Positions 1 through 55,702 of a stretch of DNA of 55,702 nt are shown one piece after another (the first letter of the stretch is position 1; each line of letters begins with the position of its first letter). The DNA comes from Mesotaenium endlicherianum. Lineage: Eukaryota. The position numbers and the translations under genes are program-made. The stretch covers positions 5,501 to 61,202 of the forward strand of contig WELA01001425.1 in assembly GCA_009602735.1 (NCBI GenBank), given 5' to 3'. The notes beneath the pieces were generated by a model. That model saw only the letters and a program-made list of their open reading frames with translations. It was not told the DNA's origin and searched no databases.

Positions 1-349
1 CCCCCCCCAGCATCCCCCTCAGTCCCTGGCATCCTCCTCCTGGCCCGCTTGCAACCGGTTGGTTCGCAGAGTCGTCTGCTGCCATGCCTTAAGCAGCTAT
101 GACGCTCCCGTGCCAACAACGAGCGCAGTCAATGCACCTAGGGGCTCTCCGCCCTTTCTCTCTCTCCAATAGCCGTCGATGAGTGCACGCGCGGCACGCT
201 CTAGCGGCAGGATGTCTTGAACCCCATCCGGAAGCAGACCCTAGGGAGGCTTGCTCGGGCCTCGACACATGGCCGGGCGCGTGGCGGCCATGTGAAGGGG
301 CCCTTGGGAGCATCACTGAGAGCGTCCCAGAGAGACGGCAAGACTGTCC

Positions 350-391
350 TGCTGCTGCTGCTGCTGCTGCTACTACAACTACTACTGCTGC
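350..391. repeat. (CTG)n/(CTA)n trinucleotide microsatellite in a PAB intron
   Basis: ctgctgctg...ctactacaactactactgctg is visible directly. Confidence 0.8.
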
Positions 392-431
392 GTGAGGAAG
401 GAAAGAAGGGGAGGGGAGGGCGTGTTCACAC

Positions 432-3351
432 CTTCTTCATCAAGAAAACGTCGAGCTTGGGCACGCCAGACTCCACAAAGGCGCCAGCTATGTACAGCTT
501 CCGGCCTCGCTTCTCCAGAGCCGCCGCCATGGGCCCGGGGCTCCCTCCCCCCCCCGCCGCATCTTCCTCTGCCAGCGCTCTCTTCACGTACGCCTCTATC
601 TGCTCAGCCCCTCTCAACCCCCTCGCACACTAGAGCTAGTGTGAGTAGCCAAGAAGTAGACACAGAAAATAAAGTAGAAGCGTCCATGTGCAATGCCTCA
701 GGGGGGAGGTGAGCCAAGAGCTACCCTCCTCCCAGTAGTGGGCGACACCCGACTTGATCTGGTTCCGCTCTGAGATATGCAGCGAGTGGAGCATACGAAG
801 TGACTGCGAGAGCTTGGTCATCGTGTCTGAAGGGGCGCACGTGCACACATCGCTCCGCTCTGAGTTTGTGCTGGGAGAGAGACGAAAGAGAGCAAAGATG
901 GAGCGAAAAAGGTCAAAGACGGAACGAGAGACGTTAGGGAGGGAGCGATATGGGTCAAAGATGGAGCAAGGGGGGTTGAGCACGGAGCGAGGGCGGTCAA
1001 AGAGGGAGCAATATGGGCCAAAGATGGAGAGAGGGGACACAGACGGAGAGGTGAGTACCGTCTTAGAGAGGAGGATGACGCCGGACTTGTGCACGCGCAC
1101 CACGGGCATGTCCATGCTGCAGAATGAAGGAAGCAACAATTTGACGACGCACGAGTCTGGCTCAATTTGATTGACACCACAGGCATGTTCATGCTGCAGA
1201 GCGGAGAACAACTTGCGGCTTAAGAGAAGCTGAAGTCGTCCTTTAGCCCCACACACTCTGGTGAGGTCCTCGCCAGGGGTATGGTACCTTTGATAAATTC
1301 TAGCATTAAAATGTGTACACAAGCATAACGTATACTGATGTACATATACATGGCACATACTTTAACTACTTACATGTATATATATGTATATATACATACA
1401 TACTATATATTTGTATGTATGCATGTATACATGGACGGACATAGACAAAAATAATTCGCAGAAGATGCAGACGTGGGCCATGTGACAGCTGTTGCATGCA
1501 CCCTGGCAGGCCAACTACTCAAACCTCAAAGGTGGCCCCGTGAGTAAGTTGAGCAGAGTGATTCCAAGCACACTCTTCACGCGATGAATACATGCATGCA
1601 TGCATATGCTGTGCCTTCTGACCTTCCCGAAACCTGAATTCCAACCTGCTATCAAAGTGAGAGTCACAGCCTGACAGTCGCATATTTGCACGAAGGTCCA
1701 ATGCATCGTCAGATAGTTCGGGAGGTGAGAGCTACCCCTCAGGAGCCGTGGGCCATCTTAGCAGGGCCGTCACCTCGCCTGTCATGATCGCAGGTAATGA
1801 AGGGGGAGAGGAAGAAACCGAGAGCAGCGGAAAGAAGCGGATAAAATACCGGTGGAGATCAGAGGAGGAGGGCATAAGAGAAAATGCCTACAGCCCCGTT
1901 CTGCCTCCCCTACATGCATCAGAAACTACAGGTGACACAAGAACGTTCTTGATCAAGCACCTACTGCCCACAAGTCTTCATCACGCAAGTAAGATACAGC
2001 GTGCACGTACTTACTTATTGCCATACACGTACTTATTGCCGTGCACATGCTCATCTGCAATCGAGCAGACTTGAGCAGACGTAACACTGTGTGCTGGATC
2101 AACGCTTCTTGTTAGTAAGAGTGCAGGTGGCTGACGCACAATCTGATGCCACGAGGAGCAGGGCCATAACAGCAACCACAGCTTGCTGGGAGCTAGCCTC
2201 GAGGACCCTAGACCCCACAAGGGACCCAGAGCCCCCAGATGGAGATGCTCAGCTCCTCAGTACCGCATAATTTCAGGAAACCCACTCAACAGAAAGGGCT
2301 TCTACAAGCAGATAGATTTCTCAGACTAGGAGCGACTCGGCGGGATCTGGCGGGGTATGGCAGGATCTGGCGGGATGTGGCGGGATCTGGCGGATTTTGC
2401 GCGGGATGGATCATGGAGCAGGAAGGGGGGTGATGAAGGGTGGTGAAGGGCAATGAAGGGTGGCGAAGGGCGATGAAAGGGTGGCAAAGGGTGGTAGAAG
2501 GCAAAGTTGTCCTTACCTGTGGTAGGGTTCACAGTGAGGGGAATGGCGAGGGGCAACATGCCCCTTCGATCGGCCGGGGACGTCGGCTCCTCGCCTGACA
2601 GGTCCCTGTGTTCCATAGCAGTCAGCTCAGCCATGATTTGAACAGCCTTCTTCCCAGCAAGAAATGTTTTCCCCCCTTGTATCTTCAGAGGCACGACATA
2701 CACCTTCCTCACTGGCATATCGAGACTTGAGACCAGCCAAGTTAAGAGTGGCCACTTTAAGAGCAGCTACTTTGAGAGCACCCATTGTTCAAAGAAGCCA
2801 GTTCAGACCAGTCCCAGACAGAGGCCAGGCTGTAAAAAGCTCTTGTGATGGTCACACCTTTCAGTTTGAGAATATCAAGGAGGGCCGGAAGTAGAGGTGG
2901 CGGCTCCACACCAGCTACATCCTTGACAAACGTCTTGTGATCTGGATTGTGCAACAGTACCAGTCAGCTCCTATGTCTGGTCTGCTTGTTTTATCGCGAC
3001 ATCATGTAACTTAAAGAATGCTGATCACGCCTCAACACGAGCTGGATAATAACTCTGCATGCCAACCCCTGTACCTTGAATAGTTACTGCCTGGGCAGCA
3101 CATGGAACCGTCGATGAGTGTCTAGCTTGATGCTTCTTGCATGTAAGGAACTGAACTACATTGCGCTGGCTAGATAAGTACGACACACTACTTAGCGATG
3201 AAGATCTTAGTGACTGAGCTGCATAATTTAGGGCACAACTGAGCTGGCATGTCTGAGCATATTTTTTTGCGTGGCTGACAGAGAGGCAAGGGGCACAATG
3301 CAGTGCCGTCACAAATGTCCTCTCAACCGAGGCTTGCAATGCCACCACCAT
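432..3351 (-). CDS. PAB: Protein in chloroplast ATPase biogenesis (PAB)-like, 5' part; exons 3351-3075, 2941-2858, 2594-2517, 1778-1736, 1116-1059, 599-432; 3' exons lie outside the window or were not found
   Basis: Exons join in frame through GT-AG introns (phases checked by hand). The product is an S/A-rich transit-peptide-like N-terminus, then DHKTFVKDVAGVEPPPLLPALLDILKLKG-EEPTSPADRRGMLPLAIPL...GEVTALLRWPTAPEGMDMPVV...LLSKT-IEAYVKRALAEED...KLYIAGAFVESGVPKLDVFLMKK. This matches my recollection of plant PAB motifs (HVSFIKDVA, GLIPLAIPL, TALLRWPTAP.GMEMPVV, HRILVEED, LDVYLLKK). Confidence 0.85.
885..1035. repeat. Degenerate ~21-bp tandem repeat (GGTCAAAGATGGAGCGA-like) in PAB intron 5
   Basis: Recurring caaagatggag/ggtcaaag at about 21-bp spacing. 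Confidence 0.6.
2337..2502. repeat. Two adjacent degenerate 10-bp tandem arrays (GGCGGGATCT; GGTGATGAAG-like) in PAB intron 3
   Basis: Directly visible 10-bp periodicity. Confidence 0.65.
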
Positions 3352-3811
3352 GATATGACGATGCCTTAGTACTACCGAGGTACAGCTTGTCCAGCGCTAA
3401 TTCCAGACAGTCAATGGTGGTTTCTGAGCAGCCTTGCAGTTGCATGCAGTTGCTGTCACCTCACCTCAGTCTTGTTACCTCGTGTACTTCCCAGCTCTCT
3501 AATCTTCACTTAACTACGTCTACATGGACGGGTGCACTCGAGATGTATTTCTGAGTGTTTCCCGAATGGCCAAAATTGGCCAAACTTGGCCAAGATGAAA
3601 CGTATATAGAAGCTGCCGACAATTGCAGCCTGCATCGACGGCACTTCGTGACCACGTTTGCTGCATCGACGGCTGGGCAACTTTCAGGTTCGAAGAGAGC
3701 TCCCCTCTCACACCAGCGTACTTGAGACATGAGATAGCCATGATGGCTCTCCTCTTTGCGTAGCAGCGCTGCACAGCTTGTTTAGCTCGTGCCCCTGTGG
3801 AAGCTACAGCC
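3352..3811. promoter_or_regulatory. Short bidirectional promoter/5'UTR region shared by divergent PAB and RPL22
   Basis: The start codons are only 460 bp apart, head-to-head. The region contains TGGCCAA x3 at a 10-bp period (3567-3593) and CTGCATCGACGGC x2 (3630, 3661). Confidence 0.55.
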
Positions 3812-5503
3812 ATGGCTCCTCTCGTGAAGAAGGCTCCGGCCGCTGGCTCTAAGGGAAAGAAGAAGGCCATTACCTTCACCATTGACTGCTCGAAGCCCGT
3901 GGAGGACAAGATTATGGAGATTGCGTCTTTCGAGAAGTTCCTGCAGGACAAGGTCAAGGTGGACGGCAAGGCAGGAGTTCTGGGTGATGACGTTAAGATT
4001 GCCCGTGACAAGAGCAAGATTACCGTCACTTCTGAGAGCGCCTTCTCGAAGAGGTAAGCTGCAAGTGACCCCCAGCTTAACCCATAACTTGGTGGCAGTC
4101 AGGGGAAACCGAGCAAGCAAGATCAGTGGCTCATATACTCGTGTTGTAAAATTATGTTTGGGTGTACAAGGGATATGCAGTTTGTTCGTGTCACTGAATA
4201 GGCTGACATATTATGCTGATTAGGGTAAACCGAGCAAGCTCACACAGGTAGTGGCCTGTAAGAAAGCGTCCGTGTGTAGGGGTTTGCGTAAAGCACCATT
4301 CAATCCTGCTGTGCTGATCGTGCCAAACTGTCATCGTCAGAAGTTTCCCCCCTGGTGCTTGTGCATTAAGCACTCAGTCTTACGCTCAACCTGAGTGGGG
4401 GCCATTTGTGCAAGTTAGCCTGTCCTGACTGATATTGAATGAGTGGGAAGAGTTTATTGTAGTTTGTTGGTTCTTTATCCCTCCTCTTTCAAAACATTCC
4501 ACATATTCCATATCCTCATTCACCTTCTATGAAGGTTCCTGAGTGGAAATTTCAGATATAAAACGGGGTCGGAACAAGTACTGCCAGGGCATTGCATACT
4601 CTCTATTCATCTCACCTTGGATAGTGTTTCTATACGAGCATCTCCTCCATGTGATGCACTCTTGTTGAACCTCGAAATATGCATCCACAAAACCCGGGTG
4701 TTTCAAACGCAACAGTGTGAAGTCTGTTTACTTGCCTGTTGACATCTCAGACAAGTGCGGTGCATGTAACCTTGGGGTTTATACGAGATTATTAAGTATG
4801 TGTCAGTCTTAGTAGCCAGGTCGTTAAGTGGGGTTTTACCACTGCCAAGAGCTTAGTGAAACTTGACAGGTACGTGCGAGCAAGGATGTTATGCAGACAT
4901 GGGTTTGAAGGTGCAGTGTAGTAGCGGTCTGTGAGCAGATGGTTAGTATAAAGAGTTTACTGGGTGTGTAGACTTGTTACTGTGTTCTTTGGAAGGCTGG
5001 GAAAAGCAATCTTACGTTGGCCATTTCAGCTGCCTGAGCAGACACTTAGTTGCTCTCACCTAGTTGACACTCTAGGTGGCTTAGCTTTGCCAGGTCCTCT
5101 AGTGGAGTCTTGCAACGGGAGAAGCCTTGCGGTCCTCTAGTGGCAAGCCTTTTAGGGTTTGGTTTTTTTTCACACATGAAACCAGCAAGTGACTCTTCCT
5201 TCTAGCCTCAGCCACCAGGATTGTTGGCAAAGCACTGGGCTCTCCAGAATGTTGTCGTTTATATATCTTTGTTTGTCACATTTTGTAGAACCTTCCGGGT
5301 CATTTTATTTTTTTCAACGATTTTGTATTGGTTTTTGAATCATCTTTGAAATGTGCAGGTATTTGAAGTACTTGACGAAGAAGTACTTGAAGAAGCACAA
5401 CGTCAGGGATTGGCTGCGGGTGATTGCGTCCAACAAGGACAGGAACGTGTATGAGCTACGGTACTTCAACATTGCCGACAACGAGGGCGAAGATGAAGAG
5501 TAA
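3812..5503 (+). CDS. RPL22: 60S ribosomal protein L22 (eL22); exons 3812-4053, 5359-5503; 128 aa
   Basis: MAPLVKK...[42 protein letters not shown]...[42 protein letters not shown]...; AG|GTAAGC donor and TGCAG acceptor give an in-frame join. Confidence 0.97.
5153..5160. promoter_or_regulatory. Telo-box-like motif (TAGGGTTT) in the RPL22 intron
   Basis: Exact match to the AAACCCTA element known from plant ribosomal protein genes; a single 8-mer could be chance. Confidence 0.3.
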
Positions 5504-6708
5504 ATAGCGGCAGAAGCAGGAAGGAGTAGAGTATTCGGCTTCAAACTCGGGCATGTACTTTAGCACGAGCTTCTACTGGGACTTGGAGTGACGTCATTTG
5601 TCGGGGAAGGCGCTTAGGAGTGCGCCTGGTGTTGAAATGGACAGGGTGGCAAGCAAGGGATCATTGGGCCTTTTACACAAAACTCCTATTGGAGGTTAAC
5701 ATCATAGGTCAGCCGGTGTAGCTTACTATCTGGCGGTGTTGTATCTGCAATACGGTGATATTGCCACAGTTGTAATGAAAAAGCTTCATTCGTGCAACTT
5801 TGGCAGCGCCATGGAATAGTTCTGGTAATCTCAGTGGCGGTGTTGTTTTCCTGTAATATTGACTTTTCTAGGTGATCCCCTCAAAATCCAGCACGCGGGG
5901 AAAAGGTTGCGTGCTATGCACGACGCAACTGTGTAATTTGTATGGTTCGTTAGCTGGGTTCTGCAAGCTGTGGGTCATCTTTGTGTGCAGCAAAAGTTGA
6001 GCACAGAAGACCACAACTGGTTGGTTAAAATGGCTGCCTGCTATATCCAGCCGTGCAGCAGTGGGCACTGTTTACTAGCTTGTGAAGGCCACCCAAACAT
6101 GAGTAAAATTGGCATTCGAATTTCTAGATGAACTGCAATGTCAAATATAGGATTCATTATGCATGCCCGTCAAGTGGGACTACAAAGGCAGCAGAAAGCA
6201 ACATTAAATTGATGACTGTAACCTTTCTGACAGGCATTGAAATTGGAATGCCATGCAGACATTTTGGCAAGAAACACTGGCGTACCCTAATATGTAATAT
6301 AAAACATCATGAATTCACTATCTTGAGCCCTTCTAATGATTACTGCAGTGGGGTGTGAATAATTGAGGAAAGGTTATAAACAAATTCTAGACTTAATTAC
6401 TATCTCTTGTCCTACTTATTGCCTCCCACATCCCTGCCTCGACAGGATCAGTGTCTTCTAAAGCTGAAACACTGTTTTTGGTCACTCGTTCTGGGAAACT
6501 CTGGTCAGCTTATGTAGAAGTTATTATAAAGGTTGACATTAGAGTCGCTCTCAGATGCATACACTCCCCACTAGCCTCATGGTCATCGTTTCCAGCCTAC
6601 ACATACACGAGACACTTCCAGCAAAATATACACAGAAGTAGGATAAAACACGAGAGCAGCGCGACAACTACGGTACTGAGGAAGTGCACCCACAGACCCT
6701 GTCTGAGC

Positions 6709-7019
6709 TCACTCGAGCTTCACGTTGTTGCCCTCCAACAGCCCGTTGCGTATCTGCTCGGCCACGTCCCTCACGTGACCTGGGCCGTGCGGGACGAAGA
6801 TGGCGTTGCTCTTCGACTGCGCTCCAATGTCTCGCATCGTGTCGAAGTACTGCGTCACCAGGACCATGTCCAGGACGTCCTTGGGCGACGTCCCGGAGAC
6901 GTTGTGCGAGAAGGCGAGGACGCTCTCCCGCAGCCCGTCCACGATGGCCTGGAGTTTAAACAGAGCACGGAGACACAAATGTAGGGCTTGTAAGTCCTTC
7001 CTTCTACGACTCCTGCGTG

Positions 7020-7061
<42 letters not shown>

Positions 7062-10000
7062 TCTACGTGCGCGCGCGCACACGTGTGCGCCGGTGTATCT
7101 ACCTTACTGTGACGCCGAGAGGTACCCACAAAACGTGCATCCACATTCATCAGACACCCAATAGGGGCCGTCAGCCAGGGGTGGGCGCCGGGGATCCAAT
7201 GGGGAGGGCGAATGGGGGGGGACGNCCCAAAGGCTTGTACTCGCAGTCACATCCACACAGGACATCAGAGGGGGACTCTTACACCTGGCGCTGGTGGGCA
7301 CCTCCCATGCAGAGACCCAGACTTCCTTGCACCCGCGCACGCACACACACGCACACACACACACACAGAGGAGGAGTCGATGGGTGGGCGGGCAGATGGG
7401 TGGGGAGAGGGGGGTGAGACTTGTCCATCACCTGGCGCTGGCGGGGCAGCTCTTAACATCCGAGAGGCACCCAGAGAGCATGCATCCACATATCCACACA
7501 CACACACGCACACACACACAACTCCAAGAGAGGAGCGTCATCACACCTGCCGCTGGCAGACCACACCCACGCCCTAGAGGTACCCCGAGTAACATGCACT
7601 CACACATCCACACACACTCTCTCTCTCACACCCACACGCACACACACACACGCAAACTCCAAAAGAGGAGCGTCATAGTCGCACCTGCCGCTGGCGCGCC
7701 ACTCCCACGCCCGAGAGGTACTTGGACTCCGCCTCCGCCTCCGCGCGCTTCACCTGCAGGATCTTTTCCGCCTCCGCCCGCTCCTGCGCCGCCATCCTCA
7801 TCCTCTGGGCTGCGCGCGCCACCCCCGGGAGCAGCACCCTCAACACCCCCCCCCCCCNNNNNNNNNNNNNNNNNNNNNNNNNNNNNNNNNNNNNNNNNNN
7901 NNNNNNNNNNNNNNNNNNNNNNNNNNNNNNNNNNNNNNNNNNNNNNNNNNNNNNNNNNNNNNNNNNNNNNNNNNNNNNNNNNNNNNNNNNNNNNNNNNNN
8001 NNNNNNNNNNNNNNNNNNNNNNNNNNNNNNNNNNNNNNNNNNNNNNNNNNNNNNNNNNNNNNNNNNNNNNNNNNNNNNNNNNNNNNNNNNNNNNNNNNNN
8101 NNNNNNNNNNNNNNNNNNNNNNNNNNNNNNNNNNNNNNNNNNNNNNNNNNNNNNNNNNNNNNNNNNNNNNNNNNNNNNNNNNNNNNNNNNNNNNNNNNNN
8201 NNNNNNNNNNNNNNNNNNNNNNNNNNNNNNNNNNNNNNNNNNNNNNNNNNNNNNNNNNNNNNNNNNNNNNNNNNNNNNNNNNNNNNNNNNNNNNNNNNNN
8301 NNNNNNNNNNNNNNNNNNNNNNNNNNNNNNNNNNNNNNNNNNNNNNNNNNNNNNNNNNNNNNNNNNNNNNNNNNNNNNNNNNNNNNNNNNNNNNNNNNNN
8401 NNNNNNNNNNNNNNNNNNNNNNNNNNNNNNNNNNNNNNNNNNNNNNNNNNNNNNNNNNNNNNNNNNNNNNNNNNNNNNNNNNNNNNNNNNNNNNNNNNNN
8501 NNACCCACAACCCCCCTTCCTCGATATTCCCCCCAAAGCCTCGAAACCCCCCAGGGAGGAAAGTGGCCAGCACTGAATACATACTGGCAGAGGGCATGGC
8601 AGCAGACCAAGATGCATCACTACGCATCAAGACGTTGCAAGAGATACTCCCATCGACTCCCGAAGACCCAAAGGGGGACAAGAGAACGCAAGCAGCCTGC
8701 AGGCGCCCTCCGGCACACCGGCGCTATGCAAGCCACGCAAAGGCATACATGCCCCACAAGAAAGACACAAAAAGGAGGTGCTCTGGATGCTGCTACTGCA
8801 GATGCACGTGCTGCTGCTCCTGCAGCTGTTGTTGGTTGTGGTATAGGAGGGGCAAGGCGCCAGTGGCACCCACAGTGGGAGTGGGAGAGGGAGTGGAGGT
8901 GGGAGCGGGGGTGGGAGTGGCAGAGCTCAAACTAAGCTGAATACTACACACTGAGAAGGAGCGCAAGCCCCCAGAGAGCCCACACAGAGCAGACAGACAA
9001 AGATTATGCGCGTATTGACCAACCGAAAGATGCAGCCCCCGCCCACTGCCTTGCAAGCAGGCATCTCTCGAATTCACTGCTTGCCAGGAAGGGCGAAGGC
9101 CAAAGGGAAGAATAAACAAGAAAACTTGAGTAGTGCCGCCTGCAGAAGTGGCAGCAGATGCAGCAGTGCAGCCGCAATCCCAGCGGCAGCGGCAGCGGCA
9201 GCTGAAAGAGCAGCAGCTGCAGCCGGGACTTGGCAGCGGCGGCCGCATCGCTGCGGGAGCAGAAGAGAAGCAGCGGAGGTAAGAAAGCCCGTGTGGCGCA
9301 TGTGCGCACGCGCGCTCGCTCACCGGCATTGATGTCGTTCATGGCGCGCTTGACGGTGGCGTCGGGCTCCACGTCCACAATGAGCGTCTGCTGGATGGTG
9401 TACCCGTACGCTCCCATCACCTGAGCGCGCGCCGCGCCACACCCGCACCCAGCACCACCAGCACCAGCACCAGCACCAGCACCAGCACCAGCGTCAGCGT
9501 CAGCGTCAGCGTCAGCGTCAGCGTCAGCGTCAGCGTCAGCGTCAGCGTCAGCGTCAGCGTCAGTAGCGTAAGCACCAGCATCAAGAACCGGCATCGGCAT
9601 CGGCACCGGCATCGGCAAGAGGGCAGAGGGGAAACTGCACACAGAAGGCGCGAGCGGCCACAACAGACATGCCACAGAGCGTCCACCCCAGCCTGGCGCG
9701 CTAGCTCGTGCACGCTCGCGAACGCTCGCGAACTCACGTGTGCACTCACTCTCACGCATCTTCTGCTTCACGGTACCCAGCAACCCGGTAGACGGCAACC
9801 CACAGCTAGCGCTTGGCCCAGGTTGGGGTCCCAAGTAACGTCGCAGACTTGAACCTTTCACTTCCACGTCAAAGGGAGAGGCCTGGCCGCCCGCCCGCCC
9901 GCCCGCGCACAATGACGCACTCAATCTCGAGCGGGCTCATGAGGGTCGGCAGCGTGGCGCGCAAACCCTCGCAGAAAAAAGGGCGAGAGCAGCGAGCGGC

Positions 10001-12961
10001 CATGACACCCACACAAAGCAGCGCTCGAGCCCCCCGATGTACCACGCGGTGCCACATGGCGCACACCCCAAGGGCAGAGGTATGTGCACAGCAAATGACA
10101 GAGTGGCACAAGCAGCAGCCCACTCACACGGGCTTCAGCGCATGTGGTAAAAAGGCCGGCAGGAAGGGGCAGGCAGGCGGCGGGGGGGCAGGAAAGCAAG
10201 CAGGCAGGTGCGCACGCGGTCAGGCACCCGGGCCGGCAGGCAGGCAAGCAAGGAGGCCGGCTCGCAGGCAGGCAGGGGCAGGCTGCTAGGCAGGGACTGC
10301 TGGAGAGGCAGGTGGAGTGGTGGGCAGGTGCACGGGCAGGCAGGGGGAGGTGGGCGGCTCGGCGCCCGGGCAGGCATGCGTAAGAGGGCCACCTGCTGGC
10401 AGGGCGGCTGGGCGGCAGCTTTTACCTTCTCGAGCTCGTTGGCGACGTTGTGGGCGATGTCATCCTTCTGCTCAAACACGTCGTCCAGTATCATCTTCGG
10501 CACGCTCGCCCGCACCACTGCCCCACGCCCAGGCAGGCAGCCGCGCCCCCCGCCCCAAAGCCACCCAGTCATTTGCGCCCGCGCCCGCGCGGCCCCGCAC
10601 GCGACCCCGCACCACGGCCACAGCCGCCGCGCCCTCACCGAGAAAGCACGCGCCCTCGGCGAGGGTCCTGAGAGCAACGATGCACAAACAAACGTACTCG
10701 CGAGCGGCCGGGCCCGAAGAGTGATTGGAGCGCGGGCAGTGCTATGACTGCAGGCCGCTGTTGCAGCGGTACAGGCGCACAATGGCCGGGCCCGTGGAGC
10801 GATCGGAGCGCGGGAAGTGCTAGAACTGCAGGCTGTCGCAGCGGTAGAGGCGCACCGCTCAGCCGTACCCCTGCTGTTAGCTTGCAACCCCGGCAGAGCC
10901 CACGGGAGCCCTCCTGGCAGGGCTGCAGCAGTGGAGTACGACCGTGAGGGGCTGAAGAGGACGGCCCCTCTTGACCGACCGTGTACTCTGTTGACCAAAG
11001 ACCACTGACCTGGCGGGCCGTTGACCAGAAAGCCAAAGAGGAGGCCGGCAGGGGGCCAGCCCGACATGCATGCCCGCACTGGGCGCCCTCGTTTCCCTGG
11101 AGGGCTCTTCATTTTCGCAGCTTCTCCTTCTCAGTGAACCTTCCCCTATGCTTTCTGCAAACATGCGTGCGCGAACACGTGTGCGAGACTGAACGAAACG
11201 AGAGTGCCGGGGGGAGGACGCGGTGGGGAAAGGGATGCGGGGGGNNNNNNNNNNNNNNNNNNNNNNNNNNNNNNNNNNNNNNNNNNNNNNNNNNNNNNNN
11301 NNNNNNNNNNNNNNNNNNNNNNNNNNNNNNNNNNNNNNNNNNNGGGGGGGGAGGGGGGGAGGGGAGGGGCGGTTGGAAGGGGGCCTTTGCGACATGGTGA
11401 GTTGCTCCAGCTGTTCAAGACCTCCTGCGGAGGGCATCCACTGCACTCACCCCGCGCGCACGTATGCACACACTTGCACACACAAGCACATGCACACGGC
11501 CATGCACGCCCGTCTCACGTACGAACGCGCACATGCACGCACGCACGCACGCATAGGCGGGTGCGGGCGGGTGCGGGAGCGCACCGTCAAAGACGTAGGC
11601 CTGGATCTGCTCGCGCGGGTTCTGCAGCTCGTAGAAGGCGTCGTCCGCGTTCTGGCGCACCACGCGGTACTGCACGCTGCACACCACCGTCACAAACACG
11701 TTGTCCTGCACGCGCACACACACGCACGCGCGCGCGCGTAAATCTCTTCTCCCTCAGTCAACATCAAATTAACACTCACTCCGTGCGCGTCGAGCGGGCG
11801 CATGCAGAGGGGGAGAAGGAGCAAGACTCCGCATACATGCATGCATGCCCACACAAACCACATACCCACAGACACACACACACACAGACACACACACACA
11901 CACACATGCACATGCACACATGCACACACTTGCTTCCTCTCCCCTGCTTTAGGAGAGCAGCAGAAAAGGTAGGGCTTGGGAGGGCACCCCGCCTCTTTCC
12001 CCAAAAACAAATATGACTACATTCGAGTGTTCAAACAAAAAGGTCGATGCTGAATGAGCAACCAGGGCACTGCTCTTGCGGTCCTTGGAAGGTACTTGGA
12101 TTTCATATTTTGGGAATATATATATCTATATAAGAATGAATAAATAACTAATAAAGTGAATTTGAAATCTTATTACACAGTTTGTATATATTGAAAAGTG
12201 ACATGCCCGACCTACTGCCTATTGACATGCAAATATTGCGCGCATGGCACCCCTTTCACCACCCCTGTGAAGTCTTCTTAGCAGTCAAGCCCGCCTAAGA
12301 CCAAGAGCGCTTTAGAGAAAAGAATACATATATTAATGAACAAAAATACAACCACCCTACCCTTGCAGCAAAAGTTGGAAGAAACGAAAATATCTACATG
12401 TGTAGGACACAAACCCACACACAAGTGTTTCTAAATGTCTCTACTACCTGCTTGTGTACATATATGCTTAAAAAACATATATACGAAGTTCTTATTGTTC
12501 TGGAACTGCTGACCCACTTAAATGTCTCACATTAAAACTCTCAAACACTTGACAGGCATGTCAAGTTTCACCGTACACCACACTCACATAAGAGTAACGA
12601 CCCCTAAAATACAGAAACACATATTTTGACGTCACACCATAGCTTTTCAAAACTCCACCCCCTCACAGTGCCAGCTCACACGTCATAAGATCATAACCAC
12701 AAGCAGGCAGGCGCTTCAACACATGCACTTATGGAACGAAGAAATGTAACGAAACCTGGCATTTAAATAAAATTGGTCTACCTTGGTCTTGGTCTCCACC
12801 CTCACGTCCAACTGCTGCACACGGAGGCTGAGCAAGCCCGCCATCCATTCTCCGCCGAACACGTTGAAGAAATGAAACCCCGGCTGAGCTAAGCGATTAA
12901 ATCGGCCCCACTTTTCAACTACACCCACGCTCGACTGCTCCACGCAAGCACAAAACATCAT
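6709..12961 (-). CDS. HIR: Hypersensitive-induced response protein (HIR; SPFH/band-7 family); exons 12961-12782, 11705-11585, 10517-10426, 9420-9324, 7809-7685, 6948-6709; 284 aa
   Basis: Six exons join in frame (855 nt) with GT-AG sites. The product reads [16 protein letters not shown]...[20 protein letters not shown]...[15 protein letters not shown]...ELEKVMGAYGY...AMNDINAAQRMR...[39 protein letters not shown]...[11 protein letters not shown]...PHGPGHVRD, a classic plant HIR. Confidence 0.95.
7022..7065. repeat. (GT)n microsatellite in HIR intron 5
   Basis: Directly visible. Confidence 0.85.
7100..7720. repeat. Degenerate tandem copies (~135-150 bp period) of the HIR exon-5 3' end, splice donor and (CA)n tract
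   Basis: cacctg[c/g]cgctgg...gagagg[t/c]ac recurs at 7682 (true exon end), ~7544, ~7429 and ~7282, with a partial copy at ~7112. Confidence 0.7.
7858..8502. other. Assembly gap (N run); other gaps at 11245-11343, 49186-49270 and 49650-50427
   Basis: N runs. Confidence 1.
9447..9562. repeat. Hexamer arrays (GCACCA)n and (GCGTCA)12 in HIR intron 3
   Basis: Directly visible; the (GCGTCA)12 block spans 9491-9562. Confidence 0.9.
11865..11930. repeat. (CA)n-rich microsatellite in HIR intron 1
   Basis: Directly visible. Confidence 0.75.
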
Positions 12962-13489
12962 TCTGTTTTCTCTTTAGACACAGGGAGCGCCCAGGATTAT
13001 TTTGGACCCTTGGTGCAGACTGATATGCAACAAAAAGTGATTTGCGCAAGAAACCAAGGGAAGAAAGGAAACGAGGAAGAACACAAGTACTGCGCACCAA
13101 TTATCGAGCAAAATAAGTGTGGGCAACAATAATCTCATCACGGAAGCTGCACGAAAGTGCTCAGGAAGGTGACTGATGGTAAGCTCCGGTGGAAACGCGA
13201 AATTCCTTCACATTCTCTTTCCTGCCTGTAGCTTGCCACGACCTTGGGTTGCTATCAAGAATGTCGGCGCATGTCAACCTTCTTACGTCTATGGAGGTTA
13301 CTTGAATTTGAAGCAATTTGAAACAAGTTCACATCCCACGACGTTGAAGGTGTCGCGACTACTATCCACTTGACGATGTCACACGCGTAAGGCAAGTTAC
13401 GACCACCCAGGTACGATAGTCAACGCTGACCACAGGGCCATTAATTGGCCACCGACAGATCAGCCTTGGCACAGGACACGTGCAGATTG

Positions 13490-13567
13490 AAAAATAGATT
13501 GACCCCGACCCTCAGGGGTGAAGCGGGGAAAAATAGATTGATCTCGACCCTCAGGGGTGAAGCGGGG
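13490..13567. repeat. 39-bp direct duplication (AAAAATAGATTGA..CGACCCTCAGGGGTGAAGCGGGG x2)
   Basis: Two near-identical adjacent copies. Confidence 0.8.
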
Positions 13568-14510
13568 ATTGACGGCCCAGTCAGCTGGACAGCTGACCAA
13601 GCCGAGGCCGCAAGACTGTACAGCTCAGCTGAGAAGCTCACATGGTCAAGTGACCATGTGAAGACGCACAATCAGCCGCAAATCTGACTGTGCTGCAGAC
13701 ATGCAGGCGTCATAAGGAGCACAAGCGCTGACTGGACGACGCTCTCAGTTGGTGCACTCAGGCCGAAGCTGCCACGACTTAAGCAGCCAGCCAAAGGGCG
13801 TGGGTTGCTAACGACACACAGCCCTGCATGCTAATTGACGAGCTAAGACGACCGAGCGGTAAGCTCGAGATTACATGCATGACTCGGTGGAAGAAGACGC
13901 AGCATAGAACTCTCGAGGGAGAGAACCCCGCATGCGTGGTGCCATGATAAGGCACGAAGGTTGCATGCACCCACATTTGCCAGTGAAGCAGAAAGAGCGC
14001 AAGAAAGAGAGAGAGAGAAGGAAGAGAAGGGCGTGAAGAAGAAGGAGTTTCCAAGGCCATAGGAGAGCCTAGGAGGCACGCTCCAGCCGACGCTCGAAGA
14101 TTTCCCTCTTTGTGTATCATAGAAAAATTATGAGTAAGGAGATCTCAAGGGGAACCTCTGATAGCCAGAAGCGAGAGCTTACTAAATAGAATTTGCTAGG
14201 AGTTCTAGCACAGAAGACAGATCAAACACCACAGGTGTGCGAGAACACATAAAATGATGAGTGTTGTGTTAGTTTCCAAGTTCTCAGAAGTCTCAATTGT
14301 CGAATTGCTGTTAGCAAGAGCAGACTTAGCGTTTGAAGCTTTCGGTGAAGAACTGAGTAAGCTTAGCCAGCAGTGGAAACTGCTAAGGCAAGGCGTTGGG
14401 CGAAGAGCTCAACTCAAGCCGGCAGTAGAATCATAAGTTCAGAGTTTTGTAAGCTGTGACTTTGTGAATTAAGATGAGCAAAAGCCTGAAAGGCGACTTT
14501 CTCTGAAACA

Positions 14511-14951
14511 TTGAAGGCCCTGGGATTGACTGCAAGGGACCTGAAAGAGAGTCCTTTCCAATTGAGGACTGCATCAGGGCAAATCACCAAGTCTTGGAGG
14601 GTCACACGCAAGCCAGTGAGAAACACAGTTAACTCGGGGAAACCTGAGGAGGCGTCATTGTGGATTGAATGCACAGTGACGGATGCCGAGAACTATGACG
14701 TGTTATTAGGAACAGAAGCTCTGATCCCTTTGGGCATGGTTATTGATCTACGGAAGCAGAAAGTAACCTGCCAGCAAACTGATAGGCAACCAGCAGGCAA
14801 AATTCCTGTAAAAATGGTGTGCCACAGTAAGGCAAGTTACATAATCTTGGACTGTTGCGCCACCACTGAGTACCCAGAACTCTATGACACGCTGATGAAG
14901 AAGGAGGAGACAAAATATTCCAGTATGAACATGCCACTACCCTTGATGTAA
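14511..14951 (+). pseudogene. Retrotransposon aspartic-protease C-terminal fragment from a decayed element
   Basis: LGLT..DL...PFQLRTASG...VTDAENYDVLLG.EAL..LGMVID is typical of the second half of retropepsins. No catalytic D(T/S)G was found upstream. Confidence 0.55.
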
Positions 14952-15460
14952 GGTCATAGGTTTATAAAGTGCATTTTTGAGTTTCAGGAGAGTATGTTTT
15001 GATTGTATAGAAGTGTAGAGTGCATTTTTGTAATCATTTTGATAAAAAGTTTGTTGAAATTAAATAAGTATTGAGAGAGTTATGGATTTCCAATGTTTAA
15101 TTAGTTTTGAGGTCGGTTGACGACTGTCCTTAATTCGCGGTGAGCGCAACCGTCGGATTGACCGACAGCGTCGAGCGATCTGGCCCGTTAGAGTGAACTC
15201 GAACCTTCACGTAAGTTCGGCTGACGCGGAGTGCCGACTAGGTCGATTTACCTAGAAGTTTCGGTTTAGCCTAGCGCGCCTAAAATAGAATATTATAATA
15301 ATGTCGATGCATGTATGTGGACGTCAATTTGACCCGACACGTCAGATGAGACTGATTTGGCCTACTCACGAATATTCTGGAAGGGACGATTTGACGAACA
15401 CTTGGGAAATTCCGTAGCTTCCTCCTAGAGAGGAGCACTTAGGCAGAAAACTATAAATAG

Positions 15461-15963
15461 TGTAGTGATTTGAGTTATTATATATTAGTTCGCATATATT
15501 TTAATGTTTTCAAATGTATTTGGAGGAGTATTGTGTGGAGTCAAGTGTGAATAGGTACTCTAGTAACTTGGTTCATGTCCTTTGAACCTTCCAAGGCATT
15601 TTCGAAGTTAGAGGAAAGACCTAGAAGAACTCCATGTGGCAAAAGTCAGATGTGCCATTTTTAGGTCAAAAGGACATGTGTACATTATTCTAGAAAGAGG
15701 TGGCAAGTTTTGGGATGTGTTGGGTGCCAACACATCAACATACACCTTCCTAGAAATTACTTATGTAGCAAGTATATAAACAAGAGCTAGAACATAGAAA
15801 GACATTCCAGAATCACTCTTGTACTTGCCAAAATCCAGAAATATATTAACTTTCAAGAAGCCATCTCTCTTTCAAGAAGCTACCACTTGTGTTCAAAGAT
15901 CCTTGTCTTGAATAGATAAAGTATTCTGTTTTACTAAGTACTTTATCTATCTGTTTCACTACA
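15461..15963 (+). repeat. 5' LTR of A1
   Basis: TG...CA ends, 8-bp terminal inverted repeat, directly repeated at 21632-22134 and 34741-35245. Confidence 0.95.
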
Positions 15964-16000
15964 GTGGTATCGGAGCTAGGCACTTTGGTAGCACAAGAAG

Positions 16001-17281
16001 ATGGCCGATCCTCAAGACCAACAGCAAGCTTTCGAAGGAAGCCCTTCCTCTCCAAGACACCCTCCTCCAGCGCCGATGGGAGAGCCCACTCAAGAAAATC
16101 TGCAACAACAAGAAGCACCACAAGGAGGAGCACACCCTCCTCCAGCGTCGATGGGAGAGCCTACTCAAGGAAATCTCCAACAACAAGAAGCACCACAAGG
16201 AGGAGCACCGTCAAATCCCGTGGCAGCCGCTATAGCAAAGTTGACCCCACCACAAGGAGTTCCCGCAAATGAGTGGGCAGCCTTCCTAATGACCGTCCAC
16301 AACCAAGTGGGCTTGGCCACCTATGAAGCAACCGTGCAAGCGTCAAGAGAAGCTATGGCTGCCATGGTTGCCCCTATTGCGAGCAATGCTCAAAATCCAG
16401 CCCCGGCTCAAGCGCCTCCACAAGAGCCAACGAGAGCAAGGAAACTCATCAAGCCCGGCAAACCCGACACTTTCAACCCCGGGAAAGGTGCCAACCTGAA
16501 TTTATGGCTCTACCAAGTGGAGACGTACCTCGCATTCCTTGAAGTACCCGAGGAGGACTACGTTCCCTTTGCCGTTACCTTACTTAGAGGAGCAGCAACA
16601 TCATGGTGGCGTAACTATCAAGCGGCTATATATCAAGCTATGGCGCACCCCATGCTCGGCCAAGAGCCCCCACCATCATATGCAAGATGGGCAGATTTTC
16701 GTGAGGCCCTCAAGAAGCAATTCATGCCCATCAATGCGGAGAAGATTGCCCGAGGAAAGCTCCACCATCTCAAGCAAACGACGTCCGTTCAAGAGTATAC
16801 ATCCAGATTTCACGCCCTCACTCTTGAGATCCCCAACATGTCTCTCGAGGAGAAGATTGACCGCTACATCTTTGGCCTCAAACCCAAGGTGGCAAAGGAA
16901 GTGGAGTTACGCGACTTGACGGACTTCTCAAAGATCATTGAAGTGGCCCAAAAGGTGGATACCTTGGATTTCAAGCACTCCGTGCCTTCATCTTCACGGG
17001 TACCGACGACGCGGGTGTACGCAGCCCCTTCCACATCCGAATCTGGACCCACACCCATGGAAATCGGAGTTATTAAAAGGGACCCCGCGGCTGCCCGGAA
17101 GAGTGGAAGACCCTCCAATGACACTTATGATGCAAGAAACCAGCAAGGAGTGAAAGCAAGACTCTCCCCGGCTGAAAAAGAAGCTCTCATGACGGCTGGA
17201 CTATGCTTTTATTGCAAGGAAAAGGGCCATCGTGCACTTTCATGCCCCAAAAAGTTGTCAAAAAACGGACAGCGCCGGTAG
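16001..17281 (+). CDS. gag: Gag of element A1 (426 aa)
   Basis: [52 protein letters not shown] zinc knuckle; 75-bp N-terminal duplication ([18 protein letters not shown] x2). Confidence 0.95.
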
Positions 17282-20200
17282 GCCAGGAGCCTACCACCCC
17301 AAGACCCACTTCACGAGAAGGCAACACGCCAAGTGAGGTGGAGACCCCCGTTGAAGACGACGTTCCAGCCCCAATGAGTTTGAGAGGTTACCTTGGAGGA
17401 GAGAAGGTCCACATCTTGGTGGATAGCGGAGCTCAAGGCAACTTCATTGCTGCAGATTTTGCCACCAAGCACGGTATTACTATGCGAACTCTTGACCACG
17501 ACGAGGAGATTATGATGCCCGATGGATTCTCCTATACTACCCCTTCCAAGAAGACGTACCCCTTGGCACTCTCTATCAAGTCCTTCAAGGATAGAGTAGT
17601 GTTCTCCCCCATGCAATTGGGCAAGTACGACGTCATCCTAGGGACGCCTTGGTTGACCAAGCACAACCCCCAAGTTGATTGGAGGACCGGTACTATCAAG
17701 ATCAAGAATGACATCACTTCAAGAATCTGTATTTTGCGCGCAATCCAGAATATCCAGACCCAAGACATCCAGAAGCCGGCACACGAGATACTATTGTCCG
17801 CCCTCCAACTCAAGAGACTTGTGAGGAAGGGACACGAGCTTCTTTTGGCCTTGATCACGCCAAAAGACATCAAGAAAGACATCGAGAGTCAAGAAGGCAG
17901 CCCCGTTCCCAAGGAGATACAAGAAGTCTTAGAGGACTACAAAGAAGTGTTCTCCCCGGAATTGCCCAAGGGCCTACCCCCCAAAAGATTCGTAGACCAC
18001 AAGATAGAGTTGGAGCCCGGAAGCAAGCCCATCTCTCGGCCTACGTTCAAAATGTCATACACGGAGCTAGACGAAGTCAAGAAGCAAATCAAGGAGCTAC
18101 TGGAGCATGGCTTCATTCGACCTAGCAAGTCGCCATTTGGAGCCCCGGTGCTATTTGTCAAGAAGAAAGATGGTACCTTGAGGATGTGTGTGGACTATCG
18201 CGCCCTCAACAAGATCACCATCAAGAATCGATACCCGCTGCCGCGCATGGATGAGCTCATGGACCGGCTGGTTGGAGCCAAGTACTTCACGAAGATTGAC
18301 TTACGGAGCGGCTACCACCAGATTCGCATCGCAGAACCGGATATAGAGAAGACGGCATTCAGGACAAGATATGGACATTTTGAGTCCATGGTCCTGCCAT
18401 TTGGACTCACCAACGCGCCAGCAACTTTCATGACTATGATGAACACCATATTTCAGCCCATGTTGGACAGATTTGTGGTGGTATTCATCGATGACATCCT
18501 TATCTACAGCAAGACCCTTGAAGAGCATGCGAGACACTTGAAAGAAGTCCTTGAAGTATTGAAGCAAAACAAGCTATTTGCGAAGGAGTCAAAGTGCGAG
18601 TTTGCCAAACAAGAAGTGGAGTTCCTAGGTCTCCACGTGACTGCTGATGGCATCAAGATGGACCCCAAGAAGACCACGGTGGTGGAGGAATGGCCAACCC
18701 CCACGACCAAGAAAGAACTCCAGTCATTCTTGGGATTTGCCAATTGGTACAGAAAATTCATCCAAGGCTTCTCGCACATAGCAGCCCCCCTGACAGATCT
18801 ACTCAAGAAGGACAGGCTATATACATGGACCGAGAAAGAGGAAGAGGCATTTCAAGAGTTAAAGCGAAGATTGACCACATCCCCGGTGCTCACACTCCCA
18901 AGTCCAAACCCAGATTGGCCCTTCCACGTCATCACCGATGCATCTTCCTATGCAATAGGAGCAATCCTGCTTCAAGACCAAGGCAAGGGACTGCAGCCCA
19001 TCGCCTACGAGTCAAGGAAGCTAAATCCAGCCGAGCAAAATTATACAACCACGGAGCGAGAGGCATTGGCGATTGTACATGCCTTGAAGGTTTGGCGCTG
19101 CTACGTTGAAGGACGCAAAGTACTGGTCACCACGGACCACGAGGCGTTAAAGCACCTCCAAACGCAGCCGTATCTCTCAAGGAGACAAGCAAGATGGAGC
19201 GGATACTTGCAACAATACAACATCACGATTCAGTACCAGCCCGGCAAGACAAACCCGGCTGACCCCCTCTCAAGACTGCAATTAAATGCAGTGATGGTAT
19301 CCCTGAAGACAGATCTGGAAGCTCGATTTTCAGCCGCCTATGAAAGAGACCCTTACTACAAGAACGGAGAAGCAGCCTTGGACCCATGCAAGAAGCAAGA
19401 AGGCAATTATTGGGTGAGGCAAGATACGGGCCAGAGATGTGTTCCTAATGACTTAGACCTCCGGCTCTTGCTTCTACGAGAAGCACACGACAACCCTCTT
19501 GGAGGACACTTTGGAATCCTAAGGACCACGGGCGTTCTAGCTAGGACTTATTGTTGGCCAGGCATGTCTAAGCAAGTCAAGGAGTACTGCAGGAGCTGTG
19601 ACACATGCCAAAGAATCAAGCCATCATCGCAAAAGGCGGGAGGACTCCTCCAACCACTACCAATCCCCGAAAGACAATGGACGGACATCTCAATGGACCT
19701 TATCGTGGACTTGCCCGTGACACCTCGAGGCCATAATGCAATACTCACGGTGGTGGACAGACTTACCAAGATGGCTCATTTTATTCCCACGACGACTAAG
19801 GCTACAGCACCACAACTTGCAAGACTCATCTTTGACAACATCTTCCGACTCCATGGACTACCATCAAGAATTGTGTCAGATAGAGATCCAAGATTCACAA
19901 GCCATTTCTGGAAAAATCTCTTCAAGAACTTGGGTACATCGCTGGATATGTCTACTGCCTACCACCCACAATCAGATGGGCAAACCGAGCGTATGAATCG
20001 TACCCTAAAGACCTCTCTAAAGGCCTACGTGTCTACCCTCGAGCAAGACTGGGACATGTACTTGACCCCCCTCGAGTTTGCCTACAACAACACTACGCAG
20101 GCCTCTACCCAAGAGTCCCCATTCTTCCTCAACTATGGCTTCCATCCGACCACGCCACTGAGCTTCACGGCTGGCCATGATGAAGTACCTGCAGCCACAG

Positions 20201-20868
20201 ATTTTATGGAGACATTAGAAGCAGCCCTTACAGCAGCGAAGAAAGCTCTACAACACGCGCAAGATGCTCAAGCAAGAGTGGCGAACAGATCCAGAAGAGA
20301 AATTACGTACAGAGTGGGTGACAACGTGTTACTATCATCCAAGAACATTTCCCTGAACAACAGGCCTGCCGGCAGCAAGTTCTCTCCCAAGTATTTGGGA
20401 CCCTTCAAGATTATCCAGCAAGTCAACCCCGTTGCTTTCAAGCTAGAACTTCCCCAGACTATGCACATCGACCCCGTATTCCACGCTTCCCTCTTCAAGC
20501 CATATGTGCAACCCGACAACAAGTTCCCAGGACGTGTGACAACCCCACCAGCCCCAACAATAGTGGATGATCATTTGGAGTACGAAGTGGAAGACATAGT
20601 GGCTATGAGAAATTTCAGGAGACAGCAGCAATACTTGATCAAGTGGAAAGGATATCCAGATTCGGAGAATAGTTGGGTGGCGGCGCACTACCTTGACAAA
20701 GTTCAGAGAAAGTTGAAGCGCTTCCATGCCGCCAACCCCCATCTTGGACCAGCCCCAAGTCTCTCTACTAGAAGCCCGAAGACTTCAGGGAGGCAGCCTG
20801 CCACCATCAAGAAGCAGCAGAAGACCCCTTGGAGGCAGCCTGCAAGAACAAGAAAGAGGAAAAATTGA
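17260..20868 (+). CDS. pol: Pol of element A1 (PR-RT-RNaseH-IN-chromodomain), in the -1 frame to gag
   Basis: DSG protease, LPFGL/FIDD RT, TDAS RNase H, HHCC + DDE integrase, GPF motif, and a YEVEDI...[13 protein letters not shown] chromodomain. The ORF track frame 17203-20868 has no internal stop. Confidence 0.95.
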
Positions 20869-21488
20869 CATTAGACACTCTTCTCTTCTCGCAGTTTCTG
20901 GACAGAAAACTAAAACTGCTACTGGTAATAGGTCTCTGCATAATAAATTCTGAAAATTTACCTGGCTGTAGTCCATGAGTAGCCGGTCATTTAGAGTCCA
21001 AGTTTGCTCAATTTGGAGCACTGGTGAGAGAGATATGATGCTCTAAGTAGAAGGGGGTCAGGCTGCTGGCATTGTTAGGGCAGAATATGCCTTCTGACAT
21101 TGTGCCCTCCCCTGAACTTGGAATGCTCTGAAACTCAAGACGCTGGTAGAACATCTTACAGCGCCCAGTTTGAGACTCATTTTGCAGAATTTGGAGAAGT
21201 ATAGAAGGACTTATGATTTTCAGAAGTTTCTGCACAGATTTGGAGTGCCTACTCCAGCTCTCAACGACACTCCAGAAATTAGAATGCTCTCAAATTTGGT
21301 GACCCGGTAGAGTTCTCCGACGCGGTCCGTCTGGCACTCGAACTTTCAGATTTTGAGCAGTTCTGTGGCCGCTATGAATTTTTGAATTTGTGGCAGATTC
21401 TGGGCCAACTTGTACAATTTTATTTATCATTAAGGAGTAGACTAGCCAATAAGGTCACACCACCTACGACCTTGCCTAGTCTACCTTA

Positions 21489-21600
21489 CATGTGTAGCAC
21501 CTGACTTGGCGCCTTTGACTAGTCCTCTTCACATGTGTGGCATCTTACTTGAAACTGTTGACTAGTTTGCTCCACATGTGTAAGACCTGACTTGACGCGC
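21489..21600 (+). repeat. Three degenerate ~43-bp repeats (ACATGTGT..CCTGACTTG) in the A 3' UTR just before the PPT
   Basis: Also present in A2 at ~34598-34710. Confidence 0.6.
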
Positions 21601-21631
21601 CGAGACGTCGCTCTTTCTATTGGGGGGGTGA

Positions 21632-22134
21632 TGTAGTGATTTGAGTTATTATATATTAGTTTGCATATATTTTAATGTTTTCAAATATATTTGGAGTAGT
21701 ATTGTGTGGAGTCAAGTGTGAATAGGTACTCTAGTAACTTGGTTCATGTCCTTTGAACCTTCCAAGGCATTTTCGAAGTTAGAGGAAAGACCTAGAAGAA
21801 CTCCATGTGGCAAAAGTCAAATGTGCCATTTTTAGGTCAAAAGGACATGTGTACATTATTCTAGAAAGAGGTGGCAAGTTTTGGGATGTGTTGGGTGCCA
21901 ACACATCAACATACACCTTCCTAGAAATTACTTATGTAGCAAGTATATAAACAAGAGCTAGAACATAGAAAGACATTCCAGAATCACTCTTGTACTTGCC
22001 AAAATCCAGAAATATATTAACTTTCAAGAAGCCATCTCTCTTTCAAGAAGCTACCACTTGTGTTCAAAGATCCTTGTCTTGAATAGATAAACTATTCTGT
22101 TTTACTAAGTAATTTATCTACCTGTTTCACTACA
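21632..22134 (+). repeat. 3' LTR of A1
   Basis: Near-identical to 15461-15963; preceded by the PPT and followed by the TSD. Confidence 0.95.
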
Positions 22135-22406
22135 AATAGGCATAACTTCTTTGTACCTTATCAGTTTTCACTTCTCTAAATTTCTACAGGTTTGATATGA
22201 CAAGCCCTTCCATCCTACATCATTTGTGAGCAATTTCTTGCTAATCAAAATGTTGAGTTATTTTCCTAAGCTTTCTTAGTGATATGCCGCTGCACTCTTT
22301 AGTATGATTGCAACTAGTTCATTTCCTCGTGAGTCACTATGCTTCCACTAGGGCACTTTGCCCCTTTTATCTGGTATCAAAGCTGGGCTAGTTTGCATAT
22401 TGTATT

Positions 22407-23709
22407 ATGGAGTCGCAGCCGGCAGCTGGAGGAGGTGAACATGTCGAGCATGTTGAGCGCGCGGGGCAGCAGGCAGCACCAACGATGACCAGAGAGCAAC
22501 AAGAAATGCAGGCGATGCTAAGGCAAATGGCGAATGCAATTGGAGGAGAAGTCTACGCCCAATTTCAACAAAATATGCGCGCGGAGGTGGAGAGGATGGT
22601 GCGAGTTGTTGTTGGGAATGCCGCTTCGACGAGTTCGGCACCTGCACCCGTTGTACCACCAATTCATGTTAACCCAGTGGTGCAACCAGTTATTCCAACC
22701 GCATCGAGAGTGCGTGCGCCTAAGCCTGAAGTATATATTGGAGAGCGTGGATCGCCGCCTCTTTATCAATGGATTTTGGAGTGAAGAAGTTTATGGAGTA
22801 TTCCGCGCTCACACCCGACAAGCAAGTCGCCTTTGTCATAACTTTGCTGCAGAAGAGTGCTGAAGCTTGGTATGAACAAGAAGAGTAGCTGTTTGGAGTT
22901 CCTGCTACTGTTGATCAGCTATTTGAAGGCTTGAAGAGGCAATTTCAACCTATTGCACCCGAGGCTACTGCTCGAGATCTATTGGTGCGCCTTCGTCAAC
23001 GAGGAAGCATTCAGGAGTATGTTTTGCGCTTCAACGAGCTGGTGCTTCAAAGTCCATCCATGCATGAGTCAGAGATGATGGACAAGTTCAAGAGGGGGCT
23101 CAAGCCAACTGTGGCCAAGGAAGTGGCGCTCAAGGACCCTACCAGTCTTGGAGAAATGATGGCATTGGCAACAAGGGTTGACGTTGTGGAGTATAGCCAG
23201 AGGCAGTGGGGCAGCCACTACTTTGGAGGACATCGACACTTTGGATCTCAAGCGCCAAGCACGAGTGTTCAAGGTCCAGTGCCTATGGACTTGGGACTTG
23301 TTGAGTACCAGCGCAGGCAGCAGAATTTTAAGCTGAGGGGACCTTGCGATAATTGCGGCAAGCTTGGACATCTGGCTCAAGAGTGTCGTGTGAAGGCGAA
23401 ACAACATCAACAACAGGAAAAAGAAAGACGCCAGTAAGTTGTACTGGGGTGTCTACTTGCGTGAAGAAGGAAACTCACAAGGAGGTTATCTCCAGGAGCC
23501 TGCCGAGAAGCAAAGGACGAGATGTTGACAAGTCTATCATCGTGGAAGGAGTAGTCGACGGTAACAAGGCGAAGTGTATGGTCGACAGTGGCGCAAGTGC
23601 AAATTTTGTGCACAAGAAGCTGGTGAAAGAGTGGCGAATCCCTGTGCATAAGCATTATGAGCCTAAAGAGGCAGTTTTGGCAAATGGGCAGAGACTCAAG
23701 CGTGGTGCA
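22407..23709 (+). pseudogene. Element B gag (several premature stops/frameshifts) and N-terminal protease
   Basis: RAPKPEVY.G, ARDLLVRLRQRGSIQEYVLRF, GPVPMDLG, CDNCGKLGHLAQEC zinc knuckle; protease MVDSGASANFV in the -1 frame. Confidence 0.85.
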
Positions 23710-24533
23710 TGAAATGAATCGACTTACCAAATAGGCGATTAACAATTAATAAAGATCTTTATATCAGCAAGTAATCTTTATGGTATTTTTTGTTAATTGG
23801 TTAAACGGCAAAGGACAACACACTAGCAGTAAACAATACTTCGCGAGTCAAATGCAAGTAAACTAGCATCAGTAATGCAATTTGTAAACTCTTACATAAG
23901 CAAGGTTAGAAGACAGTGCGTATCAATGGCTTCTCGCCTTGGATTCAGATCTCTCTCAGTAAGCTGTACAAGAGAGTTGGCCTCGTTTCCAAATGCCGAA
24001 CTCGAGAGCAATGCCTAGCATATGTACATGGAATGAGTTTACTGTTCAACGGCCAGTGCGATGGCACCGTCTACCCGGGAGTTGGTAGGACCTCGGTTAA
24101 CCAAATCCACCGCCATCTCCCATCATCCCGAATCGCCATCCATCATAGAGATGTCATCTGGCCATTCATCTAGCATATCACACTTGTTTGCGTATCGAGG
24201 CAGTTCGCTGCTACCGAGTACGGAAGTCAGCTGGCTGTCAAAGAATGTGTCAGCAAGCTGACTTAAGTTGAATTCAGCCTGCTGCTTCCGGCTGAGTCAT
24301 TGAACTGATATTAAATATAAAGTCCAGCAGATTGATAATTAACTAGAGTTCAGTAGGCTGAAATTATTTAACTATTATATTTAAATGAATATTATATCTA
24401 CTAATATACTGGTTCATTACAATCCCTCCAACTTAACTTGTTGTCGCCTCGACAACATTAAACTGCAGAAGTTTTAAATAAGAGAACTGAACCTGACCAG
24501 CCTCCCCCACTGACTGCCTCTTCAGCCTGTCAC

Positions 24534-26211
24534 CTAGGGAGTTGTTCCTGGGGCTTCAGGATCAGGAAACTGAGATCTGGACCTAGATCTGGACAGCCCT
24601 CTAGGTCTGTCAGCTGGCCTTCTAAAGAACCCCGTTTGTTCTAAAGTTGGACCTCGAGGAGAACGAAGGATGGTAGCCTGCTCTTCACCCACTTGGGTGT
24701 TGATCCCCACATAGACAGGCATTCCAGTAGGATGTTGAAATACATTGGCAAGAGGTACATGTCCCTGAGCGAAGGGGGAGGCCGGCATACCTCTGGCCAC
24801 CCCGCGTGTCTTTCTTCAATCACCCCTGTCCTCTGGGGATTTCTGCCTGTGCCTGCTGCCAAGTACAGTCAGATCGGCTTCTTCCCCTACTTGGGCAGGT
24901 GGGCTGGGGGAGCGAGTGCGGGGTCCAGTTGCCTCCATGACGGGGATCACGTTCCATATACCTGATCTTGGTTCCTAAGAAAGTGCCCCTGCCTGCCCCT
25001 GGGTCTCCTGAGTACCAGCTCCTGATGCTTCTCCTCTGCCTTGTTCTTCTTCCTCATCCTCCTCATCCTCCTCCTCTAAGAGAGTAGGAGTCTCGTCCAC
25101 TAAGTCGTCCTGCTCCCTAGTAGACATGGAGTAGTCTACTGACCTCCCTTTCTTAGGGCGCGCTGGAGGTTGCTTGGCCTTCAGCCTGCTGATATCTATC
25201 CGGCCTGCATTCTTCGCCCATTTGACGAAGGCATGCTTTTCCTTGAAGAAGTAGTCTCCTCCCCTCCTCCTGTGCTCTTTGGTCTCTGCATTCATATTGC
25301 TCAGGCAGCCATTCAGCCTGGGGTCCCAAGGGGCAATGTGAGGTGGTAGGATGAGGTAGCCGTCTAGGCCATAGGGGAAATCGTCTGGTTGGGCTCGGTC
25401 ACACTCCTGCTTTTTGTTTGTGACGGTCATCCACCTCCAGTCTGTTGGCTGCTGGTAGTACTGGGGTCCATGCTCAGCCTTTCTCAGTTTACACAAGAAC
25501 TAGTGGGAAGAGAACATCTCCTGTCCTGCTTCCCTGGCCAAGTACTCCCAGCTCCTTCTCTCAACTTCATTGTAAGCTGGCAACAGTGTGAGGTAGAATA
25601 CCGTATCCTTAAAGCTATCGGGCCGCATGCTCACCATCTCGATGAGTCTCTGATCTCCCAGACTTCTCGGTATTGGGACTGGCTTGTTCTCTGAATCATT
25701 GGCAAGGTACCGGGCCTGCTCTGCTGTATAGCCAACCATCTTGGCATAATCCTCGTAGAGGATCACACCAGTGTGTGTCTCCATGTACCTATCCAGTGCT
25801 GCTGTTCCTCCCCTCTGTAGCAGTGTTGTCTTTTCCAGCTTGTTGATCTTTTGGGCTGCCAGCAATGCTTCCTTCAGGTTATCAAAGTTTTGGCCACCCA
25901 CCACAATATACCTGTAAGTGGCCAAGCTCTTCTGCCTGTCCGCTTCAGCCTTTTTTCCTTCTCTCCTCCTCTGCCGCTGCCGCTTCTTCTTGTTGTTTCT
26001 TCTGTCTCTCCTCCTCAGCTTTCCTGAGGTTTGCCGCTTCCTGATCCTTCTTCCTCTGTGCTTCTTCTGCCGCCTCTTGTTGTTTGCGGACCCTTTCTTG
26101 TTCTCTCCTAGTGAGGGACGTCGCCGCCAGCTCCTTCTGGTATTGCTCCATTGTCCTCCTGGCTTCTTCTGCCTTGCGCTTTCTGTCCTCCTTTTGTGTG
26201 GTGGGTGCCAT
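24534..26211 (-). pseudogene. Disrupted copy of the family C extra ORF (C2-type allele)
   Basis: ORF pieces 25945-26235, 24975-25496 and 24534-24800 are collinear with the 36259-37935 protein, with stops and frameshifts. Confidence 0.85.
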
Positions 26212-26469
26212 TCTGCACATGTAACCAGGGCACAAGTTAGTAGGATATCGACCTTTGTCATAGGAGTTGCAGGAAGGGAGTAAGTTCGTATCAGTATGGT
26301 ATATTCGTTCCTGTTTACCTTACAGGGTGATTGCTAGAAGTTGACGTAGTTGCGGTGCGCTAGACATAAACGTATGAATGTGTTTTCAGGTGTGTTTAAT
26401 GATGTATTGCTGTGCGAGGCCCTTTTTCCTTCAGCCAAACGTACTTTATGTGGGCCAGGCTGTCCTCTA

Positions 26470-26622
26470 TGTCACTATGCTGACACTTAGGATTCACATA
26501 ACCGTCCCATCTGTCACTATGATGGCACTTAGGGTTCACGTAACTGTCCCTTTCTTAGGATTCACATAACCGTCCCATCTGTTACTATGCTGACACTTAG
26601 GGTTCACATAACTGTCCCTTTC
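26470..26622. repeat. ~42-bp tandem repeat (3-4 units) between pol and the extra ORF of C1
   Basis: gtcactatg.tg.cacttagg.ttcac.taac.gtccc units; absent from the same position in C2. Confidence 0.8.
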
Positions 26623-26715
26623 TCGCTCTCGCACACTAACTGTCATATATTTTCCCCTCCAACTTAAATGGAGACAGGACCTCCTGTCACCTTCCCGTGT
26701 TTACTGAAATGATTG

Positions 26716-29700
26716 TTAGGGAGGTGCTCCAGCCGCCCGAAGGTGGAACCGTTTCAACGCCCCTTTGGCATTAGTCAAATGGTCTTTAAATTCCCAAGTG
26801 TCCCTAGAGGCATCGTAACCCTTCCATCGAATGAGGTACTTCATGACATATTTAGACATTCGACGGACCGAGCGCGCGTCTAAAATCTCCTCATCCTCAT
26901 ATTCCTCAGGGTTGCCGTCCCGGATAGCGGGGACCGGTCCCGGTTGGACAGGTAACCGACCTGTGAACAGTGTATCACCTTTGATGTATGGTTCCAGGAA
27001 GGAAACATTAAAGACCGGGTGACCCTTGTATTCGGCTTACATATTCAGTTTGTAAGCATTATGACCGACACGACGCACCACCGAATATGGACCGACCCAG
27101 ACAGGGCCAAGCTCTTTCTTGACCATACCAGGAAGGTACAGGTGCTGAGAATGCAGTTTGACTAAATCGCCCTTCGAAAATGTCAGCTCCCGACGGTGTT
27201 GATTAGCGTATTTTTGTTGATTTTCTTGGGCTTTGTGCAGATTTTGTTGGACTTCTGACAGGGTGTCAGCAAACTCCTGAGTTAACAGCATGCTGACTAA
27301 AGTTCCTTTCTTGCCAGTCAGGTCTTTTAGAGAGTGCATCAGCAGGATTCAACTTCCTTGGTTTGTAGTCGATCTGGACTTGGAACTGCTCCAGAATCTA
27401 GCTCCAGCGGTTCTCTCTCCTCGACAGCTTGGACTTCTTCTAAAAGTGAGTCAGAGTTAGATGATATGTAATCACCTTAAAAGCTTTACCATGTAAGTAT
27501 GCTCTCCACTATTTGAGCACATGAATGATAGCTAGCAGCTCTTTATCATGCACTGAGTAATTAAACTCCGCTGGATTAAATTTCATAGACTCGTACAACA
27601 CAGAGTGCCAATCCTGCCGTACCTTACCATCCTTTGTGATTTTGTCAGCAGGCTGCAACAAAATAGCACCCACAGCAAAGTCAGAGGCGTCAATGACCAC
27701 CTGCACCGGTTTGCTGGGGTCATACACGGCTAGCACTGGGGCAGAACAAAGGGCATCTTTAAGGGTCTGGAAGACAGCCTGCTGCTCTTCCCCCCACACA
27801 TACCCTATGTCATTCTTACTAAGGTCAGTCAATTTACTGGCCTTTGTATAATAATTCTCAATAAATATCCTATAGTAATTAGCCAACCCGAGGAAGGATC
27901 TAACTTCAGAGACAGACTGTGGTACTGGCCAGTCCCTTATGGTCTGGACTTTCTTAGGATCCACACTGATGCCGTCTTTACTGACAACGTGGCCTAAGAA
28001 TTCAATACTTTCCTTAAAGAAATCACACTTGCTCGTTTTAGCATATTATTGATTTCTTCTCAGAATGTCCATGACTGTCTTTAAGTGTTCAGCGTGCTGA
28101 GCTTCATCTTTAGAAAAAATGAAAATATCATCCAGGAAAACTTGCACAAATTTATCCAAATAAGGCCTGAAAATGTCATTCATAGCACCCATGAAGGTCG
28201 CCGGACCATTAGTTAGTCCAAATGGCATCACGTTGAACTCATAGTGTCCATAACGTGTGCGAAAGGCAGTCTTGTGTTCATCCCCCTCAGCAATTCTGAT
28301 TTGATGATAACCACTCTTGAGATCTATCTTACTGAACACCTTAGCGCCAGACAGGGTATCGAGCAAGTCCTCGATTTTGGGTAAAGCATACTTGTTCTTT
28401 ACTGTAATTCTGTTCAGGGCTCTGTAATCCACACAAATCCGCATACTGCCATCCTTTTTCTTAACAAATAGGATGGGTGCGTCGTAAGGTGATTTACTGG
28501 GGAAAATATAACCATTTTCCTCAAGCTCTGCAATCTGTGTTTTCAACTCCTCGCTCTCCATATAAGACAAGCCATAAGTGCGTTGCCAAGGTGGCTGACT
28601 CCAGGTAATAAATCAATCCTATGATCTACTTCCCTCTTAGGTGGTAGTCCCGGAGGCATTTTAAAAACAACAGTGTACTGAGCAACAATTTTTGCAGCAG
28701 TAGGGTGCTCCGGAGGGCTTACCTTTTCCTCAACCACTTGTTCAGGTTGAGGAGGTACCTCTCTTAGCAGCAGACAGAACATTCTGTCTTCCTTCTGATT
28801 CCAGCATTTGATGAACTCCATTGCATTCAGCAATTTGCATCCTCCTGGAAGCCTCTTCTTTTCCTTCATTTGCCATCCACACAGGACAAGAGGAAGAGCA
28901 CTAGTGGGTGTCAAGTCAGTCTGCCCATCACTGGCTCCTCTCACTTTAACTGTACCTCTGCTCCAACACACTTCAGCTTCATGTCTATTAAGCCAGGACC
29001 TGCCTAGCACGAGATCATAAAAGCCAGTGTTGAGTACCTCAAATGTAAGCGTTTCAGTTAGAACTGCAATGCCAGAACCTAACTGGACCTCAATAGGCTT
29101 GGTTATAACTCCTCCCGCGATACTTGAGGCATCTCCAAGGAATATTTTTCTATTCCCTTGGGTGACAGTAGGCAGCCTTAGCCGCTTAACTAAGTCCTTG
29201 TGGATAAAGGTATGTGACGCCCCTCCGTCAACAAATGCCCTCACCTTCCTACCTGCAATCATGCAATGCAGTAGGATAGGGGGGACCGTCTTTTCTTGAC
29301 TTTCGCATTGTTCTCCTGACTTAGCAAAGAAATGTTGGACATCAAGTGAAACAAGAGCATCCAGAGTGTGCACTCTCTGGATGTCTATATTGCTGATGGT
29401 CTCCTTTATCTGGTTGTCAGGCATGCATACTGAATCCAGTTCAGCAGGACCCAAAATACCTGCTACGAGGGCAGCTAGTGACGACTCACTATCTCTAGCT
29501 TCCTCACAGTCAGTAGACTGGATTACTGACTGTTGCTGTCTTTTAAAGGCTGGTCTTTTCTCTCGACCTTCGGAAGGTGCTNTTTGACTGAACACTGTTC
29601 TCTGTAGTGGCCCAACTGCTGACAATGGTAGCAAGTGGATTTTGATGAGGCTGGTCTCGGCTTAGTCCTACCACCTCCTCTTCCATGGCTACCTCGAGAG

Positions 29701-30700
29701 TAACCACCTCTCCCCCTAGACTTTATAGCATTATACTCATACTCGTACTCATCACCCTGATCATCCTCAGCCTGGTCTCCTCCAATTGCATTGTAGGAAC
29801 CGTGGGGCTTTTTGACAATCTTAGACACCAAAGCATTACTCTGGCGCATGTGATTGAACTGCTGCTGATCCCAGGCATCAGCATCCTGGATCAAGTCAGC
29901 CAGTTTCTCATACTTCTTCTCAGCAAAATGACCAGAGACTTCGGATTTCAAGCCATACCTCAAGTATGCTATCCTACACCGTTCTGGCAAGTCTGGCTGC
30001 TTCATCATGTTCTCCTGGAACTTTTGAGCAAACTCAGCAACTGAAGTGGTCTGCTTCAGTGTTAAGGAGATCATCGCATAGATAGCTTTCTCCTGCTGGT
30101 TGATGACATCAAACTTCTCATGCAACTTCTCGACAAACTCTACCCACGTAGGATCACCGAGTTGTTGAGCCTTACGCTCTCCTTTCCAGTACAGCCACCA
30201 GTCTGCGGCACTGCCTTTCGGTAGCGCACCAGTGTGCCTGACCTTCTCAAAATCTTGCAGTTTTGGGTAGTTCTCCAGCCACTGCTCAACATCCGCGAGA
30301 AACTTGATCAGGTAATGTTTCCCTCAGGATCATAGTCCTGGGGAGGTTTCGGCTTGGGCTTACTAGGCCCTCTGCCACCACCAGTGGTTTGAGACCCCAG
30401 TTGGTCTCTCTCCCGCAGTAGAGACATTATGATTCTTTTGTCCTCCTGTTGGGACTGATACATGGTCGCCATTTGCGACTGCATTTGAACAAACAAGGCT
30501 CCCAAGTCTACGTTTTGGGGTGGTAGATTAGCAAATGCAGCAGCAGCATTGGCATCTACTCGCTGAGTACTGTCCTCAACAGTCCCTCTTGCTCCTGCAG
30601 CAGCAATTCCTGCCGCATTCAGCCGGTCACGTATTTGACCTAGGGGTACATTGAGTTGTACAGCAGGAGGTGGGTTCAGAACATTGGCCCTGGATGCCAT
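26716..30700 (-). pseudogene. C1 gag-pol remnants (chromodomain, RNase H, RT, protease, gag)
   Basis: Fragments are near-identical to the C2 pol and C3 gag; a ~1-kb integrase core is missing at 27286/27287. Confidence 0.9.
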
Positions 30701-33700
30701 GCAAGTACGACGTTATCCTAGGGACGCCTTGGTTGACCAAGCACAACCCCCAAGTTGATTGGAGGGACGGTACTATCAAGATCAAGAATGACATTACTTC
30801 AAGAATCTGTATTTTGCGCGCAATCTAGAATATCCAGACCCAAGACATCAAGAAGCCGGCACACGAGATACTATTGTTTGCCCTCCAACTCAAGAGACTT
30901 GTGAGGAAGGGACACGAGCTTCTTTTGGCCTTGATCACGCCAAAAGACATTAAGAAAGACATCGAGAGTCAAGAAGACAGCCCCCTTCCCAAGGAGATAC
31001 AAGAAGTCTTAGAGGACTACAAAGAAGTATTCTCCCTGGAAGTGCCCAAGGGCCTACCCCCCAAGAGATTCGTAGACCACAAGATAGAGTTGGAGCCCGG
31101 AAGCAAGCCCATCTCTCGACCTACGTTCAAGATGTCATACACAGAGCTAGACGAAGTCAAGAAGCAAATTAAGGAGCTACTGGACTACGGCTTCATTCGT
31201 CCTAGCAAGTCGCCATTTGGAGCCCCGGTGCTATTTGTCAAGAAGAAGGACGTACTTTGAGGATGTGTGTGAACTATCGCGCCCTCAACAAGATCACCAT
31301 CAAGAATCAATACCCGCTGCCGCGCATGGATGAGCTAATGGATCGGCTGGTTGGAGCCAAGTACTTCACGAAGATTGACTTACGGAGCGGCTACCACCAG
31401 ATTCGCATCGCAGAACCGGACATAGAGAAGACGGCATTCAGGACAAGATATGGACATTTTGAGTTCATGGTCTTGCCATTTGGACTCACCAACGCGCCAG
31501 CAACTTTCATGACTATGNTAACACACCAGCAACTTTCATGACTATGATGAACACCATATTTCAGCCCCTGCTAGACAGATTTGTGGTGGTATTCATTGAC
31601 GACATTCTCATCTACAGCAAGACCCTTGAAGAGCATGGAAGACACGTGAGAGAAGTGCTCAAAATCCTGAAGCAAAACAAGCTGTTTGCAAAGGAGTCAA
31701 AGTGCGAGTTTGCCAAACAAGAAGTGGAGTTCCTAGGTCTCCACGTGACTGCTGATGGCATCAAGATGGACCCCAAGAAGACCACGGTGGTGGAGGAATG
31801 GCCAACCCCCACGACCAAGAAAGAACTCCAGTCATTCTTGGAATTTGCCAATTGGTACAGAAAAATTCATCCAAGACTTCTCGCACATAGCAGCCCCCCT
31901 GACAGATCTACTCAAGAAGGACAGGCTATACACAAGGACCGAAAAAGAGGAAGAGGCATTTCAAGAGTTAAAGCGAAGATTGACCACATCCCTGGTGCTC
32001 ACTCTCCCAAGTCCAAACCCAGATTGGCCCTTCCACGTCATCACCAATGCATCTTCCTATGCAATAGGAGCAATCCTGCTTCAAGACCAAGGCAAGGGAC
32101 TGCAGCCCATCGCCTACGAGTCAAGGAAGATAAATCCAGCCGAGCAAAATTATACAACTACGGAGCGAGAGGCGTTGGCGATTGTACATGCCTTGAAGGT
32201 TTGGCGCTGCTACGTTGAAAAACGCAAGGTGCTGGTCACTACGGACCACGAGGCGTTGAAGCACCTCCAACGCAGCCGTATCTCTCACGGAGACAAGCAA
32301 GATGGAGTGAATACTTGCAACAGTACAACATCACGATTTAGTACCAGCCCGGCAAGACAAACCCGGCTGACCCCCTCTCAAGACTGCAATTAAATGCAGT
32401 GATGACATTCCCGAGTACAGATCTGGAAGCTCGATTTTCTGCCGCCTATGATGCGGACCCTTATTTCGCAAATGGCGAGGCAGCCCTTGACCCACACAAG
32501 AAGCAAGAAGGAAACTATTGGGTGAGACAAGACACAAGATAGAGATGCGTGCCTAATAATCAAGAGCTACAACTCTTGTTACTTCGAGAAGCACACGACA
32601 ACCCACTTGGAGGTCACTTTGGAATATTAAAGACCACGGGCGTGCTCGCAAGGACTTACTGCTGGCCAGGAATGTCTAAGCAAGTCAAGGAGTACTACAG
32701 GAGCTGCGACACATGCCAAAGAATCAAACCATCATCACAAAAGGCAGGAGGACTTCTTCAACCACTACCAATCCCCAAGACACAGTGGACAGACATCTTC
32801 ATGGACCTCATCGTGGACTTGCAAGTGACACCACGCGGCTACAATCCAATATTGACAGTGGTGGACAGACTTACAAAGATGGCTCATTTCATCCCAACAA
32901 CGACCAAGGTTACAGCACCTTAGTTAGCAAGACTCATCTTTGACAATATTTTTCGATTACATGGCCTGCTATCAAGAACAGGGTCTGATCGCGACCCGAG
33001 ATTCACAAGCCATTTCTGGAAATATCTCTTCAAGAACTTGGGTACATCGCTGGATATGTCCACTACCTACCACCCACAATCGGATGGACAAACAGAGCGT
33101 ATGAATCGTACTCTCAAGACCTCTCTAAAGGCCAACGTGTCTACTCTGGAGCAAGACTGGGACATGTACTTGACCCCTTTGGAGTTTGCCTACAACAACA
33201 CGACGCAGACCTCTACCCAAGAGTCCCCTTTCTTCCTCAAGTAAGGCTTCCATCCGATCACGCCGCTGAGCTTTACGGCTGGCCATGATGAAGTACCTGC
33301 AGCGGCAAATTTTTTGGAGACATTAGAAGAAGCCCTTGCAGCAGCCACAAGAGCTCTACAACACGCGCAAGATGCTCAAGCAAAAATGGCAAATAGGCTA
33401 GAAGAGAAATTACATACAAAGTGGGCGACGCAGTGTTACTATCATCCAAGAACATTTCCCTTAACAACAGGCCTGCCGGCAGCAAGTTCTCTCCCAAGTA
33501 TTTGGGACCCTTCAAGATAATCCAGCAAGTCAACCCAGTTGCTTTCAAGCTAGAGCTTCCCCAGACTATGCACATCGACCCCGTGTTCCATGCTTCCCTC
33601 TTCAAGCCGTATGTGCAACCTGACAACAAGTTCCCAGGACGTGTGACAAGCACACCAGCCCCAACAATAGTGGATGATCATTTGGAGTACGAAGTGGAAG

Positions 33701-35245
33701 ACATAGTGGCTTTGAGAAATTTCAGGAGACAACCAGAATACTTGATCAAGTGGAAAGGATATCCAGATTCAGAGAATAGTTGGGTGGCGGCGCACTAACT
33801 TGACAAAGTTCAGAGAAAGCTGAAACGCTTCCATGCCACCAACCCCCATCTTGGACCAGCCCCAAGTCTCTCTACTAGAAGCCCGCAGACTTCAGGGAGG
33901 CAGCCTGCCATCATCAAGAAGCAGCAGAAGACCCCTTGGAGGCAGCCTGCAAGAACCACAAAGAGGAAAAAATGACATTAGACACTTTTCTCTTCTCGCA
34001 GTTTCTGGACAGAAAACTAAAACTTCTACAGGTGATAGATCTCTGCAAAACAAATTCTGAAAATTTACCTGGATGTAATCCATGAGTAGCCGGTCATTTA
34101 GAGTCCAAGTTTGCTCAATTTGGAGCACAGGTGAGAGAGATATGATGCTCTAAGTAGAAGGGAGTCAGGCTGCTGGCATTATTAGGGCAGAATATGCCTT
34201 CTGACATTGTGCCCTTCCTTGAATTTGGAATGCTCCGAAACTCAAAACTCTGGTAGAACATCTTACAGCGCCAATTTTGAGACTTAATTGCATAATTTGG
34301 AAAAGTTTAGGACTTATGATTTTCAGAAGTTTCTGCATAGATTTGGAGGAGTGCCTACCCTCTCAGCTCTCAACGACACTCCAGAAATTAGAATGCTCTC
34401 AAATTTGGTGACCCGGTAGAGTTCTCCGACGCAATCCGTCTGGCATTTGAATGTTTAGACTTGCAGCAGTTCTGTGGATGCTATGAATTCTTGAAGTTGT
34501 GGCAGATTATGGGCCAACTTGTACAATTTTCTTCATCATCAAGGAGTAGGCTAGCCAATAAGGTCACACCACCCACGACCTTGCCTAGTCTACCTCAAAT
34601 GTGCAGCGCCTGACTTGGCGCCTTTGACTACTCCTCTTCACATGTGTGGCATCTGACTTGAAGCTGTTGACTAGCCTGCTCCACATGTGTAAGACCTGAC
34701 TTGACGCGCCGAAACCTCGCTTTTTCTGTCGAGGGGGTGATGTAGTGATTCGAGTTATAGTATATTAGTTGGCATATATTTTAATGCTTTTGAATATATA
34801 TTTGGAGTAGTATTGTATGGATTCAAGTGTGAATAGATACTCTAGTGACTTGGTTCATGTCCTTTGAACCTTCTAAGGCATTTTCGAAGTTAGAGGAAGG
34901 ACCTAGAAGAACTCCATGTGGCAAAAGTCAAATGTGCCATTTTTAGGTCAAAAGGACATGTGTACATTATTCTAGAAAAAGGTGGCAAATTTTGGGATGT
35001 GTTGGGTGCCAACACATCAACATGCACCTTTCTAGAAATTACTCATGTAGCAAGTATATAAACATAAGCTAGAACATAGAAAGACATTCCAGAATCACTC
35101 TTGTACTTGCCAAATTCCAGAAATAAATAATTTTTCAAGAAGTCATCTCTCTTTCAAGAAGCGACCACTTGTGTTCAAAGATCCTTGTCTTGATTAAGTA
35201 AAGTATTCTATTTTACTAAGTACTTTATCTATCTGTTTCACTACA
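30696..35245 (+). mobile_element. 5'-truncated, degenerate family A copy A2 (mid-protease to 3' LTR 34741-35245)
   Basis: Collinear with A1 from position ~17609 onward, with many stops and frameshifts; PPT followed by a 505-bp LTR ending TCACTACA. Confidence 0.93.
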
Positions 35246-36258
35246 GACGAGCAAAAATTCAGAGCTTTGACCTTAGCCATCCCACCCGTTTAAAATGCAC
35301 ATTAGTCACTTGACAGCCCCAGACAAGCTAAGCCCCACTGGCACATTAAAGCAGCACTAAGCAGTGACAAAACATTAAATAGGCTGCTACAATCTCCTAG
35401 ACTGAAATAAATCGACTTACCAAATAGGCGATTAACAATTAACAAAGATCTTCATATCAGCAAGTAATCTTATGGTATTTCCGTTACATGTTAAACGGCA
35501 AAGGACAATACACTAGCAGTGAATAATACTCGTAAGTCAAATGCGAGTAAACTAGCATCAATGATGCAAATCAGTAAACTCATACATAAGCAAGGTTAGA
35601 AGACAGTGCGTATCAATGGCTTCTCGCCTTGGATTCAGAGTTCTCTCAGTAAGCTGTACAAGAGAGTTGGCCTCGTTTCCGAATGCCGAACTCGAGAGCA
35701 ATGCCTAGCATATGTACATGGAATGAGTTTACTGTTCAACGGTCAGTGCGATGGCACCGCCTACCCGGGAGTTAACCACGTTGGTAGGACCTCGGTTAAC
35801 CAAATCCACCGCCATCTCCCATCATCCCGAATAGCCATCCATCATGGGGATGTCATCTGGCCATTCATCTAGCAGGTGGTACTTAGATGCATATCAAGGC
35901 AGTTCGCTGCTATCGAGCACGGAAGTCAGCTGGCTGTCAAAGAATGTGTCAGCAAGCTGACTTACGTTGACCTCAGCCTGCTGCTTTTGGCCGAGTCATT
36001 AAACTGATAATTATGTAAAGTCCAGCAGACTGATTATTAACTAAAGTTCAGCAGACTGACTACTAACTAAAGTTCAGCAGGCTGAACTAAATTAACTATT
36101 ATATTTAAATGAATATTATATCTACTAATATACTGATTCATTACAATCCCTCCAACTTAACTTGTTGTCGCCTCGACAACATTAAACTGCAAAAGCTTTA
36201 AATAAAGAAACTGACCCTGACCAGCCTCCCTTACTGACTATCTTTTCAGCCTGTCACC

Positions 36259-37935
36259 TTAAGGGGTGGTTCCTGGGGCTTCAGGATCAGGGGACGGAGA
36301 TCTGGACCTAGATCTGGACAGCCCTCTAGGTCTGTCAGCTGGCCTTCTAAAGAACCGTGTTTGCTCTAAAGTTGGTCCTCGAGGAGACTGAAGGATGGTA
36401 GCCTGCTCTTCAACCACTTGGGTGTTGATGCCCACATAGACAGGCATTCCAGTAGGATGCTGAAATACATTGGCTAGAGGTACATGCCCCTGAGCGGAGG
36501 GGGAGGCCAGCATACCTCTGGCCCACTCGCGTGTCCCTCTTCTGGCACCCCTGTCCTCTGGGGATTTCTGTCTGTGTCTGCTGCCCAGTACCGTCAGATC
36601 AGCTTCTTCCCCTGCTTGGGCAGGTGGGCTGGGGGAGCGAGCGCGGGGTCCAGTTGTCGCCATAACGGGGATCACATTCCACACACCTGATCGTGGTTCT
36701 TTAAGAATCGCCCCTACCTGTCTTTTGGTATCCTGAGTACCTGCTGCTGATGCTTCTCCTCTGCCCTGTTCTTGTTCCTCAGCCTCCTCATCCTCCTCCT
36801 TGGAGAGAGTAGAAGTCTCGTCCACTAAGTCGTCCTGCTCCCTAGTAGACATGGAGTAGTCTACTGACCTCCCTTTCTTAGGGCGCGCTGGAGGTTGCTT
36901 GGCCTTCAGCCTACTGATATCTATCCGGCCTGCATTCTTTGCCCATTTGACAAAGGCATGCTTTCCCTTAGAGAAGTACTCTCTTCCCCTCCTCCTATGT
37001 TCCTTGGTCTCTGCATTCATATTGCTCAGGCATCCATTCAGCCTGGGGTCCCAAGGGGCAATGTGAGGTGGTAGGATGAGATAGCCGTCTAGGCCATAGT
37101 GGAAGTCATCCGGTTGGGCTCGGTCACACTCCTGCTTCTTATTTGTGACGGTCATCCACCTCCAGTCTGTTGGCTGCTGGTAGTACTGGGGTCCGTGCTC
37201 AGCCTTCCTCAGTTTACACGGGAACCAGTGGGGAGAGAACATCTGCTGTCCTGCTTCCCTGGCCAAGTACTCCCAGCTCCTTCTCTCAACTTCATTGTAA
37301 GCTGGCAGGAGTGTGAGGTAGAATACCGTATCCTTAAAGCTATCGGGCCGCATGCTCACCATCCGGATGAGTCTCTGATCTCCCACTATTCCCGGTATGG
37401 GGACCGGCTTGTCCTCTGAATCATCTGCGAGATACCGGGCCTGCTCTGCTGTATAGCCCACCATCTTAGCATAATCTTCGTAAAGGACCACGCCGGTGTG
37501 TGTCTCGATGTACCTGTCCAGTGCTGTAGCTCCTTCCTTCTGTAGCAGTGTTGTCTGTTCCAGCCTGTTGATCTCCTGGGCTGCCAGCAATGCTTCCTTC
37601 AGGTTATCGAAGTTTTGGCCACCCACCACAGTATACCTGTAAGTGGCCAAGCTCTTCTGTCTGTCCGCTTCAATCTTTTTTCTTTTCTCCTCTTCTGCCG
37701 CTGCCGCTTCTTCTTGCTGTTTCTTCTGTCTCTCCTCCTCAGCCTTCCTGAGGTTTTCCGCTTCCTGATCCTTCTTCCTCTGTGCCTCTTCTGCCGCCTC
37801 TTGTTGTTTGCGGACCCTTTCTTGTTCTCTCCTGGTGAGGGACGTCGCCGCCAGCTCCTTCTGGTATTGCTCCATTGTCCTCCTGGCTTCTTCTGCCTTG
37901 CGCTTTCTGTCCTCCTTTTGTGTGGTGGGCGCCAT
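36259..37935 (-). CDS. Extra ORF (eORF) of retrotransposon family C, 558 aa, unknown function: coiled-coil N-terminus, globular core, acidic/low-complexity C-terminus
   Basis: Long uninterrupted ORF in the element's sense orientation between pol and the PPT. The ATG directly follows a TACTAAC...TGCAG acceptor. A diverged homolog in C3 conserves YRYTV, MVGYT, IPGI, DSFKD, PTDWRWMT and LPPHIA.WDPRL. Confidence 0.85.
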   Translation of the reverse strand: MAPTTQKEDRKRKAEEARRTMEQYQKELAATSLTRREQERVRKQQEAAEEAQRKKDQEAENLRKAEEERQKKQQEEAAAAEEEKRKKIEADRQKSLATYRYTVVGGQNFDNLKEALLAAQEINRLEQTTLLQKEGATALDRYIETHTGVVLYEDYAKMVGYTAEQARYLADDSEDKPVPIPGIVGDQRLIRMVSMRPDSFKDTVFYLTLLPAYNEVERRSWEYLAREAGQQMFSPHWFPCKLRKAEHGPQYYQQPTDWRWMTVTNKKQECDRAQPDDFHYGLDGYLILPPHIAPWDPRLNGCLSNMNAETKEHRRRGREYFSKGKHAFVKWAKNAGRIDISRLKAKQPPARPKKGRSVDYSMSTREQDDLVDETSTLSKEEDEEAEEQEQGRGEASAAGTQDTKRQVGAILKEPRSGVWNVIPVMATTGPRARSPSPPAQAGEEADLTVLGSRHRQKSPEDRGARRGTREWARGMLASPSAQGHVPLANVFQHPTGMPVYVGINTQVVEEQATILQSPRGPTLEQTRFFRRPADRPRGLSRSRSRSPSPDPEAPGTTP

Positions 37936-38201
37936 CCTGCACATGTAACCAGGGCACAAGTTAGTAGGATATGGACCTTTGTCATAGGGATTGCAGGAAG
38001 TATGTTAGTATTCAGTATAGTGGCTTCGTTGCTGTTTACCTTACAGGATGATTGCTAAAAGTTGACGTAGTTGCGATGCGCTACACATGAACGTATGAGT
38101 GTGTTTTTTTGCTCTCGCTCACTAACTGTCATATATTTTCCCTTCCAACTTAAATGGAGACAGGACCGCCTGTCACCTGCCCGTGTCAACTGAAATGACA
38201 G

Positions 38202-41200
38202 TTATGGAGGGACTCCAGCGGCCCGAAGGTGGAACCGTGTCAACGCCCCTTTGGCATTGGTTAAGTGGTCCTTAAACTCCCAAGTGTCCCCAGAGGCATC
38301 GTAACCCTTCCATCGAATGAGGTATTTCATGACATATTTAGACGATCGACGGACCGAGCGAGCGTCTAAAATCTCATCGACCTCATATTCCTCAGGGTCG
38401 CCGTCCCGGACAGCGGGGACCGGTCCCGGTTGGACAGGGAACCGACCTGTGAACAGTGTATCACCTTTGATGTACGGTTCCAGGAAGGAGACATTAAAGA
38501 CCGGGTGCCCCTTGTATTCAGCTGACATGTTCAGTTTGTAAGCATTCTGACCGACACGACGGACCACCGAATATGGACCGACCCAGACAGGGCCAAGCTT
38601 TTTCTTGACCACACCAGGGAGGTACAGGTGCTGAGAATGCAGTTTGACTAAATCCCCCTTGGAAAATGTCAGTTCCCGACGGTGTTGATTAGCGTATTTT
38701 TGTTGGTTTTCTTGGGCCGTGTGCAAGTTCCGTTGGACTTCTGACAGGGTGTCAGCAAACTCCTGAGTTAACTGGAGGGAGACCGGGTTGTCAATCCCTT
38801 CGGGGTGAGTTAAGGATTCCCCTAGTGCATCTACAGGAGACTTAGGGACTCTACCCAGGCTTAGTTCAAAAGGAGTTTTGCCCGTTGACGCGTGCACCGC
38901 ACTGTTGACCGCAAACTGAATTTGAGGTAACAGGTCATCCCAATTATCTTGTTTCTGGTTAATACATGCTCTCAGCAACTCTTGCAGGACTCGGTTAGTT
39001 CTTTCAGTCTGCCCATCAGTCTGAGGGTGGTTTGCTGTGCTGAGCAGCTGTTTGACTCCCATTAACCCCATTAAAGCTCTCCAGAACTTAGAGGTGAATT
39101 TTGAGTCTCTGTCTGAGATGATATTAGAAGGGAGCCCATGTTGGCATACTACATGGTTGTAAAACTGTCTCGCTGTTTCGAGTGCAGTCACTTTGACAGT
39201 TGTGGGGATAAAAATGACCATTTTTGTTAGTTTATCCACGACTACCAGTATTGAATCATGCCCGTTGGCAGTTCTTGGTAGTGAGACCACCCAGTCCATG
39301 GATATAGTTTCCCAGCGTCCCGCGGGGATGGGTAGCGGTTGCAAGAGACCTCCGGGTGGTGTGTGCCGAGACTTATTTCTGAGACACTGGTCACAGGACT
39401 TGACATATTTCAAGACCTCCCGGGGTAACCCCTCCCAATGATAATGTTTTGCCAGTTTGCCAACAGTTTTGGCCTGCCCCAAATGTCCACCCAGGAGACT
39501 GTCATGAGCTTGACTCAGTAAGAGAGACCTTATTTCCAAATTATTAGGAATGACCAGCTTCAGCCTGCCTGAAGTGGTTTCAGTCACCCAGACCCCTCCC
39601 TTGAGCTTATACCCGAGTGCAGTAGCACGACACACACCAGTAGTGGGGCTGGGCTCAAATGTTGGGTCAGAAAGGTAGGCTTTCCTAAGTTGTTCAAGGA
39701 AGGACTTTTTCACCTTTAGTGAAGTGAGTGCACACAGGACTTTATCTACAGCATGCTGACTAAAGTTCCTTTCTTGCAAGTCAGGTCTTCTAGAGAGTGC
39801 ATCAGCAGGATTCAACTTCCCTGGTTTGTAGTCGATCTGGACTTGGAACTGCTCCAGCATCTGGCTCCAGCGGTTCTCCCTCCTCGACAGCTTGGACTTC
39901 TTCTGAAAGTGGGTCAGAGCTAGATGATCTGTAATCACCTTAAAAGCTTTACCATGTAAGTATGCTCTCCACTGTTTGAGTACATGAATGATAGCTAGCA
40001 GCTCTTTATCATGCACTGAGTAATTAATCTCCGCTGGATTAAATTTCATAGACTCATACAACACAGGATGCCACTCCTGCCGTACCTTACCATCCTTTGT
40101 GGTTTTGTCAGCAGGCTGCAACAAAATAGCACCCATGGCAAAATCAGAGGCATCAGTAACCACCTGCACCGGTTTGCTGGGGTCATACACGGCTAGCACT
40201 GGGGCAGAACAAAGGGCATCTTTAAGGGTCTGGAAGGCAGCCTGCTGCTCTTCCCCCCACACATACCCGATGTCTTTCTTAGTAAGGTCAGTCAGTTTAC
40301 TGGCCTTTGTGGAATAATTCTCAATAAATCTCCTATAGTAGTTAGCCAACCCGAGGAAGGATCTAACTTCAGAGACAGACTGTGGTACTGGCCAGTCCCT
40401 TATGGTCTGGACTTTCTTAGGATCCACACTGATGCCCTCTTTACTGACAACGTGGCCTAAGAATTCAATACTTTCCTTAAAGAAATCACACTTGCTCATT
40501 TTAGCATACAAGTGATTTTTCCGCAGAGTGTCCAGCACTTTCTTTAAGTGTTCAGTGTGCTGAGCTTCATCTTTAGAGAAAATTAAAATATCATCCAGGA
40601 AAACTTGCACAAACTTATCCAAATAAGGTCTGAAAATGTCATTCATAGCACCCATGAAGGTAGCAGGAGCATTAGTCAGTCCAAATGGCATCACGTTGAA
40701 CTCATAGTGTCCATAACGTGTGCGGAAGGCAGTCTTGTGTTCATCCCCCTCAGCAATTCTGATTTGATGATAACCACTCTTGAGATCTATCTTACTGAAC
40801 ACCTTAGCACCAGACAGGGTATCAAGCAAGTCCTCGATTCTGGGTAAAGCATACTTGTTCTTTACTGTAATTCTGTTCAGGGCTCTGTAATCCACACACA
40901 TCCGCATACTGCCATCCTTTTTCTTAACAAATAGGATGGGTGCGCCGTAAGGTGATTTACTGGGAGAAATATAACCATTTTCCTCAAGCTCTGCAATCTG
41001 TGTTTTCAACTCCTCGCTCTCCACATAAGACAAGCCATACGTGCGTTGCCAGGGTGGCTGACTCCCAGGTAATAAATCAATCCTATGATCTACTTCCCTC
41101 TTAGGGGGTAGTCCTGGAGGCATATTAAATACATCCGTGTACTGAGCAACAATTTTTGCAGCAGTAGGGTGCTCCGGAGGGCTTACCTTTTTCTCAACCA

Positions 41201-42011
41201 CTTCTTCAGGTTGAGGAGGTACCTCTCTTAGCAGCAGACAGAACATTCTGTCTTCCTTCTGGTTCCAGCTTTTGACGAACTCCATTGCATTCAGCAACTT
41301 GCATCCTTCTGGAAGCCTCTTCTTTTCCTTCATTTGCCATCCACACAGGACAAGAGGAAGAGCACTGGTGGGTGCCAAGTTAGTCTGCCCATCACTGGCT
41401 CCTCTCACTTTAACTGTACCTCTGCTCCAACACACTTCAGCTTGATGTCTATTAAGCCAGGACCTGCCTAGCACGAGATCATAGAACCCAGTGTTGAGTA
41501 CCTCAAATGTAAGCGTTTCAGTTAGAACTGCAATGCCAGAACCTAACTGGACCTCAATAGGCTTGGTTATAACTCCTCCCGGGATACTTGAGGCATCTCC
41601 AAGGACTATCTTTGTATTCCCTTGGGTGACAGTAGGCAGCCTTAGCCGCTTAACTAAGTCCTTGTGGATAAAGGTATGTGACGCCCCTCCGTCAACAAAT
41701 GCCCTCACCTTCCTACCTGCAATCATGCAATGCAGTAGGATAGGGGGGACTGTCCTTTCCTGACTTTCGCATTGTTCTCCTGACGTAGCAAAGAAATGTT
41801 GGACATCAGGTGGAACAAGAGCATCCAGAGTGTGCACTCTCTGGACGTCTATATTACTGATGGTCTCCTTTATCTGTTTGTCAGGCATGCATAGTATATC
41901 CAGTTCAGCAGGACCCATAATACCTGCTACGAGGGCAGCTAGTGACGACTCACTATCTCTAGCATCCTCACAGTCAGTAGACTGGATTACTGACTGTTGC
42001 TGTCTTTTAAA
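38202..42011 (-). CDS. pol: Pol of element C2 (PR-RT-RNaseH-IN-chromodomain)
   Basis: FVDGGASH protease, MPFGL/FLDD RT, TDAS, HHCC/DDE integrase, GPY, and an EYEVDEIL...[14 protein letters not shown] chromodomain; the frame is open from the slippery site at 42005-42011. Confidence 0.95.
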
Positions 42012-42947
42012 GGCTGGTCTTTTCTCTCGACCTTAGGCAGGTGCTTGACCGGACACTGTTCTCTGTAGTGGCCTGTCTGCTGACAATGGTATGCAAGTTC
42101 AAGGCCCACGATGGACTACTTGGAAATGCATCTACAACATAAGAATGGGGGTGAAAAGGAGGCTTTCAAGACTTACACTCCCACATAGGTATCTGTAATG
42201 AATCAGTATACTGGTCGATCTAATATTCATTTGAATAACATAGTCAAATAAGTTCAGCCTGCTGAACTCTACTTAACAATCAGTCTGCTGGACTTTATAC
42301 TTAATATCAGTTTAATGACTTGGCCGGAAGTAGCAGGCTGAGGTCACCTTAAGTCAGCTTGCTGACACATTCTTTGACAGCCAGCTGACTTTCGTACTCG
42401 GTAGCAGCGAACTGCCTCGATATGCATCTAAGTGTGGTATGCTAGATGAATGGCCAGATGACATCCCTATGATGGATGGCGATTCGGGATGATGGGAGAT
42501 GGCGGTGGATTTGGTTAACCGAGGTCCTACCAACGTGGTTAACTCCCGGGTAGGCGGTGCCATCGCACTGACCGTTGAACAGTAAACTCATTCCATGTAC
42601 ATATGCTAGGCATTGCTCTCGAGTTCGGCATTCGGAAACGAGGCCAACTCTCTTGTACAGCTTACTGAGAGAGATCTGAATCCAAGGCGAGAAGCCATTG
42701 ATACGCACTGTCTTCTAACCTTGCTTATGTATGAGTTTACTGATTTGCATTATTGATGCTAGTTTACTCGCATTTGACTTACGAGTATTATTCACTGCTA
42801 GTGTATTGTCCTTTGCCGTTTAACCAGTTAACGGAAATACCATAAAGATTACTTGCTGATATAAAGATCTTTATTAATTGTTAATCCCCTATTTGGTAAG
42901 GCGATTCATTTCAGTGGTATCGGAGCAGTTATCACAGTCTTCTTTGT

Positions 42948-44442
42948 ATGGTAAGGACAAGGTCTCAAACTAGCAACTCCCGAGACATGGAGAACCAGGA
43001 GAACGAGAATGTCGAAAACCAGGCGGAAAGCCATGTAGCGGGAAACCGTACCTATTCGGAAGCAATAGCAGATACTGCAGCTAGGGAGGCTGCAGAGGAG
43101 GCAGCTACTATTGCCTCAGTCGCAGCTCAGCAAGCTGAGGAGGAGAGAGCCTGGCTAGAAGCTGAACAAGTAGCAAAGGCCGCTGAAGATACAAAAAGGA
43201 GGGAAAGACAGTCAGCTGACGAGCACACTGTCGAGGAACTCATGGCATCAAGGGCCAATGTTCTGAACCCACCCCCTGCTGTACAACTCAATGTACCCCT
43301 AGGTCAAATACGTGACCGGCTGAATGCGGCAGGAATTGCTGCTGCAGGAGCGAGAGGGATTGTTGAGGACACTACTCAGCGAGTAGATGCCAATGCTGCT
43401 GCTGCATTTGCTACACTACCACCCCAGAGTGTAGACTTGGGAGCATTGTTTGTTCAAATGCAGTCGCAAATGGCGACCATGTATCAGTCCCAGCAGGAGG
43501 ACAAAAGAATCATAATGTCCCTACTGCAGGACAGAGACCAACTCGGGTCTCACACCACNCGGGTCTTACACCACTAGTGGTGGTGGCCGAGGGCCTAGTA
43601 AGCCCAAGCCGAAACCTCCCCAGGAACATCATCCTGAGGGGAACAGAAAATACTACCTGATCAAGTTTCTCGCGGATGTTGAGCAGTGGCTGGAGAATTA
43701 CCCAAAACTGCAAGATTACGAGAAGGTCAGGCACACCGGTGCGCTACTGAAAGGCAGTGCCGCAGACTGGTGGCTTTACTGGAAGGGAGAGCGTAAGGCT
43801 CGGCAACTCGGTGACCCTACGTGGGTAGAGTTTGTCGAGAAGTTGCATGAGAAATTTGACGTCATCAACCAGCAGGAGAAAGCTATCTATGCGATGATCT
43901 CCCTGACACTGAAGCAGACCACTTCAGTTGCTGAGTTTGCTCAAAAGTTCCAAGAGAACATGATGAAGCAGCCAGATTTGCCAGAACGGTATAGGATAGC
44001 ATACTTCAGGTATGGCTTGAAATCCGAGGTCTCTGGTCATTTTGCTGAGAAAAAGTATGAGAAACTGGCTGACTTGATCCAGGATGCTGACGCCTGGGAT
44101 CAGCAGCAGTTCAATCACAAGCGCCAGAGTAACGCTTTGGTGTCTAAGATTGTCAAAAAGCCCCACGGTTCCTACAATGCAGTTGAAGGAGACCAGGCTG
44201 AGGATAATCAGGGTGATGAATATGAGTATGAGTACAATGCTATTCAGTCAAGAGGTAGAGGTAGTTCCTCTCGAGGTGGCTATGGAAGGGGTGGTGGTAG
44301 GACTAAGCCGAGACCAGCCTCAGCAAAATCCACTTGCTACCATTGTCAGCAGGAAAGGCCACTACAGAGAACAGTGTCTAGTCAAGCACATGCCCAAGGT
44401 TGAGAGAAAGACCAGCCTTTAAAAGACAGCAACAGTCAGTAA
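42948..44442 (+). pseudogene. gag: C3 gag (frameshift in the zinc knuckle; another apparent break at an assembly N)
   Basis: MVRTRSQ start, LLKGSAADWW, KQTTSVAEF; the CYHC knuckle is disrupted by a 1-nt insertion relative to C2. Confidence 0.85.
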
Positions 44443-47400
44443 TCCAGTCTATTGATTGTGAGGATGCCAGAGATAGTGAGTCGTCACTAGCTGCCCTCGT
44501 AGCAGGTATTATGGGTCCTGCTGAACTGGATTCACTATGCATGCCTGACAACCAGATAAAGGAGACCATCAGCAATATAGACGTCCAGAGAGTGCACACT
44601 CTGGATGCTCTTGTTCCACCTGATGTCCAACATTTCTTTGCTACGTCAGGAGAACAATGCGAAAGTCAGGAAAAGACAGTCCCCCCTATCCTACTGCATT
44701 GCATGATTGCAGGTAGGACGGTGAGGGCATTTGTTGACGGAGGGGCGTCACATACTTTTATCCACAAGGACTTAGTTAAGCGGCTAAGGCTGCCTACTGT
44801 CACCCAAGGGAATAGAAAAATATTCCTTGGAGATGCCTCAAGTATCCCGGGAGGAGTTATAACCAAGCCTATTGAGGTCCAGTTAGGTTCTGGCATTGCA
44901 GTTCTAACTGAAACGCTTACATTTGAGGTACTCAACACTGGCTTTTATGATCTCGTGCTAGGCAGGTCCTGGCTTAATAGACATCAAGCTGAAGTGTGTT
45001 GGAGCAGAGGTACAGTTAAAGTGAGAGGAGCCAGTGATGGGCAGACTGACTTGGCACCCACCAGTGCTCTTCCTCTTGTCCTGTGTGGATGGCAAATGAA
45101 GGAAAAGAAGAGGCTTCCAGAAGGATGCAAGTTGCTGAATGCAATGGAGTTCGTCAAAAGCTGGAACCAGAAGGAGGACAGAATGTTCTGTCTGCTGCTA
45201 AGATAGGTACCTCCTCAACCTGAAGAAGTGGTTGAGAAAAAGGTAAGCCCTCCGAAGCACCCTACTGCTGCAAAAATTGTTGCTCAGTACACTGATGTAT
45301 TTAATATGCCTCCTGGACTACCCCCTAAAAGGAAAGTAGATCATATGATTGATCTATTACCCGGGAGTCAGCCACCTTGGCAACGCACTTATGGCTTGTT
45401 TTATGTGGAGAGCGAGGAGTTGAAAACACAGATTGCAGAGCTTGAGGAGAATGGTTATATTTCTCCCAGTAAATCACCTTACGGCGCACCCATCCTATTT
45501 GTTAAGAAAAAGGATGGCAGTATGCGAATGTGTGTGGATTACAGAGCCCTGAACAGAATTACAGTAAAGAACAAGTATGCTTTACCCAGAATCGAGGACT
45601 TGCTTGATACCCTGTCTGGCGCTAAGGTGTTCAGTAAGATAGATCTCAAGAGTGGTTATCATCAAATCAGAATTGCTGAGGGGGATGAACACAAGACTGC
45701 TTTCCGCACACGTTATGGACACTATGAGTTCAACGTGATGCCATTTGGACTGACTAATGCTCCTGCTACCTTTATGGGTGCTATGAATGACATTTTCAGA
45801 CCTTATTTGGATAAGTTTGTGCAAGTTTTCCTGGATGATATTTTAATTTTCTCTAAAGATGAAGCTCAGCACACTGAACACTTAAAGAAAGTGCTGGACA
45901 CTCTGCGGAAAAATCACTTGTATGCTAAAATGAGCAAGTGTGATTTCTTTAAGGAAAGTATTGAATTCTTAGGCCACGTTGTCAGTAAAGAGGGCATCAG
46001 TGTGGATCCTAAGAAAGTCCAGACCATAAGGGACTGGCCAGTACCACAGTCTGTCTCTGAAGGCAGATCCTTCCTCGGGTTGACTAACTACTATAGGAGA
46101 TTTATTGAGAATTATTCCACAAAGGCCAGTAAACTGACTGACCTTACTAAGAAAGACATCGGGTATGTGTGGGGGGAAGAGCAGCAGGCTGCCTTCCAGA
46201 CCCTTAAAGATGCCCTTTGTTCTGCCCCAGTGCTAGCCGTGTATGACCCCAGCAAACCGGTGCAGGTGGTTACTGATGCCTCTGATTTTGCCATGGGTGC
46301 TATTTTGTTGCAGCCTGCTGACAAAACCACAAAGGATGGTAAGGTACGGCAGGAGTGGCATCCTGTGTTGTATGAGTCTATGAAATTTAATCCAGCGGAG
46401 ATTAATTACTCAGTGCATGATAAAGAGCTGCTAGCTATCATTCATGTACTCAAACAGTGGAGAGCATACTTACATGGTAAAGCTTTTAAGGTGATTACAG
46501 ATCATCTAGCTCTGACCCACTTTCAGAAGAAGTCCAAGCTGTCGAGGAGGGAGAACCGCTGGAGCCAGATGCTGGAGCAGTTCCAAGTCCAGATCGACTA
46601 CAAACCAGGGAAGTTGAATCCTGCTGATGCACTCTCTAGAAGACCTGACTTGCAAGAAAGGAACTTTAGTCAGCATGCTGTAGATAAAGTCCTGTGTGCA
46701 CTCACTTCACTAAAGGTGAAAAAGTCCTTCCTTGAACAACTTAGGAAAGCCTACCTTTCTGACCCAACATTTGAGCCCAGCCCCACTACTGGTGTGTGTC
46801 GTGCTACTGCACTCGGGTATAAGCTCAAGGGAGGGGTCTGGGTGACTGAAACCACTTCAGGCAGGCTGAAGCTGGTCATTCCTAATAACTTGGAAATAAG
46901 GTCTCTCTTACTGAGTCAAGCTCATGACAGTCTCCTGGGTGGACATTTGGGGCAGGCCAAAACTGTTGGCAAACTGGCAAAACATTATCATTGGGAGGGG
47001 TTACCCCGGGAGGTCTTGAAATATGTCAAGTCCTGTGACCAGTGTCAGAGAAATAAGTCTCGGCACACACCACCCGGAGGTCTCTTGCAACCGCTACCCA
47101 TCCCAGCGGGACGCTGGGAAACTATATCCATGGACTGGGTGGTCTCACTACCAAGAACTGCCAACGGGCATGATTCAATACTGGTAGTCGTGGATAAACT
47201 GACAAAAATGGTCATTTTTATCCCCACAACTGTCAAAGTGACTGCACTCGAAACAGCGAGACAGTTTTACAACCATGTAGTATGCCAACATGGGCTCCCT
47301 TCTAATATCATCTCAGACAGAGACTCAAAATTCACCTCTAAGTTCTGGAGAGCTTTAATGGGGTTAATGGGAGTCAAACAGCTGCTCAGCACAGCAAACC

Positions 47401-48227
47401 ACCCTCAGACTGATGGGCAGACTGAAAGAACTAACCGAGTTCTGCAGGAGGTGCTGAGAGCATATATTAACCAAAAACAAGATAATTGGGATGACCTGTT
47501 GCCTCAAATTCAGTTTGCGGTCAACAGTGCGGTGCACGCGTCAACGGGCAAAACTCCTTTTGAACTCAGCCTGGGTAGAGTCCCTAAGTCTCCTCTAGAT
47601 GTGCTAGGGGAATCTTTAACTCACCCTGAAGGGATTGACAACCCGGTCTCCCTCCAGTTAACTCAGGAGTTTGCTGACACCCTGTCAGAAGTCCAACGAA
47701 ACTTGCACACGGCCCAAGAAAACCAACAAAAATACGCTAATCAACACCGTCGGGAACTGACATTTTCCAAGGGGGATTTAGTCAAACTGCATTCTCAGCA
47801 CCTGTACCTCCCTGGTGTGGTCAAGAAAAAGCTTGGCCCTGTCTGGGTCGGTCCATATTCGGTGGTCCGACGTGTCGGTCAGAATGCTTACAAACTGAAC
47901 ATGTCAGCTGACTACAAGGGTCACCCGGTCTTTAATATCTCCTTCCTGGAACCATAAATCAAAGGTGATACACTGTTCACAGGTCGGTTACCTATCCAAC
48001 CGGGACCGGTCCCCGCTGTCCGGGAAGGCGACCCCGAGGAATATGAGGTTGATGAGATTTTAGACGCTCGCTCGGTCCGTCGATCGTCTAAATATGTCAT
48101 GAAGTACCTCATCCGATGGAAGGGTTACGATGCCTCTGGGGACACTTGGGAATTTAAAGATCAGCTGACCCATGCCAAAGGGGCGTTGAAACGGTTCCAC
48201 CTTCGGGCGGCTGGGGCACCTCCCTAA
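44418..48227 (+). pseudogene. pol: C3 pol with two premature stops (45204-45206, 47955-47957)
   Basis: Nearly identical in translation to the C2 pol. Confidence 0.92.
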
Positions 48228-48547
48228 CAGTCGTTTCCGTTGACACGGGAAGGTGACAGGAGGTCCTGTCTCCATATAAGTTGGAGGGAGATGTGACAGT
48301 TAGTGACAGTTGTGACAGGCAGCCCACCTTTAAATTTAAGTTGGAGGGAGTGGTAGTCTCTGATCACCATATTACCCACTCAACCTGCGCTCACACTCAC
48401 TTGCTCTCCAAATTTTTCCTTATAGTCGCTCACACCAGGTATTCCACTCTAGGAACTCTCTCGATCGCGTCCCTCTTCATCAAGGACACTCAGTTGCGGC
48501 AAAATATCATGACTTCACTAACTGCATTGTGTTTATGATTGAGCAGG

Positions 48548-49649
48548 ATGACTCAAAAGTCGGAACTCAAGAGGAAGCGAAGGGCGGAAGAGGCACATGC
48601 AGAATACTTGCGATTCCGTGGAGACATCGAATCATCTTCCATCACCGCTCGGGAATCACAACGACTCCAACAACAGCGGGAGGCACAGAAGAAGAAGGAG
48701 GAGGAACAGGCCAGACTGAGGCAGGAAGAAATGGACAGAAAAGCTGCAAAGGAGGCTAAGAAAGCAGAGGAGGAGAGGCAAGCTGAGGAGAAGCGGAAGC
48801 AGCAGGCTGAAGAAGAAGAACAGAGGAGAATCAGCAGCTACCGCTACACAGTGCTGGGCAAGGGCTTTGATCTACTGGAGGAGGCCTTCAAGTATGCCCA
48901 GAGAAGTCGCAGTGAGTCGCAGAAGGAAATCCTCCAGAAGGAAGGGGAGACATCCGAAAATTTTGACAAGTATATAGAGGTCGGCACAGGGCTCCTCCTC
49001 TACCACGATTACGCCAGGATGGTAGGATATACCATCGGAGAGGCCAAGGCAATGGGCCAGGTGAACGAAGCAGGAGCAGTCTCGATTCCTGGAATCTGGG
49101 GGACAGATAGGGTCATCAGGATGATCCCCATGGACGCGGACAGCTTCAAGGACTCAACACCCCACAACAGGTTCAAGGCCATGTANNNNNNNNNNNNNNN
49201 NNNNNNNNNNNNNNNNNNNNNNNNNNNNNNNNNNNNNNNNNNNNNNNNNNNNNNNNNNNNNNNNNNNNNNTTGGTACCCTTGNTGTACCCTCAAAAAGAC
49301 AGACGCTGCCTTCTTCCAAAAGCCCACTGATTGGCGGTGGATGACCATCAACATGAGGGACCAGCAGAATGACAGGGCGACGGATGAGGATTTCCTGACA
49401 GACCTAAACGGGAACATAGTATTGCCCCCTCACATTGCGGCTTGGGACCCAAGATTGGATGGAGTCAGAGACTGCATGAGCCAAGAGATGCAGGGGGACA
49501 GAAGCAGGGCCCGAGAGTCATTCTCCAAAGGGAAGCACGCTTATGCCAAATGGGCAAGTAAGCAGGGGGAAAAGGACCTCTATGCGGTCCGGACTCAGCA
49601 GCCCCCACCAGCACCCAAAAGGGGAAGGTCAGTAGGATATTCTTTTTCT
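48548..49649 (+). CDS. Divergent allele of the family C extra ORF (3' end in an N-gap)
   Basis: MTQKSELKRKR...YRYTVLG...DYARMVGYT...IPGIWG...DSFKD...KPTDWRWMT...LPPHIAAWDPRLDG...FSKGKHAYAKWA...PKRGRSV aligns along its length with the C2 eORF. Confidence 0.8.
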
Positions 49650-50832
49650 NNNNNNNNNNNNNNNNNNNNNNNNNNNNNNNNNNNNNNNNNNNNNNNNNNN
49701 NNNNNNNNNNNNNNNNNNNNNNNNNNNNNNNNNNNNNNNNNNNNNNNNNNNNNNNNNNNNNNNNNNNNNNNNNNNNNNNNNNNNNNNNNNNNNNNNNNNN
49801 NNNNNNNNNNNNNNNNNNNNNNNNNNNNNNNNNNNNNNNNNNNNNNNNNNNNNNNNNNNNNNNNNNNNNNNNNNNNNNNNNNNNNNNNNNNNNNNNNNNN
49901 NNNNNNNNNNNNNNNNNNNNNNNNNNNNNNNNNNNNNNNNNNNNNNNNNNNNNNNNNNNNNNNNNNNNNNNNNNNNNNNNNNNNNNNNNNNNNNNNNNNN
50001 NNNNNNNNNNNNNNNNNNNNNNNNNNNNNNNNNNNNNNNNNNNNNNNNNNNNNNNNNNNNNNNNNNNNNNNNNNNNNNNNNNNNNNNNNNNNNNNNNNNN
50101 NNNNNNNNNNNNNNNNNNNNNNNNNNNNNNNNNNNNNNNNNNNNNNNNNNNNNNNNNNNNNNNNNNNNNNNNNNNNNNNNNNNNNNNNNNNNNNNNNNNN
50201 NNNNNNNNNNNNNNNNNNNNNNNNNNNNNNNNNNNNNNNNNNNNNNNNNNNNNNNNNNNNNNNNNNNNNNNNNNNNNNNNNNNNNNNNNNNNNNNNNNNN
50301 NNNNNNNNNNNNNNNNNNNNNNNNNNNNNNNNNNNNNNNNNNNNNNNNNNNNNNNNNNNNNNNNNNNNNNNNNNNNNNNNNNNNNNNNNNNNNNNNNNNN
50401 NNNNNNNNNNNNNNNNNNNNNNNNNNNATTTGGTTAACCGAGGTCCTACCAACGTGGTTAACTCCCGGGTAGGCGGTGCCATCGCACTGACCGTTGAACA
50501 GTAAACTCATTCCATGTACATACGCTAGACATTGCTCTCGAGTTCGGCATTCGAAGACGAGGCCAACTCTCTTGTACAGCTTACTGAGAGAGATCTGAAT
50601 CCAAGGCGAGAAGCCATTGATACGCACTGTCTTCTAACCTTGCTTATGTATGAGTTTACTGATTTGCATCATTGATGCTAGTTTACTCGCATTTGACTTA
50701 CGAGTATTATTCCCTGCTAGTGTATTGTCCTTTGTCGTTAAACCAGTTAACGGAAATACCATAAAGATTACTTGCTGATATAAAGATCTTTATTAATTGT
50801 TAATCGTCTATTTGGTAAGTCGATTCATTTCA

Positions 50833-51379
50833 GTATCTCTAGATGAAAGACAGCCTCTTGAGTGATGTATACCACCTTAACATTTTCACAAGGTGTAAGT
50901 AAATCTTGTTCCCGTGTGCTACAGCTGGGGCAGGTAGGCACATAGGCACCCAAATGATCGCTCAACGGTTTCTTGTGCTCCTCTATGAGTGTGTCAGAAT
51001 GAGCTGACATGAGCGGGCTGAAATCTATCGCTAAATCGGCAAGCTGAGTTCTCGCGCATGCCCAGTTGTCTTCTCTCTGCTCATTAACTCTCTCACCTCT
51101 ACTCTGGTCATTACCTCTCTGACTACAAGGAAGTACATAGCTAGCTGAGGAAAAGGAGGAGGCATTGACCTCGTCGAAGTGACCCTCATGTTGCATACTA
51201 TCAGATTGAAAATCACGAACATTTCTTTCCTCACTAGACTCCGCCACCCGCTTTCGAGATATTGTTTGAAATGAAGTGCTTGCTGGCTGAACTGAATGAG
51301 AACCAAAACCTTTGTACCAATTCCTAGATAACTTAACAAAAGGTAATTTATTAAACCCTTTTGAAAGCAGGCCCTCCAT
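50833..51379 (-). pseudogene. Cys-cluster (CxC-like) protein relic, possibly a KDZ/Zisupton-type transposase; continues at 42092-42193 across the C3 insertion
   Basis: With C3 removed at its TSD the frame reads CPSC...CENVKVVYITQEAVFHLEIPMWECKS*KPPFHPHSYVVDAFPSSP. The resemblance to KDZ-associated CxC domains is from memory only. Confidence 0.4.
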
Positions 51380-51879
51380 TAGCTACGACAACGACGCTCA
51401 CCCTAATGGTCTACGATCCAGCATCCGCAATCCTACCAGCACACCAAGGACAGCAAAACTGCATCTCCATCCATAGCATTAATAAGGACACTTTAGGAGG
51501 GTACGCTAAGGTGCATAAACCTCAATGTCGACAGATGCAGTTGGCAACTTCCAACTCTCTAGGTCCTGCCTTTAGCTCTGACTACATACATAGTGCCTGC
51601 AACACAAAAGAAGCACAAAAAAACAATCGATTAAAAAAAGTTGTTAAATTTAAGCACAAGGACGGTGTATGCTAGTTACTGTGCAAGTTGCGCCAGCGCA
51701 CAGCGCCAGCGGCAGCGCCAATATACTAGCGCTGACGCACTGGAGCGCCGACCCAGGCTGGGCTAGCCCTCTCATTGTGCGCTGGCGCCAGGCGCCAAGC
51801 AATCGCGCGAGCGCTGCGCTGGCGTTGGCGAGGGCTGGGATAGAGCACCAGCGCCAGCACGCTGGCCCTAGCTGCTGCC

Positions 51880-52355
51880 CTGCGACACGTGACGGTGGGC
51901 GGCAGACTCGTGCTAACATGCAAGCGCTACCTCCCTCCCTCCCTGGCACGCTTGCTCGAGCGCAGGCGCTGGTGGCACAGGAGCAGAGGGCGCAGACCAC
52001 AGCTCGCTATGCGTCGAAGCGCGTACATGCACGCGCGCCCAACGGCGGGGAGCAGCGTCCCGCCGGCTGCCTGCGCCATATGGAGCGGGCGGCGGGCAGC
52101 AGACCAATGCTGGTTGCCCGACAAAGCACGCACACACGCACACATGCACGCGCGCCCGATGACGGGCACCAGCTCACTGCCAGCTGCAGCAGGCCGCTGC
52201 TAACGCCCATGCCAGCGCTGCCTCCCCCCTCCCTCCCTCCCTCCCTCCCTGACGCGCTTGCAATAGCGCAGCAGGCATCAGGCTGCAGCTCGATGCGCAA
52301 CAAAGCATGCGCGCACGCACAAGCGCACGCACGCACAAACGCACGCACGCGCGCT
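51880..52355. repeat. GC-rich degenerate direct repeats with (CCCT)n and (GCAC)n tracts
   Basis: gcgct.cctccc...ccctg.c.cgcttgc at ~51925 and ~52215; gcacgcgcgccc...cc.gctgc at ~52030 and ~52147. Confidence 0.5.
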
Positions 52356-54456
52356 GTCGGGTTTAGTGTGCGAGTTTGGCTGGAATTAGCCATGATCGGC
52401 AGTCGCATCTCTGTCTCCATCTCCCCTTCACCCTCTCAGGGGTACTCGAGTCTTACCCCCCACACTCTGCGTGCTGTCACGCTTTCAGTAATGCTCAGGT
52501 TTGAAGCTTTAACACTGCTTCAATTTCAGGTCTTATATTGCAGCTACTAAATAATTAGCTAGCAAGTTCTACATGTACACGTGAGCGTGTGTAGATGAGC
52601 TGTCTGTCAGCACTCTACTCTATTTCCCACCAGTTGGCGCACACATAACGAACTCTTGCCCATTCATAACAAACTCCCATTTCTTCTATCACACACGTGC
52701 ACTCTTGGCCCAACCTGCCCGTCACACACACAAGCAGGGTGCAATAGTGCAATTGCAGACTCAAAGTACAGGGGGGGAGAGGTATTTGGTTGTTTTGGAG
52801 GGGAGGGAGGGGGTTGAGAGTGTGGATTACTTACTTGGAAAGAGCGAGGTATACTGAAGCAGCACACCATAGCTAGTCACTTGTCACCTTGCAGGAACAG
52901 GCATATAGAGACATCACATTAGCATGTGCACTAGCAGGCTGCCCCCCATATCGACATACCACCTATAGTAATTGCAAGTTACTCGTATCCAGCCCAATCA
53001 CTTGTGTTAAGAAGGGCATTGCACTCATTCCTGCAGTGCAGATAGTGTAGTGTGCAGGCAGCAAAGCTACGAAAGAAGGAGAATATCAAAAGGGAGTGGT
53101 GGAAACAAGGAGGAGAAGAAGTCAGGGATGGTAGAAGAGGATGTCGAGGGGAGGAAGGGAAGGTCCCCATACACCAGGCGTCTTCATATAACTACTACTC
53201 TCGCGAGGATGCCACAAACAACAACACACAACATATTGGACACAAATACAAACAGACGAAAATCACTCGTGCACTCGCTCAGGCACATGCGGGCAAAGAC
53301 GCGCACACACGGGATACACTCTCGGCCGCACACTGCAGTTAGCATGCAGGAATGCAAGCTGACACGAACGCCCAAAAATGAATGAAGACTGGCTCCCTGA
53401 GAACATAATTACTGCAACAAGTCAATGTGCACATACAGGTGTGCGCATGTAACGCATGCACATCTGAAAGCAAGAGAAGATTGAGGAGAGAGTAAGGCGA
53501 ACAGGCTTACATCTAAGGTGCAACATTATCAACTCCATTTATCCCTTGTCTAATACCCCTCTGATCCTAGAGCGAGCTCGCTGAGACGCTCGTTGTCCTT
53601 CAGCTTGTCTACACTACCATATCTACAATATAGCATGTAAATTATTAGGTGGTGATCATCATGTTCTGGCTACTAAGATCAAAACGGGAGGGAAGTTCTA
53701 GAGCGGATTACAAATGGCGGGTTTTAGACAATGTTTGGGCACACAATGCAGAATTTCTAGTCCCCTACACGTGGACAAATATTGTATGGCACACGTACGA
53801 ACAAACAAAACAAGACCTCGAAAGTCGTATGGAAGTACGTAACATGCGGTCAATGGCGGTTACGTACGCTTTCGTGGTCTGATCTGTAGGAATCTGGTCG
53901 CTGGGGCCTGGGCTTGGACCGAGTAGGGCCTACACCCAAAGGTGCCGTTTTTGGGGGTGGCAGGGCTTCAAAATGTGCCTACACATTTCACCAATTCTAT
54001 CCACCTGACGCTGGAATGCGCTGGAATGCAGCTGGAATGCGTCAGAGTTGGATAGAATTGGCTAGAATATATGAATTGTTAATAAACATAAATGCTGAAA
54101 AAAAACGGACGTTAACGGTGCAGTTTGCGCGGCAAGAAAGTCCACGAGACGCAGGCGGCCGTCTAATTAACGTGCCGGCGCCTGGGTGCGGCATATAATC
54201 AACGAAGTAAGGATTCGTGCGATACCAAATCAATGTCCAAACTGACAATTTGAGCTACGCTCAAATTGAGGTTTGAAAAGTAGTGAATATTTCACCAAAT
54301 ATTCACCAAATTCGAATGCATCAATCGAAGACACGGACAAGCAATTAACACGAGTAATTCCGAGAGCTAAGCCTAACCTACTTAAGTGAAGCCAGAAAAG
54401 GCTAAGCTCATGCAAGCGCAAATACAGTGCATAGTTGAGTTCTCACCCTCCCGTCC

Positions 54457-55548
54457 ATGTCCCAAATTCGTCTTCGAGCAGTTGCACACAGGGATTCTCA
54501 AAATAGACGTATACTAGCCCGGTTGCGAGCCCTCGCTATGGCCGACGCCGCCGCCAGGACAGAGAACAATCCACCACTCACATCAGCCTCTCTACAGGAG
54601 ATTCTTAACACCTCTCAGATTCTACACAATCCCTCGGGGGAAGAGTCATCAGGGGCAGCCACTCAGAGAGCTTTGGTTGACCAGTTGGTGCAAGAAATTC
54701 AGGAGCGGCTGGGGCAAGTCCCTCTCGTGCAAATTCCACCAGTCGCAGAGACAGGTCCTACGCTAGTATCAGTCACCCAGCAACTAGGTCAATTACAACA
54801 GCTAGTCACTTCCCTCACACAGGACAAGTCATCCATCAACAAAGACAACGAGAAGTGGCTACAGCAGGTCAAGAGAGCTAAGCTCAAACAGGACTTGATG
54901 GGGGACAACAAATTATCCGAGATGAATAAGATCCACATGGGCGTCTGCTCCGACATGGTCGACATGATTGGAGATGCCCAAGCAGCCTTGGACAAGCAAG
55001 ATCCGGAAGAAGTCAGAAAGCTCCTCTCTGAAGGTTTGTCCGCTATCGCTGCTAGAGCACGCCAGATTAATATTGCTGATGAGCATGGCTGGAGCCTGGT
55101 GGTCGAGGTCTCTAAGTCTATGAGTACTAACAAAGAGGATAGTGAGTGGGAGCAGAAAGTTTTCAAACATCTTTCAAAGAAAAAGAAGGTAGAGGTCCTA
55201 AGTAAGGTCAAGGACGAGGAGAGCCCTAAAACTAGACAACATATCCCACTCTCAGTACGGAACAGTTGGATATGTTACACCTGCCAGGAGCCTGGACACT
55301 TATCCACACGCTGTCCTTACAATTTCAACAAAGCCCAACAGTTCAATACTCACCAGCCATTCATCCCACAGCAGCCTCCAATTCAATATGCTCAACCTAA
55401 TGTCCCCATGAGTGTACCAGGAGCCCACTTTGGAAACCACCCTTCCCAAGCAGCCTTTAGCCAACCTAACCATAACCATCAGACACACCAGAGACAGCAA
55501 GGCCCTCAGCAGAATCCTAACTTCCAAAATTTTAATTCAAGGCAGTAG
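54457..55548 (+). CDS. Gag-like CCHC zinc-knuckle protein (363 aa), probably of a DIRS/PAT-type tyrosine-recombinase retrotransposon
   Basis: Intronless ORF with a CYTCQEPGHLSTRC knuckle. LSEGLSAIAARARQINIADEHGWSLVVE resembles the EG...R...I.IAD..GW..V.E motif I recall from DIRS-like Gags. Q/N/P-rich tail. Confidence 0.6.
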   Translation: MSQIRLRAVAHRDSQNRRILARLRALAMADAAARTENNPPLTSASLQEILNTSQILHNPSGEESSGAATQRALVDQLVQEIQERLGQVPLVQIPPVAETGPTLVSVTQQLGQLQQLVTSLTQDKSSINKDNEKWLQQVKRAKLKQDLMGDNKLSEMNKIHMGVCSDMVDMIGDAQAALDKQDPEEVRKLLSEGLSAIAARARQINIADEHGWSLVVEVSKSMSTNKEDSEWEQKVFKHLSKKKKVEVLSKVKDEESPKTRQHIPLSVRNSWICYTCQEPGHLSTRCPYNFNKAQQFNTHQPFIPQQPPIQYAQPNVPMSVPGAHFGNHPSQAAFSQPNHNHQTHQRQQGPQQNPNFQNFNSRQ

Positions 55549-55631
55549 ATGCTTAGTGACTAATAGCAAAGAAGATATTTGACCATATACTACTATTTCG
55601 AAGTACAGTATTAGATAAACAAGTCCTAGAA

Positions 55632-55702
55632 TGAAATGAATCGACTTACCAAATAGGCGATTAACAATTAATAAAGATCTTTATATCAGCAAGTAATCTT
55701 TA
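55632..55702 (-). mobile_element. End of another family C LTR (copy C4), running out of the window
   Basis: TGAAATGAATCGACTTACCAAATAGGCG... is identical to 23710-23780. Confidence 0.9.

Follow-up and report, generated by a model that had tools for sequence, protein, structure and literature searches.

Extra open reading frames are common in plant Ty3 retrotransposons, and two surveys describe their origin, expression and function as mostly unknown (PMC7264820, PMC6317226). Among the chromoviruses, Tekay elements (n=782) are recorded with eORF-3'F at 18% and eORF-5'F at 33%, and the same file lists no eORF for Chlamyvir (44 elements) or Tcn1 (1500) (Neumann et al. 2019, PMC6317226 Additional file 5). 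Splicing has been reported for barley Bagy2 (PMC7264820). Comparable genes are described for Cer1 of C. elegans, whose 517-aa protein CERV is made by splicing, is nuclear and is needed for the export of genomic RNA (PMC10309623), and for the LTR retrotransposons of bdelloid rotifers, in which a pool of ORF3s forms separate units with spliced messages that have been exchanged between retroelement types (PMC5408684). Further related literature was compared (PMC9289625, PMC2774666, bioRxiv 2022.06.16.496473, PMC11963269). A search of the literature outside subscription papers returned no paper on a chromovirus of Zygnematophyceae and no name for the protein family reported below, and the per-element tables of PMC6317226 could list algal 3' ORFs.

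The gene described here, ORF3, lies in a 55,702-nt stretch of DNA (the window), which all copy comparisons cover. Its host, Mesotaenium endlicherianum, is a zygnematophyte. The RPL22 exon at 3812-4054 matches a protein labelled jgi/Mesen1, the JGI code for this species, with 100% identity and a second Mesen1 protein with 96%, whereas the other 118 listed matches reach at most 85%. Three copies of one element family, C1, C2 and C3, occur in the window, and the features of C2, together with the host gene used for comparison, are as follows.

3812-4054: first exon of the host gene RPL22 that lies in the window
35403..36145, minus strand: 3' LTR of C2, with a candidate splice donor G/GTAAGT at 35421/35420 near its end
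36148..36160, minus strand: true PPT of C2, before the 3' LTR
36259..37935, minus strand: ORF3 allele a of C2, intact, 558 aa (ATG 37935, stop 36259-36261), from the open frame and dN/dS
37933..37964, minus strand: branch-point-like CTAAC and 3' splice acceptor of C2 (AG ends 37937), splicing being predicted
38141..38153, minus strand: internal PPT copy of C2, just past the pol stop
38202..42032, minus strand: pol of C2, a stop-free frame of 1276 codons between stops, with the domains PR-RT-RH-INT-chromodomain from Pfam

The initial annotation had placed a large sense ORF between a chromodomain-bearing pol and the 3' LTR, and the layout of C2 agreed with this: ORF3 is read in the same sense as pol, the order being pol, ORF3, PPT and 3' LTR, and both the coordinates and the intact 558-aa frame were recovered, on the minus strand. 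At the local base composition, the chance of 558 codons without a stop is approximately 5e-11. Comparison of the C2 and C1 ORF3s by Nei-Gojobori counts over 550 codons gave a dN of 0.049, a dS of 0.199 and a dN/dS of 0.25 (bootstrap pN/pS 0.20-0.38), with regional ratios of 0.07 (aa 1-94), 0.21 (aa 95-363) and 0.38 (aa 364-558). Between the cores of C2 and C3 (233 codons, 50.6% identity), dN was 0.41 and dS about 2.4, corresponding to a ratio of about 0.17 that is rough, with pS (0.72) close to saturation and pN/pS at 0.36-0.52. The pol values were 0.18 for C2 versus C3 and 0.22-0.52 for the pieces of C1. The check across copies that had been proposed thus returned ratios not near 1 in either comparison. 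ORF3 is a real gene under purifying selection. The C2 versus C1 ratio stays at 0.25 despite the later decay of C1.

In base composition, ORF3 resembles gag and pol, being A-rich with a CpG observed/expected ratio of 0.4-0.5 (ORF3 itself about 0.4), as compared with 0.77 in the host RPL22 exon. Because the composition matches gag and pol and not the RPL22 exon, ORF3 has probably resided in the element for a long time.

The C2 element is a chromovirus (Ty3/gypsy) with a type-I chromodomain. Pfam gave the domain order PR-RT-RH-INT for its pol, with a chromodomain at the integrase C-terminus (PF00385, aa 1215-1267, 34.4 bits against a cut-off of 25.1), in which the three cage aromatics are visible (EYEV, IRW and KGY) at positions taken from PMC3350952. 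Chromodomains with aromatic cages are confined to non-seed plants according to PMC6317226. No close relative of pol was found, the best of the 120 listed matches being 37-56% identical, and in an RT-RH tree of 27 rows (25 of these 120 matches and two pols of the window, with no references labelled Chlamyvir, Tcn1 or Tekay) the C2 pol formed a long branch outside the eight named seed-plant matches (100/100).

Besides C2, a tBLASTn search of the window with ORF3 recovered copies C1 and C3 only, in line with the earlier description of three copies carrying a third gene, one of them disrupted and another divergent. Their features are listed below.

24424..24436, minus strand: true PPT of C1, ahead of the 3' LTR (about 23710-24421), from PPT matches
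24537..26211, minus strand: ORF3 allele a of C1, with one frame change and three in-frame stops, from tBLASTn
26655..26667, minus strand: internal PPT copy of C1, followed in the leader by a tandem-repeat insertion (about 26386-26619)
42194..50832, plus strand: copy C3, full length, with the 5-bp TSD GTATC (42189-42193 and 50833-50837)
42915..42926, plus strand: PBS of C3
48277..48348, plus strand: two PPT copies ~58 bases apart at the pol/ORF3 junction of C3 (duplicated junction)
48518..48550, plus strand: branch point and splice acceptor of C3, ahead of its ORF3 ATG (acceptor 48546)
48548..at least 49649, plus strand: ORF3 allele b of C3, with a core ~50% identical to that of allele a, 3' part unread

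The ORF3 of C1 is 88-98% identical to that of C2, its frame change lying near codons 85-87, and the tandem repeat in the leader was seen in C1 only. C2 is 5'-truncated at about 42098, without a 5' LTR and with most of gag missing, and C3 is the only full-length copy of the three. It has TG..CA LTRs (395 of 407 assembled columns identical), a PBS that is presumably of the tRNA-Met type, a PPT and the 5-bp TSD. Allele b is 45-51% identical to the ORF3 of C2 (41-50% by tBLASTn) and is cut by assembly gaps (N at 49186-49270, 49283 and 49650-50427), within which its intactness, its C-terminus and the 3' boundary are unreadable. A full-length chromovirus of another family (family A) in the same window lacks ORF3, and thus ORF3 is not needed by every such element.

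From its sequence, the ORF3 protein was divided into a charged N-terminal helix (aa 1-94), a conserved core (aa 95-235 and aa 236-363) whose second half is basic (net +12), an acidic stretch (aa 364-395, net -11) and a basic tail (aa 396-558, net +9) that is rich in P, S and R (RS/SP-rich). Two features of the initial annotation had to be revised. The acidic tail proved to be the internal stretch at aa 364-395, the true tail being basic, and the proposed coiled coil hardly showed a hydrophobic a/d heptad (in C2 no more than 12% when Ala is left out), with 66% E/K/R/Q and 24 i,i+4 charge pairs; we take this helix to resemble a charged single alpha-helix more than a coiled coil. The motifs PTDWRWMT, LPPHIAPWDPRL and PKKGR that had been singled out were all found in ORF3 and are conserved in C3. 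The basic NLS-like clusters also held up, being kept in both alleles at aa 10-13 (RKRK/KRKRR) and aa 352-356 (PKKGR/PKRGR), at both ends of the conserved part. No hydrophobic segment was present: the best 19-residue Kyte-Doolittle mean of allele a was 0.73, and all 19-mers of allele a, and of allele b as far as it can be read, stayed at or below 0.75. Together with the lack of a hydrophobic N-terminus and only three Cys residues, these data accord with the earlier statement that the protein has no signal peptide or transmembrane helix and is not a typical env, as judged by hydropathy alone and with the C-terminus of allele b unread.

ORF3 appears from these searches to be an orphan protein family. 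Pfam gave no family for the whole protein at E 0.1, and five core pieces did not match PF03078, PF10536 or PF04195 (Athila ORF1, plant mobile domain and Transposase_28) at E 10. A phmmer search with aa 91-360 against 1.84 billion protein representatives returned no match, a word-index search with the full protein confirmed none of 7993 candidates at E 0.001 (one length class), and the pattern matches in metagenome and viral contigs were likewise not confirmed (0 of 79 and 0 of 5, respectively). The seven records of a phage tblastn search all had E values of 1 or worse, the best ESM Atlas scores (0.83 and 0.84) were in the range of shuffled proteins, and relaxed cut-offs in Pfam, PHROGs and NCBIfam yielded sub-threshold rows only. 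The initial annotation had called the family unrecognisable, and profile and sequence searches indeed found no relative in Pfam, the PDB or the 1.84 billion representatives; nor did any host gene or already described accessory family of TEs match strongly, the finding that it had named as refuting. Two candidates were rejected. Obc1_C reached E 0.002 with 17.4 bits against a cut-off of 27 and was absent in allele b. For thymidylate kinase, suggested by PDB rows at E 0.03-0.09, the hhalign probability was 0.2% against a profile of seven aligned kinases (of eight, one row with a stop being dropped), 192 of 500 shuffles scored as high, and ORF3 has no P-loop. Two AlphaFold2 models, from alignments of five and three rows, had mean pLDDT values of 35 and 44 and were too poor to use; fold searches with the latter gave nothing significant (best match Z 4.1, rmsd 3.3, 67 aligned, to an unrelated protein) and are uninformative on the fold of ORF3.

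With its sense orientation, its length of at least 250 codons, its place between pol and the 3' LTR and its retention across copies, ORF3 belongs to the aORF-3S / eORF-3'F class, with which, as described in PMC7264820, it shares position, sense, more than 250 codons and the lack of a conserved domain; it is present in all three copies seen. It differs in its zygnematophyte host, in a chromodomain with an aromatic cage, in a pol outside the eight seed-plant matches, in the lack of a transmembrane segment, and in being flanked by two PPT copies and existing as two deep alleles. The nuclear accessory proteins GENE23 of Grande, the Tekay 5' aORF, Transposase_28 of Retand, the plant mobile domain of Ogre and ORF1 of Athila are alike in being nuclear or bearing an NLS and in their long disordered or helical parts. 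In Grande, Retand and the Tekay 5' aORF the position or strand differs from that of ORF3, and unlike these proteins ORF3 has no Pfam match to PF04195, PF10536 or PF03078. The bdelloid ORF3s are DEDDy, GDSL, coiled-coil or env-like proteins in elements without a chromodomain, whereas the algal ORF3 is one orphan family with two alleles (PMC5408684). The earlier statement that extra ORFs are not a standard chromovirus feature does not stand as worded, given the Tekay figures above, and the novelty is thus limited to the algal, type-I-chromodomain lineage: sense 3' extra ORFs in chromoviruses are known, and ORF3 adds to them a new protein family, a new host lineage and a PPT-bounded module with two alleles. 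It thereby brings in an orphan family from the algae that are sister to land plants.

The two alleles contrast sharply with the elements that carry them. Over 3981 bases of gag-pol, C2 and C3 are 97.4% identical, with 94% for the LTRs and 97.7% for the pol proteins, and pol dS is 0.057 as against about 2.4 for ORF3. The DNA homology between C2 and C3 ends about 25 bases past the internal PPT. In C1 and C2 the PPT sequence occurs twice, past the pol stop and before the LTR; C3 has two copies past the pol stop, its 3' PPT falling in an assembly gap. The window contains five exact matches to the PPT (0.02 expected), and the first copy of C3 differs by one base. The sequence ahead of the first C3 copy recurs, in diverged form, ahead of the second. 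Because pol is near-identical, ORF3 dS is nearly saturated and the junction is duplicated, ORF3 was likely swapped as a cassette between related families. In the simplest reading, a recent template switch during reverse transcription, from this family's pol to the ORF3 module carried by a distant sister family, would have taken place at the short homology around the PPT still common to both families and would have left the duplicated junction in C3. The donor family of allele b is absent from the window. If such PPT-bounded swapping holds genome-wide, it would explain why the extra ORFs within one lineage are often unrelated.

It is improbable that C3 is instead an assembly chimera of two families with no swap. 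The gaps at 49186-49270 and 49650-50427 would allow it, but no N occurs between pol and codon 212 of allele b, the pol-to-ORF3 junction included, the LTRs of C3 have a common 5-bp TSD, and a diverged duplication of the junction is not something that an assembler creates. Run X4 bears on the same point: a 246-base loose end leaves C2 at 36185, ~25 bases before the true PPT, indicating that a second 3' internal sequence exists. This loose end fits a matching 3' boundary of the cassette and could also be an ORF3-less variant. The same run gave a 1475-base contig over 36727-38198, both listed indels of which (38013 and 38103) lie outside ORF3; its depth of 28.9, against 32-49 for the long pol contigs, suggested that allele a is common among the copies there.

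ORF3 is likely translated from a spliced RNA, as predicted from its leader; the initial annotation had noted neither the acceptor nor the PPT-bounded cassette. In C1, C2 and C3 the acceptor lies one base before the ORF3 ATG, and the pattern CTAAC-N15-30-GCAG-N-ATG occurs in the window at the three ORF3 starts and nowhere else, as compared with 0.14 expected and 0 of 100 shuffles reaching three; this strict pattern was chosen after the sequences had been seen, and since C1 and C2 are close relatives the matches count as two independent cases. A looser pattern matched 7 of 1833 ATGs (the three ORF3 starts and four elsewhere). The leaders of C2 and C3 do not align (324 of 500 shuffles scored as high), and the retention of the acceptor in both despite this provided the main argument for splicing. 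The last eight bases of a host RPL22 intron in the window, ATGTGCAG, are the same as those of the C2 acceptor. Read-through from pol is argued against by the upstream ATGs in the leader (four in C2 and three in C3) and by the distance of the ORF3 ATG from the pol stop (about 265-320 bases). On the donor side, G/GTAAGT stands near the end of all three 3' LTRs, GGTAAGT being at chance level (5 seen, 4.97 expected), the sole 5' LTR present reads G/GTAAGG, and donor-like sites are also present nearby, 103 and 108 bases upstream of the acceptor. The joined message would use either the LTR-end donor G/GTAAG or a local one 103-108 bases upstream. By eye, both leaders showed a 13-15-base microexon candidate (AG..GT), separated from the acceptor by 103-108 bases.

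The RNA-seq check of expression that the initial annotation had proposed yielded no ORF3 reads in three polyA runs with the same species label. Of each run 6-12% was read, and 177, 268 and 164 reads were aligned to a 6851-base stretch; all eight bins over 36216-38047 had zero depth, with no joint to the acceptor, at an identity cut-off that excludes allele b, so that this null covers allele a. The LTR and pol bins had low depth, mostly of reads 90-95% alike, which stem from other copies. The element family thus looks largely silent in the sampled runs, and this null neither shows nor excludes splicing.

The initial reading of ORF3 as a non-env accessory gene tied to the element agreed with the dN/dS values, which show it to be selected, with the hydropathy and with the lack of matches to host genes or described TE accessory families. 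As to what the protein does, we tentatively put first, while judging it somewhat short of an even chance, that this selected third gene is expressed by splicing, swapped as a cassette, and encodes a nuclear protein that binds its own RNA for unspliced export in the manner of CERV. The splicing and cassette-swap steps are rather probable from the sequence, a nuclear location is plausible from the conserved basic clusters, and the job on the RNA side, drawn by analogy, is the weakest step. An element that splices out pol to make ORF3 would have an intron-containing genome resembling unspliced pre-mRNA, and because of this an export factor would be needed; ORF3 would bind the element RNA, keeping and exporting the unspliced genomic RNA as CERV does for Cer1. 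The basic core, the NLS-like clusters and the RS/SP tail would fit this job, which is why the CERV-like reading was put first. As described for CERV (PMC10309623), CERV and ORF3 are alike in size (517 versus 558 aa), in being non-env proteins of the 3' region, in a helical N-terminal part, in a candidate K/R NLS and in having no relatives outside their own lineage, CERV being spliced and ORF3 predicted to be. They differ in that CERV has a Cys loop and N-terminal exons in common with gag, whereas ORF3 has its own ATG and three Cys. Global searches found no sequence relationship between the two. ORF3 is likened to CERV by description and in its supposed export role, and neither these searches nor the poor models tied it by sequence or structure to CERV, Rev or an RNA-binding family. 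Were ORF3 to govern RNA export, the plant lineage would have its own parallel to Rev and CERV.

A somewhat unlikely alternative, close behind the CERV-like reading, keeps the same gene and cassette and makes the protein a DNA- or chromatin-binding factor, either anti-silencing or trans-activating at the LTR or leader, like VANC of VANDAL. A helix-turn-helix-like stretch (about aa 151-172) fits DNA binding better than an RNA role, as far as sequence can tell. It contains YxDYAxMVGYTxxxA, which is conserved in both alleles and which we assume to fit helix-turn-helix spacing (Ala5, Gly9), and the model placed putative helices at domain positions 60-66 and 71-80, in one of its two best stretches (pLDDT 53-59). 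A non-significant match to the anti-repressor phrog_63 (E 0.084), several HTH or repressor names among 50 listed Foldseek rows, all with E above 0.5, and the low CpG ratio of ORF3 (about 0.4, like pol), which would fit a methylated element, point the same way, and such plant TE accessory proteins are described in PMC13547354. Against DNA binding stand the absence of any significant family, profile or fold match in these searches, the strong purifying selection in place of fast change, and the restriction of the leader tandem repeat to C1.

Distinctly unlikely is a particle or integration cofactor, that is, a partner of Gag or integrase, an aid to import of the pre-integration complex, or a factor in target choice with the chromodomain. 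The long charged helix and basic clusters would suit a tether or spacer, and like roles have been proposed for plant aORFs in PMC7264820 and PMC11728184, but a tight integrase partner would be expected to track pol, and here ~50% identical alleles sit on 97.7% identical pols. We consider it very improbable that ORF3 rides along as a passenger with no job in the element's cycle, whether captured from a host or virus or derived from another mobile element. The absence of expression in the three polyA runs, the lack of ORF3 in family A, and the PPT copy just behind pol, with TG next to it in C3 in what looks like the former end of an ORF3-less element, would agree with a passenger. The within-family dN/dS of C1 versus C2, however, equals the pol values (0.18-0.52), the composition and CpG depletion match gag and pol, and no host or viral relative was found among the 1.84 billion representatives or the viral and metagenome contigs. 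An env-like or fusogenic protein for cell-to-cell spread, to which the env position, the sense orientation and a predicted acceptor like that of env messages would point, is largely refuted and extremely improbable in view of the hydropathy maximum, the non-hydrophobic N-terminus and the three Cys.

Extended beyond the CERV-like reading, the locus might represent a complex-retrovirus design that an algal chromovirus evolved independently, with a spliced Rev/CERV-like regulator from a new protein family on an allele-trading module between two functional PPTs, the regulator alleles being traded wholesale at reverse transcription while gag-pol and the LTRs are kept; taken jointly, we regard this as unlikely. 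Handles for such questions are offered by the predicted acceptor, by two natural alleles 50% apart that mark essential residues, and by a junction that records gene movement. As a separate observation on the PPT copies, hairpin z values were -2.2 before the true PPT and -1.3 and -1.0 at the internal copies.

The full-length copy of family A, another chromovirus family in the window, retains intact gag and pol between LTRs that are 98.6% identical, and no third ORF was present in this copy, which constitutes a natural control lacking ORF3, the extra sense gene that family C chromoviruses carry between pol and the 3' LTR. A 43-bp tandem repeat was also observed ahead of its polypurine tract (PPT).

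Features of the window (window positions, strand)
3812-5503, plus: host gene RPL22, one intron
6711-11705, minus: intron-rich host gene
15461-22134, plus: full-length family A chromovirus, target site duplication AATAG
22372-23437, plus: gag fragment together with a further primer binding site (PBS)-like site, in the interval that separates family A from C1
26386-26623: C1-specific insertion of ~233 bases, flanked by the internal PPT and the ORF3 leader
29552 (minus), 42016 (minus), 44413 (plus): gag/pol overlap CCT TTA AAA of the family C copies
30701-35245, plus: 5'-truncated family A copy
38277-38734 and 39955-40115: RNA-read signals in the pol region of C2
42939-43556, plus: long N-terminal extension of family C gag
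54439-55548, plus: 369-codon gag-like ORF that contains a CCHC zinc knuckle and has a Q/N/P-rich tail

At the gag/pol overlap, CCT TTA AAA was kept in all three family C copies of the window (C1, C2, and C3), and the heptamer T-TTA-AAA has the phase expected for -1 ribosomal frameshifting, with the gag stop located 8 codons past it. The gag itself bears, ahead of the capsid domain, an extension of ~200 aa that contains an E/A-rich helix and gave no Pfam match. Among the three copies, only C1 harbors the leader insertion, which comprises tandem units of 42 and 68 bp.

The RNA reads over the two C2 pol intervals derive from diverged copies. At the pol 3' end, the first mate corresponds to the minus strand, and the reads are probably antisense to pol; a single GT..AG joint on the plus strand was found in 3 reads.

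Two head-to-head junctions were observed in the retrotransposon cluster, and both represent deletions or rearrangements within it. At 30701, the 5'-truncated C1 (minus) adjoins the 5'-truncated family A copy (plus), while the 5'-truncated end of C2 and the 5' LTR of C3 are separated by ~95 bases (42098-42194).

As for other retroelements, the PBS-like site and gag fragment are a remnant of another Ty3 element, and the 369-codon ORF, for which no capsid match was found, perhaps marks the start of yet another retroelement. Of the host genes, the intron-rich one has exons that presumably resemble an SPFH/HIR protein.

Follow-up and report, generated by a model that had tools for sequence, protein, structure and literature searches.

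A Ty3/gypsy chromovirus family of Mesotaenium endlicherianum carries one of two deeply diverged, conserved orphan genes, which recombination likely put on one backbone

The locus studied here is a window of 55,702 nucleotides from Mesotaenium endlicherianum (assembly GCA_009602735.1, contig WELA01001425.1, positions 5,501 to 61,202 of the forward strand), and it raises the question of how copies of one retrotransposon family with similar backbones came to carry extra open reading frames (ORFs) so different from each other. Base-by-base comparison of three copies (C1, C2, and C3) shows that members of a multicopy Ty3/gypsy chromovirus family carry one of two deeply diverged, conserved orphan genes, and we consider it likely that recombination put both of them on one backbone.

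Self-comparison of the window revealed two long terminal repeat (LTR) families, and the family in question comprises three long copies and one LTR end at 55631. Pfam matches to gag, protease, RT, RNase H, integrase, and a chromodomain were found, and this set of domains (gag-PR-RT-RH-IN with a chromodomain) identifies the family as a Ty3/gypsy chromovirus. Indeed, LTRs, a target duplication, a primer-binding site (PBS), a polypurine tract, and gag followed by PR-RT-RH-IN were all present (Table 1). The chromodomain lies at the C terminus of the integrase (PF00385; E, 2e-10 in C3 and 2e-8 in C2), and in both copies it has the Tyr, Trp, and Tyr/Asp motif at positions that we take to be those of the aromatic cage. 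The closest matches of the full-length RT-RNase H region, among the best 120 of 6358 hits, were about 60% identical. In passages of PMC6317226, aromatic-cage chromodomains are described as restricted to algae, mosses, and club mosses (non-seed; Chlamyvir or Tcn1 type), and the Tcn1 clade as mostly self-priming, without a tRNA PBS. The aromatic-cage residues agree with a chromovirus of the algal and non-seed plant type and suggest that the host is probably a green alga or non-seed green plant. The tRNA-type PBS that follows the 5' LTR of our family speaks against assignment to the Tcn1 clade.

Table 1. Coordinates of the features in the window
Feature	Position	Strand	Basis or remark
C3 element	42194-50832	+	Self-comparison
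C3 left target-site duplication, 5 bp	42189..42193	+	Letters same as 50833-50837
C3 5' LTR, 720 nt, TG...CA	42194..42913	+	394/405 identical to visible 3' LTR
C3 primer-binding site	42915..42926	+	Sequence; presumably initiator-Met-tRNA-like
C3 gag	42987..44403	+	Pfam Ty3_capsid, Retrotrans_gag; broken at single N (43559), small duplication
C3 pol (protease, RT, RNase H, integrase, chromodomain)	44382..48227	+	Pfam; in-frame stops at 45204 and 47955
Shared flank, locus-specific	47870..48305	+	92.0% identical, all three pairs
First GTGACAGG...polypurine-tract-like motif	48253..48290	+	Common to type a
Three TGACAG repeats (starts 48294, 48304, 48313)	48294..48318	+	Homology with type a ends at 48305
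Second GTGACAGG...polypurine-tract-like motif	48312..48350	+	Type b only
Predicted 108-nt intron before type b ATG	48439..48546	+	GT donor, CTAAC at 48518, CAG acceptor
C3 extra ORF type b, first part: charged N terminus and core block 1	48548..49185	+	
85-N gap inside type b ORF	49186..49270	.	
C3 extra ORF type b, core block 2	49272..49649	+	
778-N gap covering type b end, 3' polypurine tract, and 3' LTR start	49650..50427	.	
C3 3' LTR, visible part	50428..50832	+	
C3 right target-site duplication	50833..50837	+	
C2 element	35403-42098	-	Truncated at about 42098
C2 pol, 1276 codons open	38202..42032	-	Pfam, self-comparison
C2 type a cassette, 1934 nt	36186..38119	-	3' edge from contigs leaving at 36181-36185
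Predicted 103-nt intron before type a ATG	37937..38039	-	Signals in sequence
C2 extra ORF type a, intact, 558 aa	36259..37935	-	N terminus (1-95) charged, core 96-362, low-complexity tail
C2 hairpin and terminal polypurine tract	36146..36185	-	Fold z, -2.15 (C2) and -3.33 (C1)
C2 3' LTR	35403..36145	-	
C1 element	23710..30701	-	5'-truncated; about 1 kb of integrase missing
C1 extra ORF type a	24534..26211	-	One frameshift, three internal stops; DNA 91.9% identical to C2
Ribosomal protein L22 gene	about 3812-5503	+	One intron; solved-structure matches

All three copies have a sense extra ORF behind pol, which is of type a in C1 and C2 and of type b in C3. Extra ORFs of the eORF-3'F (aORF-3S) class are sense ORFs of at least 250 codons between pol and the 3' LTR, and that of C2 has 558 codons. 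In the YRYTV..DSFKD block, for which the first-pass annotation had given 53 of about 107 residues as shared, we counted 54 identical codons among 103 aligned, which confirms the half-identity. Together with the block after the 85-N gap of C3 (57/109), the proteins of the two types are identical at 111 of 212 positions (52%), and tblastn gave 48.6% and 49.6% identity. The DNA had been described as unalignable by eye; this holds for the 5' noncoding part of C3 (48306-48547), for which no local alignment with type a was obtained, whereas the coding part could be aligned by machine at 57 to 62% identity.

Between the two types, pN was 0.30 and pS was 0.77, and 16 of 43 four-fold sites were identical, which amounts to synonymous saturation; for pol of C3 and C2, dS was 0.06 overall (range, about 0.02 to 0.215). 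The a/b split of the extra ORF is therefore much more ancient than its present backbone. Besides, the C1 and C2 extra ORFs gave a dN/dS of 0.19 for the core and 0.42 for the tail, and the comparisons gave no sign of positive selection, with dN/dS below 1 throughout. Both types are under purifying selection, as had been proposed earlier from motif conservation. They are, however, paralogous subfamily types and not alleles at one locus, the term used in the first-pass annotation.

The last motif shared by the copies ends at 48305 in C3, at 38120 in C2, and at 26634 in C1. In the flank before this edge, each pair of copies is 92.0% identical (401/436, 401/436, and 405/440), and C3 has private letters at 47937, 47957, 47994, 48026, and 48035. 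Within the extra ORF, C1 and C2 remain at 91.9% (1542/1677), whereas C3 falls to about 60%. Similarity between C2 and C3 resumes in the visible 3' LTR (95.8% over 407 nt). The abrupt stop just after the polypurine-tract-like motif and the return of similarity in the LTR, both reported in the first-pass annotation, were thus reproduced. Judging from the distances among the three copies, the relationships of the module and of the backbone are discordant. Since the flank is equal in all pairs and C3 alone drops in the ORF, these values argue for a graft rather than fast evolution.

The opposite view is that no exchange occurred and that, once the copies had separated, positive selection drove rapid change of the extra ORF where it stood. 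Passages of PMC6317226 indeed describe extra ORFs as the parts of plant LTR retrotransposons that vary most. However, the synonymous sites are saturated too and dN/dS is well below 1; moreover, C1 and C2 differ by the same 8% in the extra ORF as in the flank, so that the ORF evolves no faster than its flank. The probability of evolution in place is thus close to negligible. The incongruence of flank and ORF in three copies and the synonymous saturation between the types uphold the exchange of an anciently diverged accessory module, as claimed before.

Identity between the C2 and C3 backbones varies by segment: 96.8% at 44332-45449, 99.4% at 45450-47440, 97.0% at 47441-47869, and 92.0% at 47870-48305. 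Pol of C2 and C3 differs at 32 of 1274 codons, and that of C3 has two in-frame stops. Given this uneven distribution of differences, the near-identical backbones reported earlier are an overstatement for this pair. Within the block 45450-47440, 805 nt are without a mismatch; 11 mismatches over 405 sites separate the two LTRs of C3, a rate at which 805 clean bases have a P of about 2e-10. This is too clean for the age of C3, which points to assembly fill or gene conversion, and the block was probably filled from the common sequence of the family or recently converted. In this region, C3 showed 0 differences from the three listed contigs of sequencing run X8 over 629 nt (46900-47866). The true backbone identity of C2 and C3 is 92 to 97%, and C3 is 93 to 97% identical to C1 in most gag windows. 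Near-perfect identity of neighboring repeats in gap-filled assemblies can thus be an artifact.

A sharp edge in one copy might also arise if C3 were an assembly chimera, in which a type b fragment of another family was joined to the pol and LTR of this family across gaps. The scaffold is of a short-read style, being interrupted by nine runs of N and showing a small duplication where a single N stands; in central pol, C2 and C3 look as if one source had been used to fill both, and the 3' junction of C3 lies within the 778-N gap. On the other hand, the 5-bp target duplication of C3 matches on both sides, and no N occurs from 43560 to 49185, so that the type b junction lies in gap-free sequence. 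We further compared contigs from seven different sequencing runs, aligned to C3 or C2 (a few dozen listed of about 13,600 and 18,400 records). The type b junction was spanned by contigs covering 48207-48367 in X1 and 48247-48411 in X8, and 12 contigs of X1 departed at 48288 into type a sequence. A 1475-nt contig of X6 spanned the type a junction, and in both X6 and X9 a contig departed from C2 at 38140, its unaligned end matching all 30 letters of C3 48290-48319. Both junction forms therefore occur in several sequencing runs. With study P1 left out as a possible source, the type b junction was present in studies P3 and P5, which have two other organism labels; the spanning contigs of X1 and X8 and the branches in X6 and X9 thus come from three studies, or from two with P1 left out. 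A chimera is highly improbable on these grounds, and the chimeric C3 that the first-pass annotation had named as refuting its reading is not borne out. In 20 of 24 listed runs, from 7 studies, at least half of the words sampled from C2 36200-39200 were present.

The contigs also bear on the far side of the cassette. In X6 and X9, they departed at 36185, 40 nt ahead of the LTR, which is likely the 3' edge of the cassette; they are not assignable to type b, since C3 has an N gap there. At 36181-36185, 17 contigs of X1 departed upstream of the terminal hairpin with an agreement of only 0.48, and more than two upstream sequences may therefore join at this point (further cassette types or deleted derivatives). 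One contig of X9 has a loose end matching C3 49157-49186 (27/30) and aligns to type a at 37255-37296 (42 nt); it continues into the stretch of the 85-N gap of C3, so that the type b frame continues there. Over this 42-nt island, the type b contig is at least 90% like type a, as against about 60% for the rest of the ORFs, which may be explained either by local conversion or by strong conservation of a motif.

A further alternative takes type b as a separate subfamily with its own moderately diverged pol, in which the chromodomain end and the LTR alone were exchanged and the remaining likeness is due to assembly fill. Type b is linked to only the last few hundred bases of pol: among the contigs and reads listed, the link reached the chromodomain end and none extended to RT or RNase H. 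Besides, contig assembly loses rare variants, and the 99.4% block is itself suspect. The identities of C3 to C2 at 44332-45449 (96.8%) and to C1 in gag nevertheless speak against a separate pol, as do single unbranched pol contigs of 911 nt in X6 and 569 nt in X9. Furthermore, at a likeness of at least 90%, the depths of types a and b sum to that of pol: in X1, the summed contig depth, which is no copy number, was 885k for pol (17 bins), 560k for type a (10 bins), and 320k for type b (9 bins), with 880k for a and b together. In X9, the depths were 71.2 for pol and 47.5 for type a, and type b contributed about one-fourth to one-third of the depth in X1, X6, X8, and X9. We thus regard a separate subfamily as distinctly unlikely.

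The graft remains our preferred explanation, and the junction suggests how it may have come about. In all copies, the pol stop is followed by GTGACAGG and then a near-copy of the terminal polypurine tract, and type b has a second such motif (Table 1). This duplication is seen in the sequence, and the second motif is likely the scar of the graft; it can be read as the post-pol motif of the donor kept beside that of the recipient, in which case type b would be the grafted one. We infer that, most likely, an older sister family was the source of one of the types, which was acquired when reverse transcription switched templates between RNAs packaged together. The join was likely at the TGACAG repeats beside the internal polypurine-tract-like motif. 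TGACAG, which we take to resemble a KNOX/BELL homeodomain site, has a background of 0.85 per kb when both strands are counted. The flanks would afterward be kept homogeneous up to the homology edge by crossovers in pol and the LTR, and the sharp edge would then mark the end of homology and need not be a hotspot. According to passages of PMC6894440, template switching needs donor-acceptor homology and shuffles copies of LTR elements. DNA gene conversion is an alternative to template switching that would give the same picture here. No donor family or related loci for the cassette were found among metagenome and viral contigs.

Two candidate signals at the edge were rejected. The hairpin ahead of the terminal polypurine tract is significant in both C2 and C1 (Table 1), but the folds before the internal tracts are not (z, -0.58 to -1.66), and an internal hairpin was dropped as a breakpoint signal. 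A type-b-specific rise in divergence beside the cassette was absent in the chromodomain, where C1, C2, and C3 have 12, 11, and 9 private letters, respectively (48000-48249). At the cassette edge, C1 is longer than C2 by about 235 nt (26400-26633) that include short tandem repeats containing GACAG, so that the edge is a variable repeat array. In X1, seven contigs enter the start of type b (48293) from other, GTGACA-rich upstream sequence (median, 15 letters), which may be a variant of the repeat array or a junction of the donor family.

The same graft could be combined with active maintenance of the two types, as specificity variants of an antisilencing factor or transactivator under frequency-dependent selection or host conflict, along the lines suggested in the first-pass annotation; this reading supplements the graft and does not replace it. 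Types a and b occur together in X1, X6, X9, and X15 (the last with pieces of both), type b holds its quarter to third by depth, and the core is conserved in both types. Besides, the U3 start of C3 has 8 private letters in its first 60 nt as against 10 in the other 648 (P, 4e-5). This window was, however, picked after looking, and the signal is weak because C1 and C2 carry equal clusters elsewhere in the LTR (8 in 60 each). Positive selection was not seen, and a single capture followed by drift, or a neutral capture, fits equally well. Active maintenance is thus possible but rather doubtful. We regard as unlikely the strongest form of this idea, a single recombining population in which a new trans-acting regulator is kept in two ancient forms of different specificity. 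Each form would fit a U3 variant of its own and would be exchanged as a cassette bounded by an internal and the terminal polypurine tract, which would amount to a balanced polymorphism within a transposon and across related hosts.

The extra-ORF protein has a charged N terminus and a conserved core of about 270 residues; its tail is of low complexity and contains basic clusters as well as Ser/Arg repeats. The maximum 19-residue hydropathy was 0.73 for type a (whole) and 0.75 for the visible parts of type b; no transmembrane segment is present, and the protein is not env-like. A word-indexed homologue search found nothing with the 558-residue protein (lengths, 306 to 977) or with the alignment (64 to 469), HMMER gave 0 hits at an E of 0.001 against 1.84 billion representatives, no Pfam family was above the cutoff, and the best PDB sequence match had an E of 0.08. 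Among 79, 5, and 249 pattern matches in metagenome and viral contigs, none was confirmed, and an exact look-up returned 0 of 4. The best Atlas scores of 0.79 and 0.86 are leads only, those of 0.86 being unnamed and mostly from basidiomycete clusters. The structure models were unusable (mean pLDDT, 34.7 and 43.6), with no Foldseek match at an E of 0.001. A by-eye resemblance to the RNase H1 N-terminal motif or a helix-turn-helix motif was dropped for lack of Pfam support. From its composition and by analogy with CERV and the extra-ORF protein of maize Grande, which is nuclear (reviewed in PMC7264820), we tentatively suggest that the protein might be a nuclear, nucleic-acid-binding trans regulator of transcription or RNA export of the element, made from a separately spliced message.

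In both types, a predicted intron of 103 to 108 nt runs from a GT donor through a branch-like CTAAC to a CAG acceptor, with one base left before the ATG, and these splice-like signals are equally placed although the DNA between them is unalignable. CTRAC plus CAG-N-ATG occurs ahead of 7 of the 1840 ATGs in the window, and three of the seven are the extra-ORF ATGs. We checked one poly(A) run per type. In X22 (about 6% read), 71 reads were found, none of them over type b 48594-49185, and in X23 (about 12% read), 52 reads, none of them over type a 36228-38051; no splice joint for the predicted introns was among the rows listed for the two runs. The reads of both runs were 90 to 99% alike and hence derive from other copies. 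Poly(A) reads at the pol end (47829-48516 in X22 and 38166-39400 in X23) lay mostly on the strand that is usually antisense to the element, and they look like read-through from a truncated copy elsewhere. No RNA run was among the listed holders of words of C2 36200-39200. In X15, the deepest contig (depth, 539) joins window position 48266 to 37862, at about codon 25 of the type a ORF. This join in one contig is a deletion of about 300 nt, which takes away the ATG together with the predicted intron and the internal tract, and it hints that a derivative lacking the start of the ORF has been amplified; the extra ORF may therefore be dispensable in cis.

The copies lie among host genes and other elements. 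The L22 gene has solved-structure matches, of which the highest-scoring ones are presumably plant entries, and an exon at about 6720-6950 on the minus strand looks by eye like the C terminus of what we take to be a band-7 or hypersensitive-induced-reaction protein. A second chromovirus family, with a pol 44% identical to that of the family described here, occupies 15461-22134 and 30701-35246; it has one full-length copy with a 5-bp target duplication and is without a long extra ORF. At 30701, a partial copy of this second family directly meets C1 at its truncated 5' end, and no LTR separates the two, possibly because of an assembly join. At 54439-55548, a 369-codon gag-like frame with a zinc knuckle belongs to another element and is followed by the fourth LTR end, at 55631.

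Sense extra ORFs after pol are already known, as is module swapping (Ty1 gag and retroviral env). In the passages of PMC7264820 and PMC6317226, the eORF-3'F (aORF-3S) of plant LTR elements has the same position and orientation, is kept across copies, and encodes heterogeneous orphan proteins, and predicted splicing is shared with barley Bagy2. Extra ORFs are typical there of Athila/Tat and SIRE, and those passages do not name chromoviruses. Unlike the known ones, the ORFs described here have no transmembrane segment and occur as two saturated types on one backbone. The function of extra ORFs in plant retrotransposons is an open question (PMC7264820). A literature search, mostly outside subscription journals, found neither an internal polypurine tract in plant LTR elements nor two extra-ORF variants in one family.

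Some animal elements also make accessory proteins by way of spliced messages. CERV of Caenorhabditis elegans Cer1 is, in the part of PMC10309623 consulted, a novel nuclear protein from a spliced message that exports unspliced genomic RNA, and it is a functional analogy only. The ORF3s of bdelloid LTR elements are likewise novel accessory proteins with spliced messages, described as family-specific in sections of PMC5408684. No likeness in sequence to CERV or the bdelloid ORF3s turned up in our homologue searches.

The closest parallel in mechanism is yeast Ty1/Ty1', in which, according to excerpts of PMC7055915, a divergent module came onto a shared backbone by recombination, with discordant trees and both forms in one genome. 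There, however, the module is gag, the donor is S. paradoxus, and copy number control was tested, whereas here the module is an accessory ORF. In endogenous retroviruses, the 3' gene between pol and the LTR (env) is similarly exchanged by template switching or ectopic recombination (parts of PMC10536682), but our extra ORF has no envelope features and no receptor or host-range rationale. Thus, an orphan, non-env extra ORF in a chromovirus, with two synonymously saturated types on one backbone, appears to be new, although the supplements of PMC6317226 may hold chromovirus cases. Two natural versions, 52% identical and on one backbone, provide a built-in comparison that marks the conserved residues of an orphan protein, and they make it possible to try either protein on either LTR. 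The likely graft described here would bring an env-style exchange of cassettes, as known from retroviruses, to a chromovirus.
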